Shown: positions 1-64,000 of the stretch, in pieces | Numbering within the stretch: the first letter of the stretch is position 1 | Layout: each line of letters starts with the position of its first letter | Origin: Gammaproteobacteria bacterium | GTDB taxonomy: Bacteria > Pseudomonadota > Gammaproteobacteria > Steroidobacterales > Rariloculaceae | Assembly: GCA_035644475.1 (NCBI GenBank) | Contig: DASQOL010000004.1 | Coordinates: 1,288-65,287, forward strand | DNA length: 64,000 bases | Direction: 5' to 3' | Notes under the pieces: generated by a model | Database searches by the model: none | Seen by the model: only the letters and a program-made list of their open reading frames with translations | What the model was told of the DNA's origin: nothing | Translations under genes and position numbers: made by a program

Positions 1-135
1 CGACGACCAGAGCAAAGCCTGAAGCACTCGCCGCCCGCTCGCAGAGGCGCCGCACGCGGAACAACTGCTTGGCACCGTGCGCCGGCCCTGCTAGCATCCG
101 CGTCCAATACCTCTAACTGGTAGGCTTCCGCCGAC

Positions 136-2610
136 GTGCTGCTTCACGACCTGATCGTGGCGTTGCGACGGATCGCGCGTCAGCGCTTCTACAGCGCGCT
201 GAGCGTCTCGGCGCTCGCGTTCGGCCTCGTCTGCTTCATCGCCACCTACCTGCTCGTGAGCTACATCCGCGGCTACGACCGCCACTTCGCGAACGCCGAC
301 CGCACGTACGTCATCGCCCAAAGGGAGCGTGCCGAGGGCGAGGGCTTCGACACGCCGTTCAGCGTGAAGAGCGCGCTGCACTTGGCCGAGCAGCTCAGGC
401 TCGACGTGCCGGAGCTCGCGGCCGTCGCCCGCCGTCAGCAAACGTTCCTGCCGGTGGCGCTCGACGGGCAACCCACGCTGCGCGCGATCTCGTACGTCGA
501 GGCGCCGTTCTTCGACATCTTCGACTTCCTCACGCTCGCCGGCGACGTGCACGGCGCCGCGCAGCCGCGCAGCGCCGTGCTCACCCGCCGCACGGCGCAG
601 CAAATGTTCGGCGACGCCGCCGCCGTCGGGCGAACGATCACGCTCAACGGCAGACAGCGGGTCGACGTCACCGTCGCCGCAGTGATCGAAGACTTGCCCG
701 CCGCGTCGCACCTCGCGCGAGGCTCGCTGTTCGCCAACGGGTTCGACCTGCTCCTGTCGTGGGACGTGTACGAGCTGATCGGCAGGACGCCGTCCGTCGA
801 CAGCTGGGTCCAAGGGCCCGTCTATACCTACGCGCTTCTGCCGGAGGACGGGTCCTTCACCGTCGCGCAGCTCGACGATCGCTTCCCCGGAATCGTCGAG
901 CGCAACGTGCCGCAAAACGTGCGCGCGGCAAACGCGATCGAATTCCGGGCGCAGCCGGTATCCTCGATCGCGGCGACGGCTCTCCAGCAGGAATTCGAGG
1001 GATTCAACAGCACGCCGTGGCGAATCGACGTCCTCGGCACGCTGCTGATCTTCGCGGCCGGGATCCTCGTGATCGCCTGCCTGAATTTCGTGAATCTCGC
1101 CACGGCGCAGTCGAGCGGCCGCACGCTCGAGATCGGCACGCGCAAAGCCGTCGGCGCCGATGCCTCGCTCGTGGTTCGGCAGGAGCTCGTGCAGACCGCG
1201 ATCCTCGTGACCCTGGCCATCGCTCTCGCTCTGGCCGCAATCCCGCTTGCCACGAAACTGCTCACGGGCCCGTGGCCGATGGCGTTCGCGCTGCCGTGGC
1301 GCGAGCCGCGCTTCTGGATCTTCCTCGCGGCGCTGCTCTCAGGCGTGACCCTCGCGGCCGGCCTGTACCCCGCGCTGGCAGTCGCGCGGATCCGTCCCAC
1401 CGCGGCGCTGCGCCTCGGCACCGCCCGCGCGGGGCCGAAGGTGTTGCGCACCGTGCTGGTGGGCGCGCAGTTCGCCAGCGCGAGCTTCCTCGTCGCGCTC
1501 GTCGTGGTGCTGCTCGCGCAACGCAACGACTTGCGCGAGACGCTGCTCGGCCGCTTCGCGGACCCGTATGCGGTCTTCGCGATCGCGCCGACGGCGCAAG
1601 TGCCCGATCGCGAGGTCCTCGCAAGCGAGCTCGCGCGCGGGCCGGGCATCAAGGGCGCAACCTATATGACCATTCCGCCTTGGACCGAGGGCCCGATCGT
1701 GCCGGTGAGCCGCGCCGTCGAGGAGCAGGCGCCGCGCTTTCCGCTGGAACTGCAACCCGTGGGCTACGACTACTTCAAGCTGCTCGACGTTACGGTCGTC
1801 GCGGGACGCGTCTTCGAGCGCGAGCGCGCCGACGACGTCATACCGCGCGGCGAGCAGGCTTCCGCGGCGCGGCAGGGCCGTCCGACCGTCGCGGTGCTCG
1901 ACACCACGGCCGCGCGCGCGCTCGGCTGGCCGAACGCCGCGGACGCCGTCGGCGAGATCGTCTACCGCTCCGGGACTCCGACGGAGGTCATCGGCGTGGT
2001 CGAGCCCATCACGATGCAGATCCGCGCGAGGGACAGCGCGGGCGCGGTGTTCACCTTGGATCCGCCGGTCAGCAATATGTGGCTCGCCCGGCTCGACAAG
2101 AGCAACGTGGCCGCCTCGCTCGCGCACATCCGCGACACGATGCAAGCGGTCAGCCCGAGCCGCGCACCTCCCTCCCTCGGTTTCTTGGATCAGATGTTCG
2201 AAAGCGCCTACTGGGCGTTCGCGCTGATCAACCGCGTGCTCGGCGCGCTCGCCGCCTTTGCGATCGCGATCTCTGCCGTCGGGCTGCTCGGCATGGCGAG
2301 CTACATGACGCAGCGGCGCACGCGCGAGATCGGCGTGCGCAAGACGCAGGGCGCGTCGCCGGGCGCGATCGCGCGGTTGCTGCTCGCCGAGTTCTCGAAG
2401 CCCGTGGTGGTCGCGAACGTGGTCGCGTGGCCGTTCGTCTTCATCGCCGCGAACGCCTACCTCGGAGTGTTCACCAAGCGGATCGCGCTCACGCCGCTGC
2501 CGTTCGCGCTTGCGCTACTTGCGACGCTGGCGCTCGCGTGGGTCGCGGTCGGCGCACGCGTCTGGTGGGCCGCTTCGTTGAATCCCGCGAGGGCCCTGCG
2601 GCACGAGTGA
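136..2610 (+). CDS. MacB/FtsX-family ABC-type permease, duplicated form (824 aa)
   Basis: Uninterrupted ORF with a GTG start. The N-terminus MLLHDLIVALRRIARQRFYSALSVSALAFGLVCF is a typical first TM of MacB/FtsX permeases. There are two FtsX-type blocks (GTRKAVGADASLVVRQ... and GVRKTQGASPGAIARLL...), each followed by TM helices. Third-position GC bias is strong. Confidence 0.85.
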   Translation: MLLHDLIVALRRIARQRFYSALSVSALAFGLVCFIATYLLVSYIRGYDRHFANADRTYVIAQRERAEGEGFDTPFSVKSALHLAEQLRLDVPELAAVARRQQTFLPVALDGQPTLRAISYVEAPFFDIFDFLTLAGDVHGAAQPRSAVLTRRTAQQMFGDAAAVGRTITLNGRQRVDVTVAAVIEDLPAASHLARGSLFANGFDLLLSWDVYELIGRTPSVDSWVQGPVYTYALLPEDGSFTVAQLDDRFPGIVERNVPQNVRAANAIEFRAQPVSSIAATALQQEFEGFNSTPWRIDVLGTLLIFAAGILVIACLNFVNLATAQSSGRTLEIGTRKAVGADASLVVRQELVQTAILVTLAIALALAAIPLATKLLTGPWPMAFALPWREPRFWIFLAALLSGVTLAAGLYPALAVARIRPTAALRLGTARAGPKVLRTVLVGAQFASASFLVALVVVLLAQRNDLRETLLGRFADPYAVFAIAPTAQVPDREVLASELARGPGIKGATYMTIPPWTEGPIVPVSRAVEEQAPRFPLELQPVGYDYFKLLDVTVVAGRVFERERADDVIPRGEQASAARQGRPTVAVLDTTAARALGWPNAADAVGEIVYRSGTPTEVIGVVEPITMQIRARDSAGAVFTLDPPVSNMWLARLDKSNVAASLAHIRDTMQAVSPSRAPPSLGFLDQMFESAYWAFALINRVLGALAAFAIAISAVGLLGMASYMTQRRTREIGVRKTQGASPGAIARLLLAEFSKPVVVANVVAWPFVFIAANAYLGVFTKRIALTPLPFALALLATLALAWVAVGARVWWAASLNPARALRHE

Positions 2611-2638
2611 CGGGGCGCGCGCACCGGGTGCCTTGGCG

Positions 2639-3166
2639 CTACGGCGGCAGCACCAGCTCCATCCCGAAGACGCTCGACGGGCGCGGCCCGCTCTGCGCGA
2701 TGATTTCGATGCCGTCGTCGCGCACGAGCCAAACTTCGATCGCGCCTGCCTCGAGATAGGCAGCGACCTTCTCGTTCATGTCCGCCACGGTGTTCGACGG
2801 GGACAGGACCTCGATGCAGATTTCCGGTGCGTTGACGAAAGGCGTGGTCAAGCGGTGACGCACGATGAAATCGTGCGAAGCCCACGCGACGTCGGGCACG
2901 CGCACGCCGATCTGCGTCTCGATCGAGCATTCGGTAAAGGTCGTGCCGTCGGGACGCAGCCTGCGCAGCTCGCCCGCAATGAATGCTTGGAGCATTCCGT
3001 GGCGATTGCTGCCTGGACTCACCTCGATCGCGCCCTTTTCGTTGAGCTCGACTTTGTACGGGATCGCTGCGAGCAGCGGATCTCCGATCATCTGCAGCCA
3101 GCGCTGGCGCAGCTGCGCACGCGAGAGTCGAGGAGAAGTGGCTCGTTCTGCGGTTGTGGCGTTCAT
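2639..3166 (-). CDS. Uma2-family (DUF820, restriction-endonuclease-like fold) protein
   Basis: Shows the Uma2 pattern: YKVELNEKGAIEVSP, then HG..Q, VPDVAW, and EICIEVLSPSN...K...YLEAGAIEVWLV (PD-(D/E)xK-like core). I chose the ATG at 3166. The ORF track extends to a GTG at 3223, which is also possible. Confidence 0.7.
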   Translation of the reverse strand: MNATTAERATSPRLSRAQLRQRWLQMIGDPLLAAIPYKVELNEKGAIEVSPGSNRHGMLQAFIAGELRRLRPDGTTFTECSIETQIGVRVPDVAWASHDFIVRHRLTTPFVNAPEICIEVLSPSNTVADMNEKVAAYLEAGAIEVWLVRDDGIEIIAQSGPRPSSVFGMELVLPP

Positions 3167-3277
3167 GTTTCGGATTCGGGGCCGAACGGCTGATTCGAAT
3201 GTACGCCGATCCGCATACGGCACAAGCGCAGAAACGGGCTATTCGGCCGCGAAACGCGTTGCCCGAGGCAGCTCTGC

Positions 3278-3401
3278 GATAGGGGCCTGCGGCGATCGTC
3301 ACGGCGACGGACGAGTTTTCAACAATCGTCCGGTATTTCCGGACGGGATCGGCGATTTCGTCCGTCGACGTGACGATCCTGCGGAGGCACCCCATCAGCT
3401 C
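3278..3401. repeat. Structured intergenic repeat, copy 1 of 2 (nested hairpins)
   Basis: About 124 bp, roughly four of five positions identical by eye to 7295-7418. An outer inverted repeat GATCGTCAC...GTGACGATC and GACGGACGA...TCGTCCGTC encloses a central hairpin CGTCCGG-TATTT-CCGGACG. It lies in a divergent promoter region, upstream of the + strand permease gene. Confidence 0.6.
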
Positions 3402-3525
3402 ACTGTTCTCTATCGCGCGCGAGTGGCAATACGCGCAGCGTCACCGGACGGTCACCGGGGCGCAGGCCGATCTGGCCGGCGGCCCTGCTTGACCGAGCCC
3501 GCGCCACCCGATCATCCTGCGCTCC

Positions 3526-4737
3526 GTGAGAGCCCTCGACACAACGTGGATGTCGCTGACCGCGCTGCGGCGCTACCCGCTGCGCACCGCGATGCTGCTG
3601 CTCGCGATCGCGATCGGCGTGGCCGCGGTGGTCACGCTCACGGCCGTGGGCGAAGGCGCGCGCCGCTACGTGAGCGGTCAGTTCGCGTCGCTCGGCACAC
3701 ACCTTCTTATTGTGCTGCCGGGCAGGGCCGAGACGGCCGGCGGCGGCATCCAGGGCCTGCTCGTCGGCGAAACCGCGCGCGAGCTCACGCTGCAAGACAC
3801 AATCGCGCTCACGCGCAGCGCGGCCATCAAGCAGGTCACGCCGCTCGTGGTCGGCGCCGGCACGATCTCGTGGCGCTCGCGCGAGCGCGACATCACGGTG
3901 CTCGGCACGAGCGAGCCGATGGCGGCGATCCAGCACTGGGCCCTGGAGCAAGGCCGCTTCCTGCCGCCGAGCGACCTCGACGTCGCGACGCCGGTGTGCG
4001 TGCTCGGCTACACCGTCGGCAAGGAGCTGTTCGACAACGCGAGCCCGGTCGGCGAATGGCTGCGCATCGGCGACTCGCGCTGCCGCGTGGTCGGCGTGCT
4101 CGCGAAGCAGGGACTCGCGGGCGGCTTCAACGTGGACGAGACCGTGACGCTGCCGATCGCGAACGCGCAGCAGATTTTCAACACGTCGGCGGTGTTCCGG
4201 ATCCTCGTGGAGGCGAGCAGCGCGGACTCGGTGCAGGCCGCGAAGCGCTACATCACCGCCGCGATCAAGCTGCGGCACGCCGGCGAGGAGGACATCACGG
4301 TAGTCACGCAGGACGCGCTCGTGTCCACGTTCAACTCGATCTTCGGCATGATCACAGCGGGGCTCGCGGGAATCGCCGCGATCAGCTTGGTGGTGGCGGG
4401 CGTGCTGATCATGAACGTGATGCTCGTCGCGGTGAGCCAGCGCACCAACGAGATCGGCTTGCTCAAGGCCGTGGGCGCGCGCAATCGGCAGATCGTCGCG
4501 CTGTTCCTCACCGAGGCGTGCTGCCTGTCGGCGCTCGGTGCGGCGGTCGGCTTAGGCATTGGCCAAGGCGGCACGTGGCTGCTGCACGCCGCGTTCCCGG
4601 TGCTCGACTTCGCGGCGCCGCCGTGGGCGTCCGCGTCGGCTGTGGGCGTGGCGGTGGCGAGCGGCCTCGTGTTCGGCATCCTGCCGGCGCGGCGCGCGGC
4701 CGGGCTCGACCCCGTGGCCGCGCTCGCGAAGCGGTGA
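3526..4737 (+). CDS. MacB/LolCE-type ABC permease (single FtsX module, 403 aa)
   Basis: N-terminal TM (RTAMLLLAIAIGVAAVV), a large periplasmic-type domain, and a C-terminal FtsX block (NEIGLLKAVGARNRQIVALFLTEA) with 3 TMs. The start could alternatively be the ATG at 3550. Confidence 0.85.
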   Translation: MRALDTTWMSLTALRRYPLRTAMLLLAIAIGVAAVVTLTAVGEGARRYVSGQFASLGTHLLIVLPGRAETAGGGIQGLLVGETARELTLQDTIALTRSAAIKQVTPLVVGAGTISWRSRERDITVLGTSEPMAAIQHWALEQGRFLPPSDLDVATPVCVLGYTVGKELFDNASPVGEWLRIGDSRCRVVGVLAKQGLAGGFNVDETVTLPIANAQQIFNTSAVFRILVEASSADSVQAAKRYITAAIKLRHAGEEDITVVTQDALVSTFNSIFGMITAGLAGIAAISLVVAGVLIMNVMLVAVSQRTNEIGLLKAVGARNRQIVALFLTEACCLSALGAAVGLGIGQGGTWLLHAAFPVLDFAAPPWASASAVGVAVASGLVFGILPARRAAGLDPVAALAKR

Positions 4738-4744
4738 CGCGCCG

Positions 4745-5944
4745 ATGCGCAGCCAAGACTTCGTAAAGCTGATCGCGCAATCCGTGGCCGCGCACCGGAT
4801 GCGCAGCGGGCTCACCGCGCTCGGCATCGGCATCGGTGTGACGGCCGTGGTGCTGCTCACGTCGATCGGCGAGGGCTTGAACCACTACATCGTCGACCAG
4901 TTCACCCAGTTCGGCACCACGACGCTCGCGGTGCAGCCGGGCAAGTCGAGCACGTTCGGGGTCGCGCCCGGCGTGCTGAACTCGACGCGGCCGCTGTCGC
5001 TCGGCGACGCGGAGGCGCTCGCGCGCGCGCCGCACGTGCTGCACTCGGTGCCGATCGTCACCGGCAGCGGCTCGATCGAGGGCAACGGCCGCGAGCGCAC
5101 GGTGAGTGTCTACGGCGTGGGCCCCGAGTTCGACAAGGCGTTCAAGTTCAACGTGAAGAGCGGCACGTTCCTGCCGCCCGACGAGCTCGAGCGGGCGCGG
5201 CCCGTGGTGGTACTGGGCTCGAAGACCTACGCCGAGCTCTACGGCACGAGCAACGCGCTCGGCGAGCGCGTGCGCATCGGCGGCGAACGCTACCAGATCG
5301 TCGGCATCATGGAGACCAAGGGCGATATGGTCGGCGTGAACCTCGACGACACCGTATATATTCCGGCCGCTCGCGGGCTCGAGCTCTTCAACCGCCAAGG
5401 CCTGGCCGAGATCGACGTGCTGTACGCGGAACGCTCGAACGTCGCGGAGGTCGTCGACGGCATCAAGCGGGTCCTGCTCGCGCGCCACGGCGGCGAGGAC
5501 TTCACGATCGTCACGCAGCAGCAGATGCTCGACGTGCTCGGCTCGATCATCGGCGTGCTCACGCTCGGCGTGGCGGCGCTCGGCGGCATCTCGCTGCTCG
5601 TGGGCGGCGTGGGCATCTTCACGATCATGACGATCGCGGTGCGCGAGCGGACGCAGGAGATCGGGCTGCTGCGCGCGGTGGGCGCGCGGCGGTCGCGCAT
5701 CGCGCAGCTCTTCGTAGGCGAGGCGATGCTGCTGTCGGCGATCGGCGGGTTTGGAGGTCTCCTGCTCGGCGTGGCGATCGTGGTGCTCACGCACTTCGCG
5801 CTGCCGTCGATGCCGGCGCGGATCTCGCCGCTCTACGTGGTGCTCGCGCTCGTGATCGCGGTGGCGATTGGGTTGATCGCCGGCGTGCTGCCGGCGCGCA
5901 GCGCCGCGCGGCTCGAGCCGCTCGACGCGCTGCGCACGGAATAG
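4745..5944 (+). CDS. MacB/LolCE-type ABC permease, paralog of the preceding gene (399 aa)
   Basis: I chose the in-frame ATG at 4745 (MRSQDFVKLIAQSVAAHRMRSGLTALGIGIGVTAVV), 8 nt after the upstream stop. The track ORF start at 4559 is an over-extension across the upstream gene. The FtsX block is QEIGLLRAVGARRSRIAQLFVGEA. Confidence 0.85.
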   Translation: MRSQDFVKLIAQSVAAHRMRSGLTALGIGIGVTAVVLLTSIGEGLNHYIVDQFTQFGTTTLAVQPGKSSTFGVAPGVLNSTRPLSLGDAEALARAPHVLHSVPIVTGSGSIEGNGRERTVSVYGVGPEFDKAFKFNVKSGTFLPPDELERARPVVVLGSKTYAELYGTSNALGERVRIGGERYQIVGIMETKGDMVGVNLDDTVYIPAARGLELFNRQGLAEIDVLYAERSNVAEVVDGIKRVLLARHGGEDFTIVTQQQMLDVLGSIIGVLTLGVAALGGISLLVGGVGIFTIMTIAVRERTQEIGLLRAVGARRSRIAQLFVGEAMLLSAIGGFGGLLLGVAIVVLTHFALPSMPARISPLYVVLALVIAVAIGLIAGVLPARSAARLEPLDALRTE

Positions 5945-6124
5945 CGCGACGCGAATGTCCGCTTCGGTCAGTTGTTCGCGTGGCGACTCAACTTCTGGCG
6001 ATTGCGGTCCCCGGAATGTCGTCTTTCGATCGGAACGGGACGATCAGAGAAACGCCGTCAGCGCAAAAGCGCGCCGTCAGTCAGCCGCGGCGGAGGCGCT
6101 ATCCCTTGCCGGTACATCGTGCTG

Positions 6125-6757
6125 TCATTGATCCCGTCGTCCGCCGTGCCGCTTTCGGAACTCGAGGAATGAATAGAGCCGCACCCCGAGCGCGGCCACA
6201 ACCAGGATCATCGCCACACCAATGACCCAACGGCCCCCGGTCGGCTGCACCAGTGCGGTTACGACCAGTGCCAAACCGCCGACCACGACCACCCGCGCGA
6301 GCAGCCGATGAGTGCGCAACCACACCTCGTCGTCGTGGAACGTCCAAGCGTTGCGTATGCCGATGATCGGGTTCTTCCTGAGCCGGCCCATCCCGTTACC
6401 GAGCACGACGAATGCGACGCCTACCAGAACTGGCGCGAGCAAGCCGTACGGCAGACGGATCCCGCCGCGCTCAATCAAGGTCGCGGCCAAATGCGCGACG
6501 CACAGCGCTGCGACGACGATCTGGGTCAAGCGCAAGTGCTTCCGCACCGAGGACGCACCTGGATCGCCCGGGTAGTGCCGAGTCGTCGTAGCGATCCAGG
6601 CCCAGATCGCGGCGGCGGCAAATGGTGGGAGAAAGACTCCGAGCGCCGGCCACAAAAAACCACGCTCCCGATACAGCGTCACATTCAGCGCAGCTGCCAG
6701 TACGAACGCGGCGCTGACGAGGACGCCTGTCCAGAAATCGATGCGTCGAACTCTCAT
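6125..6757 (-). CDS. SdpI/YhfL-family membrane protein (immunity/signal-transducer-like)
   Basis: Polytopic membrane protein containing the motif RKNPIIGIRNAWTFHDDEVW, characteristic of SdpI-family proteins. Its start overlaps the stop of the upstream ArsR-type gene by 4 nt. Confidence 0.7.
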   Translation of the reverse strand: MRVRRIDFWTGVLVSAAFVLAAALNVTLYRERGFLWPALGVFLPPFAAAAIWAWIATTTRHYPGDPGASSVRKHLRLTQIVVAALCVAHLAATLIERGGIRLPYGLLAPVLVGVAFVVLGNGMGRLRKNPIIGIRNAWTFHDDEVWLRTHRLLARVVVVGGLALVVTALVQPTGGRWVIGVAMILVVAALGVRLYSFLEFRKRHGGRRDQ

Positions 6758-7038
6758 CGCTTTCTCCGTCGCGGTGGCCTAAAAAAATCGACCAGCATCG
6801 CCGATACGTCCTGAACAACGGTCGTGTTCAGCGAGTACACCATCTGCTGCGCACGCCTTTCGCAGCGGATCAGCTCCGCACCCTTGAGCACGTTGAAATG
6901 GTGCGACATTGAGCCGTCTGTCAAATCGAACTCCGCAGCGATTTCACCCGCCGTGCGCGAGCCCTTTTGCAGAATCTTGAGAATCCGGCGGCGGTTCGCA
7001 TCGGCAAGCGCCTTGAAAACGGTGTCAGCCTTGATCAC
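6754..7038 (-). CDS. ArsR/SmtB-family (SdpR-like) transcriptional repressor
   Basis: Sequence FKALADANRRRILKILQKGSRTAGEIAAEFDLTDGSMSHHFNVLKGAELI is a canonical ArsR winged-HTH. It is translationally coupled to the SdpI-like gene. Confidence 0.85.
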   Translation of the reverse strand: MIKADTVFKALADANRRRILKILQKGSRTAGEIAAEFDLTDGSMSHHFNVLKGAELIRCERRAQQMVYSLNTTVVQDVSAMLVDFFRPPRRRKR

Positions 7039-7046
7039 TCGGCGAG

Positions 7047-7072
7047 TGTATTTTGATATCTATCAAAATACA
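7047..7072. promoter_or_regulatory. AT-rich inverted repeat, candidate operator of the ArsR/SdpR-like operon
   Basis: TGTATTTTGATA-TC-TATCAAAATACA has 12-bp perfect arms. It starts 9 nt upstream of the ArsR-type start codon and is strikingly AT-rich against the GC-rich background. Confidence 0.5.
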
Positions 7073-7294
7073 AGAAACGCTTAAGTACCGTCAAGAGACG
7101 AGGCGCCCGCTTCGCACACGACCATCCGCTGAACAAGAGCGTAGGGAGGGACGCCGGCAACCGCGCAAAGAACTGCTCCGCGTCGAGACTCAAAAGATCA
7201 GCTGCGCTGAGTCGGGCGTTTGAGCGCGCCGGAACGTTAACGCGTCGACATCGCCTTGCCGCGACGATGCGCTATCCGCGCCGTGTAACTCGAT

Positions 7295-7418
7295 GATAGG
7301 GGGGCCGCGGAGATCGTCACAACGCCGGACGGTTCTCGAGGATCGTCCGGAATTTCCGGACGGAATCGATGATTTCGTCCGTCGACGTGACGATCTTGCG
7401 GGGGCACCCTACCGGCTC
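7295..7418. repeat. Structured intergenic repeat, copy 2 of 2
   Basis: Same architecture as 3278-3401: GATCGTCAC...GTGACGATC outer pairing and a central perfect hairpin CGTCCGGAA-T-TTCCGGACG. It ends 23 nt before the MarR start. Confidence 0.6.
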
Positions 7419-7440
7419 GCGGCTCTCCGGGGAGCTTCAG

Positions 7441-7959
7441 ATGATCACCGCCGAGGCGGATGACCGGCGTGCAGGCGCACGATCCCGTGCCCTGATGGCT
7501 TCGCGCGCGCGGCTCGCACAGACCGAGCTGATCGAGGAAATCGTAGCGACCGCCGAACGCATCACGGCGGCGCTGTCGTTCGGCGGCGAGCCGATCGTAA
7601 AAACCGACGCGATTTGGCGGTTGCTGACCACACTCGATCGCTCCCCGTACTGCTCGATTTCCGATGCCGCGCGATTGCTGCGCGTCCCCAAGCAGCGCGT
7701 ACACGAAACCGCTCGCAAAGCGGAGCTCGCGGGCCTGGTCGAGCTCGCGGCCAATTCGGACGACCGACGCATCGTCCAGATCCTGCTTACCCGCGCCGGC
7801 CGCTCGCAGATCGCAGCGCGGCGTTCGATCGAGAACCAATGGCGCAACGTGCTGCTGAACGGTCTGGACGAGCATCGCCTAGCGACGACGGTGCACGTGC
7901 TGCGCGTCATTCGGCAGCGCCTGCTGCGCGACGAACGCGAACGCCGCACCCGAGAATAA
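7441..7959 (+). CDS. MarR-family transcriptional regulator
   Basis: Contains the winged-HTH block ISDAARLLRVPKQRVHETARKAELAGLVELAANSDDRRIVQILLTRAGR. I chose the ATG at 7441. The track start at 7369 lies inside the intergenic repeat. Confidence 0.8.
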   Translation: MITAEADDRRAGARSRALMASRARLAQTELIEEIVATAERITAALSFGGEPIVKTDAIWRLLTTLDRSPYCSISDAARLLRVPKQRVHETARKAELAGLVELAANSDDRRIVQILLTRAGRSQIAARRSIENQWRNVLLNGLDEHRLATTVHVLRVIRQRLLRDERERRTRE

Positions 7960-8028
7960 GGTTCCGGCGCCGTTGCGCACGGCGAGTGCTAAGCTGTGAA
8001 GCCGCGAATTGCAGCGACCGAGATTCAC

Positions 8029-8334
8029 ATGAGCCACACCCAGCTTCCGAGATCCACGCGCGCCGTCGCGGCCGCCGCCGTCGGCGCCATGGCCGCGCTC
8101 CTGACGGGCGCGCCCGCTGCGGCCGACGTCGTGCAGGGCACCGTCAAACCCGCCACGGCCAAGGTCGCGATCAAGAACGCCGCCGGCGAGCAGGTCGCCG
8201 AAGTGAGCGGCGGCGCGTTCCAGCTGCGGCTGCCGGCCGGCAAGTTCACGGCCGAGTGCCCCGCGCCCTCGCAGAAGAAGGTCACGTTCTTCAGCCTGGC
8301 GCAGCCCACGAGCGTGAACATCGACTGCTCCTAG
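8029..8334 (+). CDS. Small exported protein, unknown function
   Basis: Signal peptide MSHTQLPRSTRAVAAAAVGAMAALLTGAPAAA, followed by about 70 aa of beta-rich sequence with two Cys. It is co-directional with, and 70 nt downstream of, the MarR gene. Confidence 0.55.
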   Translation: MSHTQLPRSTRAVAAAAVGAMAALLTGAPAAADVVQGTVKPATAKVAIKNAAGEQVAEVSGGAFQLRLPAGKFTAECPAPSQKKVTFFSLAQPTSVNIDCS

Positions 8335-8350
8335 CCCCGGCGCGAACCCC

Positions 8351-9406
8351 ATGACGGACGGAACCGACCGGGCCGAGGCCAAGGCCAAACAGGCCGCGAT
8401 TCACGAGAAGTACGCGTTCTGGATGGACGTGAGCGGCAAGCTCGCGCTGCCGCTCGTCACGGCCATCGTCGCGCTGGCGGGCACGTACCTCACCACCAAG
8501 ATCAACGAGCAGAACAACGTCCGCGAGACCATCAACCAGCGCGAGCAGGCGGAGTCCGCGCTGCGCACGCAGATGTTCCGCGAGCTGGTGAGCCCGGTGG
8601 TCGGCGACTTGGGCGCGAGCGCGACGGCCGACGACAATCGTCCGGAGCGGCTCGCGCTGCTCGCCGAGATGCTCGCGCTCAACTTCCACGAGCACTTCGA
8701 GCTCGGGCCGCTGATGCTCTACGTGGACGAGCTGCCCGGTCAGACGACGCTCAACCGCAACCGCATGCGCTCGGTCGCACGGCGGGTGATCTCGCGGCAG
8801 CTCGCGGTGCTCGGCCCGGCCGCGGCCACGGCCGCGACCGCAACGTGCGGCAAGGAGTCGAGCGACGTCGACATCTGGCTCACGTCCGACGCGTCGGAGC
8901 CGGCCGACAAGCCGCAGGCGTGCCAGATCGCGGGCGAGCCCGACGGCAAGAGCGCGTACTTCGAGTGCAGCAGCGTCGACCGCGCGTCCGAGGTGCTGGC
9001 GCCGTTCACCGTGTCTTCGAAGGACTGCAGGGACCGGCTCACGATTCTGCTCGCCGATCTCGACTGGGCGAACAACAGCGTGCGCGTGGTCGCGACCAGC
9101 ACGCCGCCGTCGGCGCAGAGCACGGCGGGAGCGCAAGCCGACGCGAACACGATCCCCGAGTTCGTCGAGTTCACGCTGTCGCCGTACGCAATGCCGTTCT
9201 CCGACAACACGCTGCTGCGCAGCGGCAACCGGTTCGGGCTCTACGTGCGGCAGATCGAGCCGAGCCGCGAGCCGTGCACGCCGCCCGCCTGCGATCCGAC
9301 GACGCGCCTGATGCGGCTGTCGCTGATCTGGTTCCCGCGCGACTTCATTCCGCCGCGCGAGCGCCCCACCGACTTCGAAGAGATCCGCAAGTCCCTCAAG
9401 CTCTGA
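8351..9406 (+). CDS. Membrane-anchored Cys-rich protein, unknown function (351 aa)
   Basis: One N-terminal TM (LALPLVTAIVALAGTYLTT), then a large domain with 7 Cys by my reading. GC3-rich coding signal. I recognise no family. Confidence 0.6.
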   Translation: MTDGTDRAEAKAKQAAIHEKYAFWMDVSGKLALPLVTAIVALAGTYLTTKINEQNNVRETINQREQAESALRTQMFRELVSPVVGDLGASATADDNRPERLALLAEMLALNFHEHFELGPLMLYVDELPGQTTLNRNRMRSVARRVISRQLAVLGPAAATAATATCGKESSDVDIWLTSDASEPADKPQACQIAGEPDGKSAYFECSSVDRASEVLAPFTVSSKDCRDRLTILLADLDWANNSVRVVATSTPPSAQSTAGAQADANTIPEFVEFTLSPYAMPFSDNTLLRSGNRFGLYVRQIEPSREPCTPPACDPTTRLMRLSLIWFPRDFIPPRERPTDFEEIRKSLKL

Positions 9407-9434
9407 AAATAGGGACAGGTTACTTTTTCGCGCG
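9405..9434. repeat. Half copy (single arm) of the AT-armed hairpin repeat family
   Basis: GAAAATAGGGACAGGTTACTTTTTCGCGCG matches the family arm GAAAATAGGGACATGTTGCATTTTCG. It is wedged between the TGA of the + gene (9404-9406) and the stop of the - gene (9435-9437). Confidence 0.55.
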
Positions 9435-10256
9435 TTAGCGGCAGAAGGTCTGGTTCAGCGTCGCCGCGAGACGCTCGCCGGCGCGCGCGAGACGCTCCGC
9501 GGTGACGCGCTGCGCCGCGGCGACGTACTCGGCATCGAGCACGATCGGCGGCGGCGACTCGCGCAACGCGTACACGGCTCCGCGCAACGCGAGGCTCTCG
9601 GCGGCCCACGCGGCGGGGTCGACATCGCGCGCCGCCTCGTCCACGGACCGCAGGCTCGGCGCGAGCCGTCGCGCGTAACGTTGCGCCGAGAGGCCCGCGA
9701 GATCGATGACGTCCGTATCCCAGAAGCGATGCAGGTTGACGACCGTGTCGCCGTAGCGGACGTCGATCGTGTTGCCGCCCCGGTCCTCCGCTCGGCCCAC
9801 ATGCAGCGGCTGATGCACGTCCACGACAAAGTGCACGAGGAAACGCAGCGCGTCGAGCCGCCGGGCCGCGGGCAGGTCCCGGTTCGCGAGATCGCGCCGG
9901 AAGCGCTCGATCGCTTCGAGCACGTCGCCCTCGGGCGGGTGACGAAATGCCGCGATGCTCGCCCGCGCGGCCGCGAGATCGCCCGCACGCGCGGCGTCGG
10001 CCACGTTCATGAAATGCCACGGCGCGGACTGCCGCCATTCGGGCATGCTCCGCACCGCGTCGGCCCAAACACCGAGCTCCGCGAGCGATTCGCCGCCGCC
10101 GAGCGCCGCCACCTCGGCGCTCGCGCCGGCGCAGAGCCGCGGCCCGGCAAGCAGCCCGGCGATCCGGTGGCCGTCGGGCCCGAATGCACCCGCCCGCGGC
10201 GCCGCAACGACGGCGGCCACGGCGAAGAACCAGAGAAGAAACCCTCGCTTGCTCAC
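9435..10256 (-). CDS. S1/P1-type nuclease (exported)
   Basis: Signal peptide, then FGPDGHRIAG, WHF.N, HFVVDVHQPLH, GGN and NLHRFWD. These are the zinc-ligand motifs of the S1/P1 nuclease family. Confidence 0.85.
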   Translation of the reverse strand: MSKRGFLLWFFAVAAVVAAPRAGAFGPDGHRIAGLLAGPRLCAGASAEVAALGGGESLAELGVWADAVRSMPEWRQSAPWHFMNVADAARAGDLAAARASIAAFRHPPEGDVLEAIERFRRDLANRDLPAARRLDALRFLVHFVVDVHQPLHVGRAEDRGGNTIDVRYGDTVVNLHRFWDTDVIDLAGLSAQRYARRLAPSLRSVDEAARDVDPAAWAAESLALRGAVYALRESPPPIVLDAEYVAAAQRVTAERLARAGERLAATLNQTFCR

Positions 10257-10364
10257 GACGACGCCCGGGCACTGTAGAATCGCGCTCGACTATAGCCGAC
10301 GCTCGATCGCCGGCTCACGCCTCGAAGCCGCGATATTGTTCTTCTTTCTTTGGGGGATCATTAG

Positions 10365-11396
10365 ATGCTCGCGCACCGACACTCGCTCGCACTGCTCGCT
10401 CTGCTGCTCGCGCCGCTCACCGCACAGCTCGCACCGCTCACGCTCAAGGAGCAAGGCAGCTTCTTCGTCGGCGGCGAGAAGAAGACCGTGTCCACGCCGG
10501 CCAACAATTTGGTCCCGGCCCAGACGGGCGAGATCACGGTCAACCAGATGTACGTGCAGTACCAGATCCCGATGAACGGCGACCGGCACCTGCCCATCGT
10601 GATGGTTCACGGCTGCTGCCTGAGCAGCAAGACCTGGGAGACGACGCCCGACGGCCGCATGGGCTGGAGCGAGTACTTCGTGCGCAAGGACCGCTCGGTG
10701 TATCTCGCCGACCAGGTGTCGCGCGCGCGCTCGGGCTTCGACCCGACGGCGTTCACCGACGTGCGCACAGGCAAGACTCCGCCCGCGCAGATGCCGGGAA
10801 TCCTATCGGCGTCGCACGAGATCGGCTGGACCGTATTCCGCTTCGGCCCGAAGTACGGCGAGGTGTTCCCCGACGAGCAGTTCCCGATGCAAGCGATCGA
10901 CGAGTTCTACAAGCAGATGATCCCGGACCTGAACTCGACGCTGCCGCAGAACCCGAATCCCACCTGGACGCAGATGGCCGCGCTCGGCGTGAAACTCCGC
11001 GGCGCCGTGCTCATGGGCCACTCGGAGTCCGGCTTCTTTCCGGAGCAGGCCGCCCTCATCAATCCGAAAGGCATCAAGGGCGTCATCTCGATCGAGATGG
11101 GATGCGTCACGGATTTCGGCGCGCAGCAGCTCGCAACGCTCGCCAAGATCCCCACGCTCATCATGTTCGGCGACCACTTGGGCGACGTGAGCGGCGGCCC
11201 CGCGAACTGGGCGCAGTCGTTCGACACCTGCAAGACGTTCGTCGATCAGCTCAACAAGGCCGGCGGCAACGCCACGATGATGCATTTGCCCGCGCTCGGC
11301 ATCAAAGGCAACAGCCACATGCTGATGCAGGACAAGAACAGCGATAGGCTCGCCGACCTCGTCATCGACTGGATCGACAAGCACGTCGAAAAATAG
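10365..11396 (+). CDS. Exported alpha/beta-hydrolase (esterase-like)
   Basis: Signal peptide, a VMVHG oxyanion-type block, and a nucleophile elbow GHSESG. The stop TAG lies inside the downstream repeat arm. Confidence 0.8.
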   Translation: MLAHRHSLALLALLLAPLTAQLAPLTLKEQGSFFVGGEKKTVSTPANNLVPAQTGEITVNQMYVQYQIPMNGDRHLPIVMVHGCCLSSKTWETTPDGRMGWSEYFVRKDRSVYLADQVSRARSGFDPTAFTDVRTGKTPPAQMPGILSASHEIGWTVFRFGPKYGEVFPDEQFPMQAIDEFYKQMIPDLNSTLPQNPNPTWTQMAALGVKLRGAVLMGHSESGFFPEQAALINPKGIKGVISIEMGCVTDFGAQQLATLAKIPTLIMFGDHLGDVSGGPANWAQSFDTCKTFVDQLNKAGGNATMMHLPALGIKGNSHMLMQDKNSDRLADLVIDWIDKHVEK

Positions 11397-11493
11397 GGAC
11401 ATGTTGCATTTTTCGACGCCGCAGGCTCGGGGCCGGTGGCGCCTCATCGAAAATGCAACATGTCCCCATTTTTCGCTGTCCCCATTTTTCGCG
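11388..11493. repeat. AT-armed hairpin repeat, full copy plus 18-nt arm-end duplication
   Basis: Left arm CGAAAAATAGGGACATGTTGCATTTTTCG (11388-11415), GC-rich core, and right arm CGAAAATGCAACATGTCCCCATTTTTCG (11448-11475). This is followed by a duplicated CTGTCCCCATTTTTCGCG (11476-11493). Confidence 0.8.
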
Positions 11494-11508
11494 AGTCGGA
11501 GGGCAGTC

Positions 11509-12063
11509 TTGGTAGCGACCTCTTCCACGCACCGCGAGCTCGGCATCTCCGCGCCGAATTTCGCGCTGCCGGACTACGCCGGCCGCATCGTCGCGCTCGG
11601 CGACTTCCCCGGCGCGCGCGGGCTGCTCGTGGTGTTCTGGAGCAACCACTGCCCGTACGTGAAGTACATCAAGCGCGCGTTCGCCGAGTTCGCGCGCGAG
11701 TACCAGGAGAAAGGCCTCGCGATCGTCGCGATCAACGCCAACGACGCCGACGCCTATCCCGACGACAGCCCCGCGCAGATGCAGGCCGACGCCGAGGAGT
11801 TCGGCTTCACGTTCGACTATTTGATCGACGAGACGCAGAACGTGGCGCGCGCATTCGACGCCGTCTGCACGCCCGACTTCTTCCTGTTCGACCGCGGCCG
11901 CCGACTCGCCTATCACGGCCAGTTCGACGCGAGCCGCCCGCGCAACAGCGAGCCGATCACCGGCGCCGACCTGCGCGCGGCGGCCGACGCGGTGCTCGCG
12001 GGCAAGCCCCCGCCGCCGCAGCAGACGCCGAGCATCGGCTGCAACATCAAGTGGCGTAGCTGA
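11509..12063 (+). CDS. Thioredoxin-fold protein (redoxin/TlpA-AhpC-like)
   Basis: Sequence LLVVFWSNHCPYVKY...AIVAINAND...PDFFLFD is a typical redoxin-family layout. I chose the TTG start at 11509, preceded by GGAGGG at a 6-nt spacing. The track start at 11401 lies inside the repeat. Confidence 0.75.
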   Translation: MVATSSTHRELGISAPNFALPDYAGRIVALGDFPGARGLLVVFWSNHCPYVKYIKRAFAEFAREYQEKGLAIVAINANDADAYPDDSPAQMQADAEEFGFTFDYLIDETQNVARAFDAVCTPDFFLFDRGRRLAYHGQFDASRPRNSEPITGADLRAAADAVLAGKPPPPQQTPSIGCNIKWRS

Positions 12064-12075
12064 CTCGAGCTTCGT

Positions 12076-12705
12076 TCAGCGCCGGCGACCGCCGACCTCG
12101 GCGCCGAGCGCGGCGCGGTAGTCGCGAATCGCGCGGCTCGCGGACGGCCTGTCGAGAAAGGCCACGAGCTGCTCGAGGTCGATGCCGGGCAGCGCCTCGC
12201 TCGACGCCACCGCGTCGTAGCCTCCGCGGCGCCGCACGTAGACGCGAATCCGGCCGTCCTCCCAGAACCACACTTCGCCGACGCCGAGCTTGCGGTACAC
12301 GTCGAGCTTGTCGATACCGCCGGCGGTCCAGATCACGTCGATCATGAGATCCGGACTCCGCTTGCGCTTCGGCTCGGGGCCGAAGATGTAGCATTCGTCG
12401 GCCTCGGCTCCGCGCTCTTCGCGCTTGTTCTTGAGCGTCCACGAGCCGTACGGAGTGAAGTCGACGCCGCGCTCCAAGCACCACGCTTCCACCAGACGAC
12501 CGATATAGGACTTGATCTCGTCGTGCGTTCGCGAAGGGCTCATGATCTCGAGCGTTCCTTCGAGGTACGTGATCCGGGGCGCAGATCGTTCTCCTCGGAT
12601 CTCGAGCAGCCGCAAATAGTCGGCCCACGTGACGCCGTAGAGGTGCACGTAGTGGTCCTCGTGGGGTTCCTCCCCCCGGTCCATGAGCTCGGCTCGCGCG
12701 ATCAT
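12076..12705 (-). CDS. Uma2-family endonuclease-like protein
   Basis: Sequence APRITYLEGTLEIMSPSRTHDEIK...EADECYIF...PDLMIDVIWTAG...KLDVYRKLGVGEVWFW is the Uma2/DUF820 pattern. I chose the ATG at 12705; the track start at 12861 is an Arg-rich extension. Confidence 0.8.
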   Translation of the reverse strand: MIARAELMDRGEEPHEDHYVHLYGVTWADYLRLLEIRGERSAPRITYLEGTLEIMSPSRTHDEIKSYIGRLVEAWCLERGVDFTPYGSWTLKNKREERGAEADECYIFGPEPKRKRSPDLMIDVIWTAGGIDKLDVYRKLGVGEVWFWEDGRIRVYVRRRGGYDAVASSEALPGIDLEQLVAFLDRPSASRAIRDYRAALGAEVGGRRR

Positions 12706-12943
12706 GGGGGGTAGTATAGTCCGGCGTCGTGCTGCGTCGGGCACGGCTCGAAAGCGGACGAAACGCGTATTTTCGCGTTGCGCCGAGAGCGCTAGCGCAG
12801 ATCCTCGAGCTATTGCTGCTCGAGTTCGCCCGGCCGGTGGTGATCGCAAACGTCGTGGCACGCGGGCGCGGCCGTCGGCGTCAACGTGCTACGCGCGGCC
12901 GCCGTGCGGCCGACCGAAGCGCTGCGGCACGAATGACGCGCGC

Positions 12944-13783
12944 TCAGCGCGCGTCCGCCACGGAGTTACTCACCGGATGCGTCGGCGCCTTGTTCCGCGC
13001 CTGCTCGTAGAACGGCATCATCTTCGGCGCCAGCGCGGCGAGCGTCTGCTGGCGGTTGCCGGGGGCCGGGTGCGTGCTCAGGAACTGCGGCGGCCCGCCG
13101 CCCCCGACTTTCTCCATCTTCTGCCATAGCGAGATTGCGGCGTTCGGGTTGTAGCCGGCTTTCGCCGCGAGCTCGATGCCGATGCGATCGGCCTCCGACT
13201 CCGCGGCGCGGCTGTTCGGCAGCTGGATGGCGACCTGCGCCGCGAGCGCCACGGCGCCGAGGGCCGCGCCGTCGTTGTCCTTCGACAAGGCGCCGACCAC
13301 CGCGAGGCCCGCGCTGGTGGCGAGCGCCACCGACATGCGCTCGGCCGTGTGGTTCGCGAGCGCGTGGCTGATCTCGTGGCCGAGCACCTGCGCGAGCTCG
13401 TCGTCGCTGGGGTCGATCTTCTGCAGCAGGCCCGTGTAGACGGCCATGCGTCCGCCGGCCATGCACCACGCGTTCACGGTCTCGGGGTCGTCGATGACCT
13501 GCACGCTCCATTCCCAATTGGCCGTGTCGGGCCGGAACGCGATCGCCTGCGCGACCAGGCGCTCGGTGATCGCGTCGACGCGGCGCGTGACGCGCGCATC
13601 GGTCACGAGCTTCCCTTCCTTGCGCAGATCGCCCATCTGCGTCGCGTACGCCTCCTTGGACGCGGCGATCGCGTCGTTCTCGGAGACCAACGCGAGCGTG
13701 TGCCGCCCGGTGGGGCTCGTGGCGCAGGCGCCGAGCGCGACGAGGATCAACGCCGTCGCGCCGAATCGGGTCTTCGATCTCAT
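12944..13783 (-). CDS. M48-family zinc metallopeptidase lipoprotein
   Basis: Lipoprotein signal LILVALGAC, HEISHALANH (HExxH), and a downstream ESEAD glutamate motif. The ATG at 13783 follows GAGGTGAGG. The track ORF (to 14242) over-extends. Confidence 0.85.
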   Translation of the reverse strand: MRSKTRFGATALILVALGACATSPTGRHTLALVSENDAIAASKEAYATQMGDLRKEGKLVTDARVTRRVDAITERLVAQAIAFRPDTANWEWSVQVIDDPETVNAWCMAGGRMAVYTGLLQKIDPSDDELAQVLGHEISHALANHTAERMSVALATSAGLAVVGALSKDNDGAALGAVALAAQVAIQLPNSRAAESEADRIGIELAAKAGYNPNAAISLWQKMEKVGGGGPPQFLSTHPAPGNRQQTLAALAPKMMPFYEQARNKAPTHPVSNSVADAR

Positions 13784-13860
13784 CGCCTCACCTCGCTGAA
13801 TCACCCGCGATCGAGTTGCAAGCCGCAAGAGTGATGCCAAGAGCTCCCGGAAGGACGCCC

Positions 13861-14268
13861 TCAAGGGGCCACGTCGCACTTGGATTCCCCGTAGGGGCCC
13901 GTGGGCTTGCACGAGTCCTTGAGCCCTATGATGCTCGCGCCGAGCGCCGCACCGATCACCATGGCGACGGTCTTGCCCGGCGCGCTCTTGCGGTGCTCGA
14001 CCGCGGTGATGTCGGCCACGCGCACCGGTACAGTCTCGCCGCCCGCTGTCTTGCCGTGCAGCACGCCGTCCTCGATCGACACGACCTCGAGCTCGGCGCT
14101 CGCGCTCGCCGCCGTGGTCACGCGCACCGTCTCGCCGGCATGCACGAGCGCAGGCAACGCGGCCAGGTCGGAGCCCTTGACGATTTGCCGCGTGGTGCAA
14201 CCCGCGGCCGCGACGAGCGCAATCACGACGCACGAGCAGCACTTGAGACTCGCCGTGAAGGCAGACAT
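13861..14268 (-). CDS. Small lipoprotein, unknown function
   Basis: Signal/lipobox VIALVAAAGC, and a C-terminal Gly/Ala-rich hydrophobic stretch (TVAMVIGAALGASIIGL). It sits between the two M48 paralogs. Confidence 0.6.
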   Translation of the reverse strand: MSAFTASLKCCSCVVIALVAAAGCTTRQIVKGSDLAALPALVHAGETVRVTTAASASAELEVVSIEDGVLHGKTAGGETVPVRVADITAVEHRKSAPGKTVAMVIGAALGASIIGLKDSCKPTGPYGESKCDVAP

Positions 14269-14379
14269 CCGGTTCCCCCGCGTTCCGATCGGAACGTGCG
14301 GGATGCTACGTCGCACGGACGGGTGGCGCAACGCGCGCGGGTGCGGCTACGGCTCGCGGCCGGCGACGGCGGCGCGGGA

Positions 14380-15210
14380 TCAGCGCGGGATGTCGACGGC
14401 TTGGATCGGGAACGTCGGCGGGGTGCCGGCCTTGGCCTGCTCGTAGAACGGCCGCATCTTCGGCCCGAGCTCGGCGAGCTTCTGCTGGCGGTTCGCTGGG
14501 CTAGGGTGGGTGCTCAGGAACTGCGGCGGACCCGCGCCCGAAACTTGCTCCATCTTTTGCCAAAGGCTGATCGCCGCGGCCGGATCGTAGCCCGCCTTCG
14601 CGGCGAGCTCGATGCCGATCTGATCCGCCTCCGATTCCGACGTGCGGCTGTTCGGCAGCTGAACGGCGTATTGTGCCGCGAGCGCCGTGGCGCTCATCGT
14701 CGCCACCGAGTTCTTCGAGAATAGCCCAGCCGCGGCGACGCCCAAGTTGGTCGCCATCGCGACCGACATGCGCTCGGCCGTGTGATTGGCCAGCGCGTGG
14801 CCGATCTCATGGCCCATGACCTGCGCGAGCTCGTCGTCGCTGGGCATGATCTTCTCGAGCAGGCCCGTGTACACGGCCATGCGGCCGCCGGCCATGCACC
14901 ACGCGTTCACGGTCTCGGGATCGTCGATGACCTCGACGCTCCATTCCCACATCTGCGTCTCGGGCCGGACCGTGATCGCCTGCGCGACGAGCCGGCTCGT
15001 GATCCGGTCGACACGGCCCGTGATCGCGGCGTTCGACACGAGCTTGCCGGACTTGCCGAGATCGTTCATCTGGGTGAGATACGCCTCTTTCGACGCGGAG
15101 ATCGCGCTCTCCTCCGAGACGAGTGACAGCTGCCGCCGGCCGGTCGGGCTCGTGGCGCACGCCGCCAGCGCCGCAGCGAGCACCAGCAACCCGATCGTTC
15201 GGGTGTTCAT
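14380..15210 (-). CDS. M48-family zinc metallopeptidase lipoprotein (paralog)
   Basis: Lipobox LAAALAAC, HEIGHALANH, ESEAD. It is collinear with, and highly similar to, 12944-13783 at both protein and DNA level. Confidence 0.85.
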   Translation of the reverse strand: MNTRTIGLLVLAAALAACATSPTGRRQLSLVSEESAISASKEAYLTQMNDLGKSGKLVSNAAITGRVDRITSRLVAQAITVRPETQMWEWSVEVIDDPETVNAWCMAGGRMAVYTGLLEKIMPSDDELAQVMGHEIGHALANHTAERMSVAMATNLGVAAAGLFSKNSVATMSATALAAQYAVQLPNSRTSESEADQIGIELAAKAGYDPAAAISLWQKMEQVSGAGPPQFLSTHPSPANRQQKLAELGPKMRPFYEQAKAGTPPTFPIQAVDIPR

Positions 15211-15344
15211 CGAACGGCTCCTATGCGTGCGCGACGCCGGTCTTGTGACACGCGGGCTGTTGCGACCGATATGGGACCACGGCCTCATGGCCCCCACCGC
15301 CGGGCCGCGGTAGGTTCGACAGGCCTGCGGCCGCGCCGCAGCGG

Positions 15345-16664
15345 CTAGAGCTTACGCAACGCAGCGCCCGCCTCGGCCCGCGGCGCGAGCGGCGTTCGCG
15401 CGGCGCGCAGCACCTGCTCCATGTGCCCGAGCGTGCGCGCGAGCGCGCCGCGGTTGTCGGTGACCAGCGTCTGCGCGGCCGCGCCGGCCGCGCGGCGCAG
15501 GTCCGGCTGCTCGTAGTAGAGCGCCACGGCCGCGGCGAGCTCCTCCACGTCGTGCACCTGCCGCGCCGCGCCGCGCTCGATCGCCATCGCGGCGACCTCC
15601 TCGAAGTGAAACATGTGCGGCCCGAAGATCACGGGCACCGCCACGGCGCACGGCTCGAGCACGTTCTGGCCGCCTTTGGGCACGAGGCTGCCGCCGACGA
15701 ACGCGACGTCCGCGGCGGCGTAAAGACGTTGCAGCTCGCCCATCGTGTCGCCGACGAGCACGGCCGTGCCGTCGGGCAGCGACCCGGGCGTGCGGCCGCG
15801 CAGCGCGACGCACAGGCCCCTGCGGCGCACGGCGCGCGCGACGGCGGTGAACCGCTCCGGGTGACGCGGCACGAGCACGAGCAGCAGATCGGGCCAGCGC
15901 GCGCGCAAGATCGCGAACGCGTCGAGGACCTTGCGCTCCTCGCCCGCGTGCGTGCTTGCAGCGATCCATATCGGGCGGTCGCGGCCCCATGCCGCGCGCA
16001 GCGCGCGGCCCTCCTCGAGCAGCCGCGCCGGCAAGGCCACGTCGAACTTCAGATTGCCGGTGACCTTGATCGCGGATTCCCGCGCGCCGAGGTTGCGCAG
16101 CCGCTGCGCGTCGGTGCGCGTCTGCGCGCACAGCAGGTCGGCCTGCAACAACATCCGCCGCGCGATCTTCGGCACCCGCAGATAGCCGCGCAGCGACGCT
16201 TGCGAGACGCGCCCATTCACGAGCAGCAGCGGGATGTACCGCCGGGCGCACTCCGCGAACAGGTTCGGCCAGAACTCGGTCTCGGCGATCACCGCGACTT
16301 CCGGATGCACGCGATCGAGGAAGCGCCGCACGGCGTCGGGGAAGTCGTACGGCACGTAGCAGTGGCTCACGCGCTCGCCGAACAGATCGCGCACTTGGTC
16401 GGAGCCCGTCGGCGTCATCGTCGTCACGACGAGGCGATGCTGCGGATACCGCGCGGCGAGCGCTTCGATCAACGCCGCCGCGGAGCGCACCTCTCCCACC
16501 GACACCGCATGCACCCAGATCGAGCGGCGCCCACCGAGCGGCGCCACGAACCCGAAGCGCTCGGGCCACCGATGCCAGTACGCGGGATAGCGCAGCCCGC
16601 GCCAGACGAGGTTCGCGAGCGCGTACGGAAAGAGCAAGTAGACGGCGACGGACCAGAACGTCAC
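15345..16664 (-). CDS. waaA: 3-deoxy-D-manno-octulosonic acid (Kdo) transferase
   Basis: Sequence WVHAVSVGEVRSAAALIEAL...ETEFWPNL...LVNGRVS...GGSL.P.GGQN.LEP is the signature layout of WaaA/KdtA. The GTG start at 16664 overlaps the upstream stop (GTGA). The track ORF to 17138 is an over-extension. Confidence 0.85.
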   Translation of the reverse strand: MTFWSVAVYLLFPYALANLVWRGLRYPAYWHRWPERFGFVAPLGGRRSIWVHAVSVGEVRSAAALIEALAARYPQHRLVVTTMTPTGSDQVRDLFGERVSHCYVPYDFPDAVRRFLDRVHPEVAVIAETEFWPNLFAECARRYIPLLLVNGRVSQASLRGYLRVPKIARRMLLQADLLCAQTRTDAQRLRNLGARESAIKVTGNLKFDVALPARLLEEGRALRAAWGRDRPIWIAASTHAGEERKVLDAFAILRARWPDLLLVLVPRHPERFTAVARAVRRRGLCVALRGRTPGSLPDGTAVLVGDTMGELQRLYAAADVAFVGGSLVPKGGQNVLEPCAVAVPVIFGPHMFHFEEVAAMAIERGAARQVHDVEELAAAVALYYEQPDLRRAAGAAAQTLVTDNRGALARTLGHMEQVLRAARTPLAPRAEAGAALRKL

Positions 16665-17350
16665 GGCGTCTGAGGCACGATCTCGGTGGGGACGGCTTGG
16701 CGGGCGGCGAAGTAACGCGCGTACTCCGCGTCCCACGCCACGCGCGACGCGACTACGGCGTCGAACGCGCCGAGCAGGCCGAGCACGAGCTCGCACACCT
16801 CGCGCACGGCGTGCGCGCTCGCAGAGTGACCGGTGATGTAGTCGCAGAGATTCTGGCGCGTCACGTAGTCGTGCAGCAGCGGGCTCGCCGTGCGCCGCAC
16901 CAGCACGCGCACGCCGCAGGCGAATGCCATGCCGAGGTCGTTGACGTCGTCGAAGATGCAGAGCAGCTGCTCGCTCGACAGGCGCTGGCTCGCGCAAAAC
17001 GCCTCGATCGCGGCCGTCTTGTTCCGAGCGCCGTGGTACACGGCGTGGAAGTGCTCGCGGCGCGCGAACTCGCGCGCCGACGGATTGTCGGCGCCGGTGA
17101 TCAGCGCCGCCACGGGCAGCGTGCCGTGCGCGCGCCACAGCGCGTAGCGCAGGAGATTGGTGCCCATCGAATCGGGCTCGTTGTAGGTGCTCGCGGACCC
17201 GTCGCCCTTCGCGCCGTCGTTGAACACGCCGTCCCAGTCGGAGACGAGGCCGCGGATCTCGCGGAGCCGCTCATGGAGCGTGCCGACCGGCGTCAGGAAC
17301 ACTCCGCCGAGCTTCGAGAACCGCGCCTCGATCTCGTGATCGAGCGACAT
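16661..17350 (-). CDS. HAD-superfamily phosphatase, KdsC-like (Kdo-8-phosphate phosphatase-like, long form)
   Basis: HAD motif I (LVSDWDGVFNDG), ITGADN...AVYHGARNK...FDDVNDLGM, collinear with KdsC motifs. It is longer than the classical KdsC and sits in the Kdo operon. Confidence 0.65.
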   Translation of the reverse strand: MSLDHEIEARFSKLGGVFLTPVGTLHERLREIRGLVSDWDGVFNDGAKGDGSASTYNEPDSMGTNLLRYALWRAHGTLPVAALITGADNPSAREFARREHFHAVYHGARNKTAAIEAFCASQRLSSEQLLCIFDDVNDLGMAFACGVRVLVRRTASPLLHDYVTRQNLCDYITGHSASAHAVREVCELVLGLLGAFDAVVASRVAWDAEYARYFAARQAVPTEIVPQTP

Positions 17351-17352
17351 GC

Positions 17353-18390
17353 TCAGAGGTGCTCTTGGCCGAGCAGTCCGAGCTTGATCAGGTCCTGCAC
17401 GTCGAGCACGCCCACCGGCTTCGCGCCGTCGACCACGACGATGCTGTCGATTTCCTTGCTCTTGAAGACCTTCACGGCCTCGTTGAGCAGGGCGTCTTGA
17501 CTGATCGTGACGGGCGACCCGGAGAAACCGATGTCGACGAGCTTCTTGTCGAGGATCGTGCGGCCGCCACTCTGCAGCTTGCGGCGCAGGTCGCCGTCGG
17601 TGAACACGCCGGCCACGGCGCCCTTGCCGTCGACGAGCGTGACGGTGCCGAGCCGCGACTCGGTCATCTTGACCATCGCGTTGGTGAGCGTGTCGCTCGT
17701 CTCGCACACGGGATTGGCGGCGCGGACCACGTCCTTCACTCGCGTGGTCATCAGCGCGGTGTGCTCGCGGAACTGCGCGGTGCCGAGCGCCGTGAGCGTG
17801 TTCTCGCAGAGGCTCTTCATCACGCCGAACGGCATCGTGCAGACGTGCACGCCGGTGAGCATCGCCTGACGCACGTGCTCCGCGTGGCGCACCGACGAAA
17901 ACATGACCTTGCTGTCGTAGCCGTAGCGGTCGATCACGTCGACGCACTGCTCGAAGAGCTGAATCGCGTCGTGGCCCTGGTCCTGCATCCGGCCCGCGAG
18001 CGGGCAGATGAACGACGCGCCGGCCTCCATCGCCATGTACGCCTGATTGAGCGTGTAGATAAGGTGCACGTTGACGCGGTGGCCCTTGGCCACGAGCCGG
18101 TTGCAGGCCTTCACGCCGTCGTTCGAGATTGGCACCTTGAACACGGGCTCGCGCTCGAGCGGCAGGGCCAGGAGCCGCTCCGCCTCCGCGACGATCGCGT
18201 CGGGCGTGTCGCCGAGCGCCTCCACTTGCAGCTCGGGCACCATGCCCGACAGCTTGACGATCGCGCCGTCGACGTCGGTGATGCCGTGCTTGTGCATGAA
18301 CGTGGGCGTCGTGGTGAGCCCCTTGACGAAGCCGAAGGCGAACGCCGCTTCGATTTCCTTGAAATCAACGGAGTCGAGATAGAGTTCCAT
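17353..18390 (-). CDS. Fructose-6-phosphate-aldolase/TalC-type transaldolase-family domain fused to a C-terminal CBS pair
   Basis: The N-terminus MELYLDSVDFKEIE...GLTTTPTF...VFKVPIS (Schiff-base Lys context) matches the short FSA/TalC class. The C-terminal ~120 aa carries two CBS-type repeats (VKDVVRAANPVCETSDTL...GVFTDGDLRRKL and PVTISQDALLNEAVKVFKSKEIDSIVVVD...GVLDVQDLIK). RBS is GAGGAG. Confidence 0.8.
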   Translation of the reverse strand: MELYLDSVDFKEIEAAFAFGFVKGLTTTPTFMHKHGITDVDGAIVKLSGMVPELQVEALGDTPDAIVAEAERLLALPLEREPVFKVPISNDGVKACNRLVAKGHRVNVHLIYTLNQAYMAMEAGASFICPLAGRMQDQGHDAIQLFEQCVDVIDRYGYDSKVMFSSVRHAEHVRQAMLTGVHVCTMPFGVMKSLCENTLTALGTAQFREHTALMTTRVKDVVRAANPVCETSDTLTNAMVKMTESRLGTVTLVDGKGAVAGVFTDGDLRRKLQSGGRTILDKKLVDIGFSGSPVTISQDALLNEAVKVFKSKEIDSIVVVDGAKPVGVLDVQDLIKLGLLGQEHL

Positions 18391-18397
18391 GCGCTCC

Positions 18398-19231
18398 TCA
18401 GTGCACCGTCTGGCCACGGACCAAATTGTGAATGTCGAGGAGTGGCCGCACGAACTTCTCGAGATCGTCCAAGTAGTACTGGCTCGCGGCGTCGCAGAGC
18501 GCCTCGGGCGGGTTCGGGTGCGCCTCGATGAAGATGCCGTCGACACCAGCCGCCACGCCCGCGCGCGCGAGCGTGTCCAAGAACTGCCGCGCGCCGCCCT
18601 TCGGGTCCTTGCTCGGGATGCCGTACTTGCGGATCGAGTGGCCGATGTCGAACACCACCGGATAGCCGATCTGGCCGAGCAGGAAGAAGCTGCGCGGGTC
18701 GACTATCAGATCGTTGTACCCGAACGTGTAGCCGCGCTCCGTGAGGATGATCTTGCTGTTGCCGCTAGCCTCGACCTTCTGGCACGGCTTGGCCATGTTC
18801 TCGGGCGCGATGAACTGGCCGTGCTTGATGTTGACCACCGCGCCGGTCTTCGCGGCGGCGACCACGAGCTCGCTCTGCATGCAGAGGTACGCGGGGATCT
18901 GGAGCACGTCCACGACCTCGGCCGCCGGCGCCGCCTGATAGGGATAGTGGATGTCGGTGAGGATCGGCAGCTCGAACTCGCGCTTGACCTTCGCGAGCAG
19001 CTTCAAGCCCTCCTCGAGGCCCGGTCCCTGGTAGTAGTCGAGCGAGCTGCGGTTGTCCTTCGAGAACGACGACTTGAAGATGATCGGCAGCTCGAGGTCC
19101 GCGGACATCTTCTTCAGCCGCTCGGCCGTACGCATCATCAGCGGCTCCGCCTCGATCACGCACGGGCCTGCGATGAGGAACATCTGATCGGAGCCGCAGT
19201 CGATGTCGCCGACCATCACGTGCTTCTTCAT
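18398..19231 (-). CDS. kdsA: 3-deoxy-8-phosphooctulonate (Kdo-8-P) synthase
   Basis: Sequence FLIAGPCVIE...FKSSFSKDNRSS...ILTDIH...LQIPAYLCMQS...NIKHGQF...ILTERG..FGYN.L.VD...DI.HS matches KdsA along its full length. Confidence 0.9.
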   Translation of the reverse strand: MKKHVMVGDIDCGSDQMFLIAGPCVIEAEPLMMRTAERLKKMSADLELPIIFKSSFSKDNRSSLDYYQGPGLEEGLKLLAKVKREFELPILTDIHYPYQAAPAAEVVDVLQIPAYLCMQSELVVAAAKTGAVVNIKHGQFIAPENMAKPCQKVEASGNSKIILTERGYTFGYNDLIVDPRSFFLLGQIGYPVVFDIGHSIRKYGIPSKDPKGGARQFLDTLARAGVAAGVDGIFIEAHPNPPEALCDAASQYYLDDLEKFVRPLLDIHNLVRGQTVH

Positions 19232-20601
19232 AGACGGGAGTCCAAGTCGTTGGCAGGTCGCGACATTTTGCGGTCAAAGCGCGGCGCGGGCAAGCGGCGT
19301 CGGGTCAACTCGAGCAGCAACTCGTAGTTGCGGGCGGTCGCGCCCTGCCCCGCACGCACCACCTGCTGCGCGCGGCGGCCGAGCTCGCGCCTGCGCGGCT
19401 CGTCGAGGATGAGCTCGGCGACCGACGCCGCGAGCTCTCGCTCGTCATGCACCATGACGCCGGCATCGGCCGCGAGCAGATCTTCCACCGTCTCCTTGAA
19501 GCTGAAATTGTACGGCCCGAACAGCACCGGCACCGCGAGAATCGCGGGCTCCATCAGGTTATGGCCGCCCTTGTTCGCGCCGCGAAAGAACAAGCTGCCG
19601 CCGACGAACGCGAGATCCGCGGCCGCGTAGAGGCGGCCGAGCTCGCCCACGGTGTCCACGATCAGAATTCCGTCGCGCCCGGGCGGCGGCCGCGCCGCGC
19701 CCACCGCCGACTTGAGCGTCGCCGCGAAGCCGCGCTCGCGCGCGCGCCGCTCCACCTCGGGCGCGTCCTTGGGATAACGCGGAACGACGATCAGCGCGGC
19801 GCGGTCGTTCGCCGCGCGAGCGCGCGCGTACGCGTCGAGCAGCGCCTCGTCCTCGCGCTCGTGGAGGCTGCCCCCGACGATGACGAGGTCCTCCGGCGCG
19901 TAGCCGAGCTCGCCGCGCAGCTCGAGCCTGGCGGCGTCCTCCGCCAGCGGCTGCGCGCTGCGCGGGTGCGGAGGCTGCGTGAGGTCGTACTTCATGTTGC
20001 CGGTCACGCGCATGCGCTCCGCGGCCACCCCGAGTGCCGCGAAGCGCTCGGCGTGCTCCTCCGTCTGCACCGCAAGCAGGTCGATCTGCCGCAGCACGCG
20101 CGGAATCAGCCCGAGCCGCGTGTGCGTGCGAAACGACTTCGGCGACATCTTGCCGTTCACGATCGCCACCGCCGCGCCGTAGCGGCGCGCGCAGCCGATC
20201 AAGTTCGGCCAGAATTCCGACTCCACGATGATCACGAGCCGCGGATCGAGCCGCTTGAGATAGCGCCGCACCACGAACGACAGGTCGAACGGCAGCGGCA
20301 GCACGCGATGCCGGGAGTACAGCTTGCGCGCCGCGGCGAGCCCGGTGGAAGTGAAGGCCGTGATCACGAGCGGCACTTCGGGAAGGTCGCGCTCGAGCAG
20401 CGCGATCAGCGGCTTGAGCAACGAGACCTCGCCCGCCGAAGACCCGTGCAGCCAGATGCTCGCTTCGAGCCGCGGGCCCAAGCTCGCGCCGAAGCGCATC
20501 GCGAGATCGCGCCGGGCGGGGCCCGCGACGAAGCGATAGAGGATCCACGGGGAGAGCACCACGCAAGCGACGAGATAGGCGAAGTCGAGCACGAGCCCCA
20601 T
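19228..20601 (-). CDS. waaA: Kdo transferase, second paralog
   Basis: Sequence WLHGSSAGEVSLLKPLIALL...ESEFWPNL...IVNGKMS...GGSLF.RGANKGGHNLMEP. It has a 4-nt overlap with the kdsA start and is the first gene of the operon. Confidence 0.85.
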   Translation of the reverse strand: MGLVLDFAYLVACVVLSPWILYRFVAGPARRDLAMRFGASLGPRLEASIWLHGSSAGEVSLLKPLIALLERDLPEVPLVITAFTSTGLAAARKLYSRHRVLPLPFDLSFVVRRYLKRLDPRLVIIVESEFWPNLIGCARRYGAAVAIVNGKMSPKSFRTHTRLGLIPRVLRQIDLLAVQTEEHAERFAALGVAAERMRVTGNMKYDLTQPPHPRSAQPLAEDAARLELRGELGYAPEDLVIVGGSLHEREDEALLDAYARARAANDRAALIVVPRYPKDAPEVERRARERGFAATLKSAVGAARPPPGRDGILIVDTVGELGRLYAAADLAFVGGSLFFRGANKGGHNLMEPAILAVPVLFGPYNFSFKETVEDLLAADAGVMVHDERELAASVAELILDEPRRRELGRRAQQVVRAGQGATARNYELLLELTRRRLPAPRFDRKMSRPANDLDSRL

Positions 20602-20625
20602 CGGCCATATTCTAGTCTGGCACTA

Positions 20626-20731
20626 GGGTCAGACCCCAGGGACAGGCTGGGCCAGCGTCGTCGTGCTAGGGTCAGACCCCATCGGCACCGGCGTCGCAGG
20701 CTGCGGCCGCCGCGCGCATGGGGTCAGACCC
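20626..20731. promoter_or_regulatory. Three copies of the perfect 11-bp palindrome GGGTCAGACCC upstream of the Kdo operon
   Basis: Copies lie at 20626-20636, 20669-20679 and 20721-20731, with starts 43 and 52 bp apart. The first two share the longer CTAGGGTCAGACCCC. The sites lie between the EAL gene stop (20735) and the waaA start (20601). Confidence 0.45.
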
Positions 20732-20734
20732 TCG

Positions 20735-22066
20735 TCAGGCTTCGGCCTGCTGGAGCCAGAGCTTCGCGACGGGCATGCGGCGGCTCGCCGTCGCGAGGTA
20801 GTGATCGAGCCACTCGGGAACGAGGTCGCCGCGCATCGGCCGGCCGATGAAGAAGCCCTGCGCCATCTCGCAGCCGATGTCGGTCACGACGGCGAGGTTC
20901 TCGGCGCTGTCCACGCCTTCGGCCACCACGCGCATGCCGAACGCGTGCGCGAGCGCGATCACGGTCTTGACGATCTCCCGATCCTTGTCGTCGAGAGCGA
21001 TCGTGGCGATGAAGCGCTTGTCGATCTTGATCTCGGTCGCGGGGATCTGCTTGAGATAGCTCAGCGAGGAATAGCCCTTGCCGAAGTCGTCGATCGCGAG
21101 CTCGATGCCGAGCTTGCGGACCTTCTCGAGGCACGCGAGGGAAGAATCGTCGCTCTGCACCAAGCTGTCCTCGGTGAGCTCGATCGTGAGGCCGAAACCG
21201 TGCGCGTCGAGCGCCGTCTTGAGCGTGCGCAAGCGCGTGAGGAACTCGCCCTCCACGAGCACCTGCGGCGAGACGTTCACGGCCACGGAGAACGGCTTCG
21301 GCAGCTCCACCCAGTCGGACAGCCGCGCCGCGATCTTGTCGAACACGAGCCAGGTCATCGGCACGATGCTCCCCGAGCGCTCGGCGAGCGGCACGAAGTC
21401 GCTCGCGGGCACGAATCGCCCCGACTGCGTGCGCCAGCGCACGAGCGCCTCCACACCGCAGACGCGGCGTTCTCCGATGTCGATCTTCGGCTGGAAGTAG
21501 ACCTCGAGCTGGTTCTGCTGCACGGCCTGCTGGAGCTCGGTCTCGAACTTCCAGAGCGCGGCCTGCTGCTGCGTCGCGTCGGGCCGGTAGATGTCGAACG
21601 ACAGCTCGTTCTCGCGTGCCTCCTTGAGGGCTAGCTCGGCCCGGCGGAACAACGTCGCCGCGTCGTCGGCATGCGACGGGTACACGGCAACGCCGAGCGT
21701 GAGGTCGACGATGAACGTGTCGGAGGCGACCTTGAGCTGCGGCGGATTGTCCTCGGTGAGGCCGATCGCCGCATCCATGACCGCCGACATCGAGTCGACG
21801 TCGAGCAGCACGGCGAAGCGGCGCTCGGAGAGGCGGATGATCGGGGTCTTCGGCGGCAGGATCTCGCGGAGCCGTTCCGTATAGCCCGTGCAGAACTGCT
21901 CGCACTGCTCGTGGCCGAAGGTCGTGGCGATGCGATTGAACGCGTCGAGCTGACCGAGGAGCAGGCCCGCGAGCCGGCCGTGCTGACCCTGCTTCAGGAA
22001 TTGCTCGATGAAGCGGATGCTGGCGCTTCGGTGCTTGCCCGAACCGGCTTCCTGCTCCGCACCCAC
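20735..22066 (-). CDS. Degenerate-GGDEF / EAL domain protein (c-di-GMP phosphodiesterase-type)
   Basis: The EAL domain is intact (GVEALVRW, ELTED, DDFGKGYSSLSYL, KIDKRFI, VVAEGVDS, QGFF). The upstream GGDEF-like domain has SERRF where GGDEF would be. Confidence 0.85.
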   Translation of the reverse strand: MGAEQEAGSGKHRSASIRFIEQFLKQGQHGRLAGLLLGQLDAFNRIATTFGHEQCEQFCTGYTERLREILPPKTPIIRLSERRFAVLLDVDSMSAVMDAAIGLTEDNPPQLKVASDTFIVDLTLGVAVYPSHADDAATLFRRAELALKEARENELSFDIYRPDATQQQAALWKFETELQQAVQQNQLEVYFQPKIDIGERRVCGVEALVRWRTQSGRFVPASDFVPLAERSGSIVPMTWLVFDKIAARLSDWVELPKPFSVAVNVSPQVLVEGEFLTRLRTLKTALDAHGFGLTIELTEDSLVQSDDSSLACLEKVRKLGIELAIDDFGKGYSSLSYLKQIPATEIKIDKRFIATIALDDKDREIVKTVIALAHAFGMRVVAEGVDSAENLAVVTDIGCEMAQGFFIGRPMRGDLVPEWLDHYLATASRRMPVAKLWLQQAEA

Positions 22067-22277
22067 TCGCGCTCCCGATACCTCTGGCCCGGGAATAATT
22101 TCAACAGAACGCGCCGCGAATGGCTGTGAGCAAGGTCACGACCACAAACCCGGCGTTACGTGCGGCGCCGGTCTCGACCGCCGCCGTCGTCGGTCGGCAT
22201 TTTCTGACCGCCCGCGTCACCCGGCGTTGACATAACCGAGGCCGCGCCAGCAGCGGCGGGGCATCTCGATCGGTGGC

Positions 22278-22628
22278 ATGCCGCTTGCACCTTTCGAGCG
22301 CGCGAGGCCCACGCACGGGCGCCTTTACACGACCGAAACCTCGAGCGGCACGTCGATGGTAAAAGTCAAACCGAGCATCCGGCCCACCGAGACGTACACC
22401 GAGCCGAACTTCATCCGCGTCTACACGGCGTCAGCGCCGGACGGCCAGCGGCTCGCCACGATCGAGCATCTCTCGTACGACGCGGAGAAGGGCCGCGGCC
22501 GGGCGGGCTGGAGCTGCCAGACGATCGTCGACGGCGAGGTGATGACGAAAGAGGACGCGCTCTTCATCGCCCGCAACTACGCCATCGCGAACAGCATCCC
22601 CGTCATCTACGAGTGCCACGGCGACTAA
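22278..22628 (+). CDS. Small hypothetical protein
   Basis: ORF with a GC3-rich codon pattern; I recognise no family. An alternative start is the ATG at 22356 (MVKVKPS...). The stop TAA abuts the hairpin repeat. Confidence 0.45.
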   Translation: MPLAPFERARPTHGRLYTTETSSGTSMVKVKPSIRPTETYTEPNFIRVYTASAPDGQRLATIEHLSYDAEKGRGRAGWSCQTIVDGEVMTKEDALFIARNYAIANSIPVIYECHGD

Positions 22629-22712
22629 GAAAATAGGGACATGTTGGATTTTTCGGCGGCCCGCCCGGGCGGGGCGGCGCGGTCGAAAGAAATGCAACAT
22701 GTCCCTATTTTC
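22629..22712. repeat. AT-armed hairpin repeat, full copy
   Basis: Sequence is GAAAATAGGGACATGTTGGATTTTTCG, a GC-rich self-complementary core (CCCGCCCGGGCGGGG), then CGAAAGAAATGCAACATGTCCCTATTTTC. It fills the whole gap between two convergent stop codons. Confidence 0.8.
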
Positions 22713-23506
22713 TAGAGGTGGACGGAGGACGGGAGGGACGTCCTGGTCTTCTTGTGGATGATGACGAGCGAATCCTTGAAGCGAATCTCGTCGATCTCGG
22801 CGCAGATGCGGGGCACCGACAACGAAGACAAAGCGTCCTTGTGGCCCCTTCTGAAGAAGGGCTCGCCCGGATGATCGACGTAGTGGCAATGCATGAAGTC
22901 GACCAAGTCCTTGCACAGATCGACGAACGAATACTTCTGATCGCGGAAGCCTTTCCAAAAGTTCGAATGGGTGTCTTCCACGACGTACACGCCGGGATTC
23001 TTGAGGCCCTCCAAGAACAAATGGTTGAAGCTCGCGACCATGTGCGAGCACATGTGACTGCCGTCGTCTAGGATCAGATCGAAAGGACCGAATTCGTCGA
23101 CTAGCCGGCGTACACCCGGGGTGGACTGATCGCCGATCCTGATGTGCACGTTCTCGTCAGGCCGGTCGTATTGCTTGCACGCTTCGTCGATGTCCAGTCC
23201 GACGATCACGGAGTCGGGGTGCAGGTACTCCCGCCACATTCGAACGGAAGAGCCGTTGTAAACGCCGATCTCGAGCAGGCGAATCGGGCGCTTCGCGAAC
23301 GGCGCCAGGACGGACGCATAAGTCTCGAAATAATGCAGCCACTTGTGACCGTTCGGAATTCCCTTCCAGACGCCATAGAGGTCCCGTGGCAAATCGTCGG
23401 GCAACTGCTCGCCGGCAGCCAGGATCCGTGGCGAGAAGAACTCGGCACTCAGGTGCTTACCCGGCCCCCGAGGCGGCCGGTAGCGATATCTCCTCTTGCC
23501 GGCCAC
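22712..23506 (-). CDS. Class I SAM-dependent methyltransferase (HKWxHYF / sugar-or-macrolide O-methyltransferase-like)
   Basis: Sequence GHKWLHYFETY...LLEIGVYNGSSVRMWREYL...GLDID...DLILDDGSH. G+C is visibly lower than in the neighbours. The start is uncertain: there is no in-frame ATG upstream of the domain, so I chose the GTG at 23506. Confidence 0.7.
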   Translation of the reverse strand: MAGKRRYRYRPPRGPGKHLSAEFFSPRILAAGEQLPDDLPRDLYGVWKGIPNGHKWLHYFETYASVLAPFAKRPIRLLEIGVYNGSSVRMWREYLHPDSVIVGLDIDEACKQYDRPDENVHIRIGDQSTPGVRRLVDEFGPFDLILDDGSHMCSHMVASFNHLFLEGLKNPGVYVVEDTHSNFWKGFRDQKYSFVDLCKDLVDFMHCHYVDHPGEPFFRRGHKDALSSLSVPRICAEIDEIRFKDSLVIIHKKTRTSLPSSVHL

Positions 23507-23517
23507 GAGCTTCGACG

Positions 23518-24264
23518 CTACTGGCCGGCGAGCTTGCGGAGGTCCGCGGCGGTGAGGTTGCCCTTGGCGAGCGGTTGGCCCAGATCGAACTCGCGGGTTT
23601 TGGCGAGCGAGCCGATCATGACCGAGTCGAAGCCCGCGTCGCGCACGAGCCGCTGCGCGACCGCGATGGCCTGCGCGTCGTCGCCGCCGATCGGGATCGC
23701 GAGCCGCTCGGGCGTGCGGTTGCCGTCGTTCGCCAGCGACATGAAACCGATGCAGTTGAACGCGCGCACCACGCGGTTGTTGTGCAACAGCTCGGCCGTG
23801 GCGACGCCCGCGCCCTTCTTCTGCCACTCGGCGGCCTCAGCGCCGTCGCGCCCCGGGTTCGGGTTGCTCGTGTCGAGGATCACCTTGCCCGCGAGCTCCG
23901 CGCGCAGGTCGGTGCCGATCTGCGGCATCGCGCCGTACGGGATCGATACGAGGATCACCTCGCCGAACGCCGCGGCCTCCTTCGGCGTGCCCGCGTGCGC
24001 GCGCGGCCCGAGCTCCTTCACGAGATCCTGGAGCTCCTCCGGATGCCGCGACGAGACGAACACCTCGTGCCCGGCCTTCACCCAGTGCCGCGCGAGCGCG
24101 CTGCCGATTCGGCCGGTGCCGATGATGCCGATCTTGAGCGGCGGGCCGGCTGCTTGCGCGTGCGCGGGCGCCGAAGCGCCGAGACCGGCGAGCAGGCCGA
24201 TGGCCGCGCTCGCGGCGAGCGCGACGATCGAACGGCGGGTGATGACGGCAGTTTTCGTTGGCAT
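23518..24264 (-). CDS. Rossmann-fold NAD(P)-binding oxidoreductase (F420-dependent NADP reductase-like family) with predicted Tat/Sec signal
   Basis: Signal-like N-terminus MPTKTAVITRRSIVALAASAAIGLLAGLGASAPAHAQA, then KIGIIGTGRIGSALARHWVKAGHEV. The ATG at 24264 follows GAGGA. Confidence 0.7.
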   Translation of the reverse strand: MPTKTAVITRRSIVALAASAAIGLLAGLGASAPAHAQAAGPPLKIGIIGTGRIGSALARHWVKAGHEVFVSSRHPEELQDLVKELGPRAHAGTPKEAAAFGEVILVSIPYGAMPQIGTDLRAELAGKVILDTSNPNPGRDGAEAAEWQKKGAGVATAELLHNNRVVRAFNCIGFMSLANDGNRTPERLAIPIGGDDAQAIAVAQRLVRDAGFDSVMIGSLAKTREFDLGQPLAKGNLTAADLRKLAGQ

Positions 24265-24287
24265 GTTGTCCTCGACTGTTTTCGCTG

Positions 24288-24482
24288 TCAGGTCCTGAAG
24301 CTCCGCGACCGGCTCAAGAACCAGATCGCGGCGAGAAAGCCGATCACTCCTTCGGCGACGAAGAAGCCGATCCAAGGCGCGGTCGCACCCTGCATCTTGC
24401 CGGTGGAGAACCAGTAGATCGCGTGCACGAGCAGGAGCGCGCAGATCGCGGCATTCACCCGGTATCTCGTCGGCTTGTTCAT
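24288..24482 (-). CDS. Small two-TM membrane protein
   Basis: 64 aa with two hydrophobic helices and GC3-rich codons. Its ATG overlaps the stop of the dsbA-like frame (ATGA). Confidence 0.5.
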   Translation of the reverse strand: MNKPTRYRVNAAICALLLVHAIYWFSTGKMQGATAPWIGFFVAEGVIGFLAAIWFLSRSRSFRT

Positions 24483-25119
24483 TGCACCTTGGCCCGCTCG
24501 GCGCGCGCCTTCGCGATCAGCTGGTCGACGATCGTGAGCTGACCCACGTACACGCCGTCGTCCTGGATCTCGACCATGTACTTGCCGTCGACCACGAGCG
24601 TCGGCACCCCGGCGATCCGATAGGTCTTCGCGAGCTGGTCACCGCGCGACACGAACGACTTGATGCTGAACGAGTTGAACGCGTTCGTGAACTCCGTGCG
24701 ATCGACGCCGTGCTTCGCAACCCAGTCGACGACGCGCTCGTCGGTCGACAGGTCGACGTTCTCGCGATGGATCGCGTTGAAGATCGCCGCGTCGAGCGCG
24801 TCCACCTTGCCGAGCGCGTTCAAGGTATAGAAAAGCTGTGACGGCTTCGCCCACGGCCCGTGGCCGACGACGACCGCGACGCGCTCGAACACGACGTCTT
24901 TGGCAACGACGCGGTCCACTTCGCGAGCACCGGGTAGAACGCCGCGCAATGCGGGCACGCGTACGAGAAGAACTCGGTGACGACGATGCGCTTCGCGTCG
25001 CTCGTGGGCTGCTGGGGAACGACCGCGACGTAGTCGCGGCCCGCCTGCGGCTCCGCGCCCGCGGCGGCGGCCGCCAACGACAACAGCAGTACCGCGCCCA
25101 TTCGAATCGTTTGCCGCAT
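24479..25119 (-). pseudogene. dsbA: DsbA-family thiol:disulfide oxidoreductase interrupted by a 1-nt frameshift
   Basis: The N-terminal part (signal peptide, FFSYACPHCAAFYPVLAKWTASLPK) is in one frame (track ORF 24820-25119). The rest (DVVFERVAVV...IAGVPTLVVDGKY...) is in another frame (track ORF 24479-25177). The frames join at about 24897-24900, within ..CCAAAG|ACGTCGTG.. on the coding strand. Confidence 0.6.
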
Positions 25120-25199
25120 CGATCGCTTCCTCGTTCGAGACCGCGGTAACTAGACACGTTTCCCGAAGATGCCGCAAGCCGCAGGGGCCGGCCCACCCG

Positions 25200-25218
25200 G
25201 TCGTGTCTCACTTTGGCC
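25200..25218. repeat. Solo copy of the 19-nt terminus of the MITE-like element at 56749-56941
   Basis: GTCGTGTCTCACTTTGGCC is identical to 56749-56767 and to the reverse complement of 56923-56941. It overlaps the last codons and stop of the GNAT gene. Confidence 0.5.
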
Positions 25219-25804
25219 GGTGGCCGTTTCGGAGCAGGGAGTAGGTCAGCGAATCGCGGGGACCGCCGCCCAAGCTCGGGCGCGGGACCCAGCGGCGCAG
25301 GGTTCCCTCGCGGCGCATGCCGATGCGCTCGAGCAGCCCGGCGGAGGCAGCGTTGTCGACGTCGCAGGTCGCCCAGACGCGCGCGATGGTCGGTTGCTCC
25401 CAGGCCCACTGCACGAGCCAGGTCACGGCCTCGCTCATGAGCCCGCGCCGCCACCACCGACGGCCGAGCACGTAGCCCATGTCCATCGACTCGCCGCGCA
25501 CGCGCGCCGACAGCATCCCGACGAGCGGGCCGTCCGGCTTCAGCCTCAGGCACCAGGAATAGGACTTGCCGCTCGCCCACGCGGCCTCGCAGGTCTCGAG
25601 GAACGCCAGGGTCTCGCCCACGTCGCGGTGCGGCCGCCACACCATGTAGCGGGCGACCTCGGGATCCCGCGCGTAGCTCTCGAGCACCGCGTCCGCGTCG
25701 GCGCGGGTTGCCGCCGCGGCGGCGAGACGCGCCGTCTGCCACTCGCGCGGCGGCACGGCCGCGACGCGCTGCTCCAATCCTGGGTGGGCATCGCTCGTCA
25801 CCAT
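25208..25804 (-). CDS. GNAT-family N-acetyltransferase (RimJ/RimL-like)
   Basis: Sequence YVLGRRWWRRGLMSEAV...ARVWATCDVDNAASAGLLERIGMRREG is a typical GNAT core. I chose the ATG at 25804. Confidence 0.8.
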   Translation of the reverse strand: MVTSDAHPGLEQRVAAVPPREWQTARLAAAAATRADADAVLESYARDPEVARYMVWRPHRDVGETLAFLETCEAAWASGKSYSWCLRLKPDGPLVGMLSARVRGESMDMGYVLGRRWWRRGLMSEAVTWLVQWAWEQPTIARVWATCDVDNAASAGLLERIGMRREGTLRRWVPRPSLGGGPRDSLTYSLLRNGHRPK

Positions 25805-26439
25805 CGCGGCTGCACTCGCTCGCCGGGCAGCACCTCGTAGGGCAGCGCCCAGCCGGGAATCCCGCGAACGCGCTCGAGCCACGCGGCGACGTTCGGGAAC
25901 CGGGCGCGCACGTCGTAGCCGCTTTCCTCGACCGGATAGAACAGGTAGCCGCTCATCGAGAAGTCCGCGATGGTGGGCGCCGCGCCGACCACGAACTCGC
26001 GGGCGGCGAGATGCTTGTCGACCACGCCGTAGGCCGCGTCGATCCGCGCCTTGAGCCAGCTCATGACGTTGGGGTCGGGCGCCGTGGGTGCGAACGACTT
26101 CAGGAATCGATACGTGCCGAAGTAGCTCGTGAACTTGTGGTTGTCGAATAGCAGCCAGCGGAGCACGTCGAGCCGCTCCGCCTCGCCGTTGCCGCCGAAC
26201 ACCCCGTGACGCGCGGCGAGGAAGGTCAGAATCGCGCCCGATTGCGTGAGCCGCTGCTCGCCGTCCTCGAGCACCGGGATCTCGCCCATGTCGTTGACCT
26301 CGTCACGCCAGCTCGGGTCGCGTGTGGCGCCGTGGAAGTAGTCGACGAACACGGATTCGTACGGCTGGCGCAGCGCACGCAGCAGGAACGCGACCTTGAA
26401 GCAGTTGCCCGACTGGGCGAAGCAATGCAACCGATACAT
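25798..26439 (-). CDS. Glutathione S-transferase
   Basis: Sequence MYRLHCFAQSGNCFKV...EIPVLEDGEQRLTQSGAILTFL shows an N-terminal thioredoxin-like GST fold plus a helical C-terminal domain. The track start at 26565 runs into the tandem repeat. Confidence 0.85.
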   Translation of the reverse strand: MYRLHCFAQSGNCFKVAFLLRALRQPYESVFVDYFHGATRDPSWRDEVNDMGEIPVLEDGEQRLTQSGAILTFLAARHGVFGGNGEAERLDVLRWLLFDNHKFTSYFGTYRFLKSFAPTAPDPNVMSWLKARIDAAYGVVDKHLAAREFVVGAAPTIADFSMSGYLFYPVEESGYDVRARFPNVAAWLERVRGIPGWALPYEVLPGERVQPRW

Positions 26440-26454
26440 CAGCCCCCCGTGCAC

Positions 26455-26607
26455 GACCGCCATGGATGGCGGGAGTGCCGCAAATGCAGGACGCCATTTG
26501 CGGCCGACCGCCATGGATGGCGGGAGTGCCGCGAACGCAGGAGCAGCTTCGCGGCCGACCGCCATGGATGGCGGGAGTGCCGCGAACGCAGGAGCAGCTT
26601 CGCGGCC
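26455..26607. repeat. Tandem repeat, 3 x 51 bp, each unit containing a hairpin
   Basis: Units start at 26455, 26506 and 26557 (GACCGCCATGGATGGCGGGAGTGCCGC...). Units 2 and 3 are identical. Unit 1 differs in the hairpin, with a paired compensatory change. Confidence 0.85.
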
Positions 26608-26620
26608 TGCCTGAACGAGC

Positions 26621-27436
26621 CTACGGCACTATCGGTATCCCGAGCGCCATCACGCGCAGCGCCACCACGGCGAGCACGGCGATAGCCCAATCGGCGCGCC
26701 GCACCGCCACCCCCTTTCCGTGCGCGCGTCGAGCGGAGCCGACGAGCGCGCCGAACCCGGCGAAAACCCAGAACGCCCCCTCGGAAGCCCGGGCTTGCGC
26801 CGCAATCGCCGCCATCGGCTGGTAGATCAGAAAGATCACCGCCGTGCCCACGAGCGCCGGCGCCACGACCACGGCAGCCACGCCCTTGAGCGCGCCGACG
26901 CCGGCCGGCACCCACTCGCGCAGCTCGCGGCCGATGTCGAAGGAGAACCCGATCAACAGGAACGCGCCGACGCCCGCGATCGCGTAGCGCACGTTCATGG
27001 ATAAGTCGAGAGCGGCGGCCGCATTGCTGAAGTCGCCGACGAACGCCACCGAGAACGTGTTGCCGAGAAAGTTTGCCACGCCGAAGACCGCGACGTAGAA
27101 CAGCGGCAACTCCAACCACCAGCCGCGCATCGCGCGATGCGCGAACCAACAGAGCACGCCGATCACGAGGCTGAAAATCGGGCCCGCTGCGCGCACGAGA
27201 CCCTGCACGTACAGCGTCTCGCTGGTGAGGTCGACGTCCACGTACGAGTGGAACAGCGTCGACGGTAAGCCGAGCCAATAGGCGGCCAACGCGTGCGCGA
27301 GCTCGTGCAGGCTGGTGTTGACCACGTAGCCGACCACGAACAGCAGCGTCGGCCTCAGCATCAGCCGGCCGAATGACGCCGCGGCCGTCTGCGGGGCGGC
27401 GGCGGCGGACGGGATCGCAGTGTCGTCGGCGCTCAT
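26621..27436 (-). CDS. Polytopic membrane protein with HExxH motif (putative membrane metalloprotease)
   Basis: At least six hydrophobic helices. HELAHAL sits at the end of the first helix. I do not recognise a specific family. Confidence 0.55.
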   Translation of the reverse strand: MSADDTAIPSAAAAPQTAAASFGRLMLRPTLLFVVGYVVNTSLHELAHALAAYWLGLPSTLFHSYVDVDLTSETLYVQGLVRAAGPIFSLVIGVLCWFAHRAMRGWWLELPLFYVAVFGVANFLGNTFSVAFVGDFSNAAAALDLSMNVRYAIAGVGAFLLIGFSFDIGRELREWVPAGVGALKGVAAVVVAPALVGTAVIFLIYQPMAAIAAQARASEGAFWVFAGFGALVGSARRAHGKGVAVRRADWAIAVLAVVALRVMALGIPIVP

Positions 27437-27448
27437 GCGTGGAGTGCG

Positions 27449-27955
27449 CTACTCGCCGAGCGCGCGCTGATACACCGCGAGATCGGCCGCCGAGAAGCAG
27501 CAGAACGTGATCGCGTCGACCACGTGGCCTCCGCTCACCGCCGCGCGCACGGTGCTCACCGCAACCCGCGTCGCGAGCTCGACGGGATAGCCGTAGACAC
27601 CCGTGCTGATGCTCGGGAAGGCGATGGTCCGCACGGCGCGCTCCGCGGCAACCTCGAGCGAGCGCCGGTAGCACGACGCGAGCAGCTCGGCCTCGCCGCC
27701 CCGGCCGCCCGCCCAGACGGGGCCGACCGTATGGATCACGTGCCTCGCCGCCAGCCGATAGCCGCCGGTGATCTTGGCGTCGCCGGTGGCGCAACCCCGG
27801 AGCAGGCGGCACTCGGCAAGGAGCGCCGGTCCGGCCGCGCGATGAATCGCGCTGTCCACTCCTCCGCCGCCGAGCAACGACGAGTTGGCGGCGTTGACGA
27901 TCGCGTCCACGTCCAGCGTGGTGATGTCCGCGTGCACGGCACGCAAGGTCGGCAT
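27449..27955 (-). CDS. Macro-domain protein (O-acetyl-ADP-ribose deacetylase, YmdB-like)
   Basis: Sequence [34 protein letters not shown]...IHTVGP.W...[14 protein letters not shown]. The start may be the ATG at 27955 (chosen) or the one at 27982. Confidence 0.85.
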
Positions 27956-28070
27956 CGAGGTCTTCGCGGCGCGTAGCGACATGGTTCGGAGTCTACATGG
28001 CGGCCCCCAAAGCTGTAACCTGAGGCCACGGGCCACGTCTACACTCGAGTCGCACCACGGAGACCTCGAC

Positions 28071-28637
28071 ATGCGCCACGTCTCACTCCCGCTCCTCGTG
28101 CCCGCCGTCGCGTCGCTGCTGCTCGCGGGCTGCGGCATCACCGGCAACTTTCGCAACGATCCGGGTTACGCCGAGTTCGACTCGCCGGGAATGCGCGACA
28201 CGGAACGCGAGATCGGCCTGTCGCTCGGCCCCCTGCCGCTCGGCGTCGCGCGCTTGTTCTTCGGCGGCGACGAGGACATCGGGCCGATGCTCAAAGGGCT
28301 GCGGGCCGCGCGCGTGTACATCTACGACGTGGACGGCGACGCCGAGCGCGTCGAGAAGAGGATCGCCGAGACTCAGTCGAAGCTCCTGGCCGACGGTTGG
28401 TTCCCGGTCGTCACGGTGAACGACGAGGGCGACCGTGTCGCCGTGCTGATGCATGCCGACCGCCACAACAAGCCGCGAGGGATGGCCGTGATCGTGCAGG
28501 ACTCCGAGGACGTGGTGCTCGTGAACCTGATCGGCGAAATCCAGCCGGAGATGTTCAACACCTACATGGCCGAGCTCGGCGTCGACGCGCCGCGCGTCGA
28601 CATCGACCCCGGGACGCTGCAGGCCGTCGTGCGCTAG
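28071..28637 (+). CDS. Lipoprotein, unknown function (possibly DUF4252-like)
   Basis: Lipobox LLLAGC after [15 protein letters not shown], with GGAGA upstream. The family assignment is from memory only. Confidence 0.6.
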
Positions 28638-28641
28638 GAGC

Positions 28642-30081
28642 CTACCCGCCGCTCGCCTTCGCGCGGGCGAGCGTCTGCACCACGTCCCACTGGAAGCGCA
28701 CGAACCGGTGCAGCTCGGCCTCGAGGATCCGCTCCTGGTCGCTGTGCGCGCCGAAGCCCTTGGGGCCATCCTCCTCGTCGGTGGCGGGCCCCATGCCGTA
28801 GCACTGCACGCCCTTCGCGCGCAGGAACGCCATGTCGGTGGCGGCCGGGATCATGGTCGGCAGCGTCTTCGTGGCGTAGTGCTTGCCGATCGCGGCCTCG
28901 ATCACGGTGAACGCCTCGTTATCGATCCGCGATAGGCCGCCCTCGCGCGGCTTGCCGGTAGTCGACGGCGGCCAATGGTTGAACACGACCTCGACGGCCG
29001 GATCGCCGACGACCTTCTCGAGCTCGGCGCGAAACTCGTCCGGGTTCTGATCGGGCAGCATCCGCACGTCGAGCGTGGCGCGCGCCTCCGACGGGATCAC
29101 GTTGTTGCGATAGCCGCCGTTCACGATGTTCGGCGACAGCGACGTGCGCAGCATCGACGCGTGCCGCGGCTCGTTCGCGCGAAGCCACGCGTCGGCCGCC
29201 GCGACCGCTTTGGGATCGGCGCTCAGCACGTCGCGGTAAACCCGCGCAATCTGCGGCGACGACATGTCGGCGAGCCGCGTGAAGTACGCGCGCGTGGTCG
29301 CGTTCAAGCGCACCGCGGGCTGCCATTCGGTGGCCGCGGCCACCGCTCGCGCCAGATGCGCGATCGCGTTCGTCTGCAGCGGTACCGAGCCGTGCCCCGA
29401 CGGCCCGTGCGCGACCAGGTCGATGCCGTTCGGAATCTTCTCGCCGGTTTCCACCGACGCGTAGCGCACCGTACCGCCGAGCCGCGACACGCCGCCGCCT
29501 TCGGCGAGGCAGTACTCGGCGTTTATCTTGTCGAAATGCTCGTTGGCCATGAGCTCGATGCCCATCGGAGTGTTGCCCTCCTCGCCCGCCTCGGCGAGGA
29601 AGATCACGTCGCGGTCGAGCGGCACGCCGGCGCGCTTGAGCAACAGCATGATCATCAGCGCGGCCGTGACGTTGTCCTTGTCGTCGACCGTGCCGCGGCC
29701 GTAGATGTAGCCGCCGTCGCGCACCGCGCCGAACGGCGGGTGCTGCCACTTCGCGGGGTCGACGTTGACGACGTCCAAGTGGCCCATGATCAGGAGCGGC
29801 CGCTTCGCGCCGGAGCCCTTGAGCCGCGCAACCACGTTCGGCCGGTGCGGCTCCTTGGCGAACGTCTCGACGGCGATGCCCTCGCGCTCGAGGACCTGCT
29901 GCAGGTAGTCCGCGGCGGGCTTCTCGTTGCCGGGCGGATCGCTCGTATCCATGCGGACGAGCGCTTGGAAGTGCTGGAGGGTCTCGGCCTCGACGGCGGG
30001 CCAGCTGGGCTCTGCGGGCGGCTGGGCGCGCGCCGCCGCAACGGTAGCGACGAGGACCGGAAGGAGAATCGAGCGCCGCAT
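28642..30081 (-). CDS. M20-family metallopeptidase (exported)
   Basis: Signal peptide, then LLIMGHLDVV, RGTVDDKDNV and EEGN motifs of M20/M25/M40 hydrolases. The ATG at 30081 follows GGAG. Confidence 0.85.
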   Translation of the reverse strand: MRRSILLPVLVATVAAARAQPPAEPSWPAVEAETLQHFQALVRMDTSDPPGNEKPAADYLQQVLEREGIAVETFAKEPHRPNVVARLKGSGAKRPLLIMGHLDVVNVDPAKWQHPPFGAVRDGGYIYGRGTVDDKDNVTAALMIMLLLKRAGVPLDRDVIFLAEAGEEGNTPMGIELMANEHFDKINAEYCLAEGGGVSRLGGTVRYASVETGEKIPNGIDLVAHGPSGHGSVPLQTNAIAHLARAVAAATEWQPAVRLNATTRAYFTRLADMSSPQIARVYRDVLSADPKAVAAADAWLRANEPRHASMLRTSLSPNIVNGGYRNNVIPSEARATLDVRMLPDQNPDEFRAELEKVVGDPAVEVVFNHWPPSTTGKPREGGLSRIDNEAFTVIEAAIGKHYATKTLPTMIPAATDMAFLRAKGVQCYGMGPATDEEDGPKGFGAHSDQERILEAELHRFVRFQWDVVQTLARAKASGG

Positions 30082-30145
30082 CGAACCCACTCCGAATCGC
30101 GCAGATTGCGCGTCGTCGATTCTAGCCGCGGCGAGACCCGTTCCG

Positions 30146-30862
30146 TTAACCCGCGAGCTCGGCGGCGAGCTCCTGGAAGAACGCGCTGCGCTTGCGCCGC
30201 ATGATGTCGGCGGCGGTCGCGCCCTCGCGGTTCGCGATGTCGGTACGCGGCCGGTACTTCGCGAGCATTCGAAAGTGCTTCTCGTCGCTGCCCTTCTTCA
30301 GCATGTGATGCAGCGCGGTCATGCCCTTCAAGCTTTGGAAATTCACGTCGGCACCGAGCTTCAACAACTCCTCTGCGCCCCGGAAGCGGCTCCACTGCAC
30401 CGCGAACAGGAACGGCGACGCGTCTTCCGCGCTCGCGTCGAGCGGCGCGCCGTGCCGCGCGAGCAGACGCAGCGCTTCGACGTCGTCGTTGAAGGCGGCG
30501 GCCCAGAGGCAATGGTTGGGATCGGCACCGCGCTCGAGCAGGAACTCCGCAAGCGCGACGTTCTTGCCCCAAGCGAGCGAATACCAAAGCGGCGTCGCTC
30601 GAAAGTTCTCCTCGGTGAACGCCGCGTCCTCGAGGCTCAAGCCGGCGTCGAGCAGCACACGGGCGGTCGCGATACCGTCCGCCGGCTTCAAGCGGCGCGC
30701 CTTCACCGGGACGCCGCAGGCGAGATGCAGCCACGTGCGGCCGCGCTTGTCCCTCACACCGAGCAAAGGTGAATTGCCGCGGAGCGCCACGGCCACGTCC
30801 TGCGCGCGCAGCTCCTTCACGAGCTCGAGCATCCGCGTCTTCGAGACGCCGGCCACGCTCAA
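30146..30862 (-). CDS. Ankyrin-repeat protein
   Basis: Several ANK-like units (G.T.LH.A...LL..GADPN / GADVN). TTG start at 30862; an alternative ATG is at 30832. Confidence 0.75.
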   Translation of the reverse strand: MSVAGVSKTRMLELVKELRAQDVAVALRGNSPLLGVRDKRGRTWLHLACGVPVKARRLKPADGIATARVLLDAGLSLEDAAFTEENFRATPLWYSLAWGKNVALAEFLLERGADPNHCLWAAAFNDDVEALRLLARHGAPLDASAEDASPFLFAVQWSRFRGAEELLKLGADVNFQSLKGMTALHHMLKKGSDEKHFRMLAKYRPRTDIANREGATAADIMRRKRSAFFQELAAELAG

Positions 30863-30865
30863 CCC

Positions 30866-31330
30866 TCAGGTACCGACAAGCTGCACAGGCACGCCGGCCG
30901 GGTCGCGCACGTGGAACCCGTAGTCGAGGTTGTTCTCGCCTTTGAGGCCGTGGCGGGCGAGCGTGGCCGTCGCCGATTCGCGCTCGAAGCCGTCGACCGC
31001 GATCGCGAAGTGATCGACGATGCCGAACGGCTCCTTGTGGTGCAGCGACACGATGATCCGCGTCGTGCCCATGCGCACGATCTCGTTCGGCTTATCCTCG
31101 TTGACGACGTTGAGGCCGAAGATCGTGCGATAGAACTCGACGGACTTTGCGAGGTCGGGCGTCTGCACGCTGATGTGATCGATGCGCGACGACTTGAACG
31201 GCGTCTCTTGCGCCGCGGCTGGCGCCGCAGCGCCCGTCGCGGCGAGCGCAGTGAGCCCCTGGAGCAACTGGCGGCGCGACAGCGTGCCCGCGTCGAACCG
31301 CGCGACGAGATCGGAGATAACGGCTTGCAT
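30866..31330 (-). CDS. VOC (glyoxalase/bleomycin-resistance/dioxygenase) family protein with twin-arginine signal
   Basis: Tat-like SRRQLLQGLTALAATGAAAPAAA, then IDHISVQT...FY..IFGL...DHFAIAV, typical of the VOC fold. Confidence 0.8.
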   Translation of the reverse strand: MQAVISDLVARFDAGTLSRRQLLQGLTALAATGAAAPAAAQETPFKSSRIDHISVQTPDLAKSVEFYRTIFGLNVVNEDKPNEIVRMGTTRIIVSLHHKEPFGIVDHFAIAVDGFERESATATLARHGLKGENNLDYGFHVRDPAGVPVQLVGT

Positions 31331-31362
31331 GGTTGCCCCCCTTCTTAAGTAAGACTCGGCGA

Positions 31363-31977
<615 letters not shown>

Positions 31978-32034
31978 CGACGGTCATCCCCAACGAGCGA
32001 CGGCCGATGATGCCACAACTCGAACGCGACGGGC

Positions 32035-32277
32035 TCAGGCGTCGACGTTGAGCTTGTCTCGAAGAAACTCCGGCGCGAAGTCCGCTCCGTTGGTCCAGAC
32101 GAGCGTGCGCAGCTCCGGATGCAGCTGGAAGCTGCTGAAGAACCTGACGTCCCGCAGCGGCTTGAAGACCGGTCCCGTCAGTTCTTGCGAAAGGTCGACG
32201 TCACCCTGAGCGCCGTCGTCGAACCGGAGCCAAACGATAAACGCACGGACGTACCGCGCTTCGACGAAGGGCGCCAT
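32035..32277 (-). CDS. DUF2442-family small protein
   Basis: Sequence V.ARYV..FIVWLRFDDGAQGDVDLS..L.GPVFKPLRD..FFSSF...ELRTLVWTNGADFAPEFL matches my memory of DUF2442. I chose the ATG at 32277. Confidence 0.6.
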   Translation of the reverse strand: MAPFVEARYVRAFIVWLRFDDGAQGDVDLSQELTGPVFKPLRDVRFFSSFQLHPELRTLVWTNGADFAPEFLRDKLNVDA

Positions 32278-32352
32278 GCCCGTCACTCCAACGGCTCGAT
32301 CCTGATCAGTGGTAATCCCGCCTGGGCCAGATCCCAATCAAATAGTAGGGAA

Positions 32353-34518
32353 TCACCGGAATTGTGGGAAGGTGAGGCGAAACTCCGCGCCCGGCTCGCA
32401 GTTGCGGACGTCGACGCGGCCGCCCATCGCGATCGTGAGCTGCCGCACGAGCGCGAGGCCGATGCCAGTGCCCACCGCTTCGCGCGTGAGCTCGTTCGCC
32501 GGCCGATAGAACAGCTCGAAGATCCGCTTCATCTGGCCCTTCGGGATGCCGGGGCCAAAGTCGCGCACGGTGAAGAGCAGAGTGCCGTCGCTCTCGCGGC
32601 GGCTCGCGACCTCCACGGCCTTGCGGGCACCGCCCGCGGAGAACTTGAGCGCGTTGTCGACGAGGTTGATGAAGACTTGCGCGAACGCGTCGCCGTCGAC
32701 GAGGACCTCGGCGTCGGCGGGCGCATCGTTGCGGATCTCGAGCGTGAAGCGCGCGCGCTCGACTTGGGTACTCACCTTCGAGCGGACCATGTCGAGCAGC
32801 TCGGCCACGGTGGCGCGCTTCATGTCGAAGTGCTGCGCGTTGCGCGTGAGCCGGGCGAGCTGCAGCACGTTCTCGATGAGCCGCGACAGGCGCTCGCTCT
32901 CGCTGTGGATGTAGTCGTAGTAGGTCTGTTTCTTCGCCTCGTCGGCCCAGCCGGCCTTGAGCATCTCGCCGTACATCCGGATCGAGGTCAGCGGCGTCTT
33001 GAGCTCGTGGCTCACCGCGGACACGAAGTCCTGCTGCTGGCGCGCGAGCCGTATCTGGCCGACGGCGAAGCGATACATCAGCAGGAATCCGCCCACGAGC
33101 ACGACGGCGAGGATCACCGACACCCATGCGAGCAGCAGGCGGCCGGGCGCCGGCGGCAGCTGCTTGACGCCGAACGCGAGCTCGAGACTGCCGAACGGCG
33201 GCGAGAGACGCGTGCGGTACAGCACGGTGCCCGCGAGCTCGCCCGGCGCGGACCCCGACAAGGACGAATAGGCGCCGCCAGCGGCGGCGTTCAGCGTCTC
33301 GAGCACACGGCCCTGGTACGACACGGCGACGTCGCTCATCCCCGCCAGACTGCTCGCGCGGAACGGCGCGCCGACGGCGGCGGCGAGAAAGCGCTCGCGG
33401 TCGATCAGCGCGCCTTGGATGTAGCGCCGGCCGTCGCGCCAGACGTTGCGGTAGAGCACGAGGTGCCCGGTGTCGAGCATGCCGGCCTCGAACGGGTCGA
33501 GCTCGCTCTGGAACGTGCGTACGCTGAGCTCCACCTTGCTTTTCGCCTCGGCCGGCCGCTCTTTCGCGGCGGCGTCTTTCTCTTGCTCTGGGGCCGCGGC
33601 CGGCTCCGGCAGGAGAACCTGCTCGGTTCGCTTCTGCCGCTCGTTCACCCCAAAGGTCGACACGCCCGTCGACACACGGCCCTCCACAGCCGCGCGTCGC
33701 GCGTTGGTCTCGACGGCGTTCTGGGCCGCACGCTCCCCGACCGTCTCGCGATCGGCGACGTCGCGCGCGAGCGCGGCGCCGCCCTCGGCAGAGAGCTTGT
33801 CGAACGCGGCTTGCGCCTGCGGTTGCGTCGTCTCAGCCTTCAGCAGCAACTCGGTCGCGGGAGGCGCCGCCGGCGCGGCGACGCGCGCGGCCTCGTCGTC
33901 GTCGCCCGCGACGGCAGCGGACGTCGGTGCGTCCGCCCGCGCGCGTTCCGGCGGCGGCGCGGCGGCGGACTGCTGGCGCGATCGCACGAGACCGATCCCA
34001 GCCGCCGCGTCGCGGCTCGGCGGCGCCACCAGGCTGTTCTCGGCGAGCACCGCGCCGAGCTGCGCCGCGAGCGCGGCCCGCGCGGCCTGCTCGTCGGACG
34101 CGATTCCGTAGGTCGCGGGGTCGACACCGTCGCCGGGCAGAAGCGGCGTCGTGAGCTTGCCGTCCGCGTCGACCTGGAAGTAACCGAGCGCCCCGGGCAC
34201 CGGGCTCGTCACCGGAAAAGCCGACAACGGCGAACGCTGCACGAAGTTCGCGGCCGCATCGCCGGCCACGACGAGGAACGAGTAGTCGCCGAACGACCGG
34301 GCTTCCTCCGCGCTCACGGCCGCGCGCAGCTCCGCGTCGACGCGCCCAGCCACGTCTTCGGCGAGCTCCTGATTGCGGCGGAACGACTCCCACTTGAGCT
34401 GGCTGTACGCCTGCGCGATCAACGCCACGGCCGGAACCGCGAGCGCGAAAAAGAACGCCACGAGCAGCACCCGCACGCGGCGCTCGTCGAGCTTGCGGAA
34501 CAGCTTCGCGCCGAGCAT
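32353..34518 (-). CDS. Sensor histidine kinase (two TM, large Ala/Pro-rich extracytoplasmic region)
   Basis: HisKA H-box FVSAVSHELKTPLTSI. HATPase_c N, G1 and G2 boxes (NLVDNALKF, RDFGPGI, GTGIGLA). ATG at 34518, 2 nt after the regulator stop. Confidence 0.85.
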   Translation of the reverse strand: MLGAKLFRKLDERRVRVLLVAFFFALAVPAVALIAQAYSQLKWESFRRNQELAEDVAGRVDAELRAAVSAEEARSFGDYSFLVVAGDAAANFVQRSPLSAFPVTSPVPGALGYFQVDADGKLTTPLLPGDGVDPATYGIASDEQAARAALAAQLGAVLAENSLVAPPSRDAAAGIGLVRSRQQSAAAPPPERARADAPTSAAVAGDDDEAARVAAPAAPPATELLLKAETTQPQAQAAFDKLSAEGGAALARDVADRETVGERAAQNAVETNARRAAVEGRVSTGVSTFGVNERQKRTEQVLLPEPAAAPEQEKDAAAKERPAEAKSKVELSVRTFQSELDPFEAGMLDTGHLVLYRNVWRDGRRYIQGALIDRERFLAAAVGAPFRASSLAGMSDVAVSYQGRVLETLNAAAGGAYSSLSGSAPGELAGTVLYRTRLSPPFGSLELAFGVKQLPPAPGRLLLAWVSVILAVVLVGGFLLMYRFAVGQIRLARQQQDFVSAVSHELKTPLTSIRMYGEMLKAGWADEAKKQTYYDYIHSESERLSRLIENVLQLARLTRNAQHFDMKRATVAELLDMVRSKVSTQVERARFTLEIRNDAPADAEVLVDGDAFAQVFINLVDNALKFSAGGARKAVEVASRRESDGTLLFTVRDFGPGIPKGQMKRIFELFYRPANELTREAVGTGIGLALVRQLTIAMGGRVDVRNCEPGAEFRLTFPQFR

Positions 34519-34520
34519 CT

Positions 34521-35240
34521 TTAAGGTCCCGCGACCCCGGTCGTCACGAGTCGATACCCCGCGCCGCGCACGGTGATCAGGTTGCGCGGCTCTTTCACGT
34601 CGGCCTCTATCTTGCGCCTGAGCTTGGCGATGTGAATGTCGACGGTGCGCGTCTCGATGTCGGCCGTGCGGTCGTAGCCCCACACGCGCGTGAGCAGCTC
34701 GGCGCGCGAGACGGGCCGCTCCGTGTTCGACTGCAAGTATTGGAGAATCTCGATCTCGCGGCGCGTGAACGCGAGCTCCGTCGCGCCGCGGCGCCCGGAG
34801 AGATTGCGCGTGTCGATCTCCACGTCGCCGTCGAGCCGGATCTGCGCCGCGAGCTCCGCGCCCACGCGCGAGCGGCGCAGCACGGCCTTCACGCGCAGCA
34901 CCAGCTGCGCGATCGCAAAGGGTTTGGCGACGTAGTCGTCCGCGCCGAGCGTGAGGCCGTTGACGATGTCCTCGTCGCTCGTCTTCGCGGTGAGCATGAT
35001 GATCGGCTGATCGCGGTCGACCTTGCGAATCTCGTCGCAGATCGAGAAGCCGTCGCGGCCGGGGAGCATCACGTCGAGGAGCACGAGGTCGTAGTGCCCC
35101 GTGAGTGCTTTCGCGAGGCCTTCCTTACCGTCGCCGACGGCGTCGACGCGATAGCCGTGATAGACGAGCACGTCCGCGAGACCGTCGCGAATCGCGGCCT
35201 CGTCCTCCACGACCAGGATGCGGGGCTTCGTGGGCTCCAT
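34521..35240 (-). CDS. OmpR/PhoB-family response regulator
   Basis: Receiver domain (ILVVEDE...DLVLLDVMLPG.DG...LTA) plus a winged-helix output (LT.RE.E.L.YL......V.SR..L....WG). An alternative GTG start is at 35246. Confidence 0.9.
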   Translation of the reverse strand: MEPTKPRILVVEDEAAIRDGLADVLVYHGYRVDAVGDGKEGLAKALTGHYDLVLLDVMLPGRDGFSICDEIRKVDRDQPIIMLTAKTSDEDIVNGLTLGADDYVAKPFAIAQLVLRVKAVLRRSRVGAELAAQIRLDGDVEIDTRNLSGRRGATELAFTRREIEILQYLQSNTERPVSRAELLTRVWGYDRTADIETRTVDIHIAKLRRKIEADVKEPRNLITVRGAGYRLVTTGVAGP

Positions 35241-35276
35241 GCGCACCTAGGCTAGCAGCTAAGGCGCGCGCGCCGT

Positions 35277-35295
35277 GTAAATCCTTCGTAAATCC
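35277..35295. promoter_or_regulatory. Direct repeat GTAAATCC-N3-GTAAATCC (11-bp period) upstream of the response-regulator gene
   Basis: Two perfect 8-mers with one helical turn between their starts, 37-55 nt upstream of the regulator start. This is the architecture expected for OmpR/PhoB-family tandem binding. Confidence 0.4.
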
Positions 35296-35310
35296 GCGAC
35301 GTGGATCGCC

Positions 35311-35380
35311 GGAAAATGGGGACATGTTGCATTTTCCGCGGCGGCGCCGCGCGGAAAAGGCAACATGTCCCTGTTTTTCG
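35311..35380. repeat. AT-armed hairpin repeat, short-core copy
   Basis: Sequence is GGAAAATGGGGACATGTTGCATTTTCCG, core CGGCGGCGCCGCG, then CGGAAAAGGCAACATGTCCCTGTTTTTCG. It abuts the stop (35381-35383) of the upstream small ORF. Confidence 0.8.
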
Positions 35381-35647
35381 CTAGCCGCGCGGACGCGCGG
35401 GGGAGCTCGCGACGCGGCTCGCGTGAGCGTTCCGGCCGGCGGCGCGCTCCAGGCTCGCACTAACCGCGTCGAGGTGGCGCGCGACGTCGACGCGCATCGC
35501 CGCACGGTCGATCTCCACGGTCACGACCGGACGCTTGCCGTAGACGACGATCTCGTCCACCGCCTCGTCCGCCCCCGCGTGTCTCGCGCTCAGCAACGCG
35601 CCGGCGGCGAGCAATGCCGCCGGAATATTCCGCCTGTGGGTAATCAA
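35381..35647 (-). CDS. Small exported protein, unknown function
   Basis: TTG start at 35647, preceded by GGAG at a 7-nt spacing. Signal-like (M)ITHRRNIPAALLAAGALLSARHAGA. 88 aa. Confidence 0.45.
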   Translation of the reverse strand: MITHRRNIPAALLAAGALLSARHAGADEAVDEIVVYGKRPVVTVEIDRAAMRVDVARHLDAVSASLERAAGRNAHASRVASSPARPRG

Positions 35648-35784
35648 GGTTGTCTCCTTCCGTTGGAACAATTCGAAGACGGCCCGGTCGTCCCTGACCA
35701 AGCCGGCTGCCGGTGCAATTGCACGTGGCGTGCCACTGTCGGCGGCGAGCATTTAAGCCGAGTTTGATGACAGTTCAACGACTG

Positions 35785-35815
35785 CGGAGATCGTTTGCGT
35801 TGCAAACGATCTCCG
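35785..35815. other. Perfect 14-bp-stem hairpin/palindrome (loop GTT)
   Basis: CGGAGATCGTTTGC-GTT-GCAAACGATCTCCG, with no flanking U-tract on either strand. It lies in the 366-bp lower-GC spacer upstream of pspA. Confidence 0.6.
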
Positions 35816-36013
35816 AGTTGCACCGCCCGGCGCCGCGCGCGCGAGGAAGTGCGACGGGCGTCACATGTCCCATCGAGTGGCGCCCATCGAGTATCGAATG
35901 TGTAAACGTTCGGTAAATCGAGCCGCCGAGATTTTTCGTTTCGCTGCCTGGAGCGCAAGCCGCGCTGCTCCTAACCTCCCCGTCGTCGAAATTCATGAAC
36001 CCGAGGAGGCGTC

Positions 36014-36547
36014 ATGGCTCTCATCAACCGAATGTCGAGGTTGTTCACCGCGGACGTGCACGCGGTGCTCGACCGCATCGAGGAACCGGACGTGCTGCTC
36101 AAGCAGGCGATCCGCGAGATGGAAGAGGAAGTCGACGCGTGCGAGCAGCGCGCGCGACAGCTCGAGCACGAGCGCGATCGGCTCGCGGACCGGCAGCGCA
36201 AGGTTCAAGCAGCCCTCGCCGAGCTCGACGAGCAAGTCGGCGTGGCGTTCGGCGCCGACAACGACGAGCTCGCGCGCAAGCTCGTCAAGCGCAAGCTCGA
36301 GACCGCGCGGCTCGACGCGCACGTGACCGATCGGCGCACGGGCGTCGCGAAGGCGCTCGCGGAGCGCGTCGCGGCCCTCACCGAGCAGCGCGAGCGGCTC
36401 GACGTGCTACGGCAGAAGGCAGAGCTCTTGGCCGACGTGCCACATGCCCACGCCGGCGACGAATGGGGCAAGACCGACTTCACCGTCGGCGACGACGAGG
36501 TGGAGGTCGCTTACTTGCGCGAACGGCAGAAGAGGACGCCGTCGTGA
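36014..36547 (+). CDS. pspA: PspA/IM30-family protein
   Basis: The N-terminus MALINRMSRLFTADVHAVLDRIEEPDVLLKQAIREMEEEV is the hallmark PspA/IM30 helix alpha0-alpha1, followed by coiled-coil heptads. The RBS GAGGAGG is strong. Confidence 0.85.
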   Translation: MALINRMSRLFTADVHAVLDRIEEPDVLLKQAIREMEEEVDACEQRARQLEHERDRLADRQRKVQAALAELDEQVGVAFGADNDELARKLVKRKLETARLDAHVTDRRTGVAKALAERVAALTEQRERLDVLRQKAELLADVPHAHAGDEWGKTDFTVGDDEVEVAYLRERQKRTPS

Positions 36548-37134
36548 GCGCGGCGCGGTCTCTTTCGACGTCGAAGCGCCCGTCGCTCGGGCTCGGCGTC
36601 GGCGCCGGCTTCGTGCTGAGCGTGTGCGGCGCCGCGGTGCTCACGGCGCTGTGGCCGCTCGTCGGCTACGGCGCGGCGCTGCGCGCGGTCGTCGCGTTAC
36701 TCGGCCTCGCCTACGTGCTGTACGTGCTCGGCAAGAGCGGCGAGCGCGTCGGCCGCGTGACGACAGTCGTCGTGTGGACGCTCGCCGCCGCCGCGGCGTG
36801 GGCAAGCGGCATCCCGTTCGTCGGCTACGTGCTGGTCCACGTCGGGCTGATCTGGCTCGTGCGCTCGTTGTACTTCTATTCGGGCGTGCTGCCGGCGCTC
36901 GCCGACTTGGGTCTAAGCGTGCTCGGCGCGGCGTTCGCAGTGTGGGCGGCGCACCGCTCCGGCAGCGCCATGCTTGCGTTCTGGTGCTTCTTTCTCGTCC
37001 AGGCGTTTCACGTGCTGCTGCCGGCCGCGATCGCGGAACGCGGCGGTGGGCCCGCGGACGACGCCGACCTGAAATTCAACCGCGCGCACACGGCCGCCGA
37101 GGCGGCCATTCGCCGCCTCTCGACGGGCCGCTGA
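36544..37134 (+). CDS. Polytopic membrane protein, unknown function
   Basis: The GTG start overlaps the pspA stop (GTGA). About five hydrophobic helices. The track ORF 35995-37134 is over-extended through pspA in another frame. Confidence 0.6.
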   Translation: MSAARSLSTSKRPSLGLGVGAGFVLSVCGAAVLTALWPLVGYGAALRAVVALLGLAYVLYVLGKSGERVGRVTTVVVWTLAAAAAWASGIPFVGYVLVHVGLIWLVRSLYFYSGVLPALADLGLSVLGAAFAVWAAHRSGSAMLAFWCFFLVQAFHVLLPAAIAERGGGPADDADLKFNRAHTAAEAAIRRLSTGR

Positions 37135-37192
37135 CGCGCTCGCCCCTTCAAGTCAACCAAGGCCAACTCAACTCGACAATGGAGCAACCGTC

Positions 37193-38401
37193 ATGAAAAC
37201 GAAGATCCTCGTGTTAGCGCTCGTGCTCGCGACCGTGACGACGGTCGCGATCTATCCCACGTTGCGCGGCAACGCCACGGGCGTGACGCCGCCGAAGCCG
37301 CCGGTCACGCCGACACAGATCGTGCCGCTTGCGCAGAGCGGCAAGATCGACGTGGTGTTCGTGTTGGACACGACCGGCAGCATGGGCGGCCTCATCCAAG
37401 CCGCCAAGGAAAAGATCTGGTCCGTCGCCTCCACGCTCGCACAGGCGAAGCAGTCGCCCGAGATTCGCATGGGGCTCGTGGCCTACCGCGACCGCGGCGA
37501 CGCGTACGTCACGCAGGTCGTCGACTTGAGCAACGACTTGGACACGATGTACTCCACGCTGATGCGGTTCAACGCCGACGGCGGCGGCGACGGGCCCGAG
37601 AGCGTGAACAAAGGCCTGTTCGACGCGGTGTACAAGATGTCGTGGAGCGAGGATCCGCAGGCGTACAAGGTCGTGTTCCTGGTCGGCGACGCGCCGCCGC
37701 ACATGGACTACCAAGACGACGTGAAGTATCCGGAGGTGGTCGCCGCGGCGGTCCAAAAGGGCATCGTGGTGAACACGATCCAGTGCGGACGGGCGTCCGA
37801 CACGGTCACGCCGTGGCAGCAGATCGCTTCGCTCGGCCACGGCCGTTACTTCACGGTCGACCAGGCGGGCGGCGCCGTCGCGATCGCCACACCGTTCGAC
37901 GGCGAGCTCGCGAAGCTCGCGGCCGAGCTCGACTCGACGCGGCTCTACTACGGCACGGAGCGCGAGCGCGCGACGATGGACCGCAAAGTCGCGGCAACGT
38001 CGGAGCTGCACGAAGCGGCGTCGCCCGCCGCCCAAGCACGCCGCGCCGCGTTCAACGCGTCGGCGAGCGGCGCGGCGAATCTCCTCGGCGACAAGGACCT
38101 CGTCAACGACGTCGCGACGGGCCGCGTCGATCTCGCGGCTGTGCCGGCCGTGGAGCTGCCCGCCTCGATCGCCGCCCTGCCGCCGGAGCAGCAGGCGCAA
38201 GAGCTCAAGGAGCGCTCCGAGAAGCGCGAAAAGCTCCAGCACCAGATCAACGAGCTCGCGGGCGAGCGCGACGAGTTCATCGCGGCCAAGGTCAAGGAGC
38301 AAGGCGGCGCCGAGGGGTCGCTCGACGTGCAGATCTACGACGCCGTGCGCGAGCAGGGCAAGGCGGCCGGTTTGAGCTACGAAGGCGGCCCGAAGTTCTG
38401 A
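37193..38401 (+). CDS. von Willebrand factor type A (vWA) domain protein with N-terminal TM and C-terminal coiled-coil tail
   Basis: N-terminal TM helix. MIDAS-type VVFVLDTTGSMGG...DGGGDGPE...VFLVGDAPPH. The C-terminal region is rich in E/K/Q/A heptads. Confidence 0.85.
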   Translation: MKTKILVLALVLATVTTVAIYPTLRGNATGVTPPKPPVTPTQIVPLAQSGKIDVVFVLDTTGSMGGLIQAAKEKIWSVASTLAQAKQSPEIRMGLVAYRDRGDAYVTQVVDLSNDLDTMYSTLMRFNADGGGDGPESVNKGLFDAVYKMSWSEDPQAYKVVFLVGDAPPHMDYQDDVKYPEVVAAAVQKGIVVNTIQCGRASDTVTPWQQIASLGHGRYFTVDQAGGAVAIATPFDGELAKLAAELDSTRLYYGTERERATMDRKVAATSELHEAASPAAQARRAAFNASASGAANLLGDKDLVNDVATGRVDLAAVPAVELPASIAALPPEQQAQELKERSEKREKLQHQINELAGERDEFIAAKVKEQGGAEGSLDVQIYDAVREQGKAAGLSYEGGPKF

Positions 38402-38414
38402 CGGCCGCGCGGCG

Positions 38415-38463
38415 GGCGGCGGTGCGGCGATTCGCGCTCCCTACGAATGGCCGCACCGCCGCC
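38415..38463. terminator. GC-rich hairpin between convergent genes (candidate bidirectional terminator)
   Basis: GGCGGCGGTGCGGC (38415-38428) pairs perfectly with GCCGCACCGCCGCC (38450-38463), and an ATTCG/CGAAT extension lies within the loop. There is no clear U-tract. Confidence 0.4.
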
Positions 38464-38481
38464 GCGACCGGTTGCGATCAA

Positions 38482-39057
38482 CTAGCGCGCGAATACGCTC
38501 GACAGGTCGACGAATGCGTCGGTCGGCGCAATGTGCAAGTTCGTGAGATCGAACAACTTGGCCGTGGTGCGGTAACCGTCGGGATGCGGGTTGCGGTAGC
38601 GCGTGATCTCCTCGTGCTGGAGATCGACGAGCCACACTTCCGAAACGTGATGACTCGCGTAGAGCGCGAGCTTGACGTCACGATCGTACGGTGGCGAGGA
38701 ATCGGCAACCTCGACAATCACCATCACGTCCTTCGGCATCGGATGCGCTGATTTGTAGAAATCCGCTCGCGGCTCGAGCAGGGCGATATCCGGCTGGGGT
38801 TCGGACCACTCGTCGAGAGCGATGGGGCTCTGCACGGAGACTATCGCCGCATCGCCGACAGCGCGCTCGATGAGCCGCGCGATTTGCCGCACCACTCCCG
38901 CATGTCGACTCCCTATCGGCCCCATGTCGATGACGTCTCCGTCGATCAGCTCCACGCGTGCGCTCGGCGGCAAGATGCCGGCCTCGCCCATGCGGTGATA
39001 GTCGTCCGCCGTCAACCGATGACGGCGCGGAGCTTCGTGCTCTTTGGAGAGGGCCAT
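38482..39057 (-). CDS. Uma2-family endonuclease-like protein
   Basis: Sequence LTADDYHRMGEAGIL....VELIDGDVIDMGPIGSRHA...PQPDIALL...VMVIVEVADSS...D...KLALYASHHVSEVWLVD is the canonical Uma2/DUF820 pattern. Confidence 0.8.
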   Translation of the reverse strand: MALSKEHEAPRRHRLTADDYHRMGEAGILPPSARVELIDGDVIDMGPIGSRHAGVVRQIARLIERAVGDAAIVSVQSPIALDEWSEPQPDIALLEPRADFYKSAHPMPKDVMVIVEVADSSPPYDRDVKLALYASHHVSEVWLVDLQHEEITRYRNPHPDGYRTTAKLFDLTNLHIAPTDAFVDLSSVFAR

Positions 39058-39217
39058 GGCCGAAGGCTAGCACCGTGGGCGGCACGCGGCGAGCATCCAT
39101 GCTCGGCGCACGAGCGGAAACGGGGAGCCGCCTCTACCTTGACCTGCGCGGACATTTCTTGGATGTTTGGAGACGCCTAGGTCGAAGGAGCCTTGGTTTT
39201 CCGGGCAACTATTCGGG

Positions 39218-40648
39218 GTGCCAGAGGTGTCTTCACGTTCTAGGCCGAACATCGCGGCCGCAGTCCTGGCGCTCGCCGCCCTCTTTGGCGCGCCCGCGAG
39301 CTTCGCGCAGGCGGCGCCCGAGACGGATCGCCCCGCGACGGATCGCCCCGCGGTGGATCGCGAGGCGCAGCTGCTCGAAACGATCGAGCAGGAATCGCGC
39401 AACGGACGCCATGCAGAAGGCCTGGTCGAGCCGCTGTCGGCGCTGGCACTCCTCTATCAAGACCGCGACGACACCGTGCGGGCGGTCGCGACCATCGAGC
39501 GCTTGCTGGAAGTAATTCGCGCCAACGACGGCTTGCACTCGCTCGAGCAGGTGGAGCCGATTCGACAATTGATCGCGACCATGACCGCGCTCGGCGCCCG
39601 CGAGACCGCCTGGAACCTCGAACAGGACTTGCTCGCGCTCGCGCGGCGTCATCCCGACGACTTGCGGACCGTCCCGATCTTCCACGAAAGCGCGGACAAG
39701 AGGCTGGCCGTCCTCCACCGATACCTCACGGAGCAGCCCCCCCCGGAGATCGAGCTCGGCTGCTACCGCGGCTGGCCACACAGCGCCCCAGGACAGCTCG
39801 AAACGGCGAACTGCAAGTCGGGATCCAAGAAGGACGCGGCGCGCGCGCTCATCGTGGACGCCCAAAGGAACTACGCGGAGGCCATCGCCGTCATCCTGCG
39901 CCATGGGGACTTCTCGAGCCCCGGGCTGCGGGAGCTCGAGGCGGACATGGTCCGCACCGTCGATCTCGCGCGCACGGACGCGGGCCCGCTCAGCCTCGAT
40001 CGAGCTCGTCCCGACCAGGAGCCCTGGCGAAGCTCGTTCGACGCGATCGGCCGATTGGCGACGTGGCCTCTGCCGATCCCCGCCGGGGCACTGCCGCTCG
40101 AGATCGGCACGCCTCCCCCATTCCATTCCACTGGGATGCCCGGCGAGCACACCGGCGGATTCGATTACCTGCTCGCCAGAGAGAGCTTGAAGCGCCAGTT
40201 CCACTACGAGGGCGCGAGCTCGGCCTCGACGGAGATTCAGATCGAGGCGTTCGTTCGCATCGCCGATTGGGATCTGCTGAATTCGCAGAACACGATCGCG
40301 CTCGACGAGTACGAGCAGGCATACCGGCTGCTCGAACAGCGCGGGGACCGCGCGTCGATCGAGCGGGTATTCGCGCCGCCGATTCCGGTGTTGCTGCCGT
40401 GGTACTCCGCGAACCCGTTGTCCTCCGAGCAGGCCGGCGCGTCCGGCTACGTCGATGTCGCGTTCGGCGTCACCAAGTTCGGAGCGAGCCGGCAAGTCGA
40501 GATCCTCGACAGCACGACGAATGCGACCGACGCGGACAAAGCCCAGCTCGTGCGCTTGATCAAGAACAGCCGGTTCAGGCCTCGCGCGACGCCCGAAGGC
40601 TGGGGCCGCACGTCGGCGCTCGTCGTGCGCTACTACGTCACCGGGTAA
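39218..40648 (+). CDS. Exported protein, unknown function
   Basis: Signal peptide ...RSRPNIAAAVLALAALFGAPASFAQA, a helical repeat-like middle, and a C-terminal ~80 aa resembling a TonB-C/beta-sandwich tail (YVDVAFGVTKFG...RFRPR). The start is uncertain: GTG at 39218 or 39227, and the track start TTG at 39167. Confidence 0.55.
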   Translation: MPEVSSRSRPNIAAAVLALAALFGAPASFAQAAPETDRPATDRPAVDREAQLLETIEQESRNGRHAEGLVEPLSALALLYQDRDDTVRAVATIERLLEVIRANDGLHSLEQVEPIRQLIATMTALGARETAWNLEQDLLALARRHPDDLRTVPIFHESADKRLAVLHRYLTEQPPPEIELGCYRGWPHSAPGQLETANCKSGSKKDAARALIVDAQRNYAEAIAVILRHGDFSSPGLRELEADMVRTVDLARTDAGPLSLDRARPDQEPWRSSFDAIGRLATWPLPIPAGALPLEIGTPPPFHSTGMPGEHTGGFDYLLARESLKRQFHYEGASSASTEIQIEAFVRIADWDLLNSQNTIALDEYEQAYRLLEQRGDRASIERVFAPPIPVLLPWYSANPLSSEQAGASGYVDVAFGVTKFGASRQVEILDSTTNATDADKAQLVRLIKNSRFRPRATPEGWGRTSALVVRYYVTG

Positions 40649-40672
40649 CCCGTTTCCCACGCGAGGGCCGCG

Positions 40673-41224
40673 ATGTCGGAATACGCCGAATGGGAGAGCT
40701 TCTACGTGATCGTCGGCGCGGCCGCCGGCGCGCTGATCGGTTTGCAGTTCGTCGTTCTCACGCTGATCGCGGAGCGGCCGCATCCGCGCGCGGCGGAGGC
40801 GAGCGGCGCGTTTCTCACGCCCACGATCGTCTACTTCAGCACCGCGTTGTTGCTGTCCGGGTTACTGCGCATGCCGTGGCACACCGTTACCCCGGCCGCG
40901 GTGCTCTGGGGTGTCACGGGCTTGGCGGGCTTGATTTACACGGCGGTGGTCCTGCGCCGCATGTGGAAGCAGCGCGCATACAAGCCGGATCCCGACGACT
41001 GGGTGTTCTACGTCGTGCTGCCGCCGATTCCGTACGCGGCGCTGGTGGTGTCCGCCCTCGCGGCGCGCAACCATACGCACGAAGCGCTGCTCGGCGTCGG
41101 AGCCGCGTCGCTGGTGCTGCTGTTCCTCGGGATCCGCAACGCGTGGGACAGCGTGGCGTATCACGTGTTCGTGAATATGATGAGGCGGGGCGAAGCGTCG
41201 GACGAGAACAAGCCGGAGGGTTGA
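40673..41224 (+). CDS. Membrane protein, unknown function (about 5 TM)
   Basis: Hydrophobic helices throughout and GC3-rich codons. I recognise no family. Confidence 0.6.
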   Translation: MSEYAEWESFYVIVGAAAGALIGLQFVVLTLIAERPHPRAAEASGAFLTPTIVYFSTALLLSGLLRMPWHTVTPAAVLWGVTGLAGLIYTAVVLRRMWKQRAYKPDPDDWVFYVVLPPIPYAALVVSALAARNHTHEALLGVGAASLVLLFLGIRNAWDSVAYHVFVNMMRRGEASDENKPEG

Positions 41225-41248
41225 TCGCCGAGAGTCTGTCCCCTCGGG

Positions 41249-44041
41249 CTATTCGTAGCGCAACACGGTCATCGGATCGACGCGCGACGCGCGCCGGGCC
41301 GGAATGTAGGCCGCGCTGAGCGTGACAGCCGCGAGCACCGCGGCGGCCGCCGCCAGTGCGAACGGGCTCCCGGCTTCGACGCCGAACAGGAGGCTTTGCG
41401 CCGCATGGCCGAGGAGCCACGCCGCGCTCGCGCCGAGCACGATGCCCATCACCGCCATCCCCGCCACCTGCCGCAGCACCATCTGGCCGATGCGGCCCGC
41501 CGGCGCGCCGAGCGCAATGCGCAAACCGATCTCCCGCGAGCGCTGCGCGACGGAGTACGCGAGCACGCCGTAGAGACCGAGCGCGGCCAACGCGGTCGCG
41601 AGCACGGCGAACACGACCGAGGTTCCGGCGAAGAAGCGCTCCACTGCGATAATCTCGCGGAATTGCTGCTCCATCGGCTGAAGATTCGCGATCGGAATGG
41701 TCGGATCGACGCGAGTGACGGTATCGCGAATGGCGCTCATGACGTCATCGGACGGCAGCTCACTGCGAACATAGAAGGTCGCTGAGCCGGTGAATACCAT
41801 CCCGCTGGACGCCAGCACGAACATGTGCGGCTCGATCGCGTCGGTGATCTTTCCGATCCTCACGTCTTCGATGACGCCGACGATCTCGAACCGATAGACG
41901 GCCCTGACGGCTCGCCCGATGATGGCGTCGGGGACGAGACCGAGGCGGTCGGCGAATCGCCGATTGACGATCGCCGCCAGCCCGGAGCTGGAGCTCTTCC
42001 TGCCGTTGTCCGTGTCGCTGAGCTCACGGCCCGCGAGCAACTCGATGCCGAACACCTCGACGAAATCGCCGCTGACGAAGTCTAGGGACACCGGAAACTT
42101 TTCGCTCTCCATGTCCTCGACGGCCGCGTCGTAGATCGCCGCCCCCTGGAGCGAGAGCAGAGGACGCGCATTCGACCAAGCCACGGAAGACACGCCCGGG
42201 ATCGCCTCGAGCGCCTCTGCGAGGCGAGGTAGGGAGCTCACGTTCGTGGCTATCCCACCCCGGGGCGGCACGGAGAACATGACGACCGGATCGATATCGA
42301 AGCCGAGATCGAGGCGCGCAACGTTCGCGAGGCTTTGCGCGAAGCCACTCATCGTCGCGAGCAGCGCCATCGCCAGCGCGACTTGCGCCGTCGCGAGCGT
42401 GGCACGGAAGCGCGCGACGCCTTTGACTGTGGTCTGCCTCCCGCCATAGGCCTGCAACGCCTTCCCGGGCTCGGCCCGGATCAGTCCGCGGAAGGGAAGG
42501 AGCCCGACGGCCAGCGCCGACGCCACCGCGACGCCTACGCCCAAGAGCGCCGCTGTTGCGCTCACGCGGAGGTCGGGTGCCGCCGTGGAGATTCCGGGCA
42601 CCCAGCTCGCGCCGCGCAGGATCAACCACGCGACCGGGAGGCTCGTGAGCGCCGCCGGCAGCGCAAGCACGAGCGACTCGGCGAGCAGCAGCGCAGCGAG
42701 GCGCCCGCGCGTCGCCCCGATCGACGAGCGCAGCGCCATCTCGCCGCTTCGTGTGGTCGCGCGGACCAACATGAGCCCCGCGACGTTGGCGCAGCACAAG
42801 AGCAGCACCAAGCCGCTCGCCGCCCACAGCAGCCTAACGCCGTTGCGTGCGGGAGAGAGGATCCGGCTGCTCGTTTGCCCTCGCGCCCCGGGCTCGAGCA
42901 CGAGCGGCCTTAAGCGAAACGCCTCGCGCTCAAGTTCGTCGGCGTCGAGCAGAAGAGGCGCTTCGACGTCGCTTAGGGTAGCGCGATACAACGGATTGAT
43001 CGCGGCCTCGGCCCCTTCGCGAGTGACGCCCGGCTTGAGGCGCGCGAAGAGATGGACCCAGTGCAAGTTGCGACGGTCGTGATTCGGGATGGCCGTCGTC
43101 GCAGCGAAGCCATCGAGGCCACCGGAGAACGAGATCGTGATGGGTACGAACACGCTCGCGCGGGCGCCCACCGCCGTGCCGTGGAACCCGGGTGGCGCCA
43201 CTCCAACGATGGTCAGCGGCACATCGGCGACGAGGAGCGTGCGCCCGAGGACACCCGGATCACCGCCGAATTCGCTCTGCCAGTACGCGTGGCTCAATAC
43301 CACCGAAGTGGCCTGTCCGTCGACGCGATCGTCCTCGGGGCCGAGCAGCCGACCGAGCGCGGGCGGAAGCCCTAGCACCGAGAAGTAGCTTCCTGAAACG
43401 ATAGCCAGGGTCGCAAGCCGCGGACGCTCGCCGGTCGAAAGCGTTGCATCGAAGAAGGTGTGTGCGGCAAGCCCGACGAACGGCTCCTGCCCGCGCTCGA
43501 GATCGCGGAACATCGGGTAGCTGAAGAGGGTTTCGTATTCGCCGCTGGCGGACTCTCGCACCACCATAGACGTCAACGTCACCGGATCCGTTTGGGCACC
43601 CATCTGGACGAACATCTTGTTGGGATCGGTCAAGTTCACGAGGCGGTCCGGCTCCGGTGCGGACAGCGGGCGTAGCAGTGTTTGATCAGTCAGCGAGAAA
43701 ATTGCGACGTTGACGCCGATGCCGAGCGCGAGCGTCAACACGGCGACCGCCGTGAACGTCGGCTGCCGGCGCAGCGTTCTGAACGCATAGCCCGCATCTG
43801 CGATAAACGTTTCGACCGAGCCGAGCGCGAGCCTTTCACGCACGCGGTCTTTCGTTTGCTCCACGCCGCCGAGCTCGATGCGCGCGGCACGCCGTGCTTG
43901 CGCCTCGGTCACGCCGGCGCGCATCTTCTCAGCGGCGGAGCGCTCGATGTAGTCCGCGAGGTCGCTATCGAGCGCTCGCTCGATCTCGCCGCGCCGGAAC
44001 AACCAACGCGCGAGCGCGCGAATGCGGTACAGGATCGTCAT
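41249..44041 (-). CDS. ADOP-family duplicated orphan permease (MacB/FtsX superfamily, 930 aa)
   Basis: The N-terminus MTILYRIRALARWLFRRGEIERALDSDLADYIERSAAEKMRAGVTEAQARRAARIELGG is the hallmark ADOP leader. There are two FtsX modules (GEMALRSSIGATRGRL..., REIGLRIALGAPAGRI...). Confidence 0.9.
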   Translation of the reverse strand: MTILYRIRALARWLFRRGEIERALDSDLADYIERSAAEKMRAGVTEAQARRAARIELGGVEQTKDRVRERLALGSVETFIADAGYAFRTLRRQPTFTAVAVLTLALGIGVNVAIFSLTDQTLLRPLSAPEPDRLVNLTDPNKMFVQMGAQTDPVTLTSMVVRESASGEYETLFSYPMFRDLERGQEPFVGLAAHTFFDATLSTGERPRLATLAIVSGSYFSVLGLPPALGRLLGPEDDRVDGQATSVVLSHAYWQSEFGGDPGVLGRTLLVADVPLTIVGVAPPGFHGTAVGARASVFVPITISFSGGLDGFAATTAIPNHDRRNLHWVHLFARLKPGVTREGAEAAINPLYRATLSDVEAPLLLDADELEREAFRLRPLVLEPGARGQTSSRILSPARNGVRLLWAASGLVLLLCCANVAGLMLVRATTRSGEMALRSSIGATRGRLAALLLAESLVLALPAALTSLPVAWLILRGASWVPGISTAAPDLRVSATAALLGVGVAVASALAVGLLPFRGLIRAEPGKALQAYGGRQTTVKGVARFRATLATAQVALAMALLATMSGFAQSLANVARLDLGFDIDPVVMFSVPPRGGIATNVSSLPRLAEALEAIPGVSSVAWSNARPLLSLQGAAIYDAAVEDMESEKFPVSLDFVSGDFVEVFGIELLAGRELSDTDNGRKSSSSGLAAIVNRRFADRLGLVPDAIIGRAVRAVYRFEIVGVIEDVRIGKITDAIEPHMFVLASSGMVFTGSATFYVRSELPSDDVMSAIRDTVTRVDPTIPIANLQPMEQQFREIIAVERFFAGTSVVFAVLATALAALGLYGVLAYSVAQRSREIGLRIALGAPAGRIGQMVLRQVAGMAVMGIVLGASAAWLLGHAAQSLLFGVEAGSPFALAAAAAVLAAVTLSAAYIPARRASRVDPMTVLRYE

Positions 44042-44067
44042 GCGTCCTCCGGGGAAAACGCTTCGAG

Positions 44068-46773
44068 TTATTCGTATCGCAGCACGGTCATCGGATCGAC
44101 GCGCGACGCGCGCCGGGCCGGAATGTAGGCCGCGCCGAGCATGACCGCCGTGAGCACGATGGCGGCGCCGGCGAGCGCGGCGGGGTCGGCAGTCCCAACG
44201 CCGAAGAGTAGGCCTTGCGCCGCGCGACCGAGCAAGACAACTGCGACGACGCCGAGCGCGAGACCCGTCACCGCCATCGTCGCCACTTGCCGAACCACCA
44301 TGCCGCGGATGCGGCTCGCCGGCGCACCGAGCGCGAAGCGCAAGCCGATCTCGCGCGACCGCTGCGCGACCGCGAACGCGAGCACGCCGTAGATGCCGAG
44401 CGCCGCCAGCACGGTGGCGAGCACGGCGAACGCCGAGGACATTCTCGCGACGAAGCGCTCCGTGCCGATGTTCTCGAGGAATTGCTGCTCCATCGTGGCG
44501 AGACGTGTGATCGCCAAGTTGGGATCGACTCGCACCACCGCCTCGCGAACGGCCTTCATCAAGTCCGCGGGCGGGCGAGCGCTTCGAACGTAGAACGTCA
44601 AACCGTGGGAGATCGGCCGAAACACGCGCGGCCCGATGTCGCCGGTGACCTTCCCGAACTGGGCGTCGGCGACCATCCCGACGATCTCGGCGTTGATATC
44701 GCCGATGCGCCGTCCGATCACGCTTCGGCCGAGGCCGAGACGCTCGGCGAAGCGCTGATTGACGATGGCCACCTGCTGCGACGTGTCCGCAGCGCTGAAA
44801 CCGCGGCCCGCGAGCAACCCGATGCCGAACATCTCGAAAAAATCGGAGCTGACGAAGTCCGTGGAAATGTCGAGCGGCTCCGTCTCGAGCCCTTCGACGG
44901 CAACCCTACCCTCCCACCCGCCGACCGAGAGCACGGGAACGGTCGACGAAGCCACGGAAGATACGCCCGGAATCGCCCGGAGCTCCTCGTCCAGTCGATC
45001 GAAGACTCTCGCCGACGCTTCCGGGGAATACCCCGTTGTCGCCAGCGGCGAGATGGAGAACATGACGACCGAGTCGACGTCGAGGCCGAGATCGATGTCC
45101 GCGATGTTCGCGAGGGTACGTGCGAAGACGCCGGTCATGGCGAGCAGCGCCATCGATAGCGCGATTTGCACCGTCGCGAGCGTCATGCGGAAGCGCATGA
45201 CGCCGTGGGACGACGTCTGCCTCGCGCCGTACGCCTGCAAGGCCTTGCCGGGCTCGGTGCGGATCAGGTCCCGAAGGGGAAAGAGGCCGAAGGCCAGGGC
45301 CGACACCACCGCCGCCCCGACTGCCACGAGCATCGCGGCCACGCCGAGCTCGACGTCGAACCCGGTCGTCGGTATGCCGGGGACTCCGCTTGCGATGCCG
45401 CGCAGCGTCAGCAACGCCACCGGCAGACTCAACAGCGCGGCCGGCAGCGCAAGCGCGAGCGATTCGGCGAGCAGCAGCGACGCGATGCGGTGGCGCGTTG
45501 CGCCCATCGACGCCCGCACCGCCATCTCGCCGCTGCGTGCCGCGCCTCGCACCATCATGAGCCCTGCCACGTTGGTGCAGCAGAGCAGCAGCACCGCGCC
45601 GCATACGGCCAACAGCATCTCGAGGCTGTTGCGCGCCGGAACGAGCGTGCGGCTGTGAGTCTGCCCGCGCGCCCCGGGCTCGAGCACGAGCGCTCTCGTA
45701 CGGAACGACTCGAGGTCGTGCTCGTCGACGTTGGTCAACAGAGGCGCTTCGACTTCGTCCACGATCGCGCGATACAGCGGATTGATCGCGGCCGCAGCTT
45801 CTTCACGACTGACGCCCGGCTCGAGGCGTGCGAAGAGATGGACCCAGTACAACAGGCGATTGTCGTGATTCGGGATCAGAGCTCCGGCGTCGCTCGTGAT
45901 CGGCACGAAAACGCTCGCATGTGAGGCGACGGTCGTTCCGTCAAATCCGGGCGGCGCCACGCCGACAATGGTGAGCGGTTTGCCATTGACGATCAGCGCG
46001 CGGCCGAGCACCGCCGGATCGCCACCCAATTCGCTCTGCCAATACGCATGAGCCAATACCACCGACTCGGCCAGCCCGTCGACGCGATCGTCCTCCGGCC
46101 CCAGCAGACGGCCGAGCACCGGTTGAAGTCCGAGCACCGAGAAATAGCTTCCCGAAACGAAGACGCCGGTGGCGAGACGCGCCCGCTCGCCGGTCGAGAG
46201 GCTCGCCTCGAAGAACCGATGCGCAGCCAGCTCGACGAGAGTCTCTTGCGCGCGCTCGAGGTCGCGGAACGTCGGGTAGCTGAAGACCGTGTCGGCCCCG
46301 CCGCTGACGGAGGACGCGGTACTGGCTTGAGACCGCCCGACGATCTTCGGCCCCGGATCGTTCAAATTCACGAGTCGGTCGGGATCGGCCACCGGCAACG
46401 GCCGCTGCAGAAGCTGCTGAAAGAGCGAGAAAAGCGCGACGTTGACGCCGATACCGAGCGCGAGCGTCAACACGGCCACGACCGTGAACGTCGGCTGCCG
46501 GCGCAGCGTTCTGAACGCATAGCCCGCATCGGCGATCAGTGTTTCGACAGGACCGAGCGCGAGCGTTGCACGCACGCGATCCTTCGTTTGCTCCACGCCG
46601 CCGAGCTCGATGCGTGCCGCTCGCCGCGCTTGCGCCTCGGTCATGCCGGCGCGCATCTTCTCCGCGGCGGAGCGCGCGATGTAGTCCGCAAGATCGGTAT
46701 CGAGCGCTCGCTCGAGCTCGTCGCGGCGGAACAGCCAGCGCACGAGCGCGCGAATGCGGTACAGGAAGGTCAT
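44068..46773 (-). CDS. ADOP-family duplicated orphan permease, tandem paralog (901 aa)
   Basis: Same leader (MTFLYRIRALVRWLFRRDELERALDTDLADYIARSAAEKMRAG...). It is collinear with the downstream paralog, and its start overlaps the PadR stop (ATGA). Confidence 0.9.
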   Translation of the reverse strand: MTFLYRIRALVRWLFRRDELERALDTDLADYIARSAAEKMRAGMTEAQARRAARIELGGVEQTKDRVRATLALGPVETLIADAGYAFRTLRRQPTFTVVAVLTLALGIGVNVALFSLFQQLLQRPLPVADPDRLVNLNDPGPKIVGRSQASTASSVSGGADTVFSYPTFRDLERAQETLVELAAHRFFEASLSTGERARLATGVFVSGSYFSVLGLQPVLGRLLGPEDDRVDGLAESVVLAHAYWQSELGGDPAVLGRALIVNGKPLTIVGVAPPGFDGTTVASHASVFVPITSDAGALIPNHDNRLLYWVHLFARLEPGVSREEAAAAINPLYRAIVDEVEAPLLTNVDEHDLESFRTRALVLEPGARGQTHSRTLVPARNSLEMLLAVCGAVLLLCCTNVAGLMMVRGAARSGEMAVRASMGATRHRIASLLLAESLALALPAALLSLPVALLTLRGIASGVPGIPTTGFDVELGVAAMLVAVGAAVVSALAFGLFPLRDLIRTEPGKALQAYGARQTSSHGVMRFRMTLATVQIALSMALLAMTGVFARTLANIADIDLGLDVDSVVMFSISPLATTGYSPEASARVFDRLDEELRAIPGVSSVASSTVPVLSVGGWEGRVAVEGLETEPLDISTDFVSSDFFEMFGIGLLAGRGFSAADTSQQVAIVNQRFAERLGLGRSVIGRRIGDINAEIVGMVADAQFGKVTGDIGPRVFRPISHGLTFYVRSARPPADLMKAVREAVVRVDPNLAITRLATMEQQFLENIGTERFVARMSSAFAVLATVLAALGIYGVLAFAVAQRSREIGLRFALGAPASRIRGMVVRQVATMAVTGLALGVVAVVLLGRAAQGLLFGVGTADPAALAGAAIVLTAVMLGAAYIPARRASRVDPMTVLRYE

Positions 46774-47123
46774 GTACCCTGCAGCACGCTGGCGATCGCG
46801 GCCGTGACTCGCTCCCAGCGCCGTTCCTCCGCCTCGAGATGCTTGCGCCCGGGCGCGGTGAGCGTGTAGTAACGCGCCTGGCGATTGTTCTCGCTCAAGC
46901 GCTCCTCGCAGCGCAGCTTGCCGTCGCGCTCGAGCGCGTACAGAGAAGGAAACAGCGAGCCGGGATTGATCTCGAAGGTGCCTTGCGTGAGCGACTTCAG
47001 CCGCTGCGCGATGCCGTAGCCGTGCAGCGGTTCGCGCCGGACGATGGTCAGAATCAGCAGCTCCAGCGTCCCCTGAGGGATGTTGAGTTTCCCGTCGATG
47101 CTTCCTTTAGGCTGCCTAGTCAT
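46770..47123 (-). CDS. PadR-family transcriptional regulator
   Basis: Sequence GTLELLILTIVRREPLHGYGIAQRLKSLTQGTFEINPGSLFPSLYALERDGKL is a canonical PadR winged helix. It is the first gene of the PadR-ADOP-ADOP operon. Confidence 0.9.
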   Translation of the reverse strand: MTRQPKGSIDGKLNIPQGTLELLILTIVRREPLHGYGIAQRLKSLTQGTFEINPGSLFPSLYALERDGKLRCEERLSENNRQARYYTLTAPGRKHLEAEERRWERVTAAIASVLQGT

Positions 47124-47283
47124 GCGCCGAGTATGCAGCGCTTGCTTTAGGTTGTCTATATGAAGGCTACTCGTGGCGGAGCGCTCCCATGGGCGCTATC
47201 CTCGACGCCGCGTGCCCGCACGTAGGTCGCTTCAACCACTAGCGCAGCCCACTCGACCGTCTTCGACTGCGAGCGCCACCATC

Positions 47284-48438
47284 GTGAATAACTCGTCATC
47301 TGCTGCTCCCACCAACAGTCGGATCGATGCGATCGACGCAGTGCGCGGAGTCGCCCTGTTTGGAGTGCTCGTCGTAAACGTCTTGACAGCGTTCCGCATC
47401 TCGCTATTCCAACAGTTCCTGCCGAACAGGTGGTCCAGCGCGGATAGCTTGGATGGAGTCGTCGAGAGGTTCGTGGACTTTGCTCTAGAGATGAAGTCGT
47501 TCTCTCTGTTTTCGATTCTGTTCGGGCTCGGCCTCGCAATGCAATTCGAGCGATTCGCTCGCGGTGGACGTCCGTTCTATCTTCTCACCCGGCGTTTAAT
47601 CGCGCTGCTCGTCTTCGGTGTCATACATCTGGCGCTGATCTGGAATGGTGACGTCCTGACGGAGTACGCACTCGCCGGACTTCTCGTGTTGCCATTGCTG
47701 CGGCTGAGCCAATCGTCGCTCGCGGCGGTCGCGGTCGGGATGCTGGCGCTGTATGCAGTAAACGCCGTGTCTCCGCTCATTCCATCACCAGATCCGGACG
47801 CGCTCGCCGAACACGTTGCCAACGCGAACAACGTGTACGCTCAGGGCTCCTTCGCCGAGATCTTGAGATTCAGCATCCGCGAAATCGAGCTCTTGGTTCC
47901 GCTGCATGTATCCGTGTTCCCACGGACCGTGGGACTCTTTGTCTTCGGTGCTTGGATCTGGCGGTGCGGCGTGATTCAGCACGCGCCGGACAACGCCGGC
48001 GTATTTGGCTGGGTCGCGGCGGTCGGGATTCTGGTGGGAGTGACGCTGACGCCGCGCGCAGCTGACCCGTTCCTGCAACGCCTCGCGCCCGTCGCGCTCG
48101 CCATCGGCTACGGGTCGCTGGTCGTTTGGATCGCGCAGTTCGAGGAAACCCGGCGACTCCTGGCGCCATTCGCTGCCGTAGGTCGAATGGCGTTCACCAA
48201 CTACATCCTCCACTCGGTCATTTTTGGCTTCATCTTTTTTGGCTATGGGCTCGGACGCTTTGGACAGATGGGGGCAGCATCGGCGTTGCTGTTGGTCGCG
48301 CTTGTCTATTCCTTCCAGGCTTTATTCAGCACCCTTTGGTTGCGCCGGTTCCGATTCGGGCCGCTGGAGTGGCTTTGGAGGAGCATCACGTACAACCGCA
48401 TCCAACCAATGAGAATCGAGAGGCCGCTCGTTCCCTAA
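47284..48438 (+). CDS. DUF418/YeiB-like membrane protein
   Basis: Sequence RIDAIDAVRGVALFGVLVVN...FSILFGLGLAMQ...FTNYILHSVI...GPLEWLWRSITY is the diagnostic C-terminal motif of the YeiB/DUF418 family. I chose the GTG start at 47284. G+C is visibly lower. Confidence 0.75.
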   Translation: MNNSSSAAPTNSRIDAIDAVRGVALFGVLVVNVLTAFRISLFQQFLPNRWSSADSLDGVVERFVDFALEMKSFSLFSILFGLGLAMQFERFARGGRPFYLLTRRLIALLVFGVIHLALIWNGDVLTEYALAGLLVLPLLRLSQSSLAAVAVGMLALYAVNAVSPLIPSPDPDALAEHVANANNVYAQGSFAEILRFSIREIELLVPLHVSVFPRTVGLFVFGAWIWRCGVIQHAPDNAGVFGWVAAVGILVGVTLTPRAADPFLQRLAPVALAIGYGSLVVWIAQFEETRRLLAPFAAVGRMAFTNYILHSVIFGFIFFGYGLGRFGQMGAASALLLVALVYSFQALFSTLWLRRFRFGPLEWLWRSITYNRIQPMRIERPLVP

Positions 48439-49787
48439 CGGACGCGGCCAATGGCTCGGCGCCAGGTCCAGTCGCACGCGAGGGCCATGAGCAAACTCAT
48501 CCCCACGAGAGGGAAGATGACGCCGCCCACGACGATGACGGCGCCGACAGCCCACACCGAGCGTCGGTCGGCCGGCGGCGCCGCCAGCCGGCCTTTGGGC
48601 CGGCGCTTCCACCACATCGTGGCGCCCGATAGAACCAGCACGACGATCGCGACACAGCCCGCCAACATCACGTAGCGGTTGGCCGCTCCGTATTCCTGAC
48701 CCTGATGCACCTGAATTCCCCACTCGATCGCTTTCGCGACGACGCCGTAGTCGCGGTAGCCGACGTCGCCCAGCACTTCGCCGTCTCGGCCGAGATAGAC
48801 CGTGCGCTCGCGGGTGACTTGATCGGGCGTGAAGCTGCCGACGTACGCGCCGCGCGGCCCCTCCGGCGGTTGAACATTGAACGGACGGCGCAGTCCGAGC
48901 GCTTCGAAGCGCGCAACTGCGGCGTCGATCCCGATGTCTTCGGTGCGGCCGCTGCGAGACTGCGGAACCGGCGCTCGGTCGACCGCCCACGGCATCGTCG
49001 CCCGAACCTCGTTGTCGGCGTGCGGCGCGTGGTTCATTCCGGGCATGGCTTCGGTGAGCATCCAGCCGGGCGTCACGTCGGCAGGCGGGGCAGGCATGTT
49101 GAGATTCGCGGCGGTCGCCCACTGTTGCACGTGGTCACCCCAAAACTTCGACCACGGCATTCCGGTGACCGCGAGAAAGAGGATCACCGCGGCGGAGAAC
49201 ACGCCGGTCACGGAATGTAGGTCTCGCCAAAATCTTCGCGTCCTGGGCGACCCGGCAACGGTCACGACGCCGCTGCCCTGCCCTCTCGGCCACCACAGGA
49301 ACACTCCGGTGCCGATCAGGACAATCCCCCAGCCGGCGGCGATCTCGATTAGCGAGCTCGCCCAGAAACCGAAGTACTGCAAGCTGTGCACTTTGCGGAT
49401 GAGCTGCATCGCGCCGCCGGCCGGCGTCGACCCGAGGAACCGGCCGTCATAGGGATCGGCGAACGCGGTGCGCGGCCCTCCGGACGCTACGCGGACGAGC
49501 AACCGCAGCGAGCGATCCGGCCGGTCCGGCAGCGTGACTTGCTCGACGCGTCCATCCAACGCGCGCTCGACGTCGAGCACGCTCGTGCTGATCGGGGCCG
49601 GCGAGCTCGCCCGTGCCGGCACGTCGATCATGTCGCGATAGAGCGCGTGGTCGATCTCCGGCTTGAACAGATACAGCGCGCCCGTGACGGCGAGCAGCAG
49701 CAAGAACGGCAGCACGCACAGGCCGGCGTAGAAATGCCAACGCCAGACGGCGCGATAGAGCGAGGATTGCGCGCTTGCGTCTTGCAT
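48435..49787 (-). CDS. PepSY-domain (PiuB-like) iron-regulated membrane protein
   Basis: Sequence LYRAVWRWHFYAGLCVLPFLLLLAVTGALYLF...FWRDLHSVTGVF...EWGIQVHQGQ is the typical PepSY_TM layout. ATG at 49787, downstream of the TonB receptor gene. Confidence 0.8.
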   Translation of the reverse strand: MQDASAQSSLYRAVWRWHFYAGLCVLPFLLLLAVTGALYLFKPEIDHALYRDMIDVPARASSPAPISTSVLDVERALDGRVEQVTLPDRPDRSLRLLVRVASGGPRTAFADPYDGRFLGSTPAGGAMQLIRKVHSLQYFGFWASSLIEIAAGWGIVLIGTGVFLWWPRGQGSGVVTVAGSPRTRRFWRDLHSVTGVFSAAVILFLAVTGMPWSKFWGDHVQQWATAANLNMPAPPADVTPGWMLTEAMPGMNHAPHADNEVRATMPWAVDRAPVPQSRSGRTEDIGIDAAVARFEALGLRRPFNVQPPEGPRGAYVGSFTPDQVTRERTVYLGRDGEVLGDVGYRDYGVVAKAIEWGIQVHQGQEYGAANRYVMLAGCVAIVVLVLSGATMWWKRRPKGRLAAPPADRRSVWAVGAVIVVGGVIFPLVGMSLLMALACDWTWRRAIGRVR

Positions 49788-49810
49788 GTCGAACCGCCGC
49801 CGAACCTCCC

Positions 49811-51859
49811 TCAGTGCATGTCGAGACGCACGCCCACCGCCGCGCTCAACGGAGTACCCCGGAGAGGCGGGCTGAAGCCGCTGTTGTCCGCCACGTAGTG
49901 CGCGTCGAACAGATTCTCGACATTCAGATAGACCTCGAGATTCGTCTTCAAGGTGCGACTGACCGCCACGTCGACGACGCTCTGGGCGTCCACGGGCAAC
50001 GCGTGATCGTTGTCGCCGTGAGACGCCTCGAGCCAGCGCCACTGCGACGTCACGCGCCACGCGCGCGGTTTCGCATAGGTAACCGCGACATTGGCGCGGC
50101 GGCGCGGCACGCCGGCGATTTGAAGGCCGACGCTGGCGGGATCGAGGGCGCTCTCCGTGATCACGGAGTCGGCGAACGTGAGCCCGAGAGCCGCGCTCCA
50201 TGCGTCGTTGATTTTCCAGTCGCCCTCGAGCTCCGCGCCGCGGCTCCGCGCCTTACCCGCGTTGATGTTGCGCGACCCGAAGAAGAACCCCGGCGGCAGC
50301 TCGCCGAATTCGAGGCTGCGCGAGGTGATCAGGTCCTCGATGTCGTCATGGAAGAGGGTCACGCGCAGCTGGAGCCGGTCGCCGCGCGCGTCCAAGCCGA
50401 TTTCCGCTCCCTTCAACGTTTCGGGCTCGAGCGCCGCGTTCGCGTAGAAGATGCCGGCCGGCACCGAAAACGCGCGATACAGATTGTCGAGGTTCGGCGC
50501 CCGGAACGCCGTATAGGCTGCGCCGCGTAGCGCCAAGCGCGGCGACAGCGCGTAGCGGATCGAGACGCGAGGATCGACGCTCTGATCCGACTTGTCGGGC
50601 GTGTTGCCGAGACCGCCGGGCGTGCCGTCGTAAGCATCGTAGTTCTCGAAGGTCTGGTAGCGCACGTTCACCAGGATCTCGAGCGGGTCGGCCGGACGCA
50701 GGCTCGCTTGGGCGAAAGCTCCCCAGAAGCGCTGCTTGCCTCTGCCGACGTCGAGCCGTTGGAGGGCGCCCGTCTCGTCGAAGATCTGGGCGTCGTCCTC
50801 GCCTCCGATCTGATGGTAGTCGACGCCGAGCTCCAGCGACCGCAACAGGTCATCGCCGAAGTTCTTGGACCAGACCACCGAGCTGCCGAAATCGTCGACG
50901 GGCGTATGGTGCAAGTTCTGCACGAACTCCGCCTCGTTCGCCGGAACGCCGGCGAACGCGCCGGTGTTGTAGGTCGTGAAGTGCGAGCTCGAGCCGAACA
51001 GTGTCAGCGCCAGGCCACCGCCTTCCGCGAGAGTTTTCGTGAGCGAACCGGAATAAGTCGACGCATGCTGATCGTTGTGACTGAGCTCGCTGATCAGCTG
51101 CTGATCCGTGTCGAAGTAGTCGAGCGCCACGTTGGCCTTGAGCGTGTCGCTCACGTCGAAATCGCCGCGCAACGTTGCGTTGTGCGCGGTGAAAGCGGTG
51201 GGCACGTTGACCGGTCCGAGATCGGGCGGCTCTACTTGCATGAAACCGTCCGTGTGGTTGGTCCCAACGCTGAAGCTCAGGCGCGAGCGTTCCGCCGCGA
51301 CCGTCGACCCGAACACGTTGACGCGGTACGTACCGTAGTTGCCCCCCTGACTGTCGAGCACGAGCTCCTTGCTCTCCGGAGCGCGCGTCAGGATGTTGAT
51401 CACGCCACCCATGGCGTAGTTGCCCCACAGCGCGGCGCCGCCGCCGCGAACGATCTCCACGCGATCGACATTCTCGAGCGGGACGCGGCTCCACTGCATG
51501 TAACCGAAGAACGGATCGTTGATCGGCACACCGTCGAGCATCACGAGCGCGCGAATCCCGCCGAGACCCCGCATCGAAACACTCGCCGCGGTCGGGTGCG
51601 CCTGGTTGGACGAAATGGTGGGCAGATCGACGGACGGCGTACGCGCCAGGACCCGGTCGAGGGTCTGCGCGGGGCTGTCCGCGATGTCCCGCGCGTCGAC
51701 GACGCTTACGCTCGCGGGTACGTCGCTGAGGCTTCGCGCCGATCGCGTCGCCGTGACGACGATTTCCTCCGAGGGGGCCGGATTGCCTACCTGCTGCGCG
51801 TGACCCAGTGCCGGCGCGATGAGGATGGAAATCGCCGCAGAAAGGAGCGTGCGAGTCAT
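49811..51859 (-). CDS. TonB-dependent outer-membrane receptor
   Basis: Signal peptide; TonB-box-like EEIVVTATR; plug motifs (SVSMRGLG, LVMLDGVP.ND, VDRVEIVRGGGAALWG); a long beta-barrel. The ATG at 51859 follows GGAGGA. Confidence 0.9.
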   Translation of the reverse strand: MTRTLLSAAISILIAPALGHAQQVGNPAPSEEIVVTATRSARSLSDVPASVSVVDARDIADSPAQTLDRVLARTPSVDLPTISSNQAHPTAASVSMRGLGGIRALVMLDGVPINDPFFGYMQWSRVPLENVDRVEIVRGGGAALWGNYAMGGVINILTRAPESKELVLDSQGGNYGTYRVNVFGSTVAAERSRLSFSVGTNHTDGFMQVEPPDLGPVNVPTAFTAHNATLRGDFDVSDTLKANVALDYFDTDQQLISELSHNDQHASTYSGSLTKTLAEGGGLALTLFGSSSHFTTYNTGAFAGVPANEAEFVQNLHHTPVDDFGSSVVWSKNFGDDLLRSLELGVDYHQIGGEDDAQIFDETGALQRLDVGRGKQRFWGAFAQASLRPADPLEILVNVRYQTFENYDAYDGTPGGLGNTPDKSDQSVDPRVSIRYALSPRLALRGAAYTAFRAPNLDNLYRAFSVPAGIFYANAALEPETLKGAEIGLDARGDRLQLRVTLFHDDIEDLITSRSLEFGELPPGFFFGSRNINAGKARSRGAELEGDWKINDAWSAALGLTFADSVITESALDPASVGLQIAGVPRRRANVAVTYAKPRAWRVTSQWRWLEASHGDNDHALPVDAQSVVDVAVSRTLKTNLEVYLNVENLFDAHYVADNSGFSPPLRGTPLSAAVGVRLDMH

Positions 51860-52024
51860 CGGGAAATCCTCCATGGACTCCCGACTTGGCAAGGCGGCAG
51901 GGAACGGGTGGTCCTCGAGGGATTCTAGGCACCTGCGCGACTCTTAGGGTGCGGCGTATTGCCGCACGCCGCCGGCGAGCGACCTGCTCTGGACCAACTG
52001 CCTCTCATTCGGTATACGGACGCC

Positions 52025-53578
52025 ATGCTCGCTCGCGTTCTGCTGATCGCCGTGACTTTCGGCGCCGCCGCCCCCGGCGCGGCGCAATCACTGCCGCGCA
52101 CGGCCGACGGCAAACCCGACTTGAGCGGCATCTGGCAAGTCCGCAACCGCGCATCCGACGACCTCGAGCTCCATGTCGCGCACGACGGCATGCCCGCCGG
52201 CGAAGGCGTGGTCGTCGCCGGCGAGATCCCGTACCTGCCTGCTGCCCTCGAGCAGAAGCGCAAGAACTTCGCCGCTCGCGCAACCGAGGATCCGTTCCGC
52301 AAGTGCTTCCTGCCCGGCGTGCCGCGGATCATGTACCTCGAGTACCCGTTCCAGATCTTCCAAACCCCCGAGCACGTCGCGATCACGTTCGAGTGGTCGC
52401 AGGTCTTTCGCCTCATCTACACGAACGGCCAGCCGATCAAGCACGAGGGCATCGAATCGTGGATGGGCGACTCGCGCGGCCGCTGGGACGGCGACGTGCT
52501 CGTGGTGGAGGTCACGGGCATGAACGATCGCACCTGGCTCGACGCGTCCGGCAATTTCCACAGCGAGGCGCTGAAGGTCACCGAGCGTTACAAGCTGCGC
52601 GACCCGAACACCATCGACTACGAGGCCACGCTCGACGACCCGAAGGTGTTCGCGCGGCCGTGGAAGGTCGCGATGGCCCTGCACCGCCAAACCGACGCGA
52701 CGCGGATCTTCGAGTACCAGTGCCAGGCCGAGGCCGAGGAAGCGAGCGGCGCCTTCGAGCCCGATCTCAAGACGTGGTATCCGGCCGCGCCGCCCGCCGG
52801 TAACGCGCCGTTCGACGCGCGCGGCGGCGCGGCGCTGCCGCCTCTCACCGTGCCGCGCGACATTCCGCGCCTGGCCGACGGCAAGCCGAAGCTCGAAGGC
52901 TGGTACCAGCCCGACGCCGGCGGCGCGAACTACGGCCTCGAGACGCGCGACCGCGATTTCCTCACGCCCGAGAGCCGCGGCATCGTCGTCGACCCGTCCG
53001 ACGGCTCGCTGCCGTACCAACGCTGGGCGCGCGCCGAGCGCGAGGACCGCGCGCGGCCGCACCGCGGCTACGAGGATCCCACGGCGCACTGCTTCGTCGC
53101 CGGCGTGCCGCGGTCGCAGTACGTGCCCGCGCCGGTGCAGATCCTCCAGCCGCCGGGCTACGTGGTGATGCTGTTCGAGCGGATGTCGTGGCGCGTGATT
53201 CCGCTCGACGGCCGCGCGCATCTGCCGGACCGCATCCGGCTATGGCAAGGCGACTCGGTCGGCCGCTGGGACGGCGACACGCTCGTCGTCGAGACGCGCA
53301 ACTCGAACGGCAAGGCATGGCTCAACGAGGTCGGCGACGTGATCACGCACGCGGCCACGGTCGTGGAGCGCTACACGCCGGTGTCCGCGAACCGCGTGAT
53401 CTACCGCGCGACGGTGTCGGACCCGATCGCCTACACTCGGCCGTGGACGATCGAGGTGCCGCTCGACGAGCAAGCCGACGAGCTGCTCGAGGTTGCGTGC
53501 CACGAGGACAACGGCGACCTGCAACACTTGCAGGACGTGAGGGACGAGTTCCGTGCCGCACAACGCCAGAGGAACTGA
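52025..53578 (+). CDS. Exported protein with internal tandem duplication of a ~240-aa domain, unknown function
   Basis: Signal peptide MLARVLLIAVTFGAAAPGAAQ. The two halves align: ADGKPDLSGIWQ...CFLPGVPR...GDSRGRWDGDVLVVEV...ERY...RPW, versus ADGKPKLEGWYQ...CFVAGVPR...GDSVGRWDGDTLVVET...ERY...RPW. Confidence 0.65.
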   Translation: MLARVLLIAVTFGAAAPGAAQSLPRTADGKPDLSGIWQVRNRASDDLELHVAHDGMPAGEGVVVAGEIPYLPAALEQKRKNFAARATEDPFRKCFLPGVPRIMYLEYPFQIFQTPEHVAITFEWSQVFRLIYTNGQPIKHEGIESWMGDSRGRWDGDVLVVEVTGMNDRTWLDASGNFHSEALKVTERYKLRDPNTIDYEATLDDPKVFARPWKVAMALHRQTDATRIFEYQCQAEAEEASGAFEPDLKTWYPAAPPAGNAPFDARGGAALPPLTVPRDIPRLADGKPKLEGWYQPDAGGANYGLETRDRDFLTPESRGIVVDPSDGSLPYQRWARAEREDRARPHRGYEDPTAHCFVAGVPRSQYVPAPVQILQPPGYVVMLFERMSWRVIPLDGRAHLPDRIRLWQGDSVGRWDGDTLVVETRNSNGKAWLNEVGDVITHAATVVERYTPVSANRVIYRATVSDPIAYTRPWTIEVPLDEQADELLEVACHEDNGDLQHLQDVRDEFRAAQRQRN

Positions 53579-53582
53579 TGTC

Positions 53583-53993
53583 ATGACCGCCAAGTCTGCC
53601 GCCGCCCTGTTGCTGCTGCTCTGCGCCGGCACGGCCGCCGCGCATCACTCGTTCTCCGCGGAGTACGACCCCGACAAGCGCATCCAGCTCAAGGGCAAGG
53701 TCACCGAAGTGAAGTTCTCGAACCCGCACGCGTGGATTTACATCGACGTCGAAGGGCCCGACGGCAAGGTTGCGAACTGGGCGCTCGAGATGACGGGTGC
53801 GAACGGGCTGATCCGTCGCGGTTGGCGGCGCGAGGACCTGCCCGCCGGCACGGTGCTCGTCGTCGACGGCTGGCAGGCGCGCAACGGCAGCACGACCGCG
53901 AACATCACGACGGTCACGTTCCAGGACGGGCGCACGCTGTTCGCCGGCTCGTCGAACCCCACGGCGCCCCAAGGCGCCGCCCCGGCGAAATAG
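53583..53993 (+). CDS. Small exported protein, DUF6152-like (mature N-terminus predicted HHSF...)
   Basis: Signal MTAKSAAALLLLLCAGTAAA, then HHSFSAEYD...LKGKVTEVKFSNPHAWIYIDV...WALEM...L.RRGW. The family is recalled from memory. It starts 5 nt after the upstream stop. Confidence 0.65.
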   Translation: MTAKSAAALLLLLCAGTAAAHHSFSAEYDPDKRIQLKGKVTEVKFSNPHAWIYIDVEGPDGKVANWALEMTGANGLIRRGWRREDLPAGTVLVVDGWQARNGSTTANITTVTFQDGRTLFAGSSNPTAPQGAAPAK

Positions 53994-54974
53994 CTACCGC
54001 GGTTCCCAGCGCTCGGTGTACTGCGCGAGCAACGCGCGGTCGCCGCGCTCGGCGAGCGCAGCCTTCAAGCGCGCCGCCAACTTGGCGTTGTGCTTGTAGA
54101 GCGCGAGCGCCTCGAGAATGTCGGTGGCCGTGGCGAAGTCGCGCTCCGCGATGAGCGCAATGAGCCAGTCGAAGGCGGCCTCGGTGCGCAGCATCGCGGC
54201 AGCGCGGAGCAGCGCGCGGCGCAAGCTCGAAGACACCAGCACGTCGTCCCACGCTTTCCGGAGCAGCGGCAGCACGGCCTCGAGCCTCGACTCGCCGAGC
54301 GCAAGCGCGGCGTGCTCGCGGAGCGCGTCCTCGCCCTCCTCGAGGTAGCGGGCGACGAACGCCAGCGATTCGTCGGGCTCGACGCCCAACAACCCCGAGA
54401 AGCACTCCCCAACCACCGCGGGCTCGGCGTCTCCGCCGACGACCTTCGCGCGCAGCAGCAACTCGGCCTCGCGCGGATTGCCGCAGGCGATCGCGCGCAC
54501 GGCGCCGAGGCGCGACTCCGCCTCCGCGTCGTAGAGCAGCGGCGCGACTTCGACGAGCGCGCGCGAGTAGCCGCTCGCGACGAGCCCCATCGCGCAAATC
54601 GACCGGAGCTCCGCCGCCGTGTCGGCGGTTCCGCCCCACACCGGCTCGGGCTGGCGGTAGCTGAGCGCCGCGACGAAGAAGTCCACGTCCGCGAAGTCGA
54701 GCTCGACGAGCGCGCGCGCGATCGCCTTCTTGCCGATGCAATTCGGATCGGTCTTGAGGGGCTTGTCGAGCAGCCGTCGGTAGGCGGCCGCGAGCGCCGC
54801 GCGCAGGTCGTACTGGAGCGCGCCGGCCGCGATCTTCGCGGCCTTCGCCACGACGCTGAAGTGCCGGTCGGCGAGCGCGGTTTCGAGGCGCGCACGCATG
54901 GCGGCCGAATCCTTCTCGGCCATGAGGCCGTCGAGATCGGCGAGCTTCTCTTCGGGCGTCTTGCGCGGCGTCAC
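53994..54974 (-). CDS. HEAT/ARM-like helical repeat protein, unknown function
   Basis: All-helical, Ala/Leu-rich repeats of about 35-40 aa. The start is uncertain: I chose the GTG at 54974, and the track start at 55142 is Arg-rich and overlaps the divergent PilZ gene. Confidence 0.5.
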   Translation of the reverse strand: MTPRKTPEEKLADLDGLMAEKDSAAMRARLETALADRHFSVVAKAAKIAAGALQYDLRAALAAAYRRLLDKPLKTDPNCIGKKAIARALVELDFADVDFFVAALSYRQPEPVWGGTADTAAELRSICAMGLVASGYSRALVEVAPLLYDAEAESRLGAVRAIACGNPREAELLLRAKVVGGDAEPAVVGECFSGLLGVEPDESLAFVARYLEEGEDALREHAALALGESRLEAVLPLLRKAWDDVLVSSSLRRALLRAAAMLRTEAAFDWLIALIAERDFATATDILEALALYKHNAKLAARLKAALAERGDRALLAQYTERWEPR

Positions 54975-55074
54975 GGAGCGCCGATCATACACGGCTCGCG
55001 GCCCGCTCCGCGTGGCCGCGTTGTGACGGCATCGACTTGCCCCACCGGCAATCTCGGCATACCGTTTGGCGAGC

Positions 55075-55584
55075 ATGAGCGGTGACGACGACGATCGGAG
55101 GCGCGCGCGCGCGCCCGAAGCGGACGACGCGCACGCGCGCACGGGGCTCTACGGCGCGTCGTACTGTATTTTCTGCGGCGCTTTGCACGGCCTGCAGCGG
55201 GCGCTCGACGTGGACGACGAGTGCACGCGTTGCGGGAGCCCGCTGTTTCCGGCGGTTCGCCAGAGGCTCGATCCCTCCGGCCAACGGATGCTCGAACGCA
55301 TGCCGAAACGCAGCAAGGTAGTGCTGTACGTCGGCTGGCCGCAGAACGAGCCTTTTCACGCGGAGATGCGCGACCTCTCGCTCAACGGCATGCGCCTGGC
55401 GACCGCTAGCGTGGTGCCCGTCGACCAGGTAGTGAAGATCGACAGCGAGATCTGCAGCGCCGTGGCACGCGTGGCGCACTGCGAGCGTGACGCGGGCTCG
55501 ACCGAGCGCTGGACGATCGGCGTGGAGTTCCTGACGCTGCGTTTCCGCAAGCGCAGCGGCGCATTCGTATCCGCGCGCGCCTGA
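55075..55584 (+). CDS. PilZ-domain protein with N-terminal CxxC...CxxC zinc-ribbon-like element
   Basis: CIFCG...CTRCG, followed by RR/KR...DLSLNGMRL...VEF, typical of PilZ (RxxxR...D/NxSxxG). Confidence 0.7.
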   Translation: MSGDDDDRRRARAPEADDAHARTGLYGASYCIFCGALHGLQRALDVDDECTRCGSPLFPAVRQRLDPSGQRMLERMPKRSKVVLYVGWPQNEPFHAEMRDLSLNGMRLATASVVPVDQVVKIDSEICSAVARVAHCERDAGSTERWTIGVEFLTLRFRKRSGAFVSARA

Positions 55585-55585
55585 G

Positions 55586-56716
55586 CTACGCCGCGTCGTC
55601 CTCGGCGCGTTTCACGAACCGCTCCCACATCCGCTCGAACTTCGGTCCGAGTCCGCCGGCCGCGACGAGCGACGCAAGGCCCGTGTCGGCGTCGATCAAG
55701 CCGTTCGCCTCCAGCACCGACAGCGCACCGGCCACGAGACCGAACTTGACGGACCGTCCGAGCGCGGACGCCGGCAGCGCCGGCTTGCCGCGGCGTTGGT
55801 CCTCGAGCGCTTCGAGAAGTCGCGAGCTCAGCTCCCAACTCGCGGCGATGCGCAGGGCGACGTCGGCCGTGTGCTCGTCGAGCAGCGCAGCGATCGCGGT
55901 GGCGTCGGGCCTGAGCGATCCCTGCGCGTAGCGATCGGCCGCGACGCGAAACACGACGATCGCGGCGAGACCCGTGACGAGCGCGAGCAGCTGCGCGCCA
56001 AACGGATCCGTGCTCTCCACGGCCTGAGCATGGATCTCGGCCCCGGCCGCGGCGCGATACGTGTACTCCCAGACCACCTCGGGAAACTTGCCCGTTTGCG
56101 CCCCGCCGGGGCGGAACACCGGCTGCACGAGCGCGACCGCGATCAGCGAGCGGATGCCTTGGGTGCCCATCACGGTGACGGCGCGCTCCACGCTTTCGAC
56201 GGGTTGCGCGGTGCGACGGTACACCGAGCTGTTCGCGAGCCGCAGGAGACCGCCGACGAGCGCCGGATCGCGCGCGATCATCCTCGCGAGCTCGCCGCGC
56301 GAGGTGTCGCTGTCGCCGACGGCGTTCAAGAGTTGCGGCAAGAGCAGCGGACGCCGCGGTGCGTAGCGCGGGTCGGTGGCCGCCGTTTGCAGCGCCTCGG
56401 CCACGCGCTCGGCGATCTCCGCGTGCTCGGCGGCGACCTTCGGCTCGAGCGGCGCGCCGAGCGCGAGCTCGTGGAGCTTGCGGAAGACTTCGGCGCGCTC
56501 GAGCGCCTTGCTGGGCGGCGCGACCGGGGCGAGGGGCGCGGCGGGGGTGTCGCCTCGCGCGTCGTCGTCGCCGGCCGCGTCCGCGTCATCGCTCGCATCG
56601 TCGGCGTCGGCGCGCGGCGTGCGCCGCAGCAGCGATAGGATCACCACGGCCAGCGCCGCGACGACCACGAGGAACAGAAGGCCCCTGAGCAAGAGCACGC
56701 GGGCTATATACAACAT
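55586..56716 (-). CDS. HDOD-domain protein with N-terminal TM and acidic linker
   Basis: TM (LLLRGLLFLVVVAALAVVILSLL), an Asp-rich linker, then the HDOD pattern LP.LL.AV.D.D.S..ELARMIARDPALVGGLLRLANSS.Y......V.SVERAV.VMG. Confidence 0.8.
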   Translation of the reverse strand: MLYIARVLLLRGLLFLVVVAALAVVILSLLRRTPRADADDASDDADAAGDDDARGDTPAAPLAPVAPPSKALERAEVFRKLHELALGAPLEPKVAAEHAEIAERVAEALQTAATDPRYAPRRPLLLPQLLNAVGDSDTSRGELARMIARDPALVGGLLRLANSSVYRRTAQPVESVERAVTVMGTQGIRSLIAVALVQPVFRPGGAQTGKFPEVVWEYTYRAAAGAEIHAQAVESTDPFGAQLLALVTGLAAIVVFRVAADRYAQGSLRPDATAIAALLDEHTADVALRIAASWELSSRLLEALEDQRRGKPALPASALGRSVKFGLVAGALSVLEANGLIDADTGLASLVAAGGLGPKFERMWERFVKRAEDDAA

Positions 56717-56748
56717 CGGGGCGCTTCGTGCCACGATCGCGGGTTGGA

Positions 56749-56941
56749 GTCGTGTCTCACTTTGGCCTTTGGCACCGAGATCGCGGCGGCCGCACCTCGA
56801 AGGGGTCTTCCCGAGACACGCCGGAAGATCGTCCCTGAGGCTCCGCGCGGCACATCCCTGTGCCGCGAGGGTCTCGGGAAGACCCCTTCGAGGTACGACC
56901 GCCGCGGTCACGCGCATCGTGGGGCCAAAGTGAGACACGAC
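56749..56941. repeat. MITE-like 193-bp element with 19-bp perfect terminal inverted repeats
   Basis: The terminal inverted repeats are GTCGTGTCTCACTTTGGCC (56749-56767) and GGCCAAAGTGAGACACGAC (56923-56941). There are further internal inverted blocks (ACCTCGAAGGGGTCTTCCCGAGAC / GTCTCGGGAAGACCCCTTCGAGGT). It has no convincing ORF and is intergenic. Confidence 0.6.
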
Positions 56942-56967
56942 GCCTTTTTTAATTGGGGGGGACTCGC

Positions 56968-58440
56968 ATGCGACTACCGGCACGGCTCCTGTTCTGCGCG
57001 TTTGGCATCGCGGTCGCGAATGGTTGCGGGGCGCAGGCGGCGCGTGGGCTGCTCGAGCAGGCGGCCGAGGCGATGGGCGGGCTCGAACGGCTGCGGGGCC
57101 TCGACAACGTCGTGCTGACGGGCTTCGGCGTGTACCTGAGCCAGCAAGGCGGGGGCAATTTGTCGCCCGACGCGCATGCCCCTTCGAAGTGGCAGGAAGG
57201 GAACGCGGCGCGACGCGTCTTCGATCTCAAGGGCAAGCGGGCGCTCTATCAGGATCGGCGCATCTCGATGTTTCCGTTCGCTGCCGCCTCCGGCAACCGC
57301 TGGAGCGAGACGCTGCAAGTGCAAACCGGCGTCCAGGCGCTCGACCATCCGCTCACGGCGCTGCTCGCGGCGCTCGAACCGGGCGCGCGGCTCGGGCCCG
57401 TGCGCACCGAGAACGACCTCGCCGTCGTCGAGCTCACCGTAGCCGACGGCGCGATGCTCTGGATCGCGCTCGACGCGCGCGCCCACCTGCCCGCGTGGGT
57501 CCGCTGGGTCAACGGCAGCGCGACACTAGGCGACGTCACGAGCACGGCGTACTTCACGGGTTACCTGCCGTTCGACGGCGTCGAGCTGCCGACCGGCTTC
57601 AAGACCATGATCGATTGGCGCGATACGACCACGTCGGAGTTCCAGGTCGACTCGTATCGATTGAATGTGCGCGACCTCGAGCCGTTCCCCGCCACGATCA
57701 CCAACTCGCCGCCCGGCGCGACGGCCCTCGCGGTGAAACCGGTGGCGAAGGGCGTGTGGGACGTACGTTATGGCGGCAACGCCGGCGCCGTCGTCGAGTT
57801 CGCCGATCACCTCACGATGTTCGAAGCGTACGGCAGCGAGCTCGCAACGTTCGCGCGGCTCGACGCCGCCAACAAGCTCGTCAAGGGCAAACAGGTGACC
57901 GAGGTCATCGTCTCGCACCATCACTTCGACCACAGCGGCGGCCTGCGCGCCGCGGTGTCGCGCGGCCTCACGATCATCTCGCGGCGCGCGAACGAGGGGA
58001 TCTTCCGCGAGATGGTCGCGCGGCCCGCGCCGAACTTCCCCGACGCGCTCGCGCGCAATCCGCAGCCGATGAAGTTCGTGCCCGTCGACGAGCATCTCGT
58101 GCTCGAGGATAAGACGATGCGCGTCGACGTCTATCACGCGGTGGGCCACCTGCACATGGCCGACGCGGTGTTCGCCTACGTGCCGTCGGTGCGCGTGCTC
58201 ATGGAGGGCGACTTCACGACGTTCGACTGGGATTACAACTGGTGGGGCGGCGCCTACCTCGACAACGTGGCGCGCTACAAGCTCGACCCGGCGATCAACG
58301 TGCCGGTGCACGGCAAGGTCACGACCTTCGCGGAGACGACGGCGGACATCGAGCGGCAAGTCGCGAACGCGCGCAAGTTCTGCACCGACAACGCGGCGGC
58401 CGCCATCTTCACCGCCGGCTGCCCCGTCCCCGGAAAATAG
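56968..58440 (+). CDS. MBL-fold metallo-hydrolase lipoprotein
   Basis: Signal/lipobox FGIAVANGC. HxHxDH motif VIVSHHHFDHSGG. ATG at 56968 after a G-rich RBS. The stop TAG lies inside the downstream repeat arm. Confidence 0.8.
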   Translation: MRLPARLLFCAFGIAVANGCGAQAARGLLEQAAEAMGGLERLRGLDNVVLTGFGVYLSQQGGGNLSPDAHAPSKWQEGNAARRVFDLKGKRALYQDRRISMFPFAAASGNRWSETLQVQTGVQALDHPLTALLAALEPGARLGPVRTENDLAVVELTVADGAMLWIALDARAHLPAWVRWVNGSATLGDVTSTAYFTGYLPFDGVELPTGFKTMIDWRDTTTSEFQVDSYRLNVRDLEPFPATITNSPPGATALAVKPVAKGVWDVRYGGNAGAVVEFADHLTMFEAYGSELATFARLDAANKLVKGKQVTEVIVSHHHFDHSGGLRAAVSRGLTIISRRANEGIFREMVARPAPNFPDALARNPQPMKFVPVDEHLVLEDKTMRVDVYHAVGHLHMADAVFAYVPSVRVLMEGDFTTFDWDYNWWGGAYLDNVARYKLDPAINVPVHGKVTTFAETTADIERQVANARKFCTDNAAAAIFTAGCPVPGK

Positions 58441-58517
58441 GGACATGTTGGATTTTCGACGGCGCGCCCGACGACCCTACGCCGGGTCGCCGAAAATCCA
58501 ACATGTCCCTATTTTCC
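58432..58517. repeat. AT-armed hairpin repeat, full copy
   Basis: Sequence is GGAAAATAGGGACATGTTGGATTTTCG, a GC-rich core, then CGAAAATCCAACATGTCCCTATTTTCC. The arms contain the TAG of the + gene (58438-58440) and the stop of the - gene (58509-58511). Confidence 0.85.
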
Positions 58518-60260
58518 GAGAGCGGCGCGGCGGGCGGCTTCGAACTCGTTGCCGGCATTCCAAACAGGCAATTCCGTCTCGTTCGCGACGATCAGGCCGG
58601 CGTAAAAGCCGAATTGCGCGTCCTGCACCATGCCGTCGAAATTCCATTCGGCGGTGAGCTCGTCGCTCGGCTGGTGATAGTTGCGCTCGGTATAGGCGTT
58701 GACTTGCTCAACGCCCCACTCGGGCGGCCGCCCGACGAAGTCCGTGCCGCCGCTGAAGTAGAACGCCGGCACGCCGATCTTGGCGAAGTTGAACTGGTCG
58801 GAGCGATAGTACGAGCCGCGATCGGGAAACTGATCGGCCTTGAGCGCGCGCTGCTGGAACGCGGCGACCTCGGTCGCGATCGCGTCCAAGCTCGACTTGC
58901 CGAGCCCGATGAAGGTGATGTCGCGCGTCGCGCCCCAGATGTTGCCGCTGTCGTAGTTCACGTTCGCCGCGATCTTGCCCGGGGGAACGGTGGGGTGCGC
59001 GGCGAAGTACTGCGAGCCGAGTAGGCCCTGCTCTTCCGCGGCGGGGAACAGTAGCGCGATCGAGCGGCGCGGCCGTTCCGGCAACGCGGCGAACGCCTTG
59101 CCGATCGCGAGCAGCATGCCGACCCCGCTCGCATTGTCGCGCGCCCCGTTGTAGATCTTGTCGTTCGGGTCGCCGTTCAAATTCGGCGCGCCGACGCCTA
59201 GATGATCGTGATGCGCGCTGTAGATCACGACCTCGTCGGCGGCCGTGGCGTCGCTGCCTCGCAGAACGCCGAGCACGTTCGCGGATTGCGTGCGCGTCAC
59301 GCTGTTGCGCAGCGTGAGCGACGTGGTGATGCCGAGCGGCACGGGCACGAAGTCGCGGCGGCTCGCTTGCTTTACGAGGCCGTCGAGATTGCCCGCGGGC
59401 CCGAGCAGGCGCCGCGCCGCGTCCTCCGTGATCCAGGCTTCGATTTGGACGCGGGGCTCGTCTCCCGCCGGCAAGTGGAACTGCGCGCCGCCCCACGACG
59501 CCTGCACGACCTGCCACGGATATCCCGCGGACGGCGTCGTGTGGACGATGATCGCACCGGCCGCCCCGTGCCGGGCCGCGCTCTCATATTTATAGGTCCA
59601 GCGCCCGTAATAGAGACGCTCGGTGCCCGCGAACAGCGCCGGATCCCAGTCGGGATCGTTGTTGAGCATCACGAGCACCTTGCCGGCGACGTCGACGCCC
59701 TTGAAGTCGTCCCAGCCGTACTCGGGCGCCTCGATGCCGTAGCCGACGAACACGAGCTCGGCACTTGCGATCTCGGTGCGGGGCGTCTGCACGCCGCTCG
59801 CGGCGATGTAGTCGGCGTTGCGCTTGAGGTCCACGTGCTCGCCCTCGCGGACGAAACGCCACATCGTGGGCGGCGTCGACGTCACGCCCACGAGCTCGAC
59901 CGGCTGCTCGTAGCTGCCGTTCGCCGCGCCCGGCTCGAAGCCGAGCGCCTTGAGCTCGCCCGCGAGGTATGCGCGTGCGCGTTTGTCGCCCGGCGTACCC
60001 GGCGCGCGGCCCGCGTAGCGGTCGTCGGCGATCTCGGCGACGACGCGTCGAATGTCCTCACCCGTGATCGCGCCGGCGGCCTCTTGCGCGGAGCGCGCAA
60101 TCCGCAACGGCGCGACGGGCGCCGGCGGCGAAGCCGCGGCCGGCGCAGCCGCCGGCTCGGTCGCGGGCGCGGGCGGCGGACCGAGCTCCTGCGGCTGCTC
60201 GCGCTCGCAACCGCCGAGCAGCGGCAGCAAGAGGAGCAGCAACGGGAGCGCGAGCCGCAT
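58509..60260 (-). CDS. M28-family aminopeptidase with PA domain (lipoprotein)
   Basis: Lipobox LLGGC. Sequence VVIYSAHHDHLG...NGARDNASGVGMLLAI...FPAAEEQGLLGS shows the M28 zinc-ligand motifs. Confidence 0.85.
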   Translation of the reverse strand: MRLALPLLLLLLPLLGGCEREQPQELGPPPAPATEPAAAPAAASPPAPVAPLRIARSAQEAAGAITGEDIRRVVAEIADDRYAGRAPGTPGDKRARAYLAGELKALGFEPGAANGSYEQPVELVGVTSTPPTMWRFVREGEHVDLKRNADYIAASGVQTPRTEIASAELVFVGYGIEAPEYGWDDFKGVDVAGKVLVMLNNDPDWDPALFAGTERLYYGRWTYKYESAARHGAAGAIIVHTTPSAGYPWQVVQASWGGAQFHLPAGDEPRVQIEAWITEDAARRLLGPAGNLDGLVKQASRRDFVPVPLGITTSLTLRNSVTRTQSANVLGVLRGSDATAADEVVIYSAHHDHLGVGAPNLNGDPNDKIYNGARDNASGVGMLLAIGKAFAALPERPRRSIALLFPAAEEQGLLGSQYFAAHPTVPPGKIAANVNYDSGNIWGATRDITFIGLGKSSLDAIATEVAAFQQRALKADQFPDRGSYYRSDQFNFAKIGVPAFYFSGGTDFVGRPPEWGVEQVNAYTERNYHQPSDELTAEWNFDGMVQDAQFGFYAGLIVANETELPVWNAGNEFEAARRAALGK

Positions 60261-60279
60261 CGAAAGCGGCGCCGCGCGT

Positions 60280-60741
60280 TCAGCCGACCACATGCAGACT
60301 CAACCACTCCGCGACGAGCGCGGGCTTCTCTTCGTTCTCGATCTCGATCGTGACGTCGACCTTCACGATCACGTTGCCCGGCTTGCGCTCCTCGACGCCC
60401 AACAGTTTGACCCGCGCGCGGATCCGCTTGCCGACCTTCACCGGCGCGGAGAAGCGGACCTTGTCGAAACCGTAGTTCACGACGAGCTTCGTGTCGGCGA
60501 GCTTCGGGATGAAGATCAGGCAGAGGTGCACGATCATCGACAGCGTCAAGAGTCCGTGCGCAATCGTGCCGCCGAACGGCGTGGCGCGCGCGCGCTCGGG
60601 GTCGACGTGCAGGAACTGGTGGTCGAGCGTGACGTCGGCGAAGTCGTTGACGCGCGTTTGCTCGATCAGAAACCAGTCCGACACGCCAAGGGGCTCGCCG
60701 ACCTGTTTCTCTAGCTCCTGCCGTGTGACCGTCCCTGCCAT
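60280..60741 (-). CDS. MaoC-like (R)-hydratase/dehydratase
   Basis: Sequence DFADVTLDHQFLHVDPERA......GGTIAHG.LTLS is the hot-dog fold hydratase motif. ATG at 60741. Confidence 0.85.
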   Translation of the reverse strand: MAGTVTRQELEKQVGEPLGVSDWFLIEQTRVNDFADVTLDHQFLHVDPERARATPFGGTIAHGLLTLSMIVHLCLIFIPKLADTKLVVNYGFDKVRFSAPVKVGKRIRARVKLLGVEERKPGNVIVKVDVTIEIENEEKPALVAEWLSLHVVG

Positions 60742-60869
60742 GGCAGGATTGTGGTCGCTGCGCCGCACGGCGTAAAGCCCGTGTGACCTACGTCGCAAAC
60801 CACCCCGCACGCACTTGCGCTTCCAGCGCATTGGTGCATTATTGTACTAATTCACACTGAGGCGCGGCT

Positions 60870-61280
60870 TTGTTCATCCTCAAACCGCATTCCGGCGTGC
60901 CGATCTACCGGCAACTGCTCGACCAGATCCGGCGCATGGCCGCGAGCGGCCAGCTCGCGCCCGGCATGGAGCTGCCGTCGATCCGCGACCTCGCGCTCAA
61001 GCACGCGATCAATCCGATGACCGTGTCGAAGGTATACAGCCTGCTCGAGACCGAGGGCGTGCTCGAGCGCAACCGCGGCAAGCCGATGACGATCGCGAGC
61101 GCGCCGCGCGCGCAGTCAGCGTCCACGAAGCGCGCGCAGCACTTGGAGGCGCATCTCGAGCAGCTGGTGCTTGCCGCGCGCCAGCTCGAGCTTGGCGAAG
61201 CCGAGCTCGTCAAAGCCTTGCGAGATCACTGGGAGAAAACCGATGACCGGTCCATACGTCGCCGCACAGCGGCTCGGTAA
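60870..61280 (+). CDS. GntR-family (YtrA-subfamily-like, short) transcriptional regulator
   Basis: Sequence PIYRQLLDQIRRMAASGQLAPGMELPSIRDLALKHAINPMTVSKVYSLLETEGVLE is a GntR winged-HTH with a short helical C-terminus. TTG start. The 3' end overlaps the next gene by 38 nt. Confidence 0.8.
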   Translation: MFILKPHSGVPIYRQLLDQIRRMAASGQLAPGMELPSIRDLALKHAINPMTVSKVYSLLETEGVLERNRGKPMTIASAPRAQSASTKRAQHLEAHLEQLVLAARQLELGEAELVKALRDHWEKTDDRSIRRRTAAR

Positions 61281-62121
61281 GTCGTTCGGCGCGAAGCGCG
61301 TGCTCGAAGACGTGTCGCTCGAGGTCGAGCCCGGCGACGTCGTCGGCGTGCTCGGCAAGAACGGCGCCGGCAAGACCACGCTGCTCGAGCTCATCCTCGG
61401 CTTCACGCCCGCCAGCGAAGGCAGCGTGCGGCTATTCGGGCACGACAGCTACCGCCTGCCGGGCACGGCCAAGGCGCGCGTCGGCTTCGTGCCCCAGCAG
61501 GACGAGCTCATCAACCAGCTCACTGCCACCGATCAGATCGGCGTGATCGCGTCGTTCTATCCGAGCTGGGACGACGCGCTGATCGAGCGCTTGTGCAAAG
61601 CCTGGGAGATCGACACGCGCGAGCGCATCAAGGGAATGTCGGTGGGCCAGCGGCAGAAGCTCTCGATCATCCTCGCGCTCGGTCACCGGCCCGACCTCCT
61701 GATCCTCGACGAGCCTGTCGCGAGCCTAGACCCGCTCGCACGCCGGCAGTTCCTCGAGCAGATCGTCGAGGTCGCGGCCGACGGCCGACGCGCGGTGGTG
61801 CTCTCGTCGCACATCGTGTCCGACATCGAGCGGCTCGCGAACAAGATCTGGATCGTGAAGGACGGGCGGCTATGGTGGCGCGGCGACTTCGACCTGCTCA
61901 AGGAGTCGATCGTGCGGCTGCACGTGCGCGCGGCGCGGCCGCTGCCCGAGGCGTTCGCAATCCCGAACGCGTTGTCGCTCGAGCGCAATGGCACCACCGC
62001 CACCGCCGTGGTGCGCGACTGGACCGACGAGCTGCACCGCGACGTGCGGTCGCGGCTCGACGCGCAGCTCGAGGTCGAGAGCCTCGCGCTCGAGGACATC
62101 TTCCTGGAGCTGCACCGGTGA
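61243..62121 (+). CDS. ABC transporter ATP-binding protein
   Basis: Walker A GKNGAGKTT, Q-loop, signature MSVGQRQK (LSGGQ-like), Walker B LLILDEP, and H-loop SSH. Confidence 0.9.
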   Translation: MTGPYVAAQRLGKSFGAKRVLEDVSLEVEPGDVVGVLGKNGAGKTTLLELILGFTPASEGSVRLFGHDSYRLPGTAKARVGFVPQQDELINQLTATDQIGVIASFYPSWDDALIERLCKAWEIDTRERIKGMSVGQRQKLSIILALGHRPDLLILDEPVASLDPLARRQFLEQIVEVAADGRRAVVLSSHIVSDIERLANKIWIVKDGRLWWRGDFDLLKESIVRLHVRAARPLPEAFAIPNALSLERNGTTATAVVRDWTDELHRDVRSRLDAQLEVESLALEDIFLELHR

Positions 62122-63473
62122 AGGCCGTCGCGCGCCTGATGCTCGTCTACTTCACCGGCACCGTATGGACGCGAGCCGTGAGCGCGCTCGGCCTCACCGC
62201 CCTCATCGTCGGCGCCGGCATACTCGCCTACCTGCCGCCGCTTGTGGCGCAACAGGGCGGTCGCGCCCAGTTCTCGCTCGCCGTGGAAACGGTGCTCAGC
62301 GTGCTGCCCGTCGCCGGCATCGTCGCGCTGATGTTGGGGGGCTCGCTGATGCCGACGATGGTGTCGCGGCTTGCGGCAGGCCACTACTCCCACGTCTTGC
62401 CGCACGCGCGCGGCAAGCTGCTCGCAAGCGCGTTCGGCACCGCAGCGCTCGTCGCACTGGTGGCGAGCGCGGCGCTGCGGATCTCCCTGCCCGTGCCGAT
62501 CCTATCGTTCGAACGGTTGCTCGCCGGCTCGATGCTCACGTACTCGTCGGTGTACCTCGCGCTCTGGATCGCGAGCCGTTTGCGCAGCTCGTTGGCGCTC
62601 ATCGCGGGCAGCGTGATGGTCCTCGCTGCGCTGGTACTGCCGTTGCGGTCCATGGGTTTGATGGTTCCGCTGCGCTGGGCGGTAATACCTTGCGCGATCC
62701 TTTGGGCCGTCGTCGCCGTGGCGCTGCTCTTCGCGCCGCGCATTCGCCGCGCCGCCGTCGGCTTGCGCGCCCGGATGCGGCGCGGCACCTCGGGCGCGTT
62801 CGCAGGCATCTACGACGGCGGCGACGAGGTCGAGCTCATGCTCGGCACGGCGCGGCCCTGGCTCCTCGCGCTCGGGCAAGTAGTGCCGATCGTGCTCGCC
62901 GCGTATCTCCTTGCCTGGCTGTTCGGCGACGTCGCGATCGACCGCAAGCTCAAGCTCTGGCTTGGCTATCTCACGCTGCTCACGATGCTGTCGGCGGGCG
63001 CCGCGTGCTTCGCCCCGGCGCGCAGCCGCGCGCTGTGGCTGCGCGCGCACTGGACTCGGGAGCAGCTCTTCGCGCGTGTAGAAGCCGCGTACTGGAGGCG
63101 CAATAGCTATGTGCTCGGGGTGCTGCTCGTGACGATGGTGCTTCTCGGCACGTACTTCGGCCTCCCCACGCGGCCGCTCGCGTTCGGCCTCGTGGGGCTC
63201 GTGCTCACCGCCACCGTGAGCACGTACTTGGGCCTCATGATCACTCGCTCGATCGGCTGGGCCGTCACGACGATCGCGCTCGGCAGCATCTTGCTGATGC
63301 TCGCGACGGCGCTGTATGCCACCGACACCGGCACTACGGCGGTCAAGGTCGTCGCGCTGGAAGCGGCGCTCGCCACGCTCGCGGTCGCGCTGCGCTGGTT
63401 CGCGAAACGCCGCTGGCTCGGCCTCGACTGGATGCTGTCGCGGCCAGAAGCCGCGACTCGCACGGCGGCGTAG
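62118..63473 (+). CDS. Large polytopic membrane protein (putative permease partner of the ABC ATPase)
   Basis: The GTG start overlaps the ATPase stop (GTGA). About 10-12 hydrophobic helices. I recognise no permease signature. Confidence 0.6.
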   Translation: MKAVARLMLVYFTGTVWTRAVSALGLTALIVGAGILAYLPPLVAQQGGRAQFSLAVETVLSVLPVAGIVALMLGGSLMPTMVSRLAAGHYSHVLPHARGKLLASAFGTAALVALVASAALRISLPVPILSFERLLAGSMLTYSSVYLALWIASRLRSSLALIAGSVMVLAALVLPLRSMGLMVPLRWAVIPCAILWAVVAVALLFAPRIRRAAVGLRARMRRGTSGAFAGIYDGGDEVELMLGTARPWLLALGQVVPIVLAAYLLAWLFGDVAIDRKLKLWLGYLTLLTMLSAGAACFAPARSRALWLRAHWTREQLFARVEAAYWRRNSYVLGVLLVTMVLLGTYFGLPTRPLAFGLVGLVLTATVSTYLGLMITRSIGWAVTTIALGSILLMLATALYATDTGTTAVKVVALEAALATLAVALRWFAKRRWLGLDWMLSRPEAATRTAA

Positions 63474-63476
63474 CGC

Positions 63477-63896
63477 ATGAGGACGCAAGTGCATCCTGGC
63501 GTGTTTCTCGCAAGCGCCGTGGCCGTGAGCGCCGCGTGGCTGTGGCTGCGCCCCGCGGCGGAGACGGCGGCGCCGGCCGTGTCCTCGTCGACGGCCGCCC
63601 GAGTGCGCCCGGCCGACACGCGGCCGAGCATGCAGGTCGATGCGTCGGTGCTGAAGCGCTACGCCGGCCGTTACGAAGTGGACGCATTCGCCGTGACGGT
63701 CAGCGTCGACGGCCAGCGGCTGATCGTGCGAGGTGACGATCTCGCGCTCCCGCTCGGCCTACGCGCCGCGTCCGAGACCAAGTTCTTCTTCGAGGACTCC
63801 CCCGGCGAGATCACCTTCGAGGCCGGCGACCCGGCGAAAGGATTCATCGCGAACTTAGCCGACGGCAGCCACCGCGCCAAGCGCGTCGGCGACTGA
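63477..63896 (+). CDS. Hypothetical membrane-anchored/exported protein (DUF3471-like C-terminal domain?)
   Basis: N-terminal hydrophobic segment. The C-terminal pattern LKRYAGRYEV...VTVSVDGQRLIV......L.LRAASETKFFFEDSPGEITFE resembles the small beta domain often appended to beta-lactamase-like proteins. Recalled from memory only. Confidence 0.45.
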   Translation: MRTQVHPGVFLASAVAVSAAWLWLRPAAETAAPAVSSSTAARVRPADTRPSMQVDASVLKRYAGRYEVDAFAVTVSVDGQRLIVRGDDLALPLGLRAASETKFFFEDSPGEITFEAGDPAKGFIANLADGSHRAKRVGD

Positions 63897-64000
63897 GCGG
63901 TCGGTTCTGAGGGCGGGCAGCACTCGGACGCGCCGCGGCGAGACTTCTTCAGGCGGTCGCGCTGGCCCTTTACGTCCGACGCGCTTAGAGTCAGCGCGAA

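Follow-up and report, generated by a model that had tools for sequence, protein, structure and literature searches.

We analyzed a window of 64,000 nucleotides (the whole stretch of DNA under study, positions 1288-65287 of contig C4) from assembly G000, which comprises 5.1 Mb in 245 contigs. The window carries two 124-bp stretches, at 3278-3401 (copy 1) and 7295-7418 (copy 2), that a first-pass annotation had described as alike in sequence and architecture. Both are present with the motifs quoted for them. A BLAST comparison of the whole genome confirmed the likeness, as the two copies align with 83% identity over 129 nt (E = 4e-30), without large gaps through the whole 124 bp and slightly further. 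Each lies in a gap between divergent genes, as had been reported. Copy 1 separates a Uma2-family gene (putative restriction endonuclease-like, 2639-3166, minus strand; Pfam Uma2, E = 1.3e-17), which starts 128 nt from the array described below, from two MacB/FtsX-type permease genes on the plus strand. Copy 2 separates sdpR and sdpI on the minus strand from a MarR-family regulator gene on the plus strand. The distances given earlier also hold: copy 1 ends 125 nt before the GTG start at 3526 of the first permease gene, and copy 2 ends 23 nt before the regulator gene, measured to its ATG at 7441.

The two permease genes (3526-4737 and an open frame at 4559-5944) both match Pfam MacB_PCD and FtsX. 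The second gene probably starts near 4740, and its domain begins at residue 83 of the open reading frame. Immediately ahead of the window, an open reading frame of 226 aa (C4:629-1309 of the assembly) groups in BLAST comparisons with ABC-ATPases (UvrA and an ABC_tran protein of the congener G016). Because of this reading frame, the MacB permease cluster (136-5944) may have its ATPase immediately upstream of the window. The sdpR (6754-7038) and sdpI (6125-6757) genes were assigned by Pfam and NCBIfam matches and run divergently from copy 2. They were probably inserted between the permease pair and the array, because they are not conserved beside the MarR gene elsewhere. The sdpR promoter region (7040-7095) contains a perfect palindrome, TTTTGATATCTATCAAAA (7052-7069), that overlaps a sigma-70-like TTGACG-18-TATTTT on the minus strand; this palindrome is probably an operator for autorepression by SdpR and unrelated to the array.

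The core of each copy is an array of three tandem 23-bp palindromes, GATCGTCmG-N5-CkGACGATC, with centres 30-31 bp apart, or about three helical turns. Written with its alternatives, the unit consensus is (G)ATCGTC[A/C][C/G]-N5-[C/G][G/T]GACGAT(C). The 85-bp core of copy 1 (3294-3378) consists of units A (3294-3316), B (3325-3347) and C (3357-3378), whose centres at 3305, 3336 and 3367 give a period of 31 + 31 bp. In the 84-bp core of copy 2 (7312-7395), which has the same architecture, units A (7312-7334), B (7342-7364) and C (7374-7395) are centred at 7323, 7353 and 7384, for a period of 30 + 31 bp. Each array thus reads as six half-sites, ATCGTC[A/C][C/G] and its complement, in alternating orientation, with linkers of 7-9 nt between the palindromes. 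The half-site parse is identical in 19 three-unit arrays, and arrays of two, three and four units were found in relatives; judged from these arrays, the design is modular and the number of units variable. Within a unit, 10 bp separate the centres of the inner GTCCG and CGGAC blocks. The unit length of 23 bp falls within the range of about 16-25 bp expected of a (pseudo)palindrome that serves as a dimer site, and would be compatible with the geometry of a MarR dimer.

The half-sites are not all equivalent. The outer ones read ATCGTCA-N and the inner four ATCGTCCG, a systematic difference, and the eighth base of the outer half-sites varies by lineage, changing symmetrically at both ends. The flanks also mirror each other, over about 16-23 nt in copy 1 and about 25 nt on either side of arrays in general (outward ...GGAGGGGTAGTGT..GCGCAC...). 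Array and flanks together therefore have a global two-fold symmetry that is not explained by plain repetition of one operator.

The element had been reported as present twice, which proved too low a count: a search of the genome retrieved six full and two weaker copies. In addition to the two on C4, the full copies are at C199:6559-6641, C114:2485-2569, C95:30302-30385 and C241:10833-10917. The weaker ones are a diverged copy (C57:68841-68931) and a two-unit remnant (C62:8145-8205). All eight are intergenic, one of them upstream of uvrA and another between queE and queC. The copies are 72-83% identical to each other, and the conservation is unevenly distributed. Among the six full copies, pairwise identity is 91% in the half-sites, 48% in the N5 spacers and 36% in the linkers, the last value being close to random for the composition. 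Conserved half-sites amid diverged spacers are, as a sequence pattern, the signature of selection for a sequence-specific binder rather than of neutral decay.

The gene downstream of copy 2 (7441-7959, plus strand, 172 aa) encodes a MarR-family regulator (Pfam MarR_2, E = 1.8e-9, 38 bits against a cutoff of 27), with the recognition-helix region RVPKQRVHETARKAE and an Arg-rich C-terminal tail. Its relatives in the PDB are all MarR proteins (best 3nrv, E = 7e-5), no NCBIfam equivalog matched it, and a search of 5.8 billion proteins found only 28 homologues. To judge from these searches, the protein belongs to a divergent, genus-restricted MarR subfamily. The public gene call (P0001, 196 aa) starts at ATG 7369, inside array unit B/C. 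We place the start at ATG 7441, because the alignments of homologues and a GGGGAG Shine-Dalgarno sequence at 7429-7434 support it, so that the array of copy 2 ends 45 nt upstream of the gene. The same result bears on a leader peptide, which the first-pass annotation had already judged to be unsupported and which we also rejected: the in-frame ATG 7369 lies in the array, is absent from copy 1 and from the homologues, and is a gene-caller artefact, since the homologues start at the position of ATG 7441.

The array is a nearly constant companion of this gene. When we inspected homologous loci, 23 of 24 had an array of two to four units of the same design directly upstream. Among congeners the share was 16 of 17 loci, with the array within about 150 bp upstream in regions read by eye, and among metagenomes it was seven of seven distinct soil contigs, whose proteins are 55-73% identical to that of the window. 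The reading by eye includes distant paralogues whose half-sites (ATTGACAG, TCGRAAG and ATCGACAG) are invisible to a covariance model built from the six full copies of the genome itself. The model, which scores the core of copy 1 at 100.8 bits (E = 1.7e-23) and that of copy 2 at 95.8 bits, matched within 300 bp upstream of five of the ten closest congeneric homologues; by rough estimate the chance expectation is about 8e-18. In several relatives the MarR ATG follows the array by 20-30 nt, which places it within the end of the right flank. No gene of the window other than MarR is syntenic with the arrays of relatives.

Across the 23 genomes of the genus, the model detected arrays in 15, at one to five loci each, and MarR homologues occur in 13. 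Eleven genomes have both, four have arrays only, two have MarR only and six have neither (Fisher p = 0.037). Outside the genus, no array was detected by the model in 79 genomes of other genera sampled in the same order. A MacB permease lies directly upstream of the array and MarR gene in the two closest metagenome contigs (73% and 69% identical homologues), and an ABC/MacB cluster lies beside the MarR gene of G016.

Several of these loci have peculiarities of their own. At one locus (L060, G010:C13, 8176-8496) the gene downstream of a four-unit array is reduced to a 106-aa MarR remnant, which has lost its entire winged-helix domain so that the N-terminal helices run straight into the C-terminal ones; the remnant is a regulator in decay or else a variant limited to dimerisation. 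The genome of the window has a second, paralogous MarR gene of 45% identity (L107, contig C165, upstream of 20362) with its own two-unit array of the ATTGACAG type, and about 110 bp there, comprising the array and the first MarR codons, are tandemly duplicated. Only one further site of this type was found in the genome (C11:5861). Genes with a DUF6152 domain occur within a few genes of the MarR homologue in three metagenome contigs (L159, L168 and L169), one of which also has a nearby Uma2 gene, as in the window. These genes may reflect a weakly conserved neighbourhood.

The half-sites differ between homologous loci, and the differences correspond to those in the recognition helix of the adjoining protein. 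Proteins with an xQxxH/Q helix accompany ..GTC.. half-sites (11 loci) and those with an xQxxR helix accompany ..GAC.. half-sites (L102, L104, L106, L107 and L108); the partial locus L111 was left out of the alignment. One protein with R in the helix (L100) has mixed GTC/GAC half-sites, and PPSAR helices go with TCGRAAG half-sites (L103 and L109). The half-site variants thus appear to track the MarR recognition helix in the expected direction, a correspondence that is confounded with phylogeny and comprises few independent changes. If so, the paralogues across the genus form a natural specificity series for MarR-DNA recognition, H/Q with GTC and R with GAC.

We consider it probable that the arrays are three-palindrome operators of the MarR-family repressor encoded at 7441-7959, with predicted autoregulation and control of the permease genes. 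The element has a MarR_2 gene next to it, consists of palindromes of the dimer type and is conserved upstream of orthologues with co-variation, all of which is looked for in a MarR operator. A shared operator complex was among the candidates first proposed for the element, and it is the one that the constant companionship and the tracking of the recognition helix bear out. Binding and repression, and the promoters that they would affect, are what we infer from the anatomy, conservation pattern, MarR linkage and protein-site co-variation that we observed directly. One MarR dimer would occupy each palindrome, placing three dimers on one face of the DNA. At copy 2, directly before the repressor's own gene, this would result in negative autoregulation. 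At copy 1 the same repressor would control the two MacB-type permease genes, of which the first is the likely target, and possibly also the Uma2 gene on the divergent side; the MacB genes found next to MarR in the two metagenome contigs and in G016 support this link. Repression would presumably be relieved by a ligand or signal. Relief by a ligand is usual for the MarR family.

We could not assign these predicted effects to individual promoters. A sigma-70 consensus scan returned no promoter at copy 1, and the candidates that it gave at copy 2 all point leftward; no convincing sigma-70 promoter could be placed on the MarR or MacB side at either copy. On visual inspection, (C/G/T)TGACG in the outer half-site looks like a -35 box. 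We make no such claim for it, because its distance to TA-N3-T-like hexamers varies between 13 and 17 nt among genomes. Some copies are also poorly placed for classical repression. The copy near uvrA lies 230 bp ahead of the start codon (ATG), outside the 168-bp stretch conserved with the congener G014, and the C57 copy sits between convergent genes, as do about five of 30 arrays in relatives.

Such placements lead to the question of how the arrays came to lie at so many unrelated sites. At least 20 congeners have no array in the region upstream of uvrA or in the queE-queC gap, even at 95% UvrA identity, and we regard the copies at these two sites as lineage-specific insertions on the strength of this comparison. 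In the closest congeners the corresponding gaps have diverged so far that the ends of the insertions could not be defined. No sharp termini, target-site duplications or direct repeats were found at the ends of arrays, and pairing followed outward from the array without gaps is gradually lost beyond about 15-20 nt. Some arrays in relatives are at loosely orthologous places, for instance upstream of the same 438-aa gene in three genomes (G007, G013 and G021). In the queE-queC gap of the closest congener (L138 of G014, 1407-1498) there is a different small repeat, a doubled GGTGTCTGACACC motif, and this gap seems to attract small palindromic inserts. At four other loci (L068 of G007, 8511-10846; L073; L075; L084), genes for a coiled-coil protein of about 107 aa (MEARIARLESDVAHLRTDV...) without a Pfam match lie beside the arrays, as many as four paralogues in tandem.

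Because the flanks of about 25 nt mirror each other, it is the whole symmetric cassette of about 140 bp that would be copied. From the lineage-specific insertions we infer that such copying has taken place, and that the array with its mirror flanks was also carried to other intergenic sites, such as those upstream of uvrA and queC; in this respect the cassette appears to behave partly as a low-copy dispersed repeat. The dispersed copies keep their half-sites and some of their loci are loosely orthologous, and we therefore regard dispersal as something that the operator cassette does, and not as an identity that competes with it. A stronger version of the same reading is possible, although we propose it only tentatively. 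The element may be a portable, dyad-symmetric, repressible promoter/operator cassette in which three MarR palindromes lie between copies of the 5' region of the MarR gene itself, one on each side and facing outward, and which copies itself into new intergenic sites without a transposase of its own. If this were true, every new insertion would bring a neighbouring gene, or the genes on both sides, under the control of one MarR repressor, and the regulon would grow by the spread of a ready-made operator array and not by point mutation. The lineage-specific copies offer a clean case for how complete multi-site operators duplicate to new promoters.

The same observations could be read in another way, namely that we are dealing with nothing more than a small palindromic repeat, non-autonomous and of the MITE, REP or REPIN kind, which spreads through intergenic DNA and whose adjacency to MarR genes and promoters is incidental and without regulatory role. 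A small non-autonomous repeat was also among the candidates proposed from the first inspection. The part of that proposal that is borne out is dispersal: the uvrA and queE-queC copies, present solely in this genome, amount to presence/absence polymorphism at orthologous sites, and the genes next to arrays in relatives (ankyrin, TPP enzyme, GGDEF, PadR, TonB receptor, GlnRS and others) have no common functional theme of the kind that would point to a regulon. The arrays in convergent gaps, the flanks that mirror each other like terminal inverted repeats and the presence of other palindromic repeat families in the genome point in the same direction, as do clusters of seven to eight units in one congener, which are formed by whole elements side by side. 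These clusters occupy single intergenic gaps of G006 (L062, 8410-8722 and 15142-15343; L064, 7741-8094) with 4+3, 2+2 and 2+2+3 units, and the genome, which is 63% complete, yielded no MarR homologue. However, the terminal repeats and target duplications that a mobile repeat might leave were not found, and the many near-identical copies typical of such families are missing as well, with six to eight copies here and one to five loci per congener. A repeat without function would also leave it unexplained why divergence sits in the spacers while the half-sites stay conserved, and why paralogous MarR genes that are 37-54% identical each keep their own half-site variant upstream. We consider a repeat and nothing else to be unlikely, and retain the MarR operator as the preferred explanation.

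The operators could also belong to a different protein, such as the divergently encoded SdpR/ArsR-type repressor or a nucleoid-associated or partition-type protein, with MarR as merely a regulated neighbour. Copy 2 is shared with the divergent sdpR-sdpI pair, and in four genomes, including that of G021 with 98% completeness, arrays occur with no MarR homologue detected, which counts against the MarR reading as well. Yet SdpR, SdpI and all other neighbours in the window are absent from the array loci of relatives, where MarR alone is conserved. The sdpR gene has its own candidate promoter and palindrome, about 240 bp from the array, and the half-site variants follow the recognition helix of MarR, as described above. 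Another binder is thus very improbable.

There is finally the question of whether the element works as RNA. It might form a structured leader at the 5' end of a transcript, such as an attenuator, a thermosensor or a hairpin to which a protein binds, or it might terminate transcription in both directions. The first-pass annotation had described a nested hairpin and listed a cis-regulatory RNA leader among its candidates. The fold itself is sound as a prediction: compared with shuffled controls, copy 1 (-74.7 kcal/mol, z = -8.0) and copy 2 (-70.0 kcal/mol, z = -5.6) are very stable. As a description of the anatomy it does less well than three tandem palindromes, because six alternating half-sites of one motif inevitably fold into such a structure, and we take the nested hairpin to be a geometric by-product and not something selected for as a fold of RNA or DNA. 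Folds of the opposite strands are about equally stable (-72.4 kcal/mol for copy 1 and -63.9 kcal/mol for copy 2).

Positions that are free to vary can separate the two descriptions. In the 19 three-unit arrays, complementarity between linker 1 and linker 2 is 37.1% within arrays and 37.4% in the between-array control, and that between the N5 spacers of units A and C is 44%, compared with controls of 39% that reach a maximum of 47%. The covariation term of RNAalifold was +0.44, which gives no support. In a larger alignment fitted to the model, double changes were found in 20 of 28 pairs and the covariation score exceeded that of all shuffles. These double changes are confined to half-site positions and switch in all three units together, as in L087, where all half-sites read ATCGACAG/CTGTCGAT throughout. 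Such concerted switching is expected of recognition by one protein and would not be demanded by a hairpin. We therefore dropped the RNA structure that RNAalifold and the counts of paired changes had superficially suggested, given that the half-sites switch in concert and that complementarity does not exceed the control where the sequence can vary freely.

Other evidence also speaks against a function as RNA. A scan of positions 1-12000 of the window against Rfam at a permissive E-value returned chance microRNA matches only (best mir-278, 25.1 bits against a gathering score of 55), and no T-tract or terminator-like site was found at the element. It occurs in every orientation and position relative to genes, and a change in unit number from two to four would alter the fold while leaving the logic of an operator unchanged. 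With linkers that vary without complementarity, no Rfam match and two strands that fold alike, the RNA leader is not supported, and we give a role as RNA the least chance of all these readings. The case also contains a caution, as arrays of palindromic protein sites can pass for long hairpins of RNA, showing very strong folding z-scores and what looks like covariation.

Site types known from other systems were compared with the element and set aside. An integron attC site was rejected, since the outer boxes GATCGTCAC/GTGACGATC differ from the core RYYYAAC/GTTRRRY and the element has a conserved, not a variable, centre; the neighbouring genes scanned included no integrase. Like attC, the matS, parS, LexA-box, NrdR-box and Dam/SeqA GATC-cluster motifs did not fit, or the GATC is unconserved in the inner half-sites.

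With the MarR operator as the preferred reading, an anonymous hairpin repeat in an uncultured soil gammaproteobacterium becomes a concrete regulatory prediction: one MarR-type repressor with a defined 23-bp consensus and six to eight candidate target sites, headed by the MacB-type efflux permease pair.

The lambda operators OR1-OR2-OR3 and OL are tripartite phage operators that bind a dimeric repressor. The arrays resemble them in having three adjoining palindromic sites for one dimeric repressor (here predicted) beside the repressor gene, and in having a second tripartite set a few kb away, the two arrays of the window being 4.0 kb apart. They differ in that they lack a phage context, would be bound by a protein of a different fold and are equally spaced, whereas the lambda sites are graded. 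Cooperativity or looping between the two arrays would be purely speculative.

A second comparison is with REP/REPIN, ERIC and Correia elements and with putative mobile promoters, in which promoters or operators are reused (Nijveen, Matus-Garcia and van Passel 2012, PMC3575422). Like these, the arrays are palindromic, intergenic, about 85-140 bp long and located at unrelated loci, with lineage-specific insertions that may bring regulatory information to new genes. Unlike REP/REPIN, ERIC and Correia elements, they number six to eight copies per genome, and no terminal inverted repeats, target-site duplications or REP-type GTAG motif were identified. Their conserved parts are six protein-type half-sites and not a stem, and they are tied to one transcription-factor gene.

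The closest parallels are found among MarR autorepressors. E. coli MarR has sites I and II in marO, MexR has sites PI and PII, and Neisseria NadR has three operators; negative autoregulation through several upstream pseudopalindromic operators is the established norm for the family. For instance, SCO3205, a MarR-family protein of Streptomyces coelicolor with an Arg-rich C-terminal tail, has several pseudopalindromic operators upstream of its own gene and represses its own expression, and for that protein SPR and a crystal structure have validated the kind of comparative-genomics reasoning that we apply (PMC3737563). The system described here shares with such autorepressors a winged-helix MarR gene immediately downstream of palindromic sites, sites that orthologues keep while nearby DNA drifts, additional genomic sites that form a small regulon (here predicted), a link to an efflux-type transporter and, as in SCO3205, the Arg-rich tail. 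It differs in its three (range two to four) equally phased 23-bp palindromes with a strict 30-31-bp period, in the dyad symmetry of the whole array and in its divergent, genus-restricted protein, whose binding is predicted. Most likely, then, the arrays represent an ordinary kind of gene switch, a MarR-family operator, that is unusually regular and modular and tends to be copied to new sites.

What the first reader, a model, noticed from the sequence alone, without database searches (positions are those of the whole stretch)
11388..11493. The hairpin repeats sit exactly on gene ends and in several cases contain the stop codon
The TAG inside the arm motif AAATAGGGAC is the stop codon of the alpha/beta-hydrolase (11394-11396) and of the MBL-fold hydrolase (58438-58440). 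The mirrored CCCTAT in the right arm gives the stop of the M28 peptidase (58509-58511). The other flanking stops abut the element within 0-3 nt: 9404-9406, 9435-9437, 22626-22628, 22712-22714 and 35381-35383. So either the element targets stop-codon-like TA(G/A) sites, or insertion has replaced native C-termini and stops. The 11388 copy also carries an 18-nt duplication of its arm end (11476-11493), suggesting slippage or an abortive second insertion. The 35311 copy lies between two co-directional genes (a small ORF and the response regulator), where it would act as an attenuator rather than an operon-end terminator.
Basis: seen in the sequence. Interest (0 to 1): 0.7.

Follow-up and report, generated by a model that had tools for sequence, protein, structure and literature searches.

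The report
Palindromic repeats supplying gene stop codons
A family of ~85-base hairpin repeats in an uncultured soil gammaproteobacterium sits on the ends of genes and carries a built-in TAG that serves as the stop codon for about four in ten of the genes it touches; this behaviour is already documented for related bacterial repeats, so it is a clean new example and not a new phenomenon.

Summary
Each element is an inverted doublet of a 29-nt unit, CGAAAAATAGGGACATGTTGCATTTTTCG, with a spacer of about 35 nt. It folds at -46 to -72 kcal/mol.

I collected 246 non-redundant unit ends from the window, 63 metagenome loci and an independent MAG. Of these, 157 face a gene 3' end:
- 65 (41%) use the unit's own TAG as the stop.
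- 26 (17%) have a stop overlapping the unit edge.
- 2 read through.

- TAG-in-unit genes (hydrolase, M28 peptidase) end 2-20 residues short of most orthologs, with element-encoded E/G-K.
- Genes whose stop abuts the edge keep the native stop exactly.

The unit resembles the inverted repeats (GGGGWSAS motif) that flank TIRYT/RAYT-type Y1 transposase genes. No such gene was found in the ~1 Mb of sequence held.

Di Nocera et al. 2013 already reported that REP termini often donate TAG stops. My verdict is a new member of a known kind, of moderate-low interest. Whether stops are actively targeted or simply what selection retains is unresolved.

The parts
11387..11415 (+). Left 29-nt unit of the focal doublet (cgaaaaatagggacatgttgcatttttcg). 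Its TAG at 11394-11396 is the stop codon of the hydrolase ORF 10365-11396.
11416..11447 (.). GC-rich spacer between the two units. It forms the tip of the long hairpin.
11448..11475 (-). Right unit of the focal doublet, inverted. It is a TGG variant (AAAATGGGGAC) with no stop, and it faces the start side of the peroxiredoxin gene.
11477..11492 (-). Perfect 16-nt tandem duplicate of the outer end of the right unit (a copy of 11461-11476). The same partial duplication recurs at L005, L086 and L113.
10365..11396 (+). Alpha/beta-hydrolase-like gene; homologs are named pimeloyl-ACP methyl ester carboxylesterase. Its last codons GAA AAA TAG (E K stop) lie in the unit.
11510..12063 (+). AhpC/TSA peroxiredoxin gene, co-directional with the hydrolase. 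Probable TTG start 17 nt after the duplicated arm end, preceded by GGAGGG.
   Evidence: L064 gene call 1743-2297
9405..9430 (+). Singlet unit of the older AGGTTAC subtype. It fills most of the 28-nt gap (9407-9434) between two convergent genes. The native TGA 9404-9406 overlaps its edge, and the unit TAG 9410-9412 follows in frame.
22629..22712 (.). Doublet between convergent ORFs. TAA 22626-22628 lies immediately before the left unit's first base, the G at 22629 (offset -4 from the AAAAT run). TAG on the minus strand (CTA 22712-22714) overlaps the right unit's edge.
35310..35380 (.). Doublet between the small ORF 35381-35752 (-) and the response regulator 34521-35246 (-). The small ORF's stop (CTA 35381-35383) directly abuts the unit's CGA edge.
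58431..58517 (.). Doublet that contains the whole gap between the convergent MBL-fold gene (stop TAG 58438-58440) and M28 peptidase gene (stop CTA 58509-58511). Each arm's TAG is one gene's stop.
   Evidence: (I1)

Best explanation
These are non-autonomous palindromic repeats of the REPIN/MITE kind. Two inverted copies of a 29-nt terminal unit flank a spacer of about 35 nt (a minority have about 42 nt).

Inferred origin: they derive from the inverted repeats that flank a TIRYT/RAYT-type Y1 (HUH) transposase gene and are copied in trans by that enzyme.

Shown: they accumulate almost only at gene 3' ends. The genome is compact and 68% G+C, and gaps between convergent stops are often 0-35 nt, so a copy lands on or within a few codons of the stop.

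Inferred filter: the unit has one stop codon, TAG, 7 nt in from its outer edge, in one frame only. Its edge (C-G-A/G) becomes TGA or TAG when the preceding base is T, or TA. Insertions survive only in three cases:
(a) they break into a dispensable C-terminal tail in the TAG frame;
(b) they lie flush on the native stop;
(c) they lie just downstream of it.

Result (shown): the element supplies or overlaps the stop at about 58% of the gene ends it faces, and almost never causes read-through.

Inferred function: once in place the doublet forms a 30-40-bp hairpin bracketed by A5 and T5 runs on both strands. It probably acts as a 3'-end hairpin (bidirectional terminator or mRNA stabiliser). Because the stop codon sits in the 5' arm, a terminating ribosome must melt the stem.
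For: Anatomy and stability: (hairpins of -46 to -72 kcal/mol, z-scores -5 to -10).

Copy-and-paste origin:
- Spacer length is sharply peaked: 49 of 121 doublets have 35-36 nt and 16 have 42 nt.
- 29 non-orthologous doublet pairs share spacer similarity (score 16 or more), against 0 in shuffled controls.

Location: of 108 doublets, 36 are convergent, 29 tandem and 1 divergent.

Stop statistics:
- 42 of 103 gene-facing units use the unit TAG in the window organism, and 32 of 70 in the independent MAG DASUFK01.
- After merging duplicate and orthologous sites: 65 unit TAG, 26 edge overlap, 32 at 1-17 nt upstream, 32 further away and 2 read-through, out of 157.
- TAG makes up 60-79% of stops next to units and 32% elsewhere. 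Unit-free convergent gaps have a median of about 33-50 nt, and many are 0-12 nt.

C-termini:
- Tails are truncated in TAG-class genes.
- The native stop is kept in edge-class genes.

No target motif: information content falls to background upstream of position -3.

Link to Y1 transposases:
- The unit core [A/G]GGGACA[T/G] is a 6-7 of 8 match to the GGGGWSAS motif of TIRYT inverted repeats (PMC3733652; PMC6006769).
- TIRYT genes on plasmids are flanked by AAAAAAGGGGACAGATTTATTTTCC (P. aeruginosa) and CAAAGGGTCAGAGTTGTTGATTTTCGG (Pseudoalteromonas). Both have the same A-run, GGGWCA core and T-run layout.

Against: - No RAYT or TIRYT gene was found by tblastn in the window or in about 1 Mb of related loci, so the mobilising enzyme is inferred from motif resemblance only.
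- The spike of stops exactly at offset -3 (23 ends, against 1-7 at any neighbouring offset) is roughly 8-fold more than uniform insertion plus selection would give.
- Units at orthologous sites in two species carry genome-specific inner sequences. That needs gene conversion or repeated re-insertion on top of the simple model.
- Terminator or stabiliser function is untested. The simple terminator scan does not call these hairpins, because the T-run is part of the stem.
Confidence: 0.55

Rival explanations
1. Active targeting. The enzyme that copies the element chooses stop codons, or the A/T-rich and easily melted DNA at gene ends, as its insertion site. Microhomology between the unit's GA/AG-AAAA end and TGA/TAG/TAA may be involved. 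On this view the overlap with stops is a property of the insertion reaction, not of later selection.
For: - There is a sharp peak at offset -3 (18 in the window organism, 5 in the MAG) and 4 ends at -2, against 1-7 at other nearby offsets.
- In five ortholog comparisons the unit lies exactly flush on an unchanged native stop.
- New doublets often lie directly beside an older unit. The same 16-nt partial end duplication occurs at four loci, which suggests a fixed break point after GGGACA(S).
- Orthologous sites are occupied by different, genome-specific subfamilies, as expected if the same sites are hit repeatedly.
- From established knowledge: Y1 transposases of IS200/IS605 insert next to short specific sequences in single-stranded DNA.
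Against: - The largest class (unit TAG used) cuts into coding tails at varied positions, not at the native stop.
- No conserved sequence lies upstream of -3.
- Unit ends that face gene starts or non-coding DNA have the same CGA/CGG edge without any stop.
- Only one clean empty site for a doublet was recovered (L074), and the intergenic DNA there differs wholesale, so no junction could be reconstructed.
Confidence: 0.25
2. Host-retained module plus genome compaction. The doublets are kept by selection as 3'-end hairpins. Deletion bias then removes all dispensable DNA between the gene and the hairpin until the stop codon and the unit edge overlap, in the same way that adjacent genes come to share ATGA.
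For: - Units are occupied at orthologous sites in two species whose flanks are 85-92% identical (38 of 40 flank comparisons had a unit at the matching site, though these include same-lineage pairs and the sample is ascertainment-biased). The outer 16 nt are invariant while the spacers have diverged almost beyond recognition.
- Unit-free convergent gaps are often 0-12 nt, which shows strong compaction.
- The singlet at 9405-9430 and the doublet at 58431-58517 fill their intergenic gaps almost completely.
- A CGA-to-TGA change at the edge still allows a G-U pair in the RNA stem (inference).
Against: - There are no expression or 3'-end data.
- The genome-specific subfamily switch at orthologous sites is not explained by simple conservation.
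- A selfish element restricted to tolerated sites gives the same distribution.
- The unit alone does not fold (-5 kcal/mol, z-score +1.1).
Confidence: 0.3
3. Uptake-signal-like motif. The unit is a DNA uptake or other protein-recognition sequence that spreads by biased uptake and recombination, as with Neisseria DUS inverted pairs in terminators. Genome-specific 'dialects' would then be expected.
For: - Inverted pairs lie at gene 3' ends and there are no target-site duplications.
- Variants are genome-specific even at orthologous sites.
- Most spacers are unrelated to one another.
Against: - The unit has 27-29 conserved positions and is A/T-rich in a 68% G+C genome. That is too long to arise in place by point mutation at hundreds of sites.
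- Spacer length is fixed at 35-36 or 42 nt, and some non-orthologous copies share spacer sequence, so whole doublets are copied.
- The same unit occurs as doublets in MAGs from other phyla.
- It resembles transposase-flanking repeats.
Confidence: 0.05
4. Chance or ORF-calling artefact. The stops coincide with the repeats only because open frames in G+C-rich DNA end at the first A/T-rich stretch.
For: In 68% G+C DNA spurious ORFs are long and do tend to end in A/T-rich islands. Two of the flanking ORFs (35381-35752 and 22712-23827) have weak coding scores.
Against: - Frames were chosen by codon-usage score upstream of the unit, independently of the unit.
- The key genes have Pfam domains or hundreds of homologs whose C-termini align.
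- The result replicates in an independent genome.
Confidence: 0.01

Closest known systems
TIR repeat families of 'TIRtrons': inverted repeats flanking TIRYT Y1 transposase genes, TnpA_REP-like subclass 2.1 (Di Nocera et al. 2013, PMC3733652; Quentin et al. 2018, PMC6006769)
   Same: - The units occur as inverted dimers and clusters in intergenic DNA.
- The core [A/G]GGGACA[T/G] is close to the GGGGWSAS motif.
- The A-run, core and T-run layout matches the repeats flanking TIRYT genes on P. aeruginosa and Pseudoalteromonas plasmids.
- The motif is shared across phyla.
   Different: - No TIRYT gene was found next to a unit here.
- The commonest unit matches GGGGWSAS at only 6 of 8 positions.
- The T before AGGG, which creates the TAG, is absent from the five plasmid TIRs whose flanking repeats aligned with the unit.
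- The systematic use of the repeat as a stop codon has not been described for this class in the papers read.
GTAG-tagged REP sequences and REPINs mobilised by RAYTs (E. coli, Pseudomonas, Stenotrophomonas SMAG)
   Same: - They are inverted doublets that form long hairpins.
- They lie between convergent and tandem genes and rarely between divergent ones.
- They persist vertically, with lineage-specific sequence populations.
[quoted passage not shown]
   Different: - The tag here is ATAG in most copies, and GTAG in only a few.
- It lies between an A-run and the core, not at the foot of a G+C-rich stem-loop.
- A single unit has no stable hairpin of its own.
- The unit is A/T-rich.
E. coli REPs within 15 nt of a stop codon, which stall ribosomes and lower translation (Liang, Rudd and Deutscher 2015, as summarised in PMC12306157)
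   Same: A stable hairpin begins at or within a few nt of the stop codon, so a terminating ribosome must collide with it.
   Different: - In E. coli about 11% of RepRanger-predicted REPs are that close. Here about 78% of gene-facing units are within 20 nt, and 58% contain or overlap the stop.
- The effect on translation has not been tested here.
MITEs that alter gene ends (Neisseria Correia elements, enterobacterial ERIC, mycobacterial MIRU, Coxiella MITEs); listed from my own knowledge and from the title of PMC5896051 only
   Same: They are short non-autonomous palindromic repeats that can donate stop or start codons and change C-termini.
   Different: Those elements derive from DDE transposons and have target-site duplications (TA for Correia elements). 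Here the flanking triplets are inverted-symmetric, not direct, so no duplication is seen.

Membership tests
TIR repeats of TIRtrons (TIRYT-associated) | Inverted repeat carrying the GGGG[AT][CG]A[CG] motif near its outer end | tested here: inconclusive
   TGGGGACAT and TAGGGACAG variants match 7 of 8 positions; the commonest, TAGGGACAT, matches 6 of 8. The overall layout aligns with TIRs flanking TIRYT genes on plasmids: 19-20 of 32 positions match the P. aeruginosa TIR, and GGG-W-CA is invariant.
TIR repeats of TIRtrons (TIRYT-associated) | The same repeats flank a TIRYT (Y1/HUH) transposase gene in the genome | not testable with these tools
   tblastn with E. coli RayT and eight RAYT/TIRYT sequences from PMC3733652 found nothing in the window or the held loci.
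TIR repeats of TIRtrons (TIRYT-associated) | Moderately abundant copies organised as dimers or clusters | tested here: met
   121 doublets plus singlets and triplets were found in about 1 Mb.
GTAG REP / REPIN-RAYT system | Unpaired GTAG tetranucleotide at one end of the unit | tested here: not met
   The tetranucleotide is ATAG in the great majority. GTAG occurs in only a few copies, such as L011 1430, L031 1231 and L036 4446.
GTAG REP / REPIN-RAYT system | Each unit is itself a short stable stem-loop | tested here: not met
   Only an A5/T5 self-complementarity is present. The singlet at 9398-9440 folds at -5 kcal/mol, z-score +1.1.
GTAG REP / REPIN-RAYT system | Two inverted units form a long hairpin (REPIN) of conserved length | tested here: met
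   Hairpins fold at -46 to -72 kcal/mol. Spacer length peaks at 35-36 nt.
GTAG REP / REPIN-RAYT system | Extragenic, downstream of genes, between convergent or tandem genes | tested here: met
   36 doublets are convergent, 29 tandem and 1 divergent, out of 108.
DDE-transposon-derived MITE | Direct target-site duplication flanking the terminal inverted repeats | tested here: not met
   The flanking triplets on the two sides are mirror images (cga/tcg, cgg/ccg, tga/tca), not direct repeats, and there is no information upstream of -3. TA could be a duplication only in the few tag/cta cases.
Intrinsic (bidirectional) transcription terminator | G+C-rich hairpin followed by a U-tract, with an A-tract upstream for the opposite strand | tested here: inconclusive
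   The A5-hairpin-T5 layout is present on both strands. However, the runs pair with each other in the predicted fold and the pattern scan does not call these sites. There are no RNA data.
Rfam RNA families | Match to a curated covariance model | tested here: not met
   No match at gathering threshold anywhere in the window.

The most novel reading that the evidence does not exclude
The element is a portable 'stop codon plus bidirectional terminator' cassette with three properties. It homes to the stop codons of genes through its Y1 transposase's recognition of single-stranded T-R-R sites. It is renewed in place, so that orthologous gene ends in different species carry each genome's own current subfamily. 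And it is retained by the host because it closes reading frames and transcripts in a genome with almost no intergenic space.
Probability: 0.15. Interest if true: 0.65.

Novelty: new member of a known kind. Interest (0 to 1): 0.35.

Why it matters
It is a well-quantified case of a mobile repeat rewriting the last codons of many genes.
- In two related soil gammaproteobacterial genomes, about 41% of the gene ends next to a unit stop on element-encoded TAG.
- TAG use roughly doubles near units.
- For genome annotation, C-terminal E/G-K-stop endings in this lineage are repeat-derived.
- For repeat biology, the result extends the known 'REP donates TAG' behaviour to an A/T-rich, TIRYT-like repeat class.
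- It also gives two testable clues: the offset -3 spike and the genome-specific subfamilies at orthologous sites. These bear on the open question of how RAYT/TIRYT-associated repeats choose and keep their sites.

It does not reveal a new kind of system.

Tried and rejected
- Rfam at gathering threshold on the whole window gave no hit.
- The first genome-contig scan, with a strict 23-mer, found nothing. A looser pattern found the DASUFK01 MAG.
- The viral-contig scan found nothing.
- Searches for the mobilising enzyme failed. tblastn with E. coli RayT and with eight RAYT/TIRYT sequences rebuilt from the supplement of PMC3733652 found nothing in the window or held loci. A weak RayT hit in L024 turned out to be a glucose/sorbosone dehydrogenase on a contig with an inverted duplication.
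- A search for empty sites, by mapping both flanks of every site onto all other loci, gave 40 collinear matches. Only one was truly empty (L074). A second candidate (L045) held a decayed unit.
- I expected covariation between the outer A-run edge (GA versus GG) and the inner T-run edge, as a sign of a unit-level hairpin. It was weak and I dropped it.
- The simple terminator scan does not recognise the doublets.
- I considered a target-site duplication of CG or TA and rejected it, because the flanks are mirror-symmetric, not direct.
- I considered an attC-like or IHF-site reading of the unit core and dropped it after inspecting the sequence.
Full report
**What is there**

The window is about 68% G+C. 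It holds four inverted doublets and one singlet of an A/T-rich 29-nt unit with consensus CGAAAAATAGGGACATGTTGCATTTTTCG.

Most of these ORFs have a Pfam domain or many homologs.
- The focal copy spans 11387-11475. Its left unit contains TAG 11394-11396, the hydrolase stop.
- Its right unit is a TGG variant.
- It is followed by a perfect 16-nt tandem duplicate of its outer end (11461-11476, repeated at 11477-11492).
- The next gene, an AhpC/TSA peroxiredoxin, probably starts at TTG 11510. This rests on comparison with the gene call in L064. The focal copy therefore lies between co-directional genes.
- As RNA the doublets fold into hairpins of -46 to -72 kcal/mol, with z-scores of -5 to -10. The singlet does not fold.
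- Rfam has nothing for the window.

**More copies**

- A strict pattern found no match in one-genome-per-species contigs but found 63 metagenome loci, mostly on Ga0137409/Ga0137410 contigs.
- A looser pattern found many copies in the MAG 'Gammaproteobacteria bacterium SMAG_U1377' (DASUFK01). It also found isolated doublets in an Omnitrophica MAG and a Planctomycetia MAG.
- Homologs of the window's proteins are likewise named Gammaproteobacteria, and one Steroidobacteraceae.

**Stop-codon statistics**

I trained a codon-usage score on long ORFs with high third-position G+C. It separates real from shadow frames in the window. For every unit I then asked which coding frame runs into its outer end and where that frame stops.

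In the window organism, 103 of 155 unit ends face a gene 3' end:

| Position of the stop | Unit ends |
|---|---|
| The unit's own TAG | 42 |
| Overlapping the unit edge (TGA/TAG at -3: 18; TGA at -2: 4; TAA at 0: 2) | 24 |
| 1-17 nt upstream of the edge | 22 |
| Further upstream (often because another unit intervenes) | 14 |
| Read-through | 1 |

- In the independent MAG, 32 of 70 gene-facing units use the unit TAG.
- After merging duplicate and orthologous sites the totals are 65, 26, 32, 32 and 2, out of 157.
- The unit has a stop in one frame only. Random entry would therefore give about two read-throughs for every TAG use; the observed ratio is 2 to 65.
- TAG accounts for 60-79% of stops next to units and 32% elsewhere.
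- Doublets lie between convergent (36) or tandem (29) genes and almost never between divergent ones (1).

**Were C-termini replaced, or are native stops hit?**

Both happen, in different classes.

TAG-in-unit class:
- The hydrolase ends ...WIDKHVEK*, as do its closest relatives. More distant orthologs continue with 2-10 or more mostly basic residues.
- An element-free ortholog reads cacgtcgagacgaaaaagccccagcgcTGA (L066).
- An 87%-identical ortholog has the element and ends HVEKRK* on the unit TAG. An 85%-identical one keeps a degenerate singlet with the TAG even though its downstream neighbour differs.
- The M28 peptidase ends ...AALGK* in the window, in a close relative, and in the MAG ortholog. 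Most orthologs end ...AALEAAGAR* or run longer.
- So the unit encodes the last two residues (E/G-K) and the stop, and a variable tail has been lost.

Edge class:
- For gene 8351-9406 (TGA overlapping the singlet), every ortholog down to 57% identity ends ...SLKL*. Three element-free loci read AAGCTCTGA followed by unrelated sequence.
- For gene 22712-23827 (TAG at -3), the best homologs end within 0-3 residues of the same position.
- In L020 against its empty ortholog L074, both convergent proteins keep their length.
- In L010 against L075, the same TGA is flush with a unit in one and 28 nt from it in the other.
- In this class the element lies exactly on an unchanged native stop.

**Is it mobile, and by what?**

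- Spacer length is sharply peaked (35-36 nt in 49 of 121 doublets; 42 nt in 16). Twenty-nine non-orthologous pairs share spacer similarity, against none in shuffles. Most spacers are otherwise unrelated. So whole doublets have been copied, but the family is old.
- Conservation begins at -3 and ends about 24 nt in. Upstream there is only background signal and coding periodicity, so there is no extended target motif.
- The triplets flanking the two arms are mirror images, not direct repeats, so there is no target-site duplication.
- Di Nocera et al. (PMC3733652) described inverted repeats with a GGGGWSAS motif flanking TIRYT Y1 transposase genes, which form repeat families organised as dimers. 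Quentin et al. (PMC6006769) equate TIRYT with TnpA_REP-like subclass 2.1.
- The unit core matches that motif at 6-7 of 8 positions.
- I located TIRYT homologs on plasmids. Their flanking repeats have the same A-run, GGGWCA core and T-run layout: AAAAAAGGGGACAGATTTATTTTCC in a P. aeruginosa plasmid and CAAAGGGTCAGAGTTGTTGATTTTCGG in Pseudoalteromonas.
- This is a resemblance, not proof. No RAYT or TIRYT gene occurs in the window or in the roughly 1 Mb of loci held.

**Further observations that bear on mechanism**

- The window organism's units are mostly ...ATGTTGGA/ATGTTGCA... and the MAG's are ...A[T/G]GTTACT.... This holds even at orthologous gene ends whose flanks are 85-92% identical, while the outer AAAATAGGGACA is invariant.
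- The window organism also carries degenerate AGGTTACT singlets, often immediately beside a newer doublet.
- This points either to gene conversion among copies or to repeated re-insertion at the same sites.
- The partial duplication seen at 11477-11492 recurs at three other independent loci in both genomes, always as GAAAAATRGGGACA plus two or three bases and then a full unit. That suggests a preferred break point after GGGACA.

**Interpretation**

My preferred reading is insertion by a Y1-type enzyme, followed by a strong selective filter in a compact genome. Unit-free convergent gaps have a median of about 33-50 nt and are often 0-12 nt.

That reading explains the location, the near-absence of read-through and the truncated tails. 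It does not fully explain the spike at -3 or the flush junctions. Those leave room for real stop-proximal targeting or microhomology (rival 1), or for deletional compaction around a selected hairpin (rival 2).

An uptake-signal-like origin is unlikely, given the unit's length, the fixed spacer and the shared spacers. A role as a terminator or stabiliser, and a translational cost of stopping inside the stem as shown for E. coli REPs within 15 nt of a stop (summarised in PMC12306157), are inferences without data here.

**Novelty**

[quoted passage not shown] REPs close to stops, REPINs persisting at conserved sites, and TIRYT-type repeat families are all described.

What is new is this particular A/T-rich family in an uncultured lineage, the high fraction of stops it supplies, and the clean split between tail-replacing and stop-flush copies.

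Noticed in passing
window 26454-26607: Three tandem copies of a 51-nt unit (85-100% identical). Each contains two short palindromes, CGCCATGGATGGCG and GCCGCAAATGC...GCATTTGCGGC-like. It is a different repeat from the one studied (family D10).
   Followed up: no
window 56776-56912: A second long palindrome: 42-nt arms, 90% complementary, 53 nt apart (GCACCTCGAAGGGGTCTTCCCGAGAC...). It lies just upstream of the MBL-fold ORF, which opens at 56953, and inside the 3' part of the minus-strand ORF 55586-56983. Weak relatives of one arm occur in L029 and L054.
   Followed up: partly
window 41244-44041 and 44063-46773; also 12999-13576 and 14435-15009: Adjacent paralogous duplications. Two minus-strand ORFs of about 900 aa are 76-85% identical over long stretches, and a second duplicated pair lies at about 13-15 kb (families D1-D8).
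   Followed up: no
L074 2426-2454, L138 1680-1727, L040, L084 and 16 other loci: A second intergenic palindromic repeat family, GGTGTCTGACACC, often in pairs. It occupies gene 3' ends in the same genomes, including sites that hold the studied element in the sister genome. It is absent from the window.
   Followed up: partly
L070 2379-2444 (Omnitrophica MAG MNVP01000078) and L088 1530-1605 (Planctomycetia MAG CAYOMG010000147): Doublets of AAAATAGGGACAGGTTCATTTTT, nearly the same unit, in A/T-rich contexts in MAGs of other phyla. No RAYT/TIRYT gene was found within the stretches held. This could be horizontal spread of the repeat class or bin contamination.
   Followed up: partly
L024 1342-5103 (Ga0137411_1286534): This contig carries a long inverted duplication. 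The same glucose/sorbosone dehydrogenase 3' end plus unit appears at both ends in opposite orientation. It is possibly an assembly fold-back at the palindromic repeat.
   Followed up: partly
L041 1012 and L078 7008: An orthologous singlet, AAAAGAGGGACATGTTAC(G/T)TTTT, lies just upstream of a gene start. It has the same subtype in both genomes, unlike the doublets. It has no TAG and escaped the genome-specific homogenisation.
   Followed up: no
L127 1284-1321 (P. aeruginosa plasmid NZ_CP116719.1): The annotated TIRYT-like transposase CDS (601-1293) ends on a TAG that lies inside its own right-hand inverted repeat (ATTAGAGTAGGGAAAAT...). So a repeat-embedded stop also occurs in an autonomous relative.
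   Followed up: no

What the first reader, a model, noticed from the sequence alone, without database searches (positions are those of the whole stretch)
17353..18390. FSA/TalC-type aldolase fused to a CBS pair occupies the KdsD slot of a Kdo operon
The operon reads waaA, kdsA, this gene, kdsC-like, waaA. All genes are tightly packed or overlapping (GTGA and ATGA junctions). Canonical Kdo pathways make arabinose-5-phosphate with KdsD/GutQ, which is a SIS domain followed by a CBS pair. Here the CBS pair is retained but the catalytic domain is a class-I aldolase of the fructose-6-phosphate aldolase/short transaldolase type (MELYLDS..., Schiff-base Lys in VFKVPIS). FSA-type enzymes are known from biocatalysis to condense glycolaldehyde with glyceraldehyde-3-phosphate to give D-arabinose-5-phosphate. 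A non-orthologous route to the Kdo precursor, or a transaldolase-type feed into it, is therefore a concrete hypothesis. No SIS-domain gene and no kdsB is present in this window.
Basis: partly seen in the sequence, partly recalled or inferred. Interest (0 to 1): 0.8.

Follow-up and report, generated by a model that had tools for sequence, protein, structure and literature searches.

The report
Transaldolase-like enzyme in KdsD's slot
In this bacterium and in many unrelated ones, the operon that makes the essential outer-membrane sugar Kdo has an unusual transaldolase-family enzyme where the usual first enzyme (KdsD) sits. The new enzyme keeps KdsD's regulatory tail, which suggests an undescribed way of making the Kdo precursor arabinose-5-phosphate.

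Summary
Window 17353-18390 (-) encodes a 345-aa protein: a TAL_FSA barrel (Pfam 1e-33) fused to a CBS pair. It is packed between kdsA and a KdsC-like phosphatase and flanked by two waaA genes.

The CBS pair is specifically the KdsD/KpsF type. The catalytic domain is closer to short transaldolases than to FSA. It keeps the Schiff-base Lys85, Glu57 and the phosphate site. It also carries a family-specific His109/Cys129/Leu131 triad in place of Thr/Ser/Phe (or Tyr in FSA).

This catalytically intact form lies directly beside kdsA, kdsB or kdsC in 17 of 17 loci from a genome-wide scan across many phyla, and in five further loci. One exception was found.

In 80 metagenomic kdsA loci, canonical SIS-CBS kdsD lies near kdsA in 32, usually directly downstream. 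The fusion occupies that slot in 2. No locus has both. No SIS domain was found in 485 kb around fusion genes.

The gene is therefore most likely a non-orthologous replacement of KdsD's catalytic domain that supplies arabinose-5-phosphate. The chemistry is untested: glycolaldehyde plus GAP, or a rearrangement of a pentose phosphate. Absence of kdsD from whole genomes could not be checked.

Lys-less relatives occur outside Kdo operons. No published description was found.

The parts
19228..20601 (-). waaA paralogue (Kdo transferase family, 457 aa), first gene of the cluster. It overlaps kdsA by ATGA.
   Evidence: Pfam Glycos_transf_N 6.9e-51. NF004388 290.8 bits, below the 438 cut-off. 39% identical to the second waaA. 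Junction confirmed.
18398..19231 (-). kdsA, Kdo-8-phosphate synthase (277 aa). It consumes arabinose-5-phosphate plus PEP.
   Evidence: NF003543 342.2 bits, above the 242 cut-off; TIGR01362 331 bits, above 314. Pfam DAHP_synth_1 2.7e-61.
17755..18390 (-). Catalytic domain of the fusion protein (residues 1-212): a transaldolase-family TIM barrel. It has Asp6, Glu57, Lys85 (Schiff base), Asn107, Arg134, Ser166 and Arg168, plus the family-specific His109, Cys129 and Leu131.
   Evidence: Pfam TAL_FSA 1e-33. PDB 1VPX 3e-36. AF2 pLDDT 91.5 and Foldseek TM 0.93, rmsd 1.3 A to 1VPX. Residue mapping.
17353..17754 (-). Linker and CBS pair of the fusion protein (residues 213-345, plus stop). It is of the KdsD/KpsF type and carries the GVFTDGDLRR motif.
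   Evidence: TIGR00393 kpsF 1.1e-18 (residues 215-329 against profile positions 154-267 of 268); KdsD NF008141 2.9e-15. PDB 4O9K, the CBS pair of an arabinose-5-phosphate isomerase, 1.7e-16. E. coli KdsD residues 205-328 hit only this part.
16661..17350 (-). Divergent KdsC-like HAD phosphatase (229 aa; DWDGVFNDG motif), presumed Kdo-8-P phosphatase. It starts 2 nt after the fusion gene's stop.
   Evidence: NF007019 KdsC 8.8e-12, but 45 bits against a cut-off of 208; no Pfam hit. E. coli KdsC 28% identity, 3.5e-07. Conserved downstream of the fusion in L001, L003-L008, L017, L026-L028 and L030.
15345..16664 (-). waaA, lipid IVA Kdo transferase (439 aa). Its GTG start overlaps the HAD stop (GTGA).
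   Evidence: NF004388 510.6 bits, above the 438 cut-off. Pfam Glycos_transf_N 1e-70. Junction confirmed.

Best explanation
The gene encodes the enzyme that supplies D-arabinose-5-phosphate (A5P) to KdsA in this organism. It is a non-orthologous replacement of the SIS catalytic domain of KdsD.

Shown: the protein joins a distinct subfamily of the transaldolase/FSA barrel to the same kind of CBS pair that KdsD carries. The subfamily is called 'EKHCL' here, for Glu57, Lys85, His109, Cys129 and Leu131. In Kdo operons of many phyla the gene occupies the position that kdsD occupies elsewhere (kdsB-kdsA-X-kdsC).

Inferred mechanism: Lys85 forms a Schiff base with C1 of open-chain A5P or of glycolaldehyde. 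Arg134, Ser166 and Arg168 hold the 5-phosphate, as they hold the phosphate of F6P in transaldolases. A5P is F6P without its C1 hydroxymethyl group and has the same stereochemistry. The residues that bind that hydroxymethyl group and the catalytic water in transaldolase (Ser, Thr, Phe) are the ones replaced by Cys, His and Leu.

A5P would then arise in one of two ways:
(a) Aldol addition of glycolaldehyde to glyceraldehyde-3-phosphate, the reaction E. coli FsaA performs in vitro.
(b) Retro-aldol and re-addition on a bound pentose phosphate, with no free glycolaldehyde. An example is C2 epimerisation of ribose-5-phosphate through an enzyme-bound glycolaldehyde enamine.

The CBS pair is inferred to give the same regulation as in KdsD, probably by a pathway nucleotide-sugar.
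For: 1. Domain identity.

2. The CBS pair is KdsD-type, not generic. kpsF scores 1.1e-18 and KdsD 2.9e-15, against 7e-08 for the next CBS family. The top PDB CBS hits are arabinose-5-phosphate isomerase fragments 4O9K, 3FNA and 3K2V.

3. Conserved context. In the genome-contig scan, all 17 confirmed loci (L003-L019) have kdsA, kdsB or kdsC directly adjacent. They come from Proteobacteria, Bacteroidota, Nitrospirota, Pirellulales, Pelagibacteraceae and other MAGs. kdsB-kdsA-X-kdsC occurs in L010, L012 and L014; kdsC-X-kdsA-kdsB in L009; kdsB-kdsA-X in L016 and L018. The context also holds in L001, in the closed Desulfobacterales genome CP070768.1 as waaA-kdsB-kdsA-X-HAD, and in a Thermonema genome as kdsA-X-HAD.

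4. Same slot as kdsD, and mutually exclusive with it. Of 80 metagenomic kdsA loci, 32 have SIS-CBS kdsD within 2.5 kb, mostly 0-180 bp downstream of kdsA and followed by kdsC. Two have the fusion there, and none has both. A SIS HMM finds nothing at E<=1 in the window plus 27 fusion loci (485 kb), and positive controls score 1e-90.

5. The signature defines a clade. Lys85/Glu57/His109/Cys129/Leu131 with the intact phosphate site occurs in 192 of 252 full-length family members (a further ~15 differ only at a non-core signature position or lack the N-terminus). Canonical TalC is E-K-T-S-F and FSA-like proteins are Q-K-T-S-Y. An NJ tree separates the groups.

6. Catalytic residues and operon membership go together. 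The Lys-less relatives examined are not in Kdo operons.

7. Chemical precedent. E. coli FsaA interconverts A5P and glycolaldehyde + GAP, with Km 0.65 mM and kcat 3.6 s-1 (PMC6900487).

8. Stand-alone EKHCL barrels without a CBS pair also lie next to kdsA (L013). This parallels the known CBS-less isomerases.
Against: - No biochemical data exist for any member.
- Absence of a canonical kdsD from the whole genome was not tested for any carrier. In many bacteria kdsD is far from kdsA, and 11 kdsA loci with 2.5 kb or more on both sides have neither gene.
- Free glycolaldehyde is not a central metabolite, and no conserved neighbour could supply it.
- The domain keeps the transaldolase-type Glu and lacks FSA's catalytic Tyr. 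Simple aldolase turnover, with release of the donor, is therefore not what the scaffold predicts.
- One catalytically intact member (bacterium 336/3, L025) has no Kdo neighbours.
- About 45 family members have lost the Lys, so the fold can persist without this chemistry.
- The residue roles (C1-OH pocket, catalytic water) come from recalled literature on TalB, TacTal and FSA. They were not measured here.
Confidence: 0.6

Rival explanations
1. It has the same pathway role (A5P supply, KdsD replacement) but the chemistry is the ordinary one: aldose-ketose isomerisation of ribulose-5-phosphate on the barrel. Glu57 and His109 would act as the acid-base pair, as in TIM-like enediol catalysis, and Lys85 would act as an electrostatic or binding residue rather than forming a Schiff base.
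For: - It needs only a central metabolite, which fits four-gene operons with no extra substrate-supplying gene.
- The invariant new His109 next to the conserved Glu57 resembles the catalytic pairs of sugar isomerases. That comparison is general knowledge.
Against: - The full Schiff-base apparatus (Asp6, Lys85, Asn107) and the phosphate site are conserved as in aldol-transfer enzymes.
- No transaldolase-family member is known to act as an isomerase.
- A Schiff base on a ketopentose would lead to dead-end Heyns-type products (chemical reasoning).
Confidence: 0.12
2. It is an ordinary pentose-phosphate-pathway transaldolase that acquired a CBS regulator. It is co-transcribed with Kdo genes only to balance pentose-phosphate supply, and a canonical SIS KdsD encoded elsewhere makes the A5P.
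For: - The best sequence and structure matches are true transaldolases.
- Glu57, Lys85 and the phosphate site are retained.
- Whole-genome absence of kdsD was not shown.
Against: - Thr, Ser and Phe, conserved in most canonical short transaldolases (39 of 80 single-domain representatives; most others vary only at Glu57 or at Phe), are replaced by His, Cys and Leu throughout the operon-linked clade.
- The CBS pair is the KdsD type.
- The gene fills the kdsD slot and never co-occurs locally with kdsD, although kdsD is next to kdsA in 32 of 45 informative loci.
- A canonical TalC found near one kdsD operon (L033) has the normal signature and no CBS pair.
Confidence: 0.13
3. It is an A5P-cleaving aldolase that works as an overflow or salvage valve. 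It degrades excess A5P to glycolaldehyde + GAP under control of the CBS pair, rather than making A5P.
For: - The FsaA reaction is reversible, and cleavage is favoured at low concentrations (PMC6900487).
- CBS control would suit a valve.
Against: - A degradative enzyme would not be expected to replace kdsD position for position in minimal biosynthetic operons that then lack any A5P source.
- It would release toxic glycolaldehyde.
Confidence: 0.06
4. The barrel is non-catalytic. The protein would be a regulatory or scaffolding subunit that senses a sugar phosphate or nucleotide-sugar.
For: Several clades of the family have lost Lys85, His109 and the Arg134 phosphate contact, yet keep an intact CBS pair.
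Against: - The window protein and all the operon-linked members examined keep the catalytic and phosphate-binding residues (L026's P0386 has Thr for Cys129).
- The three degenerate members whose loci were examined sit in a different, non-Kdo context.
Confidence: 0.04

Closest known systems
KdsD / KpsF / GutQ arabinose-5-phosphate isomerases (SIS domain + CBS pair)
   Same: - The same C-terminal CBS pair, including the G(I/V)FTDGDLRR motif.
- The same operon slot between kdsA and kdsC, or next to kdsB.
- The same inferred product, A5P.
   Different: The catalytic SIS domain is absent altogether and a transaldolase-family TIM barrel stands in its place. The chemistry therefore cannot be the SIS-type isomerisation.
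Short (TalC-type) transaldolases, e.g. T. maritima 1VPX, B. subtilis 3R8R, T. acidophilum 3S0C
   Same: - The fold: TM 0.93, rmsd 1.3 A.
- 30-38% identity.
- Asp6, Glu57, Lys85, Asn107, Arg134, Ser166 and Arg168 are conserved.
   Different: - Thr to His109, Ser to Cys129 and Phe to Leu131 throughout the clade. In the window protein Asn28 is also Thr.
- It carries a CBS pair.
- It sits in Kdo operons rather than with pentose-phosphate genes.
E. coli fructose-6-phosphate aldolase FsaA (1L6W)
   Same: - The same superfamily and Schiff-base Lys85, with numbering that coincides.
- FsaA is the only characterised enzyme of this fold shown to interconvert A5P with glycolaldehyde + GAP (PMC6900487).
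- Like FsaA (Ala129), the protein lacks the Ser that binds the donor's C1 hydroxyl. This last point rests on recalled literature.
   Different: - Only 24% identity; 1.6e-12 against 3e-36 for transaldolases.
- It has Glu57 rather than Gln59 and Leu131 rather than the catalytic Tyr131.
- TIGR00875 scores 135.9 bits against a cut-off of 245.95.
CBS-less arabinose-5-phosphate isomerases (e.g. the Bacteroides fragilis single-SIS enzyme; recalled from the literature)
   Same: They show that the catalytic module of this pathway step can exist with or without the CBS pair. The EKHCL barrel likewise occurs alone next to kdsA (L013, and 216-aa marine proteins).
   Different: They still use a SIS domain.
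Sulfofructose transaldolase (BmSF-TAL, 8BC2-8BC4/8C4I)
   Same: It is a precedent for a short transaldolase scaffold being recruited into a specialised pathway.
   Different: Its substrate and pathway differ, it has no CBS pair, and it lacks the His/Cys/Leu signature.

Membership tests
Transaldolase/FSA superfamily (Pfam PF00923) | Sequence match above Pfam's gathering score, and a TIM-barrel fold | tested here: met
   117.4 bits against a cut-off of 27. AF2 model pLDDT 91.5; Foldseek TM 0.93 to 1VPX.
Transaldolase/FSA superfamily (Pfam PF00923) | Schiff-base lysine on strand beta-4 | tested here: met
   Lys85 in VFKVP aligns with the catalytic Lys of 1VPX, 3R8R and E. coli FsaA.
Fructose-6-phosphate aldolase (FSA; TIGR00875 equivalog) | Score above the equivalog cut-off | tested here: not met
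   135.9 bits against 245.95.
Fructose-6-phosphate aldolase (FSA; TIGR00875 equivalog) | Catalytic Tyr131 and Gln59 (roles recalled from the literature) | tested here: not met
   Leu131 and Glu57 at the aligned positions.
Canonical short transaldolase (TalC type) | Glu-Lys-Thr-Ser-Phe active-site set (E60, K86, T110, S130, F132 in T. acidophilum numbering) | tested here: not met
   Glu and Lys are kept. Thr is replaced by His109, Ser by Cys129 and Phe by Leu131. 39 of 80 single-domain representatives carry E-K-T-S-F.
Canonical short transaldolase (TalC type) | Transaldolase activity (F6P + E4P to S7P + GAP) | not testable with these tools
   This needs an enzyme assay.
KdsD/KpsF/GutQ arabinose-5-phosphate isomerase (TIGR00393, NF008141) | N-terminal SIS (sugar isomerase) domain | tested here: not met
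   No SIS match in the protein, the window or 27 related loci.
KdsD/KpsF/GutQ arabinose-5-phosphate isomerase (TIGR00393, NF008141) | C-terminal CBS pair of the KpsF/GutQ type | tested here: met
   TIGR00393 positions 154-267 of 268, E=1.1e-18. PDB 4O9K 1.7e-16.
KdsD/KpsF/GutQ arabinose-5-phosphate isomerase (TIGR00393, NF008141) | Formation of A5P for KdsA | not testable with these tools
   Only inferred, from operon position and mutual exclusivity with kdsD.
Kdo biosynthesis and transfer operon | Presence of kdsA and waaA that pass curated equivalog cut-offs | tested here: met
   kdsA 342 bits, above 242; waaA 510.6 bits, above 438.
Kdo biosynthesis and transfer operon | kdsC (Kdo-8-P phosphatase) and kdsB (CMP-Kdo synthetase) | tested here: inconclusive
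   Only a divergent KdsC-like HAD is present (45 bits against 208). kdsB is absent from the window but present in the equivalent operons L009, L010, L012, L014, L016, L018, L019, L026 and L030.

The most novel reading that the evidence does not exclude
Many bacteria would start Kdo biosynthesis not by isomerising ribulose-5-phosphate but with Schiff-base aldol chemistry on a transaldolase-derived barrel. Carriers include Gammaproteobacteria from soil metagenomes, Thermonema and other Bacteroidota, Desulfobacterales, Nitrospirota, Planctomycetes and part of SAR11. The chemistry would be either a natural glycolaldehyde + GAP to A5P aldolase or a retro-aldol R5P/A5P epimerase. Regulation would come from the CBS pair inherited from KdsD. 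This would be a new enzyme activity for the transaldolase family and a second, non-homologous entry into an essential envelope pathway that is considered a drug target.
Probability: 0.45. Interest if true: 0.85.

Novelty: new variant of a known kind. Interest (0 to 1): 0.72.

Why it matters
Kdo is the conserved link between lipid A and the rest of lipopolysaccharide. The SIS-type isomerase KdsD is treated as the universal first step of its synthesis and as an antibacterial target.

A widespread, non-homologous replacement would have several consequences:
- A5P, and therefore LPS, can be made without KdsD in many lineages.
- Metabolic reconstructions that report a 'missing KdsD' could be corrected.
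- The transaldolase fold would gain a new natural activity. That activity may be the natural counterpart of the glycolaldehyde/A5P reaction that synthetic biologists now borrow from E. coli FsaA for ethylene-glycol assimilation pathways.
- The swap would give a clean natural experiment on what the KdsD CBS pair does, because the regulator was kept while the catalyst was exchanged.

The hypothesis can be tested directly, because cultured carriers (Thermonema spp., bacterium 336/3) and an E. coli kdsD gutQ tester strain exist.

Tried and rejected
1. Whole-genome test for a canonical kdsD in carrier genomes. This was not possible. The three protein searches never listed a KdsD from a carrier.

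2. Lys-less family members were examined as a possible refutation of catalysis. They proved to be derived clades in a different, non-Kdo context, so they do not bear on the window gene.

3. Search for a conserved neighbour that could supply glycolaldehyde or otherwise reveal the substrate. A Pfam summary of 75 neighbouring ORFs shows only polysaccharide-synthesis genes, radical SAM/SPASM proteins and unrelated genes.

4. Phage records. 503 hits, none covering 80% or more of the query; those listed are annotated transaldolase/talC or unannotated; none is a fusion.

5. Literature. Eight full-text searches found no description of a transaldolase-CBS protein in Kdo synthesis.

6. A single-sequence AlphaFold run of the CBS pair, meant to retrieve the title and ligand of 4O9K by fold search, gave pLDDT 38.5 and was unusable. 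My recollection that 4O9K contains CMP-Kdo therefore stays unverified.

7. The label 'FSA-type' was considered and rejected.

8. The TAL hit in the kdsD-containing locus L033 was checked as a possible co-occurrence. It is a canonical TalC with the normal signature.
Full report
**What is in the window**

On the minus strand five genes are packed head to tail:
- A waaA paralogue (19228-20601). It overlaps kdsA by ATGA.
- kdsA (18398-19231).
- The gene in question (17353-18390), 7 nt after kdsA. It starts at ATG 18390 with GGAG 7 nt upstream.
- A HAD-phosphatase gene (16661-17350), 2 nt further on.
- A second waaA (15345-16664). Its GTG start overlaps the HAD stop as GTGA.

kdsA and the second waaA pass NCBI's curated equivalog cut-offs (342 bits against 242; 510.6 against 438). 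The first waaA scores 290.8 bits, below its cut-off. The HAD protein resembles KdsC only weakly (45 bits against 208) and has no Pfam hit.

The 345-aa product of the gene in question has a TAL_FSA domain (Pfam E=1e-33, residues 3-215) and two CBS stretches (E=8.4e-15).

The window contains no SIS domain and no kdsB. This was tested by tblastn with E. coli KdsD and KdsB and with a SIS HMM built from 29 metagenomic KdsDs plus E. coli KdsD, with working positive controls.

**The two halves of the protein**

The C-terminal third is not a generic CBS pair.
- Its best family matches are KpsF/GutQ (TIGR00393, E=1.1e-18, covering profile positions 154-267 of 268) and KdsD (2.9e-15). The next CBS family scores 7e-08.
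- Its best solved relatives are the isolated CBS pairs of arabinose-5-phosphate isomerases: 4O9K at 1.7e-16, then 3FNA and 3K2V.
- E. coli KdsD aligns only to this part (residues 205-328), and the motif GVFTDGDLRR is shared.

The N-terminal two thirds is a confidently modelled TIM barrel (AF2 pLDDT 91.5). It superposes on short transaldolases (1VPX, TM 0.93, rmsd 1.3 A). By sequence it is much closer to transaldolases (1VPX 3e-36, 3R8R 3.7e-32) than to E. coli FSA (1L6W 1.6e-12). It fails the FSA equivalog model (135.9 bits against 245.95).

Residue-by-residue alignment gives this picture:
- Retained: Asp6, Glu57 (the transaldolase Glu; FSA has Gln59), the Schiff-base Lys85, Asn107, and the phosphate-binding Arg134, Ser166 and Arg168.
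- Replaced: the transaldolase Thr by His109, the Ser by Cys129 (FSA has Ala129), and the Phe (Tyr131 in FSA) by Leu131.
- In the window protein the TTNP asparagine is also Thr.

**This is a family, not an accident**

The exact protein is HZF27614.1, from a Gammaproteobacteria MAG. More than 120 clusters at 77% identity or above share its architecture.

An exhaustive search of 1.8 billion representative proteins found full-length fusion representatives down to 29% identity (alignment A1).

Of 252 full-length members collected, 192 carry exactly the signature D-TT[T]P-E-K-N-H-C-L-G-R-S-R, and a further ~15 differ only at a non-core position (for example Asn28) or lack the N-terminus.

Among the 80 single-domain representatives of 200-300 aa:
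- 39 have the canonical E-K-T-S-F set.
- 12 have FSA-like sets with Gln (4 of them Q-K-T-S-Y).
- About a dozen proteins of 210-230 aa carry the His/Cys/Leu set without a CBS pair.

A neighbour-joining tree, without support values, places all His/Cys/Leu sequences apart from the canonical ones.

**Genomic context is the main evidence**

A pattern scan of one genome for each of 185,579 species used the family-specific motif around His109. It returned 17 confirmed loci. They come from Proteobacteria, MAGs labelled Anaeromyxobacter, Bacteroidota, Nitrospirota, Pirellulales, Pelagibacteraceae single-cell genomes, a deltaproteobacterial MAG, and MAGs labelled Saccharibacteria or archaeal.

In all 17 loci a Kdo gene is directly adjacent:
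- kdsA-X-HAD in L003-L008 and L017.
- kdsB-kdsA-X-kdsC in L010, L012 and L014.
- kdsC-X-kdsA-kdsB in L009.
- kdsA-kdsC-X in L015.
- kdsB-kdsA-X in L016 and L018.
- kdsA-X in L011.
- A CBS-less X followed by kdsA in L013.
- X-kdsB in L019.

The same holds elsewhere:
- An 85%-identical relative on a 2.2-Mb contig (L001).
- A closed Desulfobacterales genome, as waaA-kdsB-kdsA-X-HAD (L026).
- A Thermonema genome (L027).

One catalytically intact member, in bacterium 336/3, has no Kdo neighbours within 10 kb (L025).

**The slot is KdsD's slot**

A scan of metagenome contigs with an alignment of the fusion-linked KdsAs returned 80 kdsA loci.
- In 32 of them a canonical SIS-CBS kdsD lies within 2.5 kb. 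In most it starts 0-180 bp after kdsA and is followed by kdsC about 1 kb downstream. kdsB often precedes kdsA.
- In two (L028, L030) the fusion occupies that position, followed by the HAD gene.
- In none are both present.
- The one locus with both a kdsD and a TAL hit (L033) has an ordinary TalC with the canonical signature, 3 kb away.

The SIS HMM finds nothing at E<=1 in the window plus 27 fusion loci, 485 kb in all.

kdsD adjoins kdsA in 32 of the 45 informative non-fusion loci. Its complete absence from about 14 independent fusion lineages is therefore very unlikely by chance.

In a KdsA tree the fusion-linked KdsAs mostly group together across phyla. This suggests the cassette travels as a unit.

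**Interpretation**

A four-gene operon kdsB-kdsA-X-kdsC encodes every step from A5P to CMP-Kdo except the making of A5P. X has kept the domain of KdsD that is not catalytic and exchanged the one that is. The simplest reading is that X makes A5P.

The residue pattern fits this, although the step is inference. A5P is F6P without its C1 hydroxymethyl group and has identical stereochemistry. The distance from the Schiff-base carbon to the phosphate is the same in both. According to the recalled literature on TalB, the T. acidophilum transaldolase and FSA, the replaced residues contact the donor's C1 hydroxyl and the catalytic water. The phosphate site and the Asp/Lys apparatus are untouched.

E. 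coli FsaA shows that this fold can interconvert A5P with glycolaldehyde + GAP (Km 0.65 mM, kcat 3.6 s-1; PMC6900487). That reaction is so far described as part of synthetic pathways.

Two facts argue against accepting the simple glycolaldehyde route without reservation:
- No operon encodes a glycolaldehyde source.
- The enzyme keeps the transaldolase-type Glu plus a hydrophobic residue where FSA has its catalytic Tyr. In transaldolases this arrangement favours keeping the carbanion intermediate on the enzyme.

A retro-aldol and re-addition on a bound pentose phosphate would need only central metabolites and is an equally reasonable candidate. One example is epimerisation of R5P to A5P through a Lys85-bound glycolaldehyde enamine. 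A Glu/His-catalysed isomerisation of Ru5P is a weaker third option.

**Degenerate relatives**

About 45 of the 252 family members form several clades, mostly from Bacteroidota. They have lost Lys85 (to Arg or Ser) and in most clades also His109 and the Arg134 phosphate contact, but keep an intact CBS pair. In the tree they nest beside the window/Bacteroidota clade.

Three of them were examined. All lie in a different conserved context, Phosphodiest-Peptidase_M61-gene, with no Kdo genes. Loss of catalytic residues thus goes with loss of the operon link. This supports rather than undermines a catalytic role for the intact form. Their own function is unknown.

**Limits**

- No member has been assayed.
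- I could not test whether carrier genomes lack kdsD altogether. Many bacteria keep kdsD far from kdsA, and 11 well-flanked kdsA loci had neither gene.
- The trees are distance trees without support values.
- Taxon labels of several MAGs (archaeal, Saccharibacteria) may reflect mis-binning.
- The role of the KdsD CBS pair is itself unsettled. My recollection that 4O9K holds CMP-Kdo could not be verified.
- Eight literature searches found no prior description. NCBI names the proteins only 'transaldolase family protein' or 'CBS domain-containing protein', and no curated NCBIfam model reaches its cut-off.

**Verdict**

The specific chemistry and the 'FSA-type' label are not.

I rate the A5P-supplying role at about 0.6, the novelty as a new variant of a known pathway, and the interest as high. 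The prediction is sharp, it concerns an essential envelope pathway, and it can be tested with existing strains.

Noticed in passing
L022 10001-11008, L023 10001-11005, L024 10001-11005 (proteins P0319, P0288, P0272; also P0126, P0130, P0140, P0147): Several Bacteroidota clades of the same TAL+CBS architecture have lost the Schiff-base Lys, the His and the phosphate-binding Arg134, but keep an intact KdsD-type CBS pair. They sit in a different conserved context (Phosphodiest, Peptidase_M61, the gene, then a convergent unknown protein of 1000-1300 aa) with no Kdo genes. They look like pseudoenzymes of unknown role.
   Followed up: partly
L009, L011, L012, L013 (and protein P0480): Complete kdsB-kdsA-TAL(-CBS)-kdsC cassettes lie among glycosyltransferase, sugar-nucleotide and radical SAM/SPASM genes on contigs of MAGs labelled Hydrothermarchaeota, Saccharibacteria, Thermoplasmatota, Pacearchaeota and Heimdallarchaeota. 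Either these contigs are mis-binned, or Kdo-type sugars are made in lineages without LPS.
   Followed up: no
L013 4966-5628; proteins P0485-P0503 (216 aa): The His/Cys/Leu barrel also exists as a stand-alone protein without the CBS pair. In L013 it overlaps the start of kdsA. Marine (Tara/ENA) 216-aa versions are 50-58% identical to the barrel of the SAR11-type fusion.
   Followed up: partly
window 20610-20735: The intergenic region between the GGDEF/EAL gene and the first waaA contains the 11-nt palindrome GGGTCTGACCC three times. It could be an operator or a REP-like element upstream of the operon.
   Followed up: no
window 12944-13771 and 14380-15297 (minus strand): Two tandem paralogous M48 metallopeptidase genes (Pfam 1.3e-36 and 3e-38) lie immediately downstream of the Kdo cluster. 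A small ORF with no family match (13861-14331) lies between them.
   Followed up: partly
window 15345-16664 and 19228-20601; also L001 7799-9112 and 11749-13074: The operon carries two waaA genes only 39% identical to each other. One passes the lipid IVA Kdo-transferase equivalog cut-off and the other does not. The pair is conserved in the 85% relative. This suggests division of labour between two Kdo transferases.
   Followed up: no
L003-L008, L017, L026-L030, window (KdsA proteins): KdsAs linked to the fusion from Gammaproteobacteria, Bacteroidota and Desulfobacterales cluster together in a distance tree, apart from most kdsD-linked KdsAs. This points to horizontal spread of a kdsA-fusion-HAD cassette. 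In this clade the HAD is a divergent, longer KdsC-like protein without a Pfam hit. In the low-GC lineages it is a canonical KdsC.
   Followed up: partly
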